Part shown: in pieces, positions 1 through 34,510 of the stretch | How positions within the stretch are numbered: the first letter of the stretch is position 1 | Layout of the letters: each line of letters begins with the position of its first letter | Assembly (NCBI GenBank): GCA_038890615.1 | Contig: JAWAFI010000001.1 | Coordinates: 1 to 34,510 of the forward strand | Length of the DNA stretch: 34,510 nt | Direction: 5' to 3' | DNA from: Candidatus Anstonellales archaeon | Lineage (GTDB): Archaea; Micrarchaeota; Micrarchaeia; Anstonellales; J096 | Made by a program: the position numbers and the translations under genes | Notes under the pieces: model-generated | Databases searched by the model: none | What the model was told of the DNA's origin: nothing | The model's input: the letters and a program-made list of their open reading frames with translations, nothing else

Positions 1-1137
1 GAAAAGATACTTAAAAGTATAAAATATGAAAGAAAAACTAGCGGAGATATTATTGGATTAGTGGAGAATAAATCTGCAAAATCAAGAACTTTGTTAATTC
101 CTGTATATAAAGAACGTAAAGAAGCTATTAAAATAGAGGAGTTGCCTAAATTCGAAGGTAATAAAAAATTATTAACTGCTTTTTTAGAATGGTTTGAAGA
201 TGATAGAATCATCTATTCTACTTTTTCAGATTATAACCATAATATAAAACCAAAAGATATCAAAAAGATTAAAGAGTTTCTAGAAAAGGGTAACTTTAAA
301 GACTCTGACTCTTCAGATATTTTTGTAAAAACAAATCAGCTTTTCAATCATATTAATATTATTTTAAAAGATTTTGAGAAATTTAAACAATTAGAAAATG
401 AAATAATCCATTTCAAAAAAATCAAAGTTATCTTGAGTTTAACAGAATTACAGGAATTAGGGGATAAGATAAAACGAGTTAGTGGATATGATGATTCTGT
501 CAAAGAAAAATTAAAACAATTGCTAGAATCTAAAAAAATAGATATTAATGAATACACCAATAAAATAGAGGAGATTAGTAAAACCTCTAGTGAAGAGAAA
601 TTCAAAGACTTAAAAATTAAGAGTATAAAAAATCATTACTATCTTCCTTTAATAATCTCTGAAAATGATAAAATAGATTACATAAATCATATAATAAAAG
701 TTGAAAGTGAAAGAAAATTTATTGAGAATCTTGAAGAATATCTAAAAAAAGATGGCAATATATTCAAAGCTTGCAATTGGTGGATGTTCAGTAAAATTGA
801 TGAAAATCTTGATGAAATCTACATTCCTTACTATAATAAATCTATTAATAAAATTGAAAAGTTTAAACCAGATTTTATTTTTTGGTTAAAAAAAGGAGAT
901 GAATATTTTATAATCTTTATAGACCCCAAAAGTATAAAGTACACTGACTTTGAATACAAAGTAGATGGTTATAAAAGAATATTTGAGAAAGAAGGGGAAA
1001 TAATTGTTTTTGATGTAGAAGGAAATAAGATAAAAGTCTACTTATTCCTGTATACAGAAGATAAAAATAAATTATCAGAAGGTTATAAAAAATATTGGTT
1101 TGATAATTTTGAAAATATTGAAGATCTTTTATGTTGA
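1..1137 (+). CDS. Type III restriction endonuclease Res-like subunit, C-terminal part (5' end outside window)
   Basis: Frame 1 is open from base 1. It carries ESERKFI, WWMFSKIDE and FKPDFIFW...IFIDPK (PD-(D/E)xK nuclease), as in Res C-termini. The DNA is much more AT-rich than the rest of the window. Confidence 0.75.
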   Translation, partial: EKILKSIKYERKTSGDIIGLVENKSAKSRTLLIPVYKERKEAIKIEELPKFEGNKKLLTAFLEWFEDDRIIYSTFSDYNHNIKPKDIKKIKEFLEKGNFKDSDSSDIFVKTNQLFNHINIILKDFEKFKQLENEIIHFKKIKVILSLTELQELGDKIKRVSGYDDSVKEKLKQLLESKKIDINEYTNKIEEISKTSSEEKFKDLKIKSIKNHYYLPLIISENDKIDYINHIIKVESERKFIENLEEYLKKDGNIFKACNWWMFSKIDENLDEIYIPYYNKSINKIEKFKPDFIFWLKKGDEYFIIFIDPKSIKYTDFEYKVDGYKRIFEKEGEIIVFDVEGNKIKVYLFLYTEDKNKLSEGYKKYWFDNFENIEDLLC

Positions 1138-1387
1138 TTTTATTGTAAAATTTAAAGACGGCTCAATAGGCCTATTTGATGCAAAAAGCGGAATAACAGC
1201 AAAAGATGCGAAGGAAAAAGCCGAAGCTCTGCAAAAATACATAAAAGAACAAAACAAAAAAGGTAAAAAACTAGTCGGCGGAATTATTGCACAGAAAAGA
1301 AAAGGAGATGAAACTCTTTACTTAAATGACAAAGATATTTATGAATATAATCAAAATTTAGGTGGTTGGAAGATATTAGAATTATAA
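1124..1387 (+). pseudogene. Orphan C-terminal PD-(D/E)xK nuclease fragment of a second Res-like gene
   Basis: FYVDFIVKFKDGSIGLFDAKSG...KAEALQKY resembles the FxPDFIV...(E/D)xK end of Res proteins. It lacks a helicase part and a convincing start, and overlaps the upstream stop in another frame. Confidence 0.6.
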
Positions 1388-1440
1388 GCCCCAGCCCTTA
1401 TGGAGAAATTGAATGATAAAAAAATAAGAAAAAACTGCGG

Positions 1441-1536
1441 CAACAACATAAATTTTTTTCAACTCTGTTCGGATTTTTCAGCCATATGGGGAAAATTCTC
1501 ACGAGGAAAAACTTCGTTTACCCGCATATGTTGTGT
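1441..1536 (+). mobile_element. Degenerate integron attC-like palindromic site
   Basis: ACAACATA (1443-1450) and TATGTTGT (1527-1534) form an inverted pair with AAC...GTT cores. The right arm reads ACTTCGTTTACCCGCATATGTT. The site lies at the AT-rich/host boundary. Confidence 0.35.
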
Positions 1537-2261
1537 TAGGGCGAAAGAGGGTATTTTGCCATATATAGGTGTGATTGAAGCACTATAAGGTAGGGAAACA
1601 GGAGCAATGAATTCACCAAGAGGATTACAATAGGGGAGATTGATGAAGGAAGGATTGCAAATAGCATAAGCTCAACTGCGCTTAATGCTATGAAGGCAGT
1701 GCCAATCCAAAGCACTAGCAAGTGAAGCTTCCTGCTAAGCATTTTCACTGACTCTGAAATTGCTCTTATCGGGCTAAGGTCATCAATCACTATTGCAGGT
1801 GGGACGAAAAACAGGAGCACTGATGCAAAAAGGGTAAAAAGCGGATAAAGGAAGGAGTGGTAGGGCAGGTCTATTGTAATCAGCTGGACAAGCAGGGAGA
1901 AAAGTATTAGCACTGAATAGATTAGGAAAACCCAGATTGCATACCTTCCAAACCCTTCTATTATGCTTTCCTTTATCTTTGTAAGAGTTTTCTCCTCTTT
2001 TATCACTATGTTTATATTGACCACTACATCGCTTATTATGAAAAGTGAAACTAGGTAAAATAAGATTATTAACGCTGAATCAGCAGAGGTTAAGTTGCCT
2101 ATGCTACCTGTGCGAAGGAATGCTGAACCCAAAGCTATGTAAGTTGGCGCAGGAAGCAGGTAGATTATAAACAGGGAAAGAAGCCCTGGCACTGAAAGAA
2201 GCATTATTGCCGGAAGGTGCTTTTTGAATGTGTAGAGTGCATCTTTGAGATAGTAAAGCAT
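1536..2261 (-). CDS. Polytopic membrane protein (about 6 TM), unknown function
   Basis: Alternating hydrophobic segments and a PPAIVIDD..PIRAISES motif typical of conserved archaeal membrane proteins. TTTAAATA lies about 25 nt upstream. Confidence 0.75.
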   Translation of the reverse strand: MLYYLKDALYTFKKHLPAIMLLSVPGLLSLFIIYLLPAPTYIALGSAFLRTGSIGNLTSADSALIILFYLVSLFIISDVVVNINIVIKEEKTLTKIKESIIEGFGRYAIWVFLIYSVLILFSLLVQLITIDLPYHSFLYPLFTLFASVLLFFVPPAIVIDDLSPIRAISESVKMLSRKLHLLVLWIGTAFIALSAVELMLFAILPSSISPIVILLVNSLLLFPYLIVLQSHLYMAKYPLSP

Positions 2262-2307
2262 GTTTAGTAATTAGGGGAGGTTATTTAAAAGATTATTGAA
2301 ACTCTGC

Positions 2308-4497
2308 TCAGTCCATAAAGTCCTTTGGAGTAGGAGGCTCAGGGCTCTCACCCTTCCTCTTTCTTATGCTCGAAACAACCTCTTTCATAAGCTCCTTCGG
2401 AAGAGGGTCAAAGCCAGCATATTCTTGATACCATATTGCTCTTCCTTGCGTTACCCCCCTGAGGGCATTTGAGAAGCCAAACATTTCAGCAACAGGGAAT
2501 ATAGCGTGGATAGTTGCTGTTTCTTCTTCCTGCTCCATGTTTATAAGCTGGCCCCTCCTTGAACCAAGGAATGTTAGCACAGCTCCTGCAAAATCCTGCG
2601 GGACTTGTATTAACACTTTTTGCTTTGGCTCCAAAAGGATGGGATTTGCCATAAGAATTGCTGCATAGATTGGCCTCTTTATTGCAGGAATCACTTGTGC
2701 AGGCCCCCTATGGATGGCATCTTCGTGGACAGATGCATCCACAAGCTTGACTTTTATTCCTATTGTCTTCTCTTTTGCGAGCGCGCCCTTGTCCAAGGCC
2801 TCCTCAAACCCCTGCACAAGAAGCTCTTCACATTCATTCAAGTATTGGATTCCCTTAGTAGCATCTATGAAGACGCTTTTGTTATAAACATCCCAGACAT
2901 TCTTCGCCTCGTCCCTGCTCATCCCCGCCTTTATGTATGCCTCTATTGCCTCCTTGCCCTTTGGCCTTCCTTCAGGGATCTGGCCTTCCTCTATTGCTTT
3001 CTGGAGCTCTGGCTCAAGGGGCTCTACAGTTACTATGAAGCGGTTGTGCTTGTTTGGCGATTTGCCTTCCACTTCAGGGCTCTTTGATGTTATTGTTTCT
3101 CGATATGAAACTATTGGGGGTGAAGTAATTATCTCAACCCCTTTTTCTACGCGTATTTTATATTCAATGATTTCAAGGTGGAGCTCACCCATTCCTGACA
3201 TTAAGTGCTCGCCTGTTTCTTGGTTAAGCTCTATCTTTAATGTAGGGTCTTCTTTTGAAAGGGTCATAAGGACCTCCACAAGCTTTCCAAGCTCCTTGGG
3301 GTTCTTTGCCTCTATTGACTTGGTTACAACCGGCTCAGAATAGTGCTTTATCTGCTCAAATGGCTCAATTGGCTTTGAGCTCACTGTTTCACCAATGAAA
3401 AGATCACGGACTCCAACAACCCCTACTATGTTCCCTGCTACAACCCTGTTTACAGGCACCCTATCGGGCCCCATATAGATTGCAACCTGCTGCACCTTTG
3501 AGTATGTCTTCTTTGAGTATACATACAGGTCATCCCCTTTCTTAATGCTGCCTGAGAAAAGCCTTATGATTCCTACTTCTCCTGCATGTTTGTCATAAAC
3601 TATGCCGAAGCATACCCCTATTATTGGCCCATCTGGGTTGCAGGAGATCATGCTTTTTCCTTCTTCGCTTGAAGGATCTCCTTTCCAAAGCACCGGAACT
3701 CTGTAAGCCTGCGCGGCCTTTGGGTTGGGTAGATTCTTTATGACCATCTCAAGAAGCACTTCGTCCAACGGGCTTTTCTCAACCAGCCATGCATGATCCC
3801 CTAATGAGCACTTCTCATATATATCCTTAAAACCTATCTTGAACTTTTGCATTGAAGAAACGCTTACTGCCCATTTGTGGAATGCGCTCCCAAAAGCAAT
3901 GTTCCCCTTGTCCACCCTTATGAGCCAATCATCCTTGTGCTCTTTTGGAGCATTTGCTGAAATTATCTTGTTTATGTGGTTAAGTATCTTTATTATCCTT
4001 GCTTGCATCTGCTCTTGGTTGATCTTAAGCTCGTTGATGAGCCTGTCTATCTTGTTTATGAAAACAACTGGCTTTGCCTTCTCCTTGAGCGCCTGCCTCA
4101 GCACTGTTTCTGTCTGAGGCATCACGCCCTCAACTGCGTCAACCACAAGCACGACTCCGTCAACAGCGCGCATTGCCCTGGTAACATGGCCGCCAAAGTC
4201 AACATGGCCCGGCGTGTCAATTAGGTTGATTACATAGGTCTTGCCTTCAAATGTAAAGCCAAGGGATATGTTGGCTGCCTTTATAGTAATGCCGCGGGCC
4301 TGCTCCTGCTCATCAAAATCCATTATCCTCTGCTCGCCTGCAAGCTCCTTAGATATAAGCCCTGCACGCGCTACAAGCGAATCAGTCATTGTGGTCTTAC
4401 CATGGTCAACATGGGCAACTATAGCGATGTTCCTGACAAGCTCTATATTATTCATTATCTTTTCTACTTCTTCTGCAACCATCTCTTTCTTTGCCAT
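2308..4497 (-). CDS. fusA: Translation elongation factor 2 (aEF-2)
   Basis: AHVDHGKTT, RGITI, DTPGHVDF and NKID GTPase motifs, plus the diphthamide loop HEDAIHRGPAQ. Follows rps7. Confidence 0.98.
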   Translation of the reverse strand: MAKKEMVAEEVEKIMNNIELVRNIAIVAHVDHGKTTMTDSLVARAGLISKELAGEQRIMDFDEQEQARGITIKAANISLGFTFEGKTYVINLIDTPGHVDFGGHVTRAMRAVDGVVLVVDAVEGVMPQTETVLRQALKEKAKPVVFINKIDRLINELKINQEQMQARIIKILNHINKIISANAPKEHKDDWLIRVDKGNIAFGSAFHKWAVSVSSMQKFKIGFKDIYEKCSLGDHAWLVEKSPLDEVLLEMVIKNLPNPKAAQAYRVPVLWKGDPSSEEGKSMISCNPDGPIIGVCFGIVYDKHAGEVGIIRLFSGSIKKGDDLYVYSKKTYSKVQQVAIYMGPDRVPVNRVVAGNIVGVVGVRDLFIGETVSSKPIEPFEQIKHYSEPVVTKSIEAKNPKELGKLVEVLMTLSKEDPTLKIELNQETGEHLMSGMGELHLEIIEYKIRVEKGVEIITSPPIVSYRETITSKSPEVEGKSPNKHNRFIVTVEPLEPELQKAIEEGQIPEGRPKGKEAIEAYIKAGMSRDEAKNVWDVYNKSVFIDATKGIQYLNECEELLVQGFEEALDKGALAKEKTIGIKVKLVDASVHEDAIHRGPAQVIPAIKRPIYAAILMANPILLEPKQKVLIQVPQDFAGAVLTFLGSRRGQLINMEQEEETATIHAIFPVAEMFGFSNALRGVTQGRAIWYQEYAGFDPLPKELMKEVVSSIRKRKGESPEPPTPKDFMD

Positions 4498-4501
4498 AAT
4501 A

Positions 4502-5104
4502 TCACCTGGCGCTCTTGGCTATCCTTTCAATTTCATCCTTTTTCTTTATGGAATAGCTGTTCTGGTGGTCCCCTTGCGCAGTAAATATTATCTCATCTGC
4601 CAGCGCATCGTCAATCTTTTTCTTTTTATTGAAAGAGGATAAGATTGTTGAAAGCGCTATGTTGCGGAGAGCCATGTCCAATCTCCTTGTAGCTGAAAGG
4701 TCAACTGCCAACTGGTATGAAACCCCTCCATATGCAACCCTGGTAATATCCTCGTTTGGCGCTGCATTCTCAAGCGCTTTTACGAAAACCTGCAAGGGGT
4801 TCTTCTTTGTCTTTTCCTCAATCTTGAGAAAGGCATTTTCCACAACCTTGATCAGCCTTAGCTTCTTCCCCTGCAACTGACCTCCGCTCCTTATAACCTT
4901 GCCTGAGGTCTTCTCACCAGTCCCTCCCCTCATAAGCTTGTTCACAAGGCGCTCTACGACATTTACAGAGCCCTTCTTAAGCGAGCCCTTTATGTGCCTT
5001 CCGTGCGTGTGCGGAACCCTCACAGGAGTGAAAGAAATAACCTGAGCCAATGACTTGTCCTCAACAATTATCCCTTCTGTTTCCCATCTGTTAAAGAGTT
5101 TCAT
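4502..5104 (-). CDS. rps7: 30S ribosomal protein uS7
   Basis: VERLVNKLM, NPLQVFVKALENAAP and KKKDEIERIAKSAR, in the rps12-rps7-fusA order. Confidence 0.97.
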   Translation of the reverse strand: MKLFNRWETEGIIVEDKSLAQVISFTPVRVPHTHGRHIKGSLKKGSVNVVERLVNKLMRGGTGEKTSGKVIRSGGQLQGKKLRLIKVVENAFLKIEEKTKKNPLQVFVKALENAAPNEDITRVAYGGVSYQLAVDLSATRRLDMALRNIALSTILSSFNKKKKIDDALADEIIFTAQGDHQNSYSIKKKDEIERIAKSAR

Positions 5105-5108
5105 CTTA

Positions 5109-5534
5109 TTACCTCTTTGCCTTCTCCTTCTTTCCTTTTCTGAGCATCTGCAAATCTACTCCATTTACTGAAACAACCTTGTAGCGCACCCCTGGGATTG
5201 AGCCCATCTGGCCTCTCTGCGACCCTCCAAGCCCTGCTATCTCCACTTCATCGTGCTCTTCTATGAAGCTTATTGCCTTATTCCTCGGGGCATGGGCAGT
5301 AACCACCCTTCCATCCTTGAGCTGCACCCTAACGCACTTTACAAGGCCCGAGTGGGGCTGCTTCTGCTCAAGCACCACCTTTTTTATTACTATGCCGCTT
5401 TTCTGAGGGGACTTGCCCATCGGGTCATACTTTGCCTTGAGCTTGAGCTTTCTTGCTTTCCACTTCTTGCTTTTCCACTTTAGCTTCTTCCTCTTCCTTA
5501 GGAGGTTTCTTCCTGCGAATTCTCCGTTTGCCAT
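5109..5534 (-). CDS. rps12: 30S ribosomal protein uS12 (archaeal S23 type)
   Basis: KCVRVQL, FIEEHDEV and IPGVRYKVV. GGTGA Shine-Dalgarno upstream. Confidence 0.97.
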   Translation of the reverse strand: MANGEFAGRNLLRKRKKLKWKSKKWKARKLKLKAKYDPMGKSPQKSGIVIKKVVLEQKQPHSGLVKCVRVQLKDGRVVTAHAPRNKAISFIEEHDEVEIAGLGGSQRGQMGSIPGVRYKVVSVNGVDLQMLRKGKKEKAKR

Positions 5535-5660
5535 TAATTCACCATTTAGGCTAATACAAGTTTAGGGAATAGCGGTGCCACCATTTAAAAAACTTTCTAT
5601 GAGGGGGCAAAGCAATAGGAGGGGTAGAAGGCTTAAAAATATGGGCCAAAGAACAGATTT

Positions 5661-6266
5661 ATGAAGATTGAGAAGAAGGAGAAAAGGGGCACAGGGGTAA
5701 GGGGAGGAATAGGGGAGGGGATGGCGCAGGAAGGGGAGGGGAGGAGGATAGGGGAGGAAGAGGTATTTAGGAGGGTCTTGAGGAGTGTTAGGAGCGGGGC
5801 AGAGGATAAGGAGGCATTTGAGGAGCTTAGGAGGATTAATAAGGAGAGGAGGGAAGAACATAAGGAGAGGGCTAAGGAGCTGGGGAAGGAGTTGTATGAA
5901 GAGTCTTGTAAAAAAGAATATTCTTTGGACAAGGTGGTAATGCTGGTGCTGGAAGGGGCTGATTTGGAGTTTAAGGATGATTATGGATGGACGGCGTTGA
6001 TGAGGGCTGCGTTGAATAGCAAGAAAGATGCTGTTAAGGTCATGCTTGAAAATGGAGCAAATCCTTTTTTGAAAAGTAATAAAGGGAGAAAAGCAATTGA
6101 TTTTGCTGGAGATGAAGAAACTAAAGGTCTTTTAAGAGAGTTTATTAGTAAAATGGATAAAAGGGTTAAGGAAAGGATGGAAAGGGAGGCTGAACTGAGG
6201 TTTTCGCTTATAGAATGCAATAAGGAAAAAGCAAAAGGTTTGATGAGGGAGGTGCTGAGTGGTTAA
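5661..6266 (+). CDS. Ankyrin-repeat family protein (member A)
   Basis: GADLEFKDDYGWTALMRAA...GANPF ankyrin motifs, the shared N-terminal RIGEEEVFRRVL..EDKEAFEELRRINKERR module and a C-terminal CNKEKA helix. TTAAAAAT lies about 25 nt upstream. Confidence 0.9.
   Translation: MKIEKKEKRGTGVRGGIGEGMAQEGEGRRIGEEEVFRRVLRSVRSGAEDKEAFEELRRINKERREEHKERAKELGKELYEESCKKEYSLDKVVMLVLEGADLEFKDDYGWTALMRAALNSKKDAVKVMLENGANPFLKSNKGRKAIDFAGDEETKGLLREFISKMDKRVKERMEREAELRFSLIECNKEKAKGLMREVLSG
5735..5857 (+). repeat. 123-bp inverted repeat, partner at 7922-8044
   Basis: Direct alignment of the two ankyrin genes' conserved module shows only two mismatches (gag/gat, gca/gct). Confidence 0.9.
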
Positions 6267-6287
6267 TTTTTAAAATTCTGAGTGATT

Positions 6288-6316
6288 AAGGCTAAAAAGG
6301 GCTTTGGAGGAAAATA
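6288..6316 (+). promoter_or_regulatory. Orphan copy of the ankyrin-gene promoter/leader element
   Basis: AAGGCTAAAAAGGGCTTTGGAGGAAAATA matches AAGGTTAAAAAGTCTTTGGAGGAAAATA upstream of member B (8144-8171, minus strand), but no gene follows it. Confidence 0.6.
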
Positions 6317-6349
6317 GGAGGCATTGATGCAGGCCAAAAGAGCAAATGT

Positions 6350-6994
6350 TCATTTTTTTCTAGTTGCCAGAACATAGCCGCCAATAAGCACTAGGAGCAG
6401 GATTACAAAGGAGAGGATGTATAGGGCTATTGGCTGTGGCTTTGTCAGGAAGTAAGGGGCTGATGAAGGGAGGGGGGCCTGTATTGCAGGATCACCAAAA
6501 CAGCGCATGCAGTACTCTTGGCCATTTGAGCAGATGCAGTTTGCCTCAAGCGCTTTCCACTGGCCTGCGCAGTAGTATATGTTCTTGGAAGAGGAGGAAA
6601 GCGAGGAGATCAAGCTGATCTCTGAATCAGAAAGGGAAATTATGCCTGCATCCTTCATTGCCAAAAGGTCGCTTGAAACAAGGGAAGGCCAATCAAAATT
6701 GGCTGGGTCAATGGAAGAAGCCTGAATGGCCCCATCTTGGGCTATTGAGTAGGGGAGGCGGAAAAGGATTCCGTGCCTATCTTGGCTTGAAACGAATATT
6801 ATTGCCACTTCTGGGTTGGAAGGGGAGCGGAGGGTTATGTAATCTCCTGAGAAAGCGCATGTATCTTTTGTGCATAGGGAAGAAAGCAATGTGCTGTCAA
6901 AATCAACAGATATAAAAACAGTGAACTGGTGGTCAAGAGCTACGCATGCGAAAAGAGGGTTCAAAAGCATTAGCAAAAGCAAGGCGTTTTTCAT
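6350..6994 (-). CDS. Secreted, membrane-anchored Cys-containing protein of unknown function
   Basis: N-terminal hydrophobic signal (MKNALLLLMLLNPLFAC), several Cys and a C-terminal TM helix followed by RKK. Confidence 0.75.
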   Translation of the reverse strand: MKNALLLLMLLNPLFACVALDHQFTVFISVDFDSTLLSSLCTKDTCAFSGDYITLRSPSNPEVAIIFVSSQDRHGILFRLPYSIAQDGAIQASSIDPANFDWPSLVSSDLLAMKDAGIISLSDSEISLISSLSSSSKNIYYCAGQWKALEANCICSNGQEYCMRCFGDPAIQAPLPSSAPYFLTKPQPIALYILSFVILLLVLIGGYVLATRKK

Positions 6995-7098
6995 GCAAAT
7001 ATGAAAACTAAAGGATTTAAATTGATTTTGAGTAGGTTAGGAAAACACCTAAAATGACAGAATGCAAATACCTGCAAGAGAAAAAACTATCCCTCTCT

Positions 7099-7343
7099 TT
7101 ATATAATCTCTTTTATTTCTTCATCTTTTGCCAAACCATAAGCTGTCCATCCTCCCCCGCCTACAATAAAAGGATCAGCCCCTGCCTTAACCAGCACCTC
7201 CACAGCCTCCTTATACCTATATACACCAACCTACATCAACGCCGTCTATCCATGATCCTTTCCTCCTTTAAACCACTCCTCTCAATTCCTTTAGAAGAGC
7301 CCTTCTTTTCCTTCCCTTTCTTATCCTCTTTTTCAATTGCCAC
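7099..7343 (-). pseudogene. Internally deleted ankyrin-family pseudogene
   Basis: Starts GTG-AIEKEDKKGKEKKGSSKGIERSGLKEER, identical to the member C leader. It then jumps out of frame into G*TALM*...AGADPFIVGGGGWTAYGLAKDEEIKEII*. Bases 7102-7185 are identical to 7540-7623. Confidence 0.85.
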
Positions 7344-7383
7344 AATATCCTTTCCTACCCTTTTCTTTTTAACCCTTGCTCAC

Positions 7384-8139
7384 TTAGACTAGCATCTTCC
7401 TAACAATTATCCCAGCAGCTCTTTTATTGCAATCTTTTAACATATATTTTAAACCCATTAAAACTATTTCCATTTCTTCTTCTGTTAATTTTTCACCTTT
7501 TTCTGTTTTTTTAACCAATGCCTCTGCTTCATATATCCTTATAATCTCTTTTATTTCTTCATCTTTTGCCAAACCATAAGCTGTCCATCCTCCCCCGCCT
7601 ACAATAAAAGGATCAGCCCCTGCTTCCAAAAGCATTTCTACAATTTCTCTACTAGCCCTATTTTTAGCAGCATCCATCAAAGCCGTACTTTTCCATTTAT
7701 CCTTCACATCCAACTTCACCCCAACCTTCAAAAGTATCTTAACAATCTCCTTACTATTCCAGTAAACAGCACCCATCAAAGCCGTCCTTCCATCTTCAGC
7801 CTGCACATCCAAATTAGCCCCTTCCAAAATCAGCCTTAAAACCTTTTCAACACTATGAGGATAGCTTCTGCATTCCTGCATCAAATTCTCCCCTAAATAA
7901 TTAGCTTTTATCTCTCCAATCTCTTCCCTCCTCTCCTTATTAATCCTCCTAAGCTCCTCAAAAGCCTCCTTATCCTCTGCCCCGCTCCTAACACTCCTCA
8001 AGACCCTCCTAAATACCTCTTCATCCCCTATCCTCCTCCCCTCCACTTTCCCTTCCACACCAATCCCTTCCTTTCCTTCCTTGGTCGTTTCCTTGCTCGT
8101 AGAACCCTCTTTTTCCTTATCTTTCCCCTTTACCTCCAT
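7384..8139 (-). CDS. Ankyrin-repeat family protein (member B)
   Basis: GANLDVQAEDGRTALMGA, KDKWKSTALMDAA and GADPF repeats, the shared N-module and C-terminal CNKRAAGII. Confidence 0.9.
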   Translation of the reverse strand: MEVKGKDKEKEGSTSKETTKEGKEGIGVEGKVEGRRIGDEEVFRRVLRSVRSGAEDKEAFEELRRINKERREEIGEIKANYLGENLMQECRSYPHSVEKVLRLILEGANLDVQAEDGRTALMGAVYWNSKEIVKILLKVGVKLDVKDKWKSTALMDAAKNRASREIVEMLLEAGADPFIVGGGGWTAYGLAKDEEIKEIIRIYEAEALVKKTEKGEKLTEEEMEIVLMGLKYMLKDCNKRAAGIIVRKMLV

Positions 8140-8194
8140 AATTTATTTTCCTCCAAAGACTTTTTAACCTTGAGTATAGATGCAAAAAGATATT

Positions 8195-8290
8195 CGCCGA
8201 GGGTGGGATTCGAACCCACATGCCTTTTCAGGCACCAGATTGCCCAAAACCCTCGAGTCTGGCGCGTTGACCTGGTTCCGCCACCTCGGC
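8195..8290 (-). tRNA. tRNA-Ser(CGA) with 11-nt intron at 37/38 (intron 8241-8251)
   Basis: Acceptor GCCGAGG/CCTCGGC, anticodon stem CCAGA/TCTGG, loop CT-CGA-G[GGTTTTGGGCA]A, long variable arm TGCCT-GAAA-AGGCA, GTTCGAATC T-loop and discriminator G. CCA is not encoded. Confidence 0.93.
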
Positions 8291-8291
8291 A

Positions 8292-10964
8292 CTACTTTCT
8301 TTCTCCGTATATCCTTAAGAATGCTTCATAGGTTTCAAGCATTCTAGGACTTATAGATGACCTTCTGCTCTTTATTATATTCTCTATTAACTGCGTGCTT
8401 ACTTCCATCCTTTGCCCCCTCAGCTCAGATCTAAGGGCCAGCATCTTTGCCTCCTGCGCTACAGCAGCTATGTCAGCCCCGCTAAATCCATCTGTGATTT
8501 CAGCCAGCCTATCAAAGTCAATTTCTCCCTTTATTTTCTCCAGGTTTATCCTGAATATCTGCTCCCTTGTCTTTTTGTCAGGCGGGGGGACATACACCAC
8601 CTTGTCAAACCTTCCTGGCCTTAGCAAGGCAGGGTCAAGTATCTCTGGCCTGTTTGTTGCGCCCATTACCAGAACCCCTTTGCTCTCCCTTATGCCATCC
8701 ATCTCAACCAGCAACTGGCTAACCATATCAAGCCCACCACCGCTCCTCACAGAAGCAATAGTGTCAATCTCATCTATGAATATTATTGCAGGGTGTGCCT
8801 CTCTTGCCCTTGCAAATATGTCTTTTATTTGTGCTAGCCCGTTCACCATGCCTCTCTCAACAAGCTCTGCACCGCTGGTATAGTAAAAAGCAACATCCAT
8901 CTCGCTTGTTGCTGCTTTCACTATAAGTGTTTTTCCGCATCCAGGAGGCCCAAAGAGCAATATTCCTTTGTAGGGCTTAATTCCGTACTCTTTCATTTTC
9001 TCTTCGTGCAGAAGAGGCAACTCTATTGCCTCTCTTATGCTATTCTTGACCTCTTCCATGCCAGCTACATCCTCCCATCTAACCTTCTTTACCTTTTTCT
9101 CCTCAACCTTTCCAATTCTCCTCTCAAACTCCTTCCCAAACTGCTCGTACTTTTCAAGCATTGTAAGTGTTGCTGACGGCTTTACAAGGGCAATTATTTT
9201 GAGCAAGTCCTCTGTTGTTATAGGCATGTCTTTACCTGTCTTTATTGCTCTTTCAGCCACCTCTTTTTTTGCTTCATCAACAACGAACTTTATGTCTGCT
9301 CCTGAAAAGCGCGGCGTTTTGCTACCAAGCAGCTCGTAGTTTATGTCCCCAATCAAAAGCCCCCTTAAATGCACCTCAAATATTTTTGCCCTTTCTTCTG
9401 CATTTGGCAACCTCATGTAGATTATCCTGTCAAACCTTCCTGGCCTTGTCAATGCAGGGTCTAATATGTCAGGCCTGTTTGTGGCTGCAACTACCACTAC
9501 TGGCTTTCCGCTCTTCACAAAGCCATCCATCTCCTGCAGGAATGCATTAAGAACATTTGCCATGTATGCGCTTGTGCTGTCCCCACCAGACTCCCTCTTC
9601 CTTCCTATTGTATCTATCTCATCAAAGAATATTATGGTTGGTGCGCTCTTCCTTGCCTCTTCAAAAAGCTCTGCTATGTTTTTCTCTGTTTCACCAACAT
9701 ACTTGCTTATTAGCTCTGCTGTGTTTACCTGTATGAAATTGTATTTTAGCTCTGCTGCAAGCGCCCTCATAAGCATTGTCTTACCTGTCCCAGGAGGCCC
9801 AAACAGGAGCACCCCTGTAGGAGGCTTTATCCCATAAAGCTCTGCCTTCTGCTTGTATTCAAGAGGAGTCATTATTGCCTTCCTAAGCTCTTCCTTTACA
9901 TCTTCATAACCTCCTATGTCATCAAGGCCCTTTTCCTTTATGCTATACTTCTGTATTCCTAACTTGCCAAAACTTCGCATCCTGTCCTCTGCCCTTAGCT
10001 CTCTTTCCCTAGATATGCTTACCCCAAAGTAGTTTAGAGCAAGGAGTATTAAGAATGGAACAACAGCATAGCCGAAAAGAAGGAAATTGAAGGAAGGGAT
10101 AAGCTTTGCCGCCCATAGCCCTGCATAAAGGAGAGGAATTGCCAAAAGCGCTAAGCTGGCAGTTGCCTCGCCAAATTTTTTTACATAAGTCGGAACTATC
10201 GCAATTGCAAACAGCACTGCTATCCATAGCGCTAGATGGAAAATGCCTATGTCCTTTATGAAGAAATTGACAATGTTTCCTGCCATGACCCCTATTGCAT
10301 TGTTCAGTTCAATTGCCCCTTGCAGTGAGAACTGCGCCCCTATCCTTCCTGTTACTTCACCCATTTTCTGTATATCTGGCGCTTTTCCAAATTGCAAAGC
10401 CCCTGAGTGCGTATAAGCATTAGGGTTAAAAGGTATGAGAAGATTGTTCTCAAGCTGCCACATACCTGAAAGCAGGATTATGAGAAAAACAGAAGGGGCA
10501 GCAATCAAGGCTGCCTTCTTTGAGCCGAAGTAAAGGGCACTGCCTGCAATAACCAGATAAGTCAACGGTGCAAGGAGTGAGAATGGAAACTGGGCAAATG
10601 CTGAGCAAATTATCATTGTCAGGACAATTATTATGTCCCAATGTGTAGAATACTTGAAAAATACCAAAGAGAGGGCAAGCAGGTAAATCCAACCCCATCC
10701 GCTGCTCTGGTAGATGAATGAAGGAGCTGCCAGTATGTACAAGGCAAGTGTTGCAATGAGAGCATTTTTGACTGCCAAAGCACCTACTACCAGCGCAAGG
10801 GCAACAACCAATATTAAGTGGTAATATGGCACTGCAGAATAAAGGAAAAGACCAGCAAGGAAAAACATAAAGAAAACGCCAAGCCATTCGCTTTTCTGAA
10901 CTGTTTTTATATAACTCCCTACTAACTGCCTCTGCATCTCAACCTGGGTTGTTGCATTGCCCAT
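8292..10964 (-). CDS. Membrane-anchored tandem AAA+ ATPase (CDC48/VAT-like D1-D2 fused to an N-terminal polytopic membrane domain)
   Basis: Two Walker A (GPPGTGKT, GPPGCGKT), two Walker B (IIFFDEID, IIFIDEID) and two SRH (TNRP..LDPAL.RPGRFD) motifs. The first ~315 aa are a series of hydrophobic helices. Confidence 0.9.
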   Translation of the reverse strand: MGNATTQVEMQRQLVGSYIKTVQKSEWLGVFFMFFLAGLFLYSAVPYYHLILVVALALVVGALAVKNALIATLALYILAAPSFIYQSSGWGWIYLLALSLVFFKYSTHWDIIIVLTMIICSAFAQFPFSLLAPLTYLVIAGSALYFGSKKAALIAAPSVFLIILLSGMWQLENNLLIPFNPNAYTHSGALQFGKAPDIQKMGEVTGRIGAQFSLQGAIELNNAIGVMAGNIVNFFIKDIGIFHLALWIAVLFAIAIVPTYVKKFGEATASLALLAIPLLYAGLWAAKLIPSFNFLLFGYAVVPFLILLALNYFGVSISRERELRAEDRMRSFGKLGIQKYSIKEKGLDDIGGYEDVKEELRKAIMTPLEYKQKAELYGIKPPTGVLLFGPPGTGKTMLMRALAAELKYNFIQVNTAELISKYVGETEKNIAELFEEARKSAPTIIFFDEIDTIGRKRESGGDSTSAYMANVLNAFLQEMDGFVKSGKPVVVVAATNRPDILDPALTRPGRFDRIIYMRLPNAEERAKIFEVHLRGLLIGDINYELLGSKTPRFSGADIKFVVDEAKKEVAERAIKTGKDMPITTEDLLKIIALVKPSATLTMLEKYEQFGKEFERRIGKVEEKKVKKVRWEDVAGMEEVKNSIREAIELPLLHEEKMKEYGIKPYKGILLFGPPGCGKTLIVKAATSEMDVAFYYTSGAELVERGMVNGLAQIKDIFARAREAHPAIIFIDEIDTIASVRSGGGLDMVSQLLVEMDGIRESKGVLVMGATNRPEILDPALLRPGRFDKVVYVPPPDKKTREQIFRINLEKIKGEIDFDRLAEITDGFSGADIAAVAQEAKMLALRSELRGQRMEVSTQLIENIIKSRRSSISPRMLETYEAFLRIYGERK

Positions 10965-10972
10965 ATTAACCT

Positions 10973-12082
10973 CTATTTACTATTTAACAAATCCAATGTT
11001 TTAATAAGTGTTTCCTCTGGTGCCAGCAACACTATCCTCATGCCTGGCTTCTTTTCACCAAAGCCGCTGTTTGGAACCCCTAGTATCCCGTGCTTTACTG
11101 CAAAGTCAAGGGTTTCTTTCTTGTCGTCCTTCCAATTGTCCACAAATAGCAAGGTATAGAAAGCACCTTGTGGGTTAGTCCATCCAATCTTTCCAAGGTT
11201 TTCGCCAACTGCCTTTGCCCTTTTCCTTATTTCTTTTGTAAACTCATAAGCATGCTTTTTCTCAACCTTTAATGCCTTTGCCGCCCCTTTTTGCATCTCC
11301 CAGTTTATGCTCAACCTGCTGTTTGATATTCTCCTTATTGCATCCCTTATCCCATCCATCTCTGGGCCTTTCACTACTATCCATCCTACTCTTGCGCCAG
11401 GGTAAGTCAAGTTCTTTGAAACGCTTGAGCCGTAGATGTAATTTTCAGCCCCTGCTTTATGAAAATCAGGCCTTTCCCCAAAGCATATCCTGTCATATGC
11501 CCCATCGTAGAATATCACGCACCTATTTTCTTCTGCAATCCTTGCCATTTCCTTAAGCTGCTTTTGAGGGTAGACTTTCCCGCTTGGGTTGTTTGGGTTT
11601 ATTACCACACACATCTTTGAACCCTTCACTGCCTTCTCAAAGCTTCTTAGGTTTACCCCATATTCATTCTCCTCGTAAAATTTTACCTTTGCCCCTTTGG
11701 TTTCTGCTTTCGTTATGTAAAGAGGGTAGGTCGGCCTTGGCAGGGCTATGCCATCCCCTGGGTTAAGTATCGCGTCATAAGCAATAGAAATCCCTTCACT
11801 GAGACCCTGGGTTATAGTGACATCATCGGCTTCTGCCCTTTCCCTTCTTGCTACTGCTTCTACGAGCTCTTCATCCCCTTTTGAGGGGGCGTATCCTTTG
11901 TAGTTTTCTTTAATTGCTTCAACAATGCCTTCCATAAACTCTTTCGGAGGGGAAAAGCCAAATTTTGTAGGGTCTCCTATGTTTAACCAAGCAACCATTC
12001 CTTTGCGCCTTTTTCTCAATTCATCTACTATATCTCTTATCTCATATTTTACTTTTTTGCTCATTCTGCTTGGTGTAATCAT
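10973..12082 (-). CDS. PLP-dependent aminotransferase class I/II (AlaA/AspC-like)
   Basis: LNIGDP, INPNNPSG, DxxY and SVSKNLTYPGARVGW with the PLP lysine. Confidence 0.9.
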   Translation of the reverse strand: MITPSRMSKKVKYEIRDIVDELRKRRKGMVAWLNIGDPTKFGFSPPKEFMEGIVEAIKENYKGYAPSKGDEELVEAVARRERAEADDVTITQGLSEGISIAYDAILNPGDGIALPRPTYPLYITKAETKGAKVKFYEENEYGVNLRSFEKAVKGSKMCVVINPNNPSGKVYPQKQLKEMARIAEENRCVIFYDGAYDRICFGERPDFHKAGAENYIYGSSVSKNLTYPGARVGWIVVKGPEMDGIRDAIRRISNSRLSINWEMQKGAAKALKVEKKHAYEFTKEIRKRAKAVGENLGKIGWTNPQGAFYTLLFVDNWKDDKKETLDFAVKHGILGVPNSGFGEKKPGMRIVLLAPEETLIKTLDLLNSK

Positions 12083-12105
12083 GCTCTTCTTTATCTAATG
12101 GTTTT

Positions 12106-12750
12106 TTAATACTTAATCAAAAGCCTCTCAACCAGCCCTCCAGCTATTTTATTGCAATTATTTAATGCCATCTTCAGAGCAACTTTCATTAATTTTTCCT
12201 CCTTTTTATTCAGCCCTTCCTCTTTCTCCATTTTCCTTAATACTCTTTTTATACGTTTCATATAATTATCTAACATTTTCTTTATCTCTTCATTTCCTGC
12301 CAAATCATAAGCACTCTCTCCATCATTATTTACAATAAAAGGATCAGCCCCTGCCTTCAGAAGCATCTCAACAACCTCCTCATGCCTATTCTCAGCAGCA
12401 TACATCAGCGCAGTCTCTCCATCATTATCCTTCACATTCACATCCGCCCCTTCTAAAACCAGCTTTACAACCCTTTCTAAAGAAATCTTCTCCTTTTCCT
12501 TTTTGCATTCATTAATCAATTTCTTCCCAAGCCTTTCAGCCCTACTATTATCTTCCCCTTTCCTTTCCCTGTTAATCCTCTTAAGCTCCTCAAAAGCCTC
12601 CTTATCCTCCTTCCCGCTCCTAACAGCCTCCAAAACCCTCTTAATAACAACATCCTCCCCCATCCTTTCCTCCTTTAAACCACTCCTCTCAATTCCTTTA
12701 GAAGAGCCCTTCTTTTCCTTCCCTTTCTTATCCTCTTTTTCAATTGCCAC
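12106..12750 (-). CDS. Ankyrin-repeat family protein (member C)
   Basis: GADVNVKDNDGETALMYAA...GADPF, the shared leader and N-module and C-terminal CNKIAGGL. GTG start. Confidence 0.9.
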   Translation of the reverse strand: MAIEKEDKKGKEKKGSSKGIERSGLKEERMGEDVVIKRVLEAVRSGKEDKEAFEELKRINRERKGEDNSRAERLGKKLINECKKEKEKISLERVVKLVLEGADVNVKDNDGETALMYAAENRHEEVVEMLLKAGADPFIVNNDGESAYDLAGNEEIKKMLDNYMKRIKRVLRKMEKEEGLNKKEEKLMKVALKMALNNCNKIAGGLVERLLIKY

Positions 12751-12789
12751 AATATTCTTCTCTACCCTTCCTTTTTAACCCTTGCTCAC

Positions 12790-13713
12790 TCAGCCTAGCA
12801 TCTTCTTAGCAATTATCCCAGCAGCTCTCTTATCACAACCTTCTAAAGCATACTCTAAAACCCTCCTTCTCATTTTCTCATTGCTTACTTCTTCTCCTTT
12901 TTCTATTTTCTTAAACATATATACCCTTATAATCTCTTTTATCTCTTCATTTCTTGCCAAATCATAAGCACTCTTTCCATCATTATCTACAATAAAAGGA
13001 TCAGCCCCTGCTTTAGCCAGAACCTCCACAACCTTCTTATGCCCATTCTCAGCAGCCCTCATCAGCGCCGTCCATCTAAAATAATTATAATTATCCTGCA
13101 AATCCAAATTAGCACCTGCCTTTATCAGCATCTTAACAACACCCTCATTCCCATTGTCAGCAGCCCTCATCAGCGCAGTCTCTCCATAATTATTCTGCAA
13201 ATCCAAATTAGCACCTGCCTTTATCAGCATCTTAACAACACCCTCATTCCCTTCAAAAGCAGCCCACACCAGCGCCGTCCATCCACCATTACCCTGCAAA
13301 TCCAAATTAGCACCTGCCTTTATCAGCATCTTAACAAACTCCTCATGCCCCCTCCAAGCAGCCCTCATCAGCGCCGTCCATCCACCATTACCCTGCAAAT
13401 CCAAATTAGCACCTTCCAAAATAAGCTTTACAACCCTTTCAACTGAAACTGTTTTCTCTTTTTCACACTCTTTTATCAGCTCTTTTCCAATCATATTGCT
13501 CCTTCCCTCTCCAATCTCTTCCCTCTTCTCCTTGTTAATCCTCCTAAGCTCCTCAAAAGCCTCTTCATCTTCTTTCCTACTCCTAACAGCCTCCAAAACC
13601 CTCTTAATAACAACATCCTCCCCCATCCTTTCCTCCTTTAAACCACTCCTCTCAATTCCTTTAGAAGAGCCCTTCTTTTCCTTCCCTTTCTTATCCTCTT
13701 TTTCAATTGCCAT
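12790..13713 (-). CDS. Ankyrin-repeat family protein (member D, four near-identical repeats)
   Basis: Four GANLDLQ...TAL..AA..G....VK.L units, the same leader as member C and C-terminal CDKRAAGII. Confidence 0.92.
   Translation of the reverse strand: MAIEKEDKKGKEKKGSSKGIERSGLKEERMGEDVVIKRVLEAVRSRKEDEEAFEELRRINKEKREEIGEGRSNMIGKELIKECEKEKTVSVERVVKLILEGANLDLQGNGGWTALMRAAWRGHEEFVKMLIKAGANLDLQGNGGWTALVWAAFEGNEGVVKMLIKAGANLDLQNNYGETALMRAADNGNEGVVKMLIKAGANLDLQDNYNYFRWTALMRAAENGHKKVVEVLAKAGADPFIVDNDGKSAYDLARNEEIKEIIRVYMFKKIEKGEEVSNEKMRRRVLEYALEGCDKRAAGIIAKKMLG
13030..13415 (-). repeat. 99-bp tandem ankyrin-coding repeats
   Basis: ctgcaaatccaaattagcacc recurs at 13096, 13195, 13294 and 13393. Confidence 0.95.
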
Positions 13714-13762
13714 AATATTCTTCTCTACCCTTTCTTTTTAATCCTTGCTCACTTAGCCTAGC
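13714..13762 (-). repeat. Ankyrin cassette spacer (gene end, stop, TATA-like box); other copies at 12751-12799 and 7344-7393
   Basis: Minus-strand consensus GCTAG(G/T)CT(A/G)AGTGAGCAAGG(G/A)TTAAAA...GGGTAG...ATATT(G/A)TGGCAATTG occurs three times. Confidence 0.88.
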
Positions 13763-13976
13763 TTAAAATGAAAAGAATGAATTCATGCGCAGAAAGCATT
13801 GGTAGCGAGGAGAAGAGGGCAAAGCCAAGCAGGAAAAGGATTGCGCCCAATAGCTGGCTCCATAGGAGAACAGGGAAAGGCCCAATAGAGCAGATAGCCC
13901 TTGCTGCTATGAAATCAGCAGTGCCCCAGCTGAGCATTGAAGCAGCCCCAAAAAGGACTCCTGCAGGAATGTCCAT
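13758..13976 (-). pseudogene. Truncated EamA/DMT-family transporter
   Basis: MDIPAGVLFGAASMLSWGTADF...IGPFPVLLWSQLLG matches the first helices of EamA. It stops after about 72 aa exactly where the ankyrin spacer begins, whereas full EamA proteins have about 10 TM. Confidence 0.7.
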
Positions 13977-14029
13977 TTGTGATAGCGAAAGGAGCAATAA
14001 TTTAAACATTTCTTTTCTAAAAAAAAGAT

Positions 14030-14578
14030 ATGGAAAGCTTTGTGCCTGAAAAGGTCTTCTTTGTCAAGGGAGTAGGGGTACACAAAGACAGGCTCGCTTC
14101 TTTTGAGCTGGCCCTAAGGGATGCAGGAATAGAGAAATTCAACCTAGTGTATGTGTCTAGCATATTCCCGCCTAAGTGCAAGATAATACCGAAGTCAGAA
14201 GGGCTGAAGCACCTGCGGCCAGGGCAGATAATATACTGCGTGATGGCAAGGAATGAAACGAATGAGCCAAACAGGCTCATATCAGCAGCAGTAGGGCTTG
14301 CAATACCAAAGAACAAAAGCTTCTACGGATACCTTTCAGAACACCATGCATACGGCCAAAAGGGGGAAAGCGCAGGGGAATATGCAGAGGACTTGGCTGC
14401 AACTATGCTTGCCTCTACATTGGGAATTCCATTTGACCCAAACAAGGCTTGGGACGAAAGGAAGCAGGAGTACAAGGCTAGCGGCCATATATTCAAGACA
14501 ACGCATGTCTGCCAATCAAGTGAGGGCAACAAGGACGGGCTTTGGACAAGTGTTGTATCAGCAGCAGTTTTCCTTTGA
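14030..14578 (+). CDS. pdaD: Pyruvoyl-dependent arginine decarboxylase
   Basis: [25 protein letters not shown] (Ser-Ser autocleavage site), YGYLSEHH and [14 protein letters not shown]. Confidence 0.92.
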
Positions 14579-16147
14579 CTAACTCACCCTCTTGTATATT
14601 TTCTCTCCGGGCTTTATCGCGTTTGCGCTTGAGCCAAAGATAAAGATATCTCCATCTATCTTGCCCTTGAGCTCATAGAAAGAGTCGCCAGGCCTTACAA
14701 CACCAGCCTCTTCCCACCTGCCCTTTAATTTTATTATCAGCATTTCACCCTCCTCTATCTGGGTTAGCTTCTTGTTGTTCCAGCGCAATATATCATTGAT
14801 ACTAACCCCATAATTCAAAGCAATGCTGTATAAAGTATGGCCTCTTTTTACACGGTGGCTTATGTAAGTTGTGTCCTGCGAAGCATCGTAATGGACAAAT
14901 CCTTTTCCAATAACTCCTGTATTATCTCTCTGAGGCGTTATTTCTTTATCTTTCTTAGGAATTATGGGATCCTTGACGCTATGCTTAGGCATCTTTTGTT
15001 CAGTAAGCTTTTTAGAAGGGATTATCAGGTTAAGAACACCTGTTTTGGAGGCAGCTTCTATCTGATGGCTATTTAAAGAAATTAAATAGGCAAGGTCAAG
15101 CCCCCTACGCTTTGCCTCCTTTTCCAGCTCATTGTAGGCATCCTTTTTGAAATCAAAATACTGTGGAATTATAAGCACATCTCCTTCCTTAAGTTTCCTT
15201 GAAGAATATTTTGAGAAGCCATTAAGGGCCATCAAATCATCCATGTCAACATTGTGCTTCCTTGCTATGGAATAGAAATTATCACCTTTCTTGACCCTAT
15301 ATGTCCTGTGCTGCCTCTTTATGGTAATAATAGAGAAATCAGCTGGCTGGCGCGAGAAAAAATCGCTGTAAGCATGCATGCTATTTTTCTTGAAAAAATT
15401 TTCATCTGAAAGAGCCATTATAGTGCCCAAAAACTTTGGGGGGTAATAAGTGTTCTCTATGAAAGAAGAAGTTTTGCAGCCACCCTTGGCTTTTTTCAGT
15501 ATGTAATTAGCAAAAAAATCTTTGTATACTTTGGCACCCTCAATCCTCCCTTCACCACCATTGTAGACAACTGTAGCAAGAAGCGGGTCGGTGCCAAACC
15601 TTGAGAGCAGATAGCTGAAATAAGCGCCTGCTGCCTCTGCACCAATTATAGGGTCAAACCTGTACTTTGGATCCTTGAACCCTGCCCTTGCGAAATCATC
15701 CCAAGTTTCAGGAAGGAATTGGAATAAGCCAGCAGCACCTCTGCTGGAAACTGAGAATTTCCTTCCATCTGACTCAGGTATGAATATGAAAACAAGGTCA
15801 AGCACATTGAAGCCATATGCTGCTATTTTTAGAACCTCATCAATGGTGCTATCACTTACGCCCTGCTTCCTTGCCTGCTCCCTGAAGCCCTTTTCAAAAG
15901 CGACCTTTAGATAAGGCATCAATAAATAAAAATCCTTGATTATGCCTTTTAAGTTGTAGCTTTCATTTTCCATATAAGAGGCCCAATATGAGCCTGCCTT
16001 AACTAAGAAATCCTCCCAGCTCCTTGAGGATTTTATAAGCTCGATAAGCTTTTTGTAGTCGTATTTTTGGAATGGCTCATCTATATTTTTTTTGCCTTTC
16101 CCTACTATGTCAAACTTAGAAAGAGAGGCTAATTCACTGCTTTTCAT
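14579..16147 (-). CDS. Lytic transglycosylase (SLT/MltD-like) with LysM domains
   Basis: Catalytic ES (IPESDG), SSRGAAGLFQFLPETW and YNGGEG. LysM repeats YRVKKGDNFYSIARKH and HRVKRGHTLYSIALNYGV, plus a degenerate VVRPGDS repeat. Confidence 0.88.
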   Translation of the reverse strand: MKSSELASLSKFDIVGKGKKNIDEPFQKYDYKKLIELIKSSRSWEDFLVKAGSYWASYMENESYNLKGIIKDFYLLMPYLKVAFEKGFREQARKQGVSDSTIDEVLKIAAYGFNVLDLVFIFIPESDGRKFSVSSRGAAGLFQFLPETWDDFARAGFKDPKYRFDPIIGAEAAGAYFSYLLSRFGTDPLLATVVYNGGEGRIEGAKVYKDFFANYILKKAKGGCKTSSFIENTYYPPKFLGTIMALSDENFFKKNSMHAYSDFFSRQPADFSIITIKRQHRTYRVKKGDNFYSIARKHNVDMDDLMALNGFSKYSSRKLKEGDVLIIPQYFDFKKDAYNELEKEAKRRGLDLAYLISLNSHQIEAASKTGVLNLIIPSKKLTEQKMPKHSVKDPIIPKKDKEITPQRDNTGVIGKGFVHYDASQDTTYISHRVKRGHTLYSIALNYGVSINDILRWNNKKLTQIEEGEMLIIKLKGRWEEAGVVRPGDSFYELKGKIDGDIFIFGSSANAIKPGEKIYKRVS

Positions 16148-16180
16148 AAATAGTCATGTGCAGAACTATTTAAAAACAAT

Positions 16181-16714
16181 TCACTCGTAGGCCTCAAAAG
16201 AGAGGTCGTTGAAGGAATACAATGGCCCTTCCTGCACTAGCACCTGCCTTGCATCCTCTGAGCGGAGCACGCTCCATGTGTCTGGGCTAACAAGGAACTC
16301 TTCAGGGGAGGTTATGTAAACAAAGATTGAGTTCTTTTTGGTTACATATATGCGCGCCTCGCATCCGTTGCTCCTTAAGAAAGAAAGGAAGAATATTGCC
16401 TTATCCATAACATCTGCGCCTTTGACTTCAATTATGTCAGGGAAATCAAGCCAGAACGAAACTGGGGGGTGGATGGTGCGGAACTTTGAAAAATAAGGTA
16501 TGCCCAAGGAGATTGCCTTTTCGCAGCTTCCCCCAACCTCAAGCTCGGAGTTTATGGAGGCGATTACAGGATGGAAAGGCCTAACAAGGCTTCTCAGCTC
16601 AGCAACGCTCTTCTTTTCCTTCTCCTCAATAACATCCCTGTAGCGGTTCATTATCTTGCTGAGGAATCTGTGCAGCATCTCCTCCTTCTCTGTTTCGCTT
16701 CTCTCATTGTCCAT
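16181..16714 (-). CDS. Transglutaminase-like fold protein, apparently catalytically degenerate
   Basis: FW..PDII..KGADVMDKAIFFLSFLRSNG resembles the W..P.E....GDCxDxAxL..SLLR..G motif, with the Cys replaced. Confidence 0.55.
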   Translation of the reverse strand: MDNERSETEKEEMLHRFLSKIMNRYRDVIEEKEKKSVAELRSLVRPFHPVIASINSELEVGGSCEKAISLGIPYFSKFRTIHPPVSFWLDFPDIIEVKGADVMDKAIFFLSFLRSNGCEARIYVTKKNSIFVYITSPEEFLVSPDTWSVLRSEDARQVLVQEGPLYSFNDLSFEAYE

Positions 16715-16826
16715 GGGTAAAATACAGGGAAGGGGTTTAAAAACATTGGGGAAAATGGGATAAAGGCGGAATAGGCCATATTTGCGCTCTTACTGCTCGG
16801 CTGAGATAGGGCAAGGCGGAGGAAGG

Positions 16827-16836
16827 TTTATAAATA
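16827..16836 (+). promoter_or_regulatory. TATA box of the ribosomal protein operon
   Basis: TTTATAAATA preceded by purine-rich GGAAGG (BRE-like), about 40 nt upstream of uL3. Confidence 0.65.
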
Positions 16837-16876
16837 TAACTAAATAAAAAACTTAACTTGTAATTGGTGCTTATAT

Positions 16877-17788
16877 ATGACAGATATAAGGAAACCAGCA
16901 GCGATGGGATTAGCATTCAGGCCAAGGAGCAGGGCAAAGAAGCAGCTTCCTAGGGCAACCACTTGGAAAGAAGGGGAGGAAGCAAGGATAGAAGGCTTCA
17001 TAGGATACAAGGCAGGCATGTGCCAAGTGGCTTATCCAACTACTGAAAGGCTCTACAAAGGAAGGGAAATAGTAAGCGCAGCAACAGTGCTTGAAGTGCC
17101 GCCTATGGTCCTTTATGGGATCAGGGGATACAAAGGAGGCAAGGCAGTAGGAGATGAGCTATGCACAGATGAAGCAATACTCAAAAAAATAGGTATAAAA
17201 AAGAGGAAAGCAGCCAAGATTGACGAGAGCAAGATCGACAATGTAAGGGCCCTTGTCTATGCAGAGCCATCACTGACTGGGATAGGCAAAAAGCATATAG
17301 AAAGGGCTGAGTTTGGCGTTGGAGGAAAGGACCTTAAGGAAAAGATAAATTTCTTAAGGAGCATGCTGGGGAAGCAGTTCAATGCCTCAGATGTTTTCAA
17401 GAAAGGGGAATACATAGACATAATTGGGGTTACGAAAGGCAAAGGAATGCAGGGAACAGTCAAGAGGCACGGCACTGCGGTGCAGAGAAGGAAAGCAACT
17501 GGCAAGAGAAGGCATGTAGGCACATTGGGCCAATGGCACCCTGCTTATGTTTTTTACACTATCCCAAGGGCAGGGCAAATGGGATACCATAAGCGCACAG
17601 AGCTCAACAAGGTAGTGTGCGAGATAGGAAAGCCGGGAAAGAAGGAGTATAAGCACTACGGAAAGATAAAAAATGATGTAATTGTTGTATTGGGCTCAGT
17701 TATGGGGCCAGTGAAGAGGGCAGTGAAAATGAGGAGGGCGCTCAGGAAGGACAAATCGCAAATAGAAGTGAAGGAGCTTATCTGGTGA
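16877..17788 (+). CDS. rpl3: 50S ribosomal protein uL3
   Basis: GYKAGM, TKGKGMQG.VKR and RAGQMGYHKRTELNK. Confidence 0.97.
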   Translation: MTDIRKPAAMGLAFRPRSRAKKQLPRATTWKEGEEARIEGFIGYKAGMCQVAYPTTERLYKGREIVSAATVLEVPPMVLYGIRGYKGGKAVGDELCTDEAILKKIGIKKRKAAKIDESKIDNVRALVYAEPSLTGIGKKHIERAEFGVGGKDLKEKINFLRSMLGKQFNASDVFKKGEYIDIIGVTKGKGMQGTVKRHGTAVQRRKATGKRRHVGTLGQWHPAYVFYTIPRAGQMGYHKRTELNKVVCEIGKPGKKEYKHYGKIKNDVIVVLGSVMGPVKRAVKMRRALRKDKSQIEVKELIW

Positions 17789-17792
17789 AATT

Positions 17793-18554
17793 ATGAAAGT
17801 TGATGTTTATTCTGTTGATGGGAAAAAGAAAGGGGAAATAGAAAGCAGGATATTCGATGAGGACATAAGGGAAGACTTGATAAGGAGGGCTGCCCTAAGC
17901 GATTATAGCAAGGAGTACCAGCCAAAGGGAGCTTACAGGTACGCAGGCATGCAGACAAGCGCTTACTACAGGGGCGAAAAGGATGTTTACAGGAGCATGA
18001 AGAACATAGGCGGAGCAAAGCTCCCACGGGAAATAAGGCCAGGGGGAAGGTATGGGAGGGTTAGAAGGGTTCCCTTTGCAGTAGGGGGGAGAAGGGCCCA
18101 CCCGCCAAAGCCGCAAAAAATAATAGTTGAGAATATCAATAAAAAGGAGTACATAAAGGCCCTAAGAAGCGCTGTTGCGGCTACAGCAAGCAGCGAGGCA
18201 GTGAAGAAGAGGGGGCATATATTTGAAAAAGTGCCAATAGTGGTTGATGGGCTTGAGGACCTTAAGAAAGCAAAGGAAGTTATAGCACTCCTTGAAAAGC
18301 TTGGTTTGATGAGTGATGTTGAAAGGAGCAAAGAAAGGGCTAAGAAGAGGGTTGGCAGGAAAGGTGGCACTAAAAGGCCAAAAAGCGTGCTTTTCGTTGT
18401 TTCAGGGGATTGGAAGGCAGGAGCAAACCTGAGCGGAAGCGATGTAGTGGTTGCAGGGAAAGCAAAGGTAAAGGATTTTGCGCCCGGAGGTGTTGCAGGG
18501 CGCCTTGCGGTGTATAGCTCAAAGGCTCTATCTGAACTGGAGGCGAGGGCATGA
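17793..18554 (+). CDS. rpl4: 50S ribosomal protein uL4
   Basis: AVGGRRAHPPK, INKKE and APGGVAGRL, in operon order. Confidence 0.97.
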   Translation: MKVDVYSVDGKKKGEIESRIFDEDIREDLIRRAALSDYSKEYQPKGAYRYAGMQTSAYYRGEKDVYRSMKNIGGAKLPREIRPGGRYGRVRRVPFAVGGRRAHPPKPQKIIVENINKKEYIKALRSAVAATASSEAVKKRGHIFEKVPIVVDGLEDLKKAKEVIALLEKLGLMSDVERSKERAKKRVGRKGGTKRPKSVLFVVSGDWKAGANLSGSDVVVAGKAKVKDFAPGGVAGRLAVYSSKALSELEARA

Positions 18555-18799
18555 TAATAAAGAAAGCAGTAAAAACAGAAAAATTCATAAGCAAGGTTGA
18601 TTTTGAGGGCAAGATAACCCTTGAGGTTGACCTTAAGGCTACAAAAAAAGAAATAATTGAAGAATTCGAGAAAGTGAGCGGGGAGAAAGTGAAAAAGATT
18701 AACATCTACATAACACCTGCGGGCAAAAAGAGGGCAGTGATAAAGCTGGCAGACCCTGCAAAGGCAGAGGATGTTGCCCTAAAGTTCAAATTAGTGTGA
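18551..18799 (+). CDS. rpl23: 50S ribosomal protein uL23
   Basis: TEK...V..KATK, KKRAVIKL, in operon order. Confidence 0.93.
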   Translation: MIIKKAVKTEKFISKVDFEGKITLEVDLKATKKEIIEEFEKVSGEKVKKINIYITPAGKKRAVIKLADPAKAEDVALKFKLV

Positions 18800-18803
18800 T
18801 AGC

Positions 18804-19538
18804 ATGACAAAGAGAATAAGGTCGCAAAGGAGGGGGCGCGGAAGCAAGAGGTTCAGGAGCCCAGGATACAGGTTTGTTGCAGACATAAAGCTGCCGGAAA
18901 AAGAAGGAAAGGCGCAGGTGATTGATATAATAGATGATCCGGGTAGGAACGCACCGTTGGTTGAGGTGATGTTTGAGGACTTCACAAGAGGCTATATGAT
19001 AGCCCCAGAAGGAGCTGCAGTAGGGGATGTTTTTGAGATAGGAGGCAATGCAAGGCCTGCAGTAGGCAATGTGCTAAAGCTAAAAGACATACCAGACAGC
19101 TTTTATGTTTATAACATAGAGAAGGTAAGAGGGGATGGGGGTAAGATGGTAAGGAGCGCAGGAAGTTATGCAATAATACTCTCTAAAGAAGGGAATTATG
19201 TGTATGTCAAAATGCCTACGAAGAAAATCCTGAAAATAGATGGAGAATGCAGGGCTGCCATAGGCGTGGTGGCAGGAGGGGGGGTGCTAGAAGCTCCGCT
19301 TGTGAAAGCAGGGAATTCATACTTCAAGTTCAAGGCAAAGGGCAACAGGAGATGGCCAGAAGTAAGAGGGGTTAAGATGAGCGCCTACAACCACCCGCAC
19401 GGAGGAAAGCAGCACCATGTTGGGAAGCCAACTACAGTATCAAGGCATGCACCCCCAGGGTCAAAGGTAGGCCATATTGCAGCAAGGAGGACCGGCAGAA
19501 GAAAAGCAAGGATTCAGGAGGAGAGTGAAGAAGAATGA
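18804..19538 (+). CDS. rpl2: 50S ribosomal protein uL2
   Basis: QRRGRG, DPGRNAP, HPHGG and KVGHIAARRTG. Confidence 0.97.
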   Translation: MTKRIRSQRRGRGSKRFRSPGYRFVADIKLPEKEGKAQVIDIIDDPGRNAPLVEVMFEDFTRGYMIAPEGAAVGDVFEIGGNARPAVGNVLKLKDIPDSFYVYNIEKVRGDGGKMVRSAGSYAIILSKEGNYVYVKMPTKKILKIDGECRAAIGVVAGGGVLEAPLVKAGNSYFKFKAKGNRRWPEVRGVKMSAYNHPHGGKQHHVGKPTTVSRHAPPGSKVGHIAARRTGRRKARIQEESEEE

Positions 19539-19933
19539 AGGTTGAGAAGTTCAGGGGGAAAACAGAGGAGGAAATAAAGAACATTTCTATAGATGAATTT
19601 CTAAATATGGTAAGTGCAGGGGCAAGGAGGAACCTGAAGAGGATGAACCTAAACTTTAGGTACAAGAAGCTCGTTGACAAGGTAAGGAAGCTGAAGAGCA
19701 AAGGAGGGATAAAGAAGCCGATAAAGACCCACCTTAGGGATGCAGTGATTATCCCGGAGTGGCTTGGGATAAAGTTCCTTGTGCACAACGGCAAGGATTG
19801 GAAGCCAGTAGAGATAACAATGAACAAGCTTGGCAGGAGGCTTGGCGATTTTTCCCATACAACAGGCAAGGTCATCCATTCAGGCCCAGGAGTAGGGGCA
19901 ACTAGGGGAAGCAAGTTTGTGCCGCTGAAGTGA
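19535..19933 (+). CDS. rps19: 30S ribosomal protein uS19
   Basis: IKTHLRD, VHNGK and PGVGATRGSKFVPLK. Confidence 0.97.
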   Translation: MKVEKFRGKTEEEIKNISIDEFLNMVSAGARRNLKRMNLNFRYKKLVDKVRKLKSKGGIKKPIKTHLRDAVIIPEWLGIKFLVHNGKDWKPVEITMNKLGRRLGDFSHTTGKVIHSGPGVGATRGSKFVPLK

Positions 19934-20373
19934 TGGAAATGTATAACTCATTTGACTCAAAAACGCATGGGAAGGCCCGCCTTGAGGATGTTGATGTGTC
20001 CTTCAAGGATGCAGTTGCAGTGTGCAGGAGCATAAAGGGTATGGAAACCGAGAAAGCAATTGAATACTTAGAGGCAGTCAAGGAAATGAAAAAAGCGGTA
20101 AAGTACACAAAGTACAACAAAAAGATGGCACACAGAAAAGAGCTGGGCGGGCAGAAAGGCAGGTATCCAAGAAAAGCAGGAAGGATAGTTCTTAAAGTGC
20201 TGAAGGACGCAATTGCAAATGCTGAGAGCAAAGGGATAACTGGGGAGCTTGAGATTGTGCACGCTTCTGCAAACAAAAAGAACGTATTCAGGAGGATACA
20301 GCCAAAAGGGAGGCAAATATACTCAAACTATGAGACAGCCAGGATTGAGATTGTTGTGAGGGAGAAAAAATGA
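19933..20373 (+). CDS. rpl22: 50S ribosomal protein uL22
   Basis: VSFK, GRYPRKA and ANAESKG. The ATG at 19933 overlaps the rps19 stop. Confidence 0.95.
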   Translation: MEMYNSFDSKTHGKARLEDVDVSFKDAVAVCRSIKGMETEKAIEYLEAVKEMKKAVKYTKYNKKMAHRKELGGQKGRYPRKAGRIVLKVLKDAIANAESKGITGELEIVHASANKKNVFRRIQPKGRQIYSNYETARIEIVVREKK

Positions 20374-21035
20374 CAATAAAGAATATTGAAAACAAATTTA
20401 TAGCAGAGCCATTGCTTAAGGCAAGGATGAGGGAATTCCTAGACAAGAAGCTGGAAAGGGCAGGTATATCAAACATAGAGATACAGAGAACCCCGCTGTT
20501 CACAAAAATAATGATAGAGTGCCTCAACCCGGGCTATGTTATAGGGGCAAAAGGAAGGAGAAGCAATGAGCTAACTGATGAGATAAAGAAGCTATTTGAC
20601 ATAGAAAATCCACAGATATCAGTAATTGAGGTGCAGAATCCGTCAATAGAGCCACGCCTCGTAGGTAAGAAAGCAGCAAAGTACATTGAGATGGGGAAGA
20701 GGCTAAGGCCAGTAATGCAGAGGCTCCTCAAGTCAATGCTTGATGCAGGGGCTTTAGGTGGGGAAATAGTTGCAAGCGGAAAGCTAGGAGGCAAAGGGGC
20801 AAAATCAAGGGCTGTAAAAGTTAGCGCTGGCTATCTCCCAAAGGCAGGGCAGGTTACTGAAAGCGTCAAGGAAGCGCTTGTTGAGGCTCACACGAAAGCA
20901 GGCATAATTGGGATAAGGGTAAGGGTTGTACCGCCTGGCACAAAATTCCCTGACAAGGAAGTGAAGAAGATTGACCTCCCAAAAACAATTGCGAAAAGCA
21001 AGGAGAACAGCGAAAAGGAAGGGGGTGAACTTTGA
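20370..21035 (+). CDS. rps3: 30S ribosomal protein uS3
   Basis: PGYVIGAKG KH motif, GALGGEIVASGKL and GIIGIRVRV. Confidence 0.96.
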   Translation: MTIKNIENKFIAEPLLKARMREFLDKKLERAGISNIEIQRTPLFTKIMIECLNPGYVIGAKGRRSNELTDEIKKLFDIENPQISVIEVQNPSIEPRLVGKKAAKYIEMGKRLRPVMQRLLKSMLDAGALGGEIVASGKLGGKGAKSRAVKVSAGYLPKAGQVTESVKEALVEAHTKAGIIGIRVRVVPPGTKFPDKEVKKIDLPKTIAKSKENSEKEGGEL

Positions 21036-21274
21036 TGGCTGTTGTAAAAGCATGGGAATTGAGGCAGATGGGAAAGGAAGAGCTACTGAAGAAGATGGAA
21101 GAATATGGAAGGGAGCTAATGCTTACTGAAGCAAATCCGGGCAAAATAAGGGAGCTTAAGAAAGCCATTGCAAGGATAAAGACTGAGTTAAGGGAAAGGG
21201 AATTGGGGATTATCAGGAAGAAGGGGCCAAAAAGGAAAGCTGAAGAAAAGCCAAAGGAAAATTCTGCTCAATAA
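21035..21274 (+). CDS. rpl29: 50S ribosomal protein uL29
   Basis: ELRQM...NPGKIRELKKAIARIKT, following uS3. Confidence 0.92.
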   Translation: MAVVKAWELRQMGKEELLKKMEEYGRELMLTEANPGKIRELKKAIARIKTELRERELGIIRKKGPKRKAEEKPKENSAQ

Positions 21275-21280
21275 TTCTTC

Positions 21281-22240
21281 TTATTTTTGCTTATTTTTCT
21301 TCGTGCCCTTCTCCTTTTTGAAAATAAGGGGCTCAAGCAGAAGAAGTATATGGTAGAATGCCTCTTTTGGGGAAACCCTGACAAATGCGCCTGCTGCATT
21401 CGCATGCCCCCCTCCATAGCCGTTGCACCTCTTTGCAAGAGAGGCCATCAGCGAGTTCAGGGCTATGCTTTTTATTCCAGAGGAGCGGGCGCTTACCTTT
21501 GTGCCTCCCTCTGATTCCTCAGCGACAAATACAAGGTCCGATACATTGCTAAGCAAAGCTGCAACAGATGAAGGGCTAACCTTGGTTGTTGAGAAAGCAA
21601 TTACTTTATCGCTTATGAATACCCAGCTTGCTGATTGCAGTGCTTCTATTATCAATGGCCTTTCTTCTGGGGAAACATCTGAAGAAATGAAGCGCAGGAC
21701 ATCTTTCATGGTGCGCCCTGACTTGCTGAGCATGGACGCAAACTTAAGGAGTGTTTCAGATGAAGCTACTTTAAAAAGAACTGTGTCGCTTGCAATCCCA
21801 ACTGAAAGAGCAAATAGGGCATTCTTGCTTAAGGAAGGTCCAAGAAGGTCGTATATTAACTCAGAGCACGAGGAGTAAGATGGGCGGATTATTGAGTGCC
21901 TCGCTTTTATGGGAAAAAGGTCTTTTTGGTGGTGGTCAATTACTAAGAACGCACTCTCTGCTCCTGCTAGGTTCTTGCTGTGGGTGTCAACAACTACCAT
22001 GGCAGGGCCATCTGGGGGATTGCCATCGCTGTACGGAACTTTAAGGGATTCAAAAAGGAAATGGGCATCCCTCCTTGGCTTGTCCAAGTAAATCCTGGAA
22101 TGGGGCAAAAGAGAATGCAGGGCTATGAGAGAGGCAGCAGAATCAAGATCAGCCCTTGAATGTGAAACAAGAGATACCTTATGCTTAGAGAGATAGGAAA
22201 GGATTTTAGTTAGTGCCGCCCTTTCCTTGCTCAGCGCCAT
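21281..22240 (-). CDS. DHH/DHHA1 phosphoesterase (NrnA-like)
   Basis: H..ADLDS, VVDT, IDHH, GIASDT and GGGHANAAG. Last gene of the exosome cluster. Confidence 0.9.
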   Translation of the reverse strand: MALSKERAALTKILSYLSKHKVSLVSHSRADLDSAASLIALHSLLPHSRIYLDKPRRDAHFLFESLKVPYSDGNPPDGPAMVVVDTHSKNLAGAESAFLVIDHHQKDLFPIKARHSIIRPSYSSCSELIYDLLGPSLSKNALFALSVGIASDTVLFKVASSETLLKFASMLSKSGRTMKDVLRFISSDVSPEERPLIIEALQSASWVFISDKVIAFSTTKVSPSSVAALLSNVSDLVFVAEESEGGTKVSARSSGIKSIALNSLMASLAKRCNGYGGGHANAAGAFVRVSPKEAFYHILLLLEPLIFKKEKGTKKNKQK

Positions 22241-22562
22241 GCATCCCCTCTTCTATCTTCTTGTAAAGCCTCTGCAGGGTGCTTTTCATCTTCTCCTCGT
22301 CCTCGTGGAGCACCTTTAGCTTCGCTTCTACAAATTTCTTGGTGCTCTCAAGCTCCTCCAATGCCTTTTCCTTGTCCTTCTCAATCATAACAGGCCCAAC
22401 CATCTTGAATACGCTCTTGCCCTCGTACTCCTTAAGCTCATCCATTGCTAAGTTTATCTCATTAAGCTGGAGCTGGAACTGGTACTTCTGCATCATAGTA
22501 GACTGCAATCTCTTTTCCATTTCCTGGAATGTGGCTATATCTTCTTCGACTCCCATACTCAA
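22206..22562 (-). CDS. pfdB: Prefoldin beta subunit
   Basis: Coiled coil with a VFKMVGPVMIEK hairpin, in the conserved position after Pcc1. Confidence 0.93.
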   Translation of the reverse strand: MSMGVEEDIATFQEMEKRLQSTMMQKYQFQLQLNEINLAMDELKEYEGKSVFKMVGPVMIEKDKEKALEELESTKKFVEAKLKVLHEDEEKMKSTLQRLYKKIEEGMHGAEQGKGGTN

Positions 22563-22568
22563 AACCTC

Positions 22569-22802
22569 TCAAGCATCAATTGCCTGCAGATAGCGAAGGT
22601 AGCTGTCAGCAACGCTTCTAAGCAGGCCTATGTCAGAACTGGTTATTCGTAGTTTAAAAATCTTTCCATGCGCAGAAACCTCAACCTTAGCATCAGCCCT
22701 GCCTAAATCCTGCCCCTTTAGGGCTTTTAGCGCTGAAGAGCAGCTTCTGGCATCCTTGCACTCGTATAAAATCTCAATGGAGTGGCTCATATTTAAGCTC
22801 AC
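22569..22802 (-). CDS. pcc1: KEOPS subunit Pcc1
   Basis: Small protein with LRITSSDIGLLRSVADSYLRYL, lying between Brix and pfdB. The true start may be the second Met (22790). Confidence 0.75.
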   Translation of the reverse strand: MSLNMSHSIEILYECKDARSCSSALKALKGQDLGRADAKVEVSAHGKIFKLRITSSDIGLLRSVADSYLRYLQAIDA

Positions 22803-23145
22803 CTTTCTTTGATTTCCCTACAAGCATAATTATAGATAATCGGCCTTTTTTGAATGAAGGGGATTCTAAAGCAAGCGGGTCAAGAGCAGGGCATTGGCTT
22901 GAGGAAATGGAGGTGATCTTAAGGGAAGCTATATAGCGTGGTTCCTTTGGGCCTGCCCTGAATATGGTAAGCACTCCTCCCTTCTCAACAACTCCTATGT
23001 ACTCTTGGAAAATTGAATTTGCAATCTCGTTTAAGCGCACCATGCCCTTCCTCCCTCTCCTCACATAAGGCAGGCACAAGAATGAGGAAAGCTTTTTTGC
23101 TAGCGAGATTTCCTGCTTGCCCGGGCTTTTGGCAGTGGTTATCAT
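22774..23145 (-). CDS. Short Brix-domain (Imp4-like) ribosome biogenesis protein
   Basis: ITT..SP......LAK.L......YV.RGRK matches the Brix N-terminus, and it is syntenic after rpoP. Confidence 0.7.
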   Translation of the reverse strand: MITTAKSPGKQEISLAKKLSSFLCLPYVRRGRKGMVRLNEIANSIFQEYIGVVEKGGVLTIFRAGPKEPRYIASLKITSISSSQCPALDPLALESPSFKKGRLSIIMLVGKSKKGELKYEPLH

Positions 23146-23277
23146 CTAATCTGTTTTCACAGCTATCCCTACAGGGGGCCTTTTCACAAAGAGCACATGC
23201 TCCCCTGTGTCAGGGAATGAAAAATTCTTCTTGTTGACCTTCTCGTAATCAATCTTTTTTGTGCTAAGCTCGCTCAT
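23146..23277 (-). CDS. rpoP: RNA polymerase subunit P (Rpo12), cysteine-free variant; not in the ORF track
   Basis: 43-aa ORF MSELSTKKIDYEKVNKKNFSFPDTGEHVLFVKRPPVGIAVKTD exactly fills the eL43-Brix gap, with an ATGA overlap and its stop abutting the Brix ATG. It keeps the RpoP C-terminal LF.KRPP....VK signature. Confidence 0.75.
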   Translation of the reverse strand: MSELSTKKIDYEKVNKKNFSFPDTGEHVLFVKRPPVGIAVKTD

Positions 23278-23486
23278 TTTGCCACCTTCCTTATTGTTTC
23301 TCCTGCGCCAGTAGTTGGAGTGTATGCCGCTCCTGCAATCTTAGCATTGCAAGACCTGCAAACCCATATCGCATTGCCGCTCCTCTTAAGGGAATTCTTA
23401 AAGCACTTGGGGCACTGGTAGCGCGCCCTTTTCTTGCTGAGCACTGCCTTGTGCATTTTCATTATTTTGGCTCCGTACCTGAACAT
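23274..23486 (-). CDS. rpl37ae: 50S ribosomal protein eL43 (L37ae)
   Basis: RYGA, CPKC...IWVCRSC and AGAAYTP. N-terminally shortened. Confidence 0.95.
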   Translation of the reverse strand: MFRYGAKIMKMHKAVLSKKRARYQCPKCFKNSLKRSGNAIWVCRSCNAKIAGAAYTPTTGAGETIRKVAK

Positions 23487-23491
23487 CTAAA

Positions 23492-24322
23492 TCACTCTTG
23501 AAGCGCTAGTCTCCTTAAGACCTTGCCTTTCTCAAAGGCCTTGTCAACAAGGGATAGTATTTCATCCTTTTTAAATGTTCCGCTGAGGCCCTTCTGCATT
23601 GAGCAGAGGTAGTTTTCAACAGTCCCTACTGTGTAGCGTGCATTGGAAGCGTTTTCCTCATCTAAAATAGCATCAACAACGATGTATTTGCCTATCTTGA
23701 AGAATGTGGTTGTAACTGGCACCTGCTTTAGGTCTAGGGATCCGGCATATTCCCCAGGAACTATCTTTCCATCCTCAACCTTAGGCATCCTTGTGTCCAA
23801 AAGCGCAGACACAGCTGCCAAAGAAGAGGCATCAAAGTAGTTGCCAAAGTGGTCTATGAGATAGATGTCAACGAAAATGCTTAGCACCTTCCCTTCCTCT
23901 ATGAAAAGCGATTCCATATCGATGCACTTGCTTTCCCTTATGCCTCTGTCAACTACGCGCGCAAGCTCAATTGAGTTTGGGTCAGGTGGGCCTGGCTCAA
24001 ATGTTTCAGAGGCAAGAGGCAGAAACTCTGCATTGACTATGAGCACCCCCTCATTAGGGGTGTCGGGAAAGGGCTCCATGATTCCAAATTTAACCCCTGA
24101 AAGCACTTGGGTTTGCCCAATCTTGACAAGGGCTGAACCCTCTGCATTCGGGATTACCCCTTTCTTAATGTCTATCTTCCTGTACTCGTCAAACTTCCTT
24201 CCGTCAATCCTAATGCCCTTCTCAAGCATGTTTATGATAGTTTCCCTTTTCATCTGGTAAATTACCTTTTCTGATCCTGCCATATTATCACAGCTCCAAG
24301 CCTTCTGCTTCTGCCTCTTCAT
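23492..24322 (-). CDS. rrp42: Exosome subunit Rrp42
   Basis: RIDGRKFDEYR, AEGSALVKIG and ELARVVDRGIRES. The real start is probably MAGSEK near 24283. Confidence 0.95.
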   Translation of the reverse strand: MKRQKQKAWSCDNMAGSEKVIYQMKRETIINMLEKGIRIDGRKFDEYRKIDIKKGVIPNAEGSALVKIGQTQVLSGVKFGIMEPFPDTPNEGVLIVNAEFLPLASETFEPGPPDPNSIELARVVDRGIRESKCIDMESLFIEEGKVLSIFVDIYLIDHFGNYFDASSLAAVSALLDTRMPKVEDGKIVPGEYAGSLDLKQVPVTTTFFKIGKYIVVDAILDEENASNARYTVGTVENYLCSMQKGLSGTFKKDEILSLVDKAFEKGKVLRRLALQE

Positions 24323-25034
24323 AGCCCTTTATAAGGGCTTCTTTCTGAAGCTCGCCAACCTTGTTAGCAGCCTTCTGGCCCATCTCAAAAAGCTGAATGA
24401 ACTCCTCCTTAGTGAGCATGCCATCCATCTGGAGAAGAAGCACTTCATCAGTGCCCCTTCTTATGGCAAGGGCAACATCTGACTGGCCGTAGTTGTCTTC
24501 AAACTTGTCAAGGTCAACGATGAGCTTGCCTCCTGCCTTGCCCATTGCAACTGCGCCAACAAGCCCCTTCATAGGTATTCCTGCGTCTGCAAGAGCCACT
24601 GAAGCAGCTGTTATTGCAGATACCCTTGTGCCTCCATCTGCCTGAAGCACATCCATAAAGATGTCTATCTGCGTGCGTGGGAATTTCTCCAGCATAACCA
24701 CATTCTCGAAAACTTCCTTTATAACCTTGGAGAGCTCTGTGCTCCTCCTGTTAGGTCCTGTGCGTCCATGATCCTCTAAGGAGGCAAACGGGCTCATTGT
24801 GTACCTTGCACGGATTATTGCCCTATACGGGTTTTCCTCGTGCTTCGGGAGGCACTCCCTTGGACCGAATACCCCGCATATGACTTTGTTTTTGCCCCAC
24901 TCAACATAAGCAGAGCCATCAGCGCTTGAGAGCACCCCAGGCACAATCCTTATTGGCCTAAGGTCCTCCATCCCCCTTCCGCTAAGCCTTTTCCCATCCT
25001 CCCTTAGGAGAGGGATTTCTGATTTCATGCTCAT
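24288..25034 (-). CDS. rrp41: Exosome subunit Rrp41
   Basis: ADGSAYVEWG, RRSTELSKVI and QADGGTR (phosphate-binding site). Confidence 0.96.
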   Translation of the reverse strand: MSMKSEIPLLREDGKRLSGRGMEDLRPIRIVPGVLSSADGSAYVEWGKNKVICGVFGPRECLPKHEENPYRAIIRARYTMSPFASLEDHGRTGPNRRSTELSKVIKEVFENVVMLEKFPRTQIDIFMDVLQADGGTRVSAITAASVALADAGIPMKGLVGAVAMGKAGGKLIVDLDKFEDNYGQSDVALAIRRGTDEVLLLQMDGMLTKEEFIQLFEMGQKAANKVGELQKEALIKGYEEAEAEGLEL

Positions 25035-25633
25035 TGCCTCACCTTTGACCTTATGAATTGGAGAACATAATCAGTAAGGCCTTTCTTATGGGCCCTCTGC
25101 TTCACCAGGTTAAGTACTTGGAGCACAAGGGGTATGTTGCCTGTCTCGGATATCCAAACATAACCATTGTTCGCTACAATTATGTTGGTCTTTGTTTCTT
25201 CTTTTATCTGCTTCAGCATGCTCATGCCTTTTCCTAACAACCTAGGGATTTTGACAGTCGGGAAATCTATAACCTTGCCCTTTGGAAGGAGCTTCGGCTC
25301 TGCAAGCATTATCGTGCCCTCCTCCTCAACATCCCTTATTGACGCCAATATCACATCCCCTAATTTTAGGCGCATGTTGCGCAGGTCCCTTGCCACAATG
25401 AAACCTGGGTAAGGCAAGTTTATGTCTACTGTGTAGCCGGCATGCCTTGAATTTACAACTATGCCAATCACTGTATCCCCCCTTAGAGGCATATAAGCCC
25501 CTTCCAGCGGGATAAACTTCCCATCCTCTTCAAGCATCCCTAGCACTGCAGCGTAAGATTTTCCGCCTTCTTCATATATATAATCAGATTCTATCCTTCT
25601 ATCTGATATTTTCTCTCCTGGAACTACTATCAT
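25031..25633 (-). CDS. rrp4: Exosome RNA-binding subunit Rrp4
   Basis: IVVPGE, YMP..GDTVIG (S1) and KIPRLLGKGMSM..NNGYVW (KH). Confidence 0.93.
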   Translation of the reverse strand: MIVVPGEKISDRRIESDYIYEEGGKSYAAVLGMLEEDGKFIPLEGAYMPLRGDTVIGIVVNSRHAGYTVDINLPYPGFIVARDLRNMRLKLGDVILASIRDVEEEGTIMLAEPKLLPKGKVIDFPTVKIPRLLGKGMSMLKQIKEETKTNIIVANNGYVWISETGNIPLVLQVLNLVKQRAHKKGLTDYVLQFIRSKVRQ

Positions 25634-25637
25634 TCTT

Positions 25638-26333
25638 TCACCTTTTTTCTATTATTTTGCTCTCTATTGAGCCAGCAGCCATGGAATTGAGCTTTTCTAG
25701 GAAGTTGCTCACCATGCCTGACGGCATCTCAAAAAGGGCAACAAGAGAGCCATCTTTTGCCCATTCTTCTTTTTTGGGGCCACTGTTTTTAATTGTTTTG
25801 TAGCACTTGTAGGCGTGCTCAGGAGGCACCTTTATGGCAAACACAGTGACCTCCATCTTTAAGGGGATCTTCTCCCTCAGCTTATCTAAGATGGTGTTTA
25901 ACTGCACCTCAGGGCTCTTGAATGGGTCAACCTGCACCTTTGCTTCCTCCATTGCGTTTTCTATGCGTAAAATCGTATGCGGCGCTCCTGTACGGGGGTC
26001 TATGGTTAGGGTATGTATCATGTTAACTATGGCGCTTTTCTTCTCTTCAACCATCTTCCTCCTTCTCTCAGTTGTAAGCTGAACCTCACCATGTTCCAAT
26101 ACTTCTTTAAGCACTGCAAATATGTCATTTGAGCCAAAGGCCTTCCTTACTGCCTCTGGGCCGTGCCTGTCCCCTTTCTTTGCATCCTTGAAAACCTCCT
26201 CAACCACTAAGATGTTGTTCAAGTCGTGCTTTTTCCCCTCTATGTATGAATATGCTGGCTCCGCATATAGGATAAGCTCGAAGGTGTCGTTGCCCTTCCT
26301 GTATTTGCCTATTATTGTGTTGTCAGAACTCAT
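25638..26333 (-). CDS. sdo1: Ribosome maturation factor SBDS/Sdo1
   Basis: FKDAKKG, QLTTERRRKM and DPRTGAPH..RIENAM. Confidence 0.95.
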   Translation of the reverse strand: MSSDNTIIGKYRKGNDTFELILYAEPAYSYIEGKKHDLNNILVVEEVFKDAKKGDRHGPEAVRKAFGSNDIFAVLKEVLEHGEVQLTTERRRKMVEEKKSAIVNMIHTLTIDPRTGAPHTILRIENAMEEAKVQVDPFKSPEVQLNTILDKLREKIPLKMEVTVFAIKVPPEHAYKCYKTIKNSGPKKEEWAKDGSLVALFEMPSGMVSNFLEKLNSMAAGSIESKIIEKR

Positions 26334-26353
26334 TAGATTCTATAAGGAGTACT

Positions 26354-26363
26354 CTTTAAAAAG
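26354..26363. promoter_or_regulatory. Probable bidirectional TATA box
   Basis: CTTTAAAAAG lies about 21 nt from both the SBDS ATG (26333, minus) and the GTG at 26384 (plus). Confidence 0.55.
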
Positions 26364-26371
26364 GTTAACTG

Positions 26372-27373
26372 GTGAGTTCTATTGTGGAAAAAAGGAAGGT
26401 GAAAAAAAGGAAAATAAGGGCAAGGGAGGAGGAAGCAGAGGTTTTAGTTGAGGAAAGGAAGGGCAGCATTGTTGAAAGGATAGCAGAAGCATTGAGAGAA
26501 GGTAAGGAAGATCGTGAACTATTTGACAGGTTTAGGGAGATAAACAGAAAAAGATTTAATAAATCAGATGAGCTTCAGCAGCTTTTGTATGAAAGCGAGG
26601 GATCGCTGGAAGGCCCAATCATGCTCCTGCTCAAAGGCGCAGACCCGAATGGGTGGGGGGCAAAAAAGAGGTTCACAAAAGCATGCCTTTTCAATGAAAA
26701 AGAAGTAGCATTACTGCTTGTTGAGGCAGGGATGAAGCTGAACGAGCTTGACAATTCAGGGCTCACTCCGCTTATAAAATGCATAAACGAAGCAATAAAT
26801 TCATCCATAGCTAAATTATTGCTTGAAAGAGGCGCTGATCCTAACAAGAAATCAGCAGATGGATGGAGCCCCTTTATGTGGGCTTTTTCAGTTGAGGCAT
26901 TTAGGATAGCAAAGATGCTTGAAAAAAATGGGGCTGACAAAGAGTACCTTCGTGATAACATAGATAAGGCAAACATGTATGGCTTTACAATGTTGACCTA
27001 CGCAATCCTTAATAGAGGGAGAAGCAAAAGGGTAATAGAGAAGCTGCTCGAAGAAGGGGCGGGGATAAATGTGCAAGACATGAATGGGAAGACAGCATTG
27101 ATGACTGCTGCTGAAGAAGGAAAGAACAGGTTGGTGGAACTGCTGCTTGAGAAAGGTGCAAACCCCTTCTGCAAGAATGAAAAAGGGAGGGATGCTTTCC
27201 TTCTTGCAAAAAAAGTGAGCACTGGCAGGATTATTAGGGAGCACATAAGCAAACTTAAAGCAGATGATAGGAAGAGAATGGAAAATGAGGCAGAGCTTAT
27301 GTTCAGCCTTCTAACATGCAACTCTGAAAAAGCAGCCAAAGCAATAGAAGCGTACCTAAATAGGAACAATTAA
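26372..27373 (+). CDS. Ankyrin-repeat family protein (member E, divergent)
   Basis: About six ankyrin repeats (GLTPL, GWSPF, GFTML, GKTALM), a divergent N-module (RIAEALREGKEDRELFDRFREINRKR) and C-terminal EAELMFSLLTCNSEKA. The start is probably the GTG at 26384. Confidence 0.9.
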   Translation: MSSIVEKRKVKKRKIRAREEEAEVLVEERKGSIVERIAEALREGKEDRELFDRFREINRKRFNKSDELQQLLYESEGSLEGPIMLLLKGADPNGWGAKKRFTKACLFNEKEVALLLVEAGMKLNELDNSGLTPLIKCINEAINSSIAKLLLERGADPNKKSADGWSPFMWAFSVEAFRIAKMLEKNGADKEYLRDNIDKANMYGFTMLTYAILNRGRSKRVIEKLLEEGAGINVQDMNGKTALMTAAEEGKNRLVELLLEKGANPFCKNEKGRDAFLLAKKVSTGRIIREHISKLKADDRKRMENEAELMFSLLTCNSEKAAKAIEAYLNRNN

Positions 27374-27393
27374 AATAAACATAGCAGTAAAAG

Positions 27394-27457
27394 CTATGCA
27401 GATGATGATCTTGAGGTATTACTGATACATGATGAGAGAGGGTCCACTGATGCATAG
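27394..27457 (+). ncRNA. Archaeal C/D-box methylation guide sRNA
   Basis: C box ATGATGA 27402-27408, D' CTGA 27422-27425, C' ATGATGA 27429-27435 and D CTGA 27447-27450. Guides are 13 and 11 nt, and the terminal stem is CTATGCA/TGCATAG. It is intergenic. Confidence 0.88.
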
Positions 27458-27468
27458 GAGGTGATAAT

Positions 27469-28218
27469 TTGGAAGAAAGAGCTTATATTAAGAGCAAAAG
27501 CGGAGCAACGATATGCGGAATACTGGTTGAGGAAGGATGTAGATGCGCTGTTTTGCTGTGCCATGGATTTGGGAGCAACAAAAACAGCAATACCAACATG
27601 GAACTTGCAAAAAAGCTAAAGGGTAAAGCAGACAGTTTGAGGATTGACTTTTACGGGCATGGGGAAAGCGAAGGGCTTTTTGAAGACATAAGTGTTAGCA
27701 AAGGGGTGGAGGATGTAGTTGCAGGTATAAGATTCTTGAGAAAGAAAGGTTATGATAAGGTTGGGCTTGTTGGCTCAAGCTTTGGGGGGCTCTGTTCAAT
27801 CCTTGCAGCCAGCAGGGAAAGGGTGGATTTTGTTGCCCTTAAAGCCCCTGCATGCGATATGAAAGAGACAGAGGAAATGATTTTAGGAAAGGAAGGGGTA
27901 AAGGAATGGAAAAAGAGAGGTTACACTTATTATTTTGTTGTTGGAAAAGGGCCCCAGAAGCTGAATTACGGATTTTATAAGGACGCAGTTGGGAAGGATG
28001 CATATAAGGAAGCCCGAAAAATAAAAGCCCCTGTGCTGATTGTTCATGGGGATAGAGATAAGGTGGTTCCTGTTGAGCAGGGGAGGAAGCTGGAAAAGAG
28101 CATTAATGGGGCCAAGCTTGTGGTGGTTAAAGGGGCTGACCATAATTTCAGCGAAGAAAAGCATTTCAAAGAGATGATAGGGCTTATATATTCATTTATA
28201 GTGGAAAATTGTGGCTAA
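27469..28218 (+). CDS. Alpha/beta hydrolase (esterase/peptidase S9-like)
   Basis: HGFG, DFYGHGES, nucleophile GSSFGG, HGDRD and GADH. GGAGGTGA Shine-Dalgarno precedes the TTG start. Confidence 0.9.
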   Translation: MEERAYIKSKSGATICGILVEEGCRCAVLLCHGFGSNKNSNTNMELAKKLKGKADSLRIDFYGHGESEGLFEDISVSKGVEDVVAGIRFLRKKGYDKVGLVGSSFGGLCSILAASRERVDFVALKAPACDMKETEEMILGKEGVKEWKKRGYTYYFVVGKGPQKLNYGFYKDAVGKDAYKEARKIKAPVLIVHGDRDKVVPVEQGRKLEKSINGAKLVVVKGADHNFSEEKHFKEMIGLIYSFIVENCG

Positions 28219-28281
28219 AAGCAAAACAAGCAAAGCTTTAAAAAACCTACCAACCATATCTACATGCTAAATTTTTTAAAG

Positions 28282-28343
28282 GGGGGAAAGCTGGTCGCCT
28301 TGCCAGCACAGAAATGTGCTGGCACTCTTTCTCTACTTCCCCC
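28282..28343. other. Intergenic stem-loop (terminator or small structured RNA)
   Basis: Perfect 10-bp stem TGCCAGCACA-GAAA-TGTGCTGGCA (28301-28324) enclosed by GGGGGAA/TTCCCCC, between convergent genes. Confidence 0.55.
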
Positions 28344-28355
28344 AGCAGGAAGAAG

Positions 28356-31300
28356 TTAATTCCTCAGCTCAACCCATATGCTTATGGTGCCTGAAGAGCC
28401 CGTGTAAGAGTCCAGGTAAGCAGGAACACGAATCTCATAATCATAGGTGCCATAGGCGCCCGGCTGTGCCCTCCTTATATTTGATATGAATATCAAGTCC
28501 TCTGAATCACTAGGATCAAATTCGCTGTTTCCCGTGTCATCCGAGGAATCCCAGAGGATTCCGGTGGTGAAGCACTGGTCCCATGAGGAAGAGCAGCTGG
28601 TGCTCGGAAATATTGGAACATCAGGAATGTTGTTGCCAAAGGCTAGGAATGAGGTTGTGTTCTTCGGGGCAGAGCCATCTATGGAAAATGTTCGGTTTAT
28701 GTTTTCCACTGCTAAGGTAGAGCCAAGCACATTGTCTATCTCATTGAAATCGTTGGAGGAGGGGCTATTGGATATGGTGCGCCCTATTGCGCGCAAAGAT
28801 GACCAGCTTATTGAGGCATCTGAGTTAGCTATGTAAATAGTTATGTTGGAAGTGTTTGAGCTCCAGGTATGAAATACAGCAGAGGAGCTAGCTAGTATCA
28901 AGGTTGATGTGACATTTCCGTAAAGAGTTGCCCAAAGTGTTGAATTGGCATAGAGCCAAGAGGTGTTGAAGTTGTTGCTTTGCTCCCAACCCCCGCTGGT
29001 GTCGTTGGTTTCAGGGATTGATTCATCGTAGTCAACGCGGATTTCTAGTGAATAGTTGCCCTTTAAAGGAGGGGAATAAGAAAAGGTTGCATTTGACTGC
29101 CCTTGGGAGAAGTTTAGATACTGGAGCGAGGAAAGGGTGTTGTTTATTAGAAGGGCAACAGAAACATTGGTTAGGTTGTATTCCCCATGGCTGAAGATTG
29201 TTGCATTTATAGTTGAGGTATAGTTCTCGTAGTGGAGGATTTGAGGAATAACATAAATAGGCCCAACATCAAGGTCATTGAAAGAGGTATAGGTAGTTAT
29301 TGATGAAAAGGATGAGCCACCTTGAGATGAAAATGCAATGCAGCGCAACTGCGCTGTGTAATTGAATTGGGTGAGGTTAAAATGCCAGGTTAGGTTAAAA
29401 GAATTGTTGCCTGAAAGGCCTGTGAAATTTGCTTCATAAGAAGAATTTGCAGCTACTGGGCCTGCACCGCTAACATTCAGCCAGCTTGAGCCGTTGTAAT
29501 ACTGGAACAAAACAGATATATTGTAAGGTGAGCAGTCGCCTTGGGTACATGTAGAATTAACTTGGCAGGTGAAGTTGGAGGTCTGGTTTGGGTAGAGGAG
29601 AGTATTATTGACAGGATAAAGGACGGAAGCATAAAGGAAGAGGGAATCAACTTTTACAGTAAACCACACTGTTGAGGAGTTGGTATTGCCAGCAGTATCA
29701 TTGGCATATACAGTGATGTTATGCTGGCCATTTGTGAGAGGGCCTATTGTGGTGTTCTGGCATGAGGGAAGGGTTATGTTTGCACTGTTGTCAATTGAAT
29801 ACCAGCAGGAATCAAGGTTTGAGTCGTAAACAGTATAGTTAAGGTCTAATGTTGAATAGTTATAGGTTGTGTTTGAAGGGGACTGTATGGTTAAGGTAGG
29901 TCTATTAAAATCACCTAAAAGGAAGTAAGCCCTTGATATTTCAGCATTGTTATTAGACCTGAAAACTATTACTGTCCAATTCCCTGAAAGAAGAGAGCTG
30001 TTGGTAGGGAGAAAATCATCTGCAGTTAAGTCAGGATTAACCCCTATAGTGCCGCTTGTTTTTATTATTGTTGAGGTTGGGTCTATCCATCTAAAATATA
30101 CGTTGTTAACTGTTATTGCATATGCTTGGGCATAAACTGTTGAGCCAATCTGGAATAAGCTCCTTGGGGTTAGAAAAGATGGGTCCTCAAAAGTAACTAT
30201 CTTTGCTGCAGTGGTGTTTATGCGGGAGGTATCATATATAGAAGGCACTAATGATGAGTTGGCATAAGCATACCTTATATCGCTGCTTGCTTCTGTTGCC
30301 GAAATCGGCACTGAAACCCTTAAATATAAGGTATATGAGCCACCAAAGGGCGCAAGCTTGCCTACATCGATTAAGCCATCTCCATCAGTATCAGCAAGAA
30401 GGGTAATTAGGTCTGCATTGTAGAAAACTCCGCCCCAGCCCATTGTGGAGGTGTTGAAAATGTCAATGGTATCTGACTCGTTCCAGTTGTTTGTGACTAT
30501 GAGGGGATAAACTGTGTAGCTTCCTATTCCTACAGACCTGTTGTAATCAGGATCTATAGTAAGGCGCTTCCTTACACTTATGTTGGCAAGCGCGCCTGAT
30601 GAGAGGGTTGAGTTAAAGGAGGAATTGATTGTTATGTTGATGAGGTCTATGGTGCCTATGGAAACCCCGGAAGGTATTGACACCATGAGGATGAAGATCT
30701 TGCTTTCTGAAGGGAGGAATGTGCCTAGGTCTATAACGCCGTCGCTGTCAGTGTCTGAAAGGGCTGTGCCGTTCTCGTAATAAAGAGAGATTGCCCAGCC
30801 GTTTGGAGAGGTTGTGTTGATCTCAACAATATCAATTGAGCTCTGGTAGTTGGTGACTGTAAAATTGGTTAAGACTGTTGAGCCATTGGTTGAGGAGAGC
30901 TGGCGCAATGGAGGGGTGATTACCAAGGAGCTAATTATTAGGTTGTCAGCTACCATGCCTAAGCTCTTGTTTCCATAGAAGGCCTCTACTGAAGCAGTCT
31001 CTATTGTGCCAAATGAGGCAGAAAGAGGCACATCGAGCTTTAGTATTATTGAAGTGCTTCCGTTTTCATTCAAGAATATGTCTGGGATTCCATTTGAGTT
31101 TGTGTCTGTTATCATTGTGCCATTTGGGTAATAAAGTGTAATGTTCCAGCCAAGGGCTGAAAGGTTATTTAAGTCTATCACCAGATTAACATTGCCACAG
31201 TTCATTATGTCGTGCACAAAATAGATTGAGGTCCCAGGAAGGCCTGCTTTTGTGTAATTTGGAAGGAATTCTATCCATTCAGAATCAGATGAGATTACAT

Positions 31301-32378
31301 CTATGTTGTCTTCAAGCTGGCTAGGAAGGTTTGTGCCCCTTGATGAAGCTGCTTGGAACAGGAAGGGCTTGGGTGAGGAGAGGTTGAGGAGGCTCCAGGC
31401 AACCCTTGCTTCTAGCTTTAGCCCTGAGGATGTTCCTCCTAACATGTTTGATTCCCCTGTGGCATTAAGGGTTATGCTTCCTGGCATGTCAAATCCGCTT
31501 CCATTCATCTTGTCTGCAGTACTTGAAGGAATGTAGTTGTAAATGTATGCATCGTAGGTCCTTACATTGCCCTGCCATCTAAATTCAACTACCTTGTCTG
31601 TGGAATTCATATATCCATCTAAGTCATAATCAATGTAAACCAATGCTGAGACAACATTGTTGCCAGTAGTGAGCCTGTCAAAATAAAAGTAAAAGTAATT
31701 GCTGTCATAAGTGTAGGCAAAGAGCTTGAAATCCCTATCAGCAGTTATGCCAGTGTCAGCATCAGCGCTGCCGTGCTCATCCGCAACGTAGTTATTAAGA
31801 TTTAGGAGGACTGGGGCCCATTCAGTTACATCCCCATCAATGGTTATTGTTTCAAGAGTTGGATGTGTGCTGTCATATGCAGATGAGTTGCATATTGGTA
31901 AGCTTCTTGGGGTTATATTTATGAAAACAGAATCAGGAGTTCCGTTATTGTTTGAGGAATCGTTGAAAAATATTGTGTAGTTATAAAGGCCGAGGAAATG
32001 AGTGTCAGGGATTATTAGGAGGGGGGTGTTGTTTTGCCATGGCAGGGGGCCTTTGAAAGGGCTTCCTTCTTTTTCAACATAGTAGAAGCCTCCATTATTG
32101 TCATCTTGAAGTATCCATATTATCTGCGTGTCACTGCCAAGGGTTAGTGACTGGTCAGGAGGGGAATTGGATATCGGAGGGTCATCAGCAAAAGCAGGGG
32201 AGAAAAGAAGGAGGGAAAAAATACTAAGTAAAATTGCCCTATATTTGGAGTGTCTACTTATTGCTGGGCACTTTCCATATTGCATCAAGCGGTCGCCTCT
32301 TTTTGTGCCGCTGTTTTCAACGGCATAGCCTTCTACACTGCAGTAAAGCAAAACAGCTTGGTATTTAAGCTTTAGCAT
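28356..32378 (-). CDS. Large secreted surface glycoprotein (Ig-like, DxDxDG-containing repeats, CARDB-like domain)
   Basis: Signal peptide AILLSIFSLLLFSPAFA (probable start at 32285), many N-x-S/T sequons, three DTxxxGxxD repeats and a CARDB-like GNYSLEIRVD..ESIPETN..NN segment. Confidence 0.8.
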   Translation of the reverse strand: MLKLKYQAVLLYCSVEGYAVENSGTKRGDRLMQYGKCPAISRHSKYRAILLSIFSLLLFSPAFADDPPISNSPPDQSLTLGSDTQIIWILQDDNNGGFYYVEKEGSPFKGPLPWQNNTPLLIIPDTHFLGLYNYTIFFNDSSNNNGTPDSVFINITPRSLPICNSSAYDSTHPTLETITIDGDVTEWAPVLLNLNNYVADEHGSADADTGITADRDFKLFAYTYDSNYFYFYFDRLTTGNNVVSALVYIDYDLDGYMNSTDKVVEFRWQGNVRTYDAYIYNYIPSSTADKMNGSGFDMPGSITLNATGESNMLGGTSSGLKLEARVAWSLLNLSSPKPFLFQAASSRGTNLPSQLEDNIDVISSDSEWIEFLPNYTKAGLPGTSIYFVHDIMNCGNVNLVIDLNNLSALGWNITLYYPNGTMITDTNSNGIPDIFLNENGSTSIILKLDVPLSASFGTIETASVEAFYGNKSLGMVADNLIISSLVITPPLRQLSSTNGSTVLTNFTVTNYQSSIDIVEINTTSPNGWAISLYYENGTALSDTDSDGVIDLGTFLPSESKIFILMVSIPSGVSIGTIDLINITINSSFNSTLSSGALANISVRKRLTIDPDYNRSVGIGSYTVYPLIVTNNWNESDTIDIFNTSTMGWGGVFYNADLITLLADTDGDGLIDVGKLAPFGGSYTLYLRVSVPISATEASSDIRYAYANSSLVPSIYDTSRINTTAAKIVTFEDPSFLTPRSLFQIGSTVYAQAYAITVNNVYFRWIDPTSTIIKTSGTIGVNPDLTADDFLPTNSSLLSGNWTVIVFRSNNNAEISRAYFLLGDFNRPTLTIQSPSNTTYNYSTLDLNYTVYDSNLDSCWYSIDNSANITLPSCQNTTIGPLTNGQHNITVYANDTAGNTNSSTVWFTVKVDSLFLYASVLYPVNNTLLYPNQTSNFTCQVNSTCTQGDCSPYNISVLFQYYNGSSWLNVSGAGPVAANSSYEANFTGLSGNNSFNLTWHFNLTQFNYTAQLRCIAFSSQGGSSFSSITTYTSFNDLDVGPIYVIPQILHYENYTSTINATIFSHGEYNLTNVSVALLINNTLSSLQYLNFSQGQSNATFSYSPPLKGNYSLEIRVDYDESIPETNDTSGGWEQSNNFNTSWLYANSTLWATLYGNVTSTLILASSSAVFHTWSSNTSNITIYIANSDASISWSSLRAIGRTISNSPSSNDFNEIDNVLGSTLAVENINRTFSIDGSAPKNTTSFLAFGNNIPDVPIFPSTSCSSSWDQCFTTGILWDSSDDTGNSEFDPSDSEDLIFISNIRRAQPGAYGTYDYEIRVPAYLDSYTGSSGTISIWVELRN

Positions 32379-32406
32379 TGCGTAGCATGATAATAAATAT
32401 AAAGAG

Positions 32407-32489
32407 CGCTAGGGGTGGGATTCGAACCCACGCTCCCTTTCGGGAAACAGCTTAGCAGGCTGCCGCCCTAGCCACTAGGCGACCCCAGC
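32407..32489 (-). tRNA. tRNA-Ser(GCT)
   Basis: Acceptor GCTGGGG/CCCTAGC, anticodon arm GCAGC-CT-GCT-AA-GCTGT, variable arm TTCCC-GAAA-GGGAG, GTTCGAATC and discriminator G. TTTAAA lies upstream. Confidence 0.95.
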
Positions 32490-32566
32490 ACAATAAGCTC
32501 TTTATACATTCAATTTAAAAAAATTCCGCATAGGGAACTGCTGAATTCAAAAAACAGGTTAAAAGG

Positions 32567-34510
32567 TTAATCCCCATCCTTGCGTTTTTTCCTCTTTAGC
32601 CAGAAGAAAACAAAGAGCAACGCAATTATGAAGAGAAGCAACAGGAAGCTCTTAGCGCCCAAGTCAACAATCATATCAAGCAATGAGCCCTTGGTGGATT
32701 CCTTGGCAAGCAGCACTGCATAGCTTTTGTCGCCTATCTTGAACTCATAATAGCCTGTTTTTTCTACCTTTAATATGTATCTTCCATTCTCACTCGTAGT
32801 CACCCTGCTTCTCTTGCCATCAGGGTCAATTATCTCTATAGTCAACGGTGCTGGATTGTTGTCCACTGTTGTTGTTACAGTAACATTGTCATCTATAAAG
32901 GTTTCATTCTTGTCTATGGTTAGGTTAAGTATAACATTTGTTATTTGGCTTTGATTTCCTTCTGTTTGGTTCTGATCTTCAGTCTGGTTTTTGCTTTGGT
33001 TTTCAGGGCACTCAGGAACACTTAGATAAGTAGCATCAGTGCTATAACCTTCTTTAGAGGCAGTGATTTGATATAGTCCCTTGCCAAGAGAGAAGTAGTA
33101 CATCCCCTCTGCATTTGTGTAGCCTGTGCCAACTTGCTTGTCTCCTAAGTATATTCTCACGGTTGCACTTGATATTGGCTCTTGCTCAAAAGAAACGTAA
33201 GCCACTCCGTTATGCTCACATGAGTAAGATACTGTTAAGTCTAAAGAAGGAAGGGTTAGCCTGCAGTCCTGTGCCCTTATGCTTGCCTCTGCAGGGGCGT
33301 AATTCTGATGGGTTGCTGTTATATAGTAGTTTTTGTTTTCTGAAACAAGCATTGTTACCTTGCCGTCTGAATCTACTGTGCTAAATATTTCTTTTTGCCC
33401 TTCAAATACTGAAACCTCAGCACCAGGAACAGTATTTATGGTAAACTTTACAGTGGTTTCATCACTGCACTCTTGCGAAACGCTCAAAGGCATTGCTGGG
33501 CAGGAGAATGAAATCTGTGTTGAATCAAAGCCATAGGAAGCCTTGTCTGCGTTTATCTTGTATATGCCTGGGTTTAGCACAAATGTTGCATATCCTCTTT
33601 CATCTGTGGTTGCTTCTCCTATATATGTAGTGCCTTGGTAGACTGCCACTGTTGCCCCTTCTAAGCCGCCTCCACTCTTGTCTGAGGTTACGCGAACTCT
33701 TATAGTTTCAGGGCAGAATGCTTCTGCACTAACAGAAAGGCCGCCTGGCTGGTCTGTGTGCCTTACTGTGAATCTCCATACTTGTGAGAATGCCCAGTTG
33801 CCTGCTTCGTCAACGCAGGAGACGCTCCAGTTGTAGGTGCCATCTGCAAGGCCTGCAACACCTACTGAATTCTGGGTGCCGCTTGGGGTTGCAATGTTTG
33901 TGGCATAAAGAGCACCTTCAAAGAAGACATCACATTGGAGAACATCATCTAGATTGTCTTCTACATACCAAGTGAGCGAAGCTGCACCTGTAGAAAGAGT
34001 TGATCCATTGGGCGGGCTTACTAATGAAACAGCTGGTGCGGTTGTATCTATGGCGAAGAGCCATGTTTCTGAGGTGTCGCTATTGCCTGCGTCGTCTTGG
34101 CAGGTTACATACCACTGGTAGTAGCCTTCCTCTGGGCCTGTGTAAACATATGCTGAAGGCACCCCGTTGGGTATGCTTCCTGAGTATTCTTCGCTGAAAG
34201 AGCCTGCTGAAGGCTCCTTTACATAGAGCCTGCAGTCCAGCTGGGAGTCAAAGTCATCTGTTACTAGCCATCTTAGGTTTAGTGTTGGGGTGTTCCATGC
34301 TGAGTCGTTTGCAGGGTCTAAAAGTGTAACATTTATATCGTCTCCCTCTGGGTCATCTGTTCCCCCTAGGTCTATTAGGAATTGCCATGTTTCTGAGGTG
34401 TCGCTATTGCCTGCGTCGTCTTGGCAGGTTACATACCACTGGTAGTAGCCTTCCTCTGGGCCTGTGTAAACATATGCTGAAGGCACCCCGTTGGGTATGC
34501 TTCCTGAGTA
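32567..34510 (-). CDS. Membrane-anchored multi-domain surface protein (5' end outside window)
   Basis: The frame is open to the window edge. It has Ig-like repeats (GxYxWxVxCxDxAGN), carboxypeptidase-regulatory-like domains (GxYxIxAxKxGY), a Q/N linker and a C-terminal TM followed by KRKKRK. Confidence 0.85.
   Translation of the reverse strand, partial: YSGSIPNGVPSAYVYTGPEEGYYQWYVTCQDDAGNSDTSETWQFLIDLGGTDDPEGDDINVTLLDPANDSAWNTPTLNLRWLVTDDFDSQLDCRLYVKEPSAGSFSEEYSGSIPNGVPSAYVYTGPEEGYYQWYVTCQDDAGNSDTSETWLFAIDTTAPAVSLVSPPNGSTLSTGAASLTWYVEDNLDDVLQCDVFFEGALYATNIATPSGTQNSVGVAGLADGTYNWSVSCVDEAGNWAFSQVWRFTVRHTDQPGGLSVSAEAFCPETIRVRVTSDKSGGGLEGATVAVYQGTTYIGEATTDERGYATFVLNPGIYKINADKASYGFDSTQISFSCPAMPLSVSQECSDETTVKFTINTVPGAEVSVFEGQKEIFSTVDSDGKVTMLVSENKNYYITATHQNYAPAEASIRAQDCRLTLPSLDLTVSYSCEHNGVAYVSFEQEPISSATVRIYLGDKQVGTGYTNAEGMYYFSLGKGLYQITASKEGYSTDATYLSVPECPENQSKNQTEDQNQTEGNQSQITNVILNLTIDKNETFIDDNVTVTTTVDNNPAPLTIEIIDPDGKRSRVTTSENGRYILKVEKTGYYEFKIGDKSYAVLLAKESTKGSLLDMIVDLGAKSFLLLLFIIALLFVFFWLKRKKRKDGD
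34060..34510 (-). repeat. Exact direct repeat, 324-bp period (34060-34186 = 34384-34510, second copy cut by the window edge)
   Basis: 127 bp are identical, encoding duplicated ...PSAYVYTGPEEGYYQWYVTCQDDAGNSDTSETW. Confidence 0.95.

Follow-up and report, generated by a model that had tools for sequence, protein, structure and literature searches.

An MltD-like lytic transglycosylase with LysM modules and no detected export signal in a Micrarchaeota genome

Known wall-cutting enzymes of archaea and small epibionts

In the lytic transglycosylase family, LysM modules bind glycan and a catalytic glutamate cleaves the bond between MurNAc and GlcNAc, leaving anhydro ends. A lytic murein transglycosylase was reported in 2018 from three Micrarchaeota genomes, with bacterial targets and Sec-SRP export suggested for it (PMC5864196). 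The same reading was given for lytic murein transglycosylases of Woesearchaeota and Pacearchaeota (PMC8204110; PMC9723730) and for other DPANN archaea (PMC10936187), and one of these reports treats a bacterial host for any DPANN archaeon as an open question (PMC8204110). Across archaea, modular peptidoglycan hydrolases were counted in 175 of 3,706 genomes, with a known signal peptide in 67 of 210 proteins (32%); a GH25 case from Aciduliprofundum is cited in the same work (PMC12352652).

We analysed a 34,510-nt stretch of DNA, here called the window, from a Candidatus Anstonellales archaeon of the Micrarchaeota (contig JAWAFI010000001.1 of assembly GCA_038890615.1), in which one gene encodes an SLT domain together with LysM modules. 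With the DPANN enzymes already described (PMC5864196; fam00969 of PMC8204110; the Woesearchaeota GH23 protein of PMC9723730), its product has in common the SLT/GH23 domain, the small genome and a presumed use as a tool against bacterial walls or hosts. Those enzymes are presented in these sources as large and as extracellular or Sec-exported, whereas the window protein is a 522-aa combination of SLT and LysM without a signal and belongs to a rare subfamily. An SLT domain (included in the S10 list), a LysM binding domain and an archaeal context together place it within the definition of a modular archaeal peptidoglycan hydrolase given in PMC12352652. It resembles Woldo and Danwoldo of that work in the pairing of a catalytic with a wall-binding domain, in patchy spread and in the general lack of a known signal peptide, whereas the enzymes tested there are Tat-exported M23 and glucosaminidase proteins of haloarchaea. 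A further parallel is found in the VirB1-type wall hydrolases associated with the T4SS of Patescibacteria, many homologues of which carry LysM or M23 domains and which likewise combine a wall opener, a small epibiont and a reduced VirB4 system (PMC12102498). In contrast to these, the window gene is unlinked to a VirB4-like gene, and its owner has no wall of its own, so that the target would be that of a partner.

The gene type is not new; it is an MltD-like variant without an export signal within the known DPANN wall-lytic enzymes. The surprise implied when the gene was first annotated was overstated, since lytic murein transglycosylases have already been reported in Micrarchaeota and other DPANN archaea, and SLT matches occur in 101 of the 401 genomes of the phylum at E<=1e-3, many of the weaker ones spanning only model positions 3-45 and being doubtful, hence the stricter count of 52 at E<=1e-9.

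Domain layout and resemblance to MltD

The genome that carries the window (G000) consists of 845,764 bases in 7 contigs and is 94% complete with 0.72% contamination. The open reading frame at 14579..16147 on the minus strand starts with ATG and runs for 522 codons with no internal stop; a whole-genome profile search of G000 returned no second SLT or LysM gene. The features of the protein, in window coordinates, are as follows.

14579..16147, minus strand: full coding region of the MltD-like lytic transglycosylase and its LysM modules; 522 aa, pI about 9.4, lacking both signal peptide and lipobox
15830..16075, minus strand: N-terminal helices, aa 25-106, matching the additional helical region that widens the cleft in family 1D (DSSP of the AF2 model; the VIA alignment starts from model residue 43, paired with PaMltD residue 88; PMC11327851)
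15521..15796, minus strand: SLT core, aa 118-209, with E125-S126, S134, G140-L-F-Q143, T148, Y176 and Y195-N196 (Pfam, alignment)
15773..15775, minus strand: codon of the predicted catalytic Glu125, equivalent to PaMltD E144 (alignment to 8RHE)
15356..15520, minus strand: helices at the C-terminal end of the catalytic domain, aa 210-264, including E231 and Y235, equivalent to PaMltD E245 and Y249 (model, alignment)
15317..15337, minus strand: strand at aa 271-277, putative first strand of a split degenerate LysM resembling LysM1 of MltD (DSSP, both models)
15164..15301, minus strand: canonical LysM A, aa 283-328, which seems to interrupt the degenerate LysM (Pfam LysM)
15017..15151, minus strand: aa 333-377, helices and last strand of the putative split LysM-like unit (the VIA alignment to 8RHE runs as far as model residue 381, chain residue 331; no profile detection)
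14909..15001, minus strand: Lys/Pro-rich low-confidence linker, aa 383-413 (pLDDT < 50 over most of it)
14729..14857, minus strand: canonical LysM B, aa 431-473 (Pfam LysM, alignment)
14585..14719, minus strand: shortened LysM-like unit, aa 477-521 (DSSP of both models; tandem-LysM models)

With 56 bits against a curated Pfam cut-off of 21.3, the SLT segment (aa 118-209) is a family 1 lytic transglycosylase (GH23) domain. The motifs noted at the outset are all intact, with the glutamate of the ES pair at E125-S126, GLFQF at G140-F144 and YNGG at Y195-G198. Eleven PaMltD residues, with catalytic and substrate-binding roles taken from PMC11327851 (E144, S145, S153, G159, Q162, T167, Y195, Y214, N215, E245 and Y249), are without exception identical here (E125, S126, S134, G140, Q143, T148, Y176, Y195, N196, E231 and Y235, respectively), and the active site is kept across homologues that share only 23-33% identity overall.

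The assignment to the MltD type, proposed in the initial annotation, is borne out by these residues and by the searches, in each of which MltD was the best match. By sequence, the closest solved relative is MltD of P. aeruginosa (E 2e-11), and a profile of the archaeal subfamily searched against the PDB retrieved MltD at E 6e-18, the next match being at 4e-7. MltD was also the top match in Foldseek (E 2e-9) and in VIA (Z 15.2, rmsd 4.0, 228 residues aligned, model 43-381 on 8RHE chain 88-331), where MltF followed within 1 Z unit (Z 14.3); the AF2 model used (mean pLDDT 77) leans towards MltD, and the structural match is partly circular, because 62 of the 65 rows of its input alignment are bacterial MltD-like proteins.

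The correspondence with MltD (family 1D, GH23; 8RHE, 8RHF and 8RHI; PMC11327851) comprises the N-terminal helical extension, the SLT core with its catalytic and substrate-binding residues, a putative cryptic LysM that, by model, lies beside the catalytic domain, and more LysM modules on a flexible linker. The differences are equally distinct. The NCBIfam MltD model gives 87.8 bits against a cut-off of 508. The N-terminal lipoprotein signal or membrane anchor of MltD is missing, as there is neither a hydrophobic segment nor a cysteine, lipidated in MltD, before residue 224. Directly before the catalytic glutamate stands Pro124, which is found in none of 62 bacterial rows and recurs in most members of the subfamily; the tryptophan of motif II (G-L-W-Q in MltD, G-L-F-Q here), present in all 62 bacterial rows, is replaced by Phe142, and the position of PaMltD Arg154 is occupied by Ser. 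The archaeon, unlike the hosts of MltD, has no peptidoglycan of its own to remodel. The protein is MltD-like in its predicted action, yet by sequence it is not the membrane-bound MltD.

Of the LysM modules first annotated, the two clear ones are found by Pfam, which assigns 90 bits to LysM across two stretches (15164-15301 and 14729-14857). The single degenerate module reported with them probably should be two in the models, namely aa 477-521 and a split unit. Tandem-LysM models align with aa 423-521 (TM 0.54-0.59), and the pair formed by LysM B and the short unit is duplicated in the homologues of genome G002 and metagenome contig L171. The first LysM is flanked, in DSSP of both models, by a strand at 271-277 and by helices and a strand at 333-377, and the structural alignment to the crystal form that contains the catalytic domain and LysM1 (8RHE) stops at model residue 381. 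From the models we infer that a canonical LysM has been inserted into the cryptic LysM1 of MltD, which would then be split into aa 271-277 and 333-377; a profile test fell on the canonical LysM and gave no significant score for the nested unit. The C-terminal LysM, too, differs from that of MltD in being shortened. Two relatives (G050 and G343b) have a LysM inside the catalytic domain instead.

Relatives and the question of export

The subfamily is present in 3 of the 19 genomes of this Micrarchaeota family (G000, G002 and G010) and is not a core need, because so few of them carry it. A fourth copy, cut at its 5′ end, lies on L171, and these four proteins form a supported clade (99/94 in one tree, 100/99 in another). 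A second Micrarchaeota clade contains five proteins from G343, G050 and G081. Seven further proteins were gained by a subfamily profile search, and the profile also matches genomes in the phylum to which a Candidatus Yonathbacteria record belongs (7 of 201, counting that genome); we take this phylum to be Patescibacteria. A wider clade of DPANN and CPR proteins may exist and is unstable: it was starred in two trees, with 100/97 and with 98/95 (the latter from a tree with an unsettled bootstrap, from which the two leading CPR hits were missing), had 86/46 in a third, and was not recovered at 80 in a fourth, to which those CPR hits had been added.

The comparison with bacterial MltD that the initial annotation had proposed gave a partial answer. 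The Micrarchaeota clade is supported and has no supported nesting among the sampled MltD or Slt-type proteins; no bacterial donor emerges from these trees, in which most of the bacterial rows carry no taxon label. We do not claim several origins for the Micrarchaeota SLT proteins, since the free tree needs 2 changes and a single clade is not rejected (p-AU 0.305). The terminal branch of the window protein is long (1.07-1.57 changes per column). Fusions of SLT with M23 and with amidase domains also occur in the phylum, which by its sequences appears to possess a broad anti-wall kit.

As first annotated, the window protein has no obvious signal peptide. The region ahead of the catalytic domain contains no uncharged hydrophobic stretch, and inspection of hydrophobicity and reading frames detected no Sec, Tat or lipoprotein signal. 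A missed signal peptide does not fit, because an in-frame stop lies three codons 5′ of the ATG and 33 nt separate that codon from the end of the preceding gene. A frameshifted signal peptide was likewise rejected, as the other frames have no hydrophobic reading. The hydrophobic stretch at aa 105-123 was considered as a membrane anchor and set aside; it overlaps a catalytic helix.

What is new here is that the subfamily is split between signal-less members and members with a twin-arginine-like signal, for which TatC was not found in the four genomes tested. Of the 18 members whose N-terminus is complete, 8 (that of G010 among them) show a twin-arginine-like pattern ahead of a hydrophobic stretch, 6 show a hydrophobic stretch alone and 4 show neither. 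The signal-less members (G000, G002, G343a and G050) come from both Micrarchaeota subclades, and each has an in-frame stop close upstream and C-terminal LysM modules. The twin-arginine pattern occurs in none of 62 canonical MltD-like proteins. A basic stretch followed by a hydrophobic helix can also act as a Sec signal anchor. TatC was absent from searches of the incomplete genomes G000, G002, G010, G003, G006, G343, G050, G081, G457, G482 and G406; it was found in none of the four genomes of twin-arginine members that were tested, four further such members having no genome. Within the phylum, TatC was found in 2 of 201 genomes, and some Patescibacteria are reported to have TatA and TatC (PMC9166423). 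It is this puzzle of export across the subfamily, in which members have either no signal or a twin-arginine-like signal with no TatC found, that could matter.

Among close relatives, the G010 protein, from the same family, keeps an N-terminal hydrophobic segment, and the family is therefore at least partly surface-directed. The G002 cluster has three members, and the gene call for one of them, P0253, adds a 38-aa hydrophobic extension. In G002 DNA, the corresponding stretch overlaps the start of a divergent transketolase-like gene in antisense and contains an in-frame stop. The extension may be a calling artefact, or the G002 homologue may be signal-less in some strains and not in others.

As to a route out of the cell, G000 encodes three type IV pilus-type ATPases and a VirB4/TraG-like ATPase (G000:C1:228482-229918), and a phage-sheath injection system was not found in this genome. 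The VirB4/TraG-like gene lies about 212 kb from the transglycosylase gene, so that the placement in or beside a T4SS cluster that marks the VirB1 type does not apply. Export by a route other than Sec is suggested weakly, the VirB4-like channel being one candidate and vesicles or lysis others. A more elaborate scheme, which we consider improbable, would have the subfamily common to DPANN and Patescibacteria (CPR) and delivered at contact through a reduced VirB4-type channel rather than by the Sec or Tat system of its owner. The signal-less members (4 of 18) would then reach the host wall directly, and those with twin arginines (8 of 18) would first pass into the cytoplasm of the host and then be carried to its wall by the Tat system of the host. 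A literature search, most subscription journals excepted, found no paper that states this idea of host-assisted export. If such contact delivery with host Tat did operate, some Micrarchaeota would be parasites of bacteria, and the split in the subfamily would offer a sequence-level marker and a bench test.

Candidate roles and genomic setting

Our preferred reading, to which we give about an even chance, is that the gene encodes an active family 1 lytic transglycosylase, long resident in one Micrarchaeota family, that opens the bacterial wall at contact with a host or prey. Residue conservation and the modelled fold make action on bacterial peptidoglycan the best inference for the protein. By analogy with the family, the LysM modules would hold on to the glycan and guide the strand into the cleft, Glu125 would cut the MurNAc-GlcNAc bond without water to give 1,6-anhydro ends, and the wall would thin locally at the contact site. 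The substrate would be foreign, because the archaeon has no peptidoglycan wall. That the target is an attached bacterium is suggested only weakly. G000 encodes GGGP synthase and HMG-CoA reductase, and these two steps of archaeal lipid synthesis therefore need no archaeal host. Partner wall enzymes of the M23, Amidase_3 and NlpC/P60 families each numbered zero in G000. What weighs most against contact with bacteria is the kind of host seen in culture: the cultivated Micrarchaeota that PMC8784108 names grow on archaeal hosts, either Thermoplasmatales or Sulfolobales. Also counting against it are the lack of a detected signal peptide, TatC, sheath and partner wall enzyme, the unlinked VirB4-like gene, the absence of a gene neighbourhood common to G000, G002 and G010, the unusual Pro124 and Phe142, and the patchy distribution in 3 of 19 family genomes. 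With respect to the bacterial-host question, this well-conserved MltD-like enzyme, natively encoded by a hot-spring micrarchaeon, offers a soluble protein well suited to tests and is, given its origin, possibly a moderately heat-tolerant wall-lytic enzyme.

It is also conceivable, though we think it unlikely, that the real host is an archaeon and that the enzyme is released by lysis or in vesicles, either to attack bacterial competitors or to gain access to the biomass of dead bacteria. Two archaeal peptidoglycan hydrolases do kill bacteria, and the patchy spread seen here (3 of 19 family genomes; LysM in 7 of 401 phylum genomes) fits the arms-race pattern described for such enzymes (PMC12352652). 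Being soluble, basic and targeted by LysM, the protein is built as a diffusible enzyme might be, and the archaeal hosts of cultured Micrarchaeota (PMC8784108) agree with release as well. However, a hydrophobic segment precedes the catalytic domain in 30 of 43 Micrarchaeota SLT proteins, these being the strongest matches and not all, which also fits tethered or exported contact enzymes. The scavenging role entertained in the initial annotation found no support: AnmK exceeded its cut-off in 0 of 20 genomes, and GH3, which includes NagZ-like proteins, was not found in G000 and occurs in one of five genomes (G002). With no AnmK over the cut-off in these genomes and no GH3 found in G000, classical recycling is closed to the sugar products.

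Rather less probable is repurposing for another GlcNAc polymer, such as chitin or the surface glycans of an archaeal host, or retention mainly as a lectin-like adhesin. In goose-type lysozymes and GH23 chitinases, a second acidic residue activates water. The window protein retains the complete residue set of a lytic transglycosylase; the subfamily profile matched 27 PDB sequences at E<=1, none of them a chitinase or a goose-type lysozyme, and in VIA goose-type lysozyme reached Z 9.4 against 15.2 for MltD. PaMltD itself was crystallised with chitotetraose in its cleft beside bulgecin A. In favour of such a role, LysM is able to bind chitin (PMC12352652), GH23 includes a chitinase, as cited in PMC10455584, and Patescibacteria parasitic on methanogens express proteins with peptidoglycan-binding domains (PMC10936435).

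We judge it improbable, too, that the protein is a relic whose export signal was lost in this lineage and which now drifts in the cytoplasm or is inactive. The long terminal branch, the unusual Pro124 and Phe142, the hydrophobic segment kept by the family relative and the 38-aa extension called for P0253 of the G002 cluster would all suit such decay. Yet 522 codons are free of stops and frameshifts, the catalytic residues are all kept and codon use is in the native range (17th percentile of 526 genes). Signal-less forms also occur in both subclades (G000 and G002; G343a and G050), with upstream stops and C-terminal LysM modules.

That a bacterial mltD was joined to an archaeal contig by assembly or binning is most improbable and largely refuted already: a single 20,378-nt contig of run X1, labelled a hot springs metagenome, spans window positions 13712-22000 with a uniform depth of 14.4 and 0 differences, crossing the arginine decarboxylase gene, the transglycosylase gene and the ribosomal operon (uL3-uL29), even though X1, the only run with most of the stretch, may be the source sample, and thus tests the assembly rather than occurrence elsewhere, and Logan contigs are interrupted at about 12100-13700, where ankyrin paralogues lie just upstream. 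No RNA data set was listed with the stretch, and the one RNA run examined contributed no contig to it, which speaks neither for nor against expression. The coverage check advised for the contig thus came out in its favour, and the contig is not chimeric as far as this is testable. The archaeal nature of the genome was likewise upheld. The window genes for aEF-2, uS7, uS12, uL2, uL22, uS3, the exosome (Rrp42) and SBDS exceed the cut-offs of archaeal NCBIfam models, archaeal models score best for uL3 and uL4, though under their cut-offs, and three genomes of the same family carry the subfamily. The nearest relatives of the protein are by far those in Micrarchaeota genomes (E 2e-54 and 4.7e-66), not in bacteria, and GC3 (0.43 against a median of 0.48) lies in the native range, slightly AT-shifted. 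The gene is native to a Micrarchaeota genome.

A viral origin was considered and rejected; viral_contigs held no close relative, the best match (E 2e-11) covering the SLT core only. The genomes G000, G002 and G010 have no gene neighbourhood in common, and neither a conserved operon nor an empty site was found around the gene. The 177-aa gene that lies immediately upstream recurs in 3 of the 18 other genomes of the family, where its surroundings differ.

Other wall-lytic genes and twin-arginine-like signals

Lytic transglycosylase (SLT) domains also occur in other wall-lytic architectures in the phylum, namely M23+SLT fusions and amidase+SLT fusions in which CHAP is weak. M23 is also encoded by separate genes in G010, G006 and G343. 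The loci of these fusions and separate genes are L024:745-1869 in genome G171, L032:13-1857 in G326, and L155-L157. SLT genes form tandem pairs in several Micrarchaeota genomes (L137:4783-7655 in G343; L012/L013 in G033 and G025). The genome of the closest homologue, G002, carries a GH3 gene (L260:1495-2583) that is NagZ-like by family only; a search for GH3 found none in G000, which holds the window, or in G010, G343 and G050.

A twin-arginine-like N-terminal motif followed by a hydrophobic stretch is present in SLT proteins at L048:5566-7539, L114:5365-6555, L349, L350 and L026:1072-2448, and likewise in P0228, P0230, P0232 and P0233. No TatC turned up in the four tested genomes that carry such proteins (G010, G406, G457 and G482). 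Among 201 phylum genomes searched, only two, both of one family, have TatC (L261 in G073; L262 in G175).

Ankyrin-repeat family and other genes of the window

Features of the window
5661-6266 (+), ankyrin-repeat ORF
7384-8139 (-), ankyrin-repeat ORF
8292-10964 (-), double-AAA ATPase, 890 aa
12106-12750 (-), ankyrin-repeat ORF
12790-13713 (-), ankyrin-repeat ORF
16181-16714 (-), 177-aa gene just upstream of the SLT gene, no Pfam family
26372-27373 (+), ankyrin-repeat ORF
28356-32378 (-), large surface-type protein, Pfam repeats
32406-32489, tRNA-Ser gene, between the two surface-type protein genes
32567-34486 (-), large surface-type protein, Pfam repeats

The ankyrin-repeat expansion extends genome-wide: 29 of the 830 ORFs of G000 match the five window ORFs by blastp (E<1e-5), an unusual feature in an 846-kb archaeon. 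Most of these proteins have in common an N-terminus rich in charged residues as well as a conserved segment of helices, and they lack a signal peptide; the family could comprise secreted effectors. Logan contigs break up at the copies at about 12100-13700.

The double-AAA ATPase falls below the CDC48 cut-off (513 versus 803 bits), and its long N-terminal part matches no Pfam family. Homologues of the 177-aa gene occur in three of 18 other family genomes, in a context unlike that in the window. The two surface-type proteins, whose repeats are Ig-like, CARDB and carboxypeptidase-regulatory, are candidate adhesins.

Low-GC contig end

Positions 1-1387, at the contig end, form an island of 24-26% GC with two ORFs:
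61-1137, larger ORF
1100-1387, smaller ORF

A Pfam search with the larger ORF gave nothing above cut-off. Both ORFs may encode the C-terminal portions of a nuclease of the type III restriction type, and the island is probably foreign DNA.
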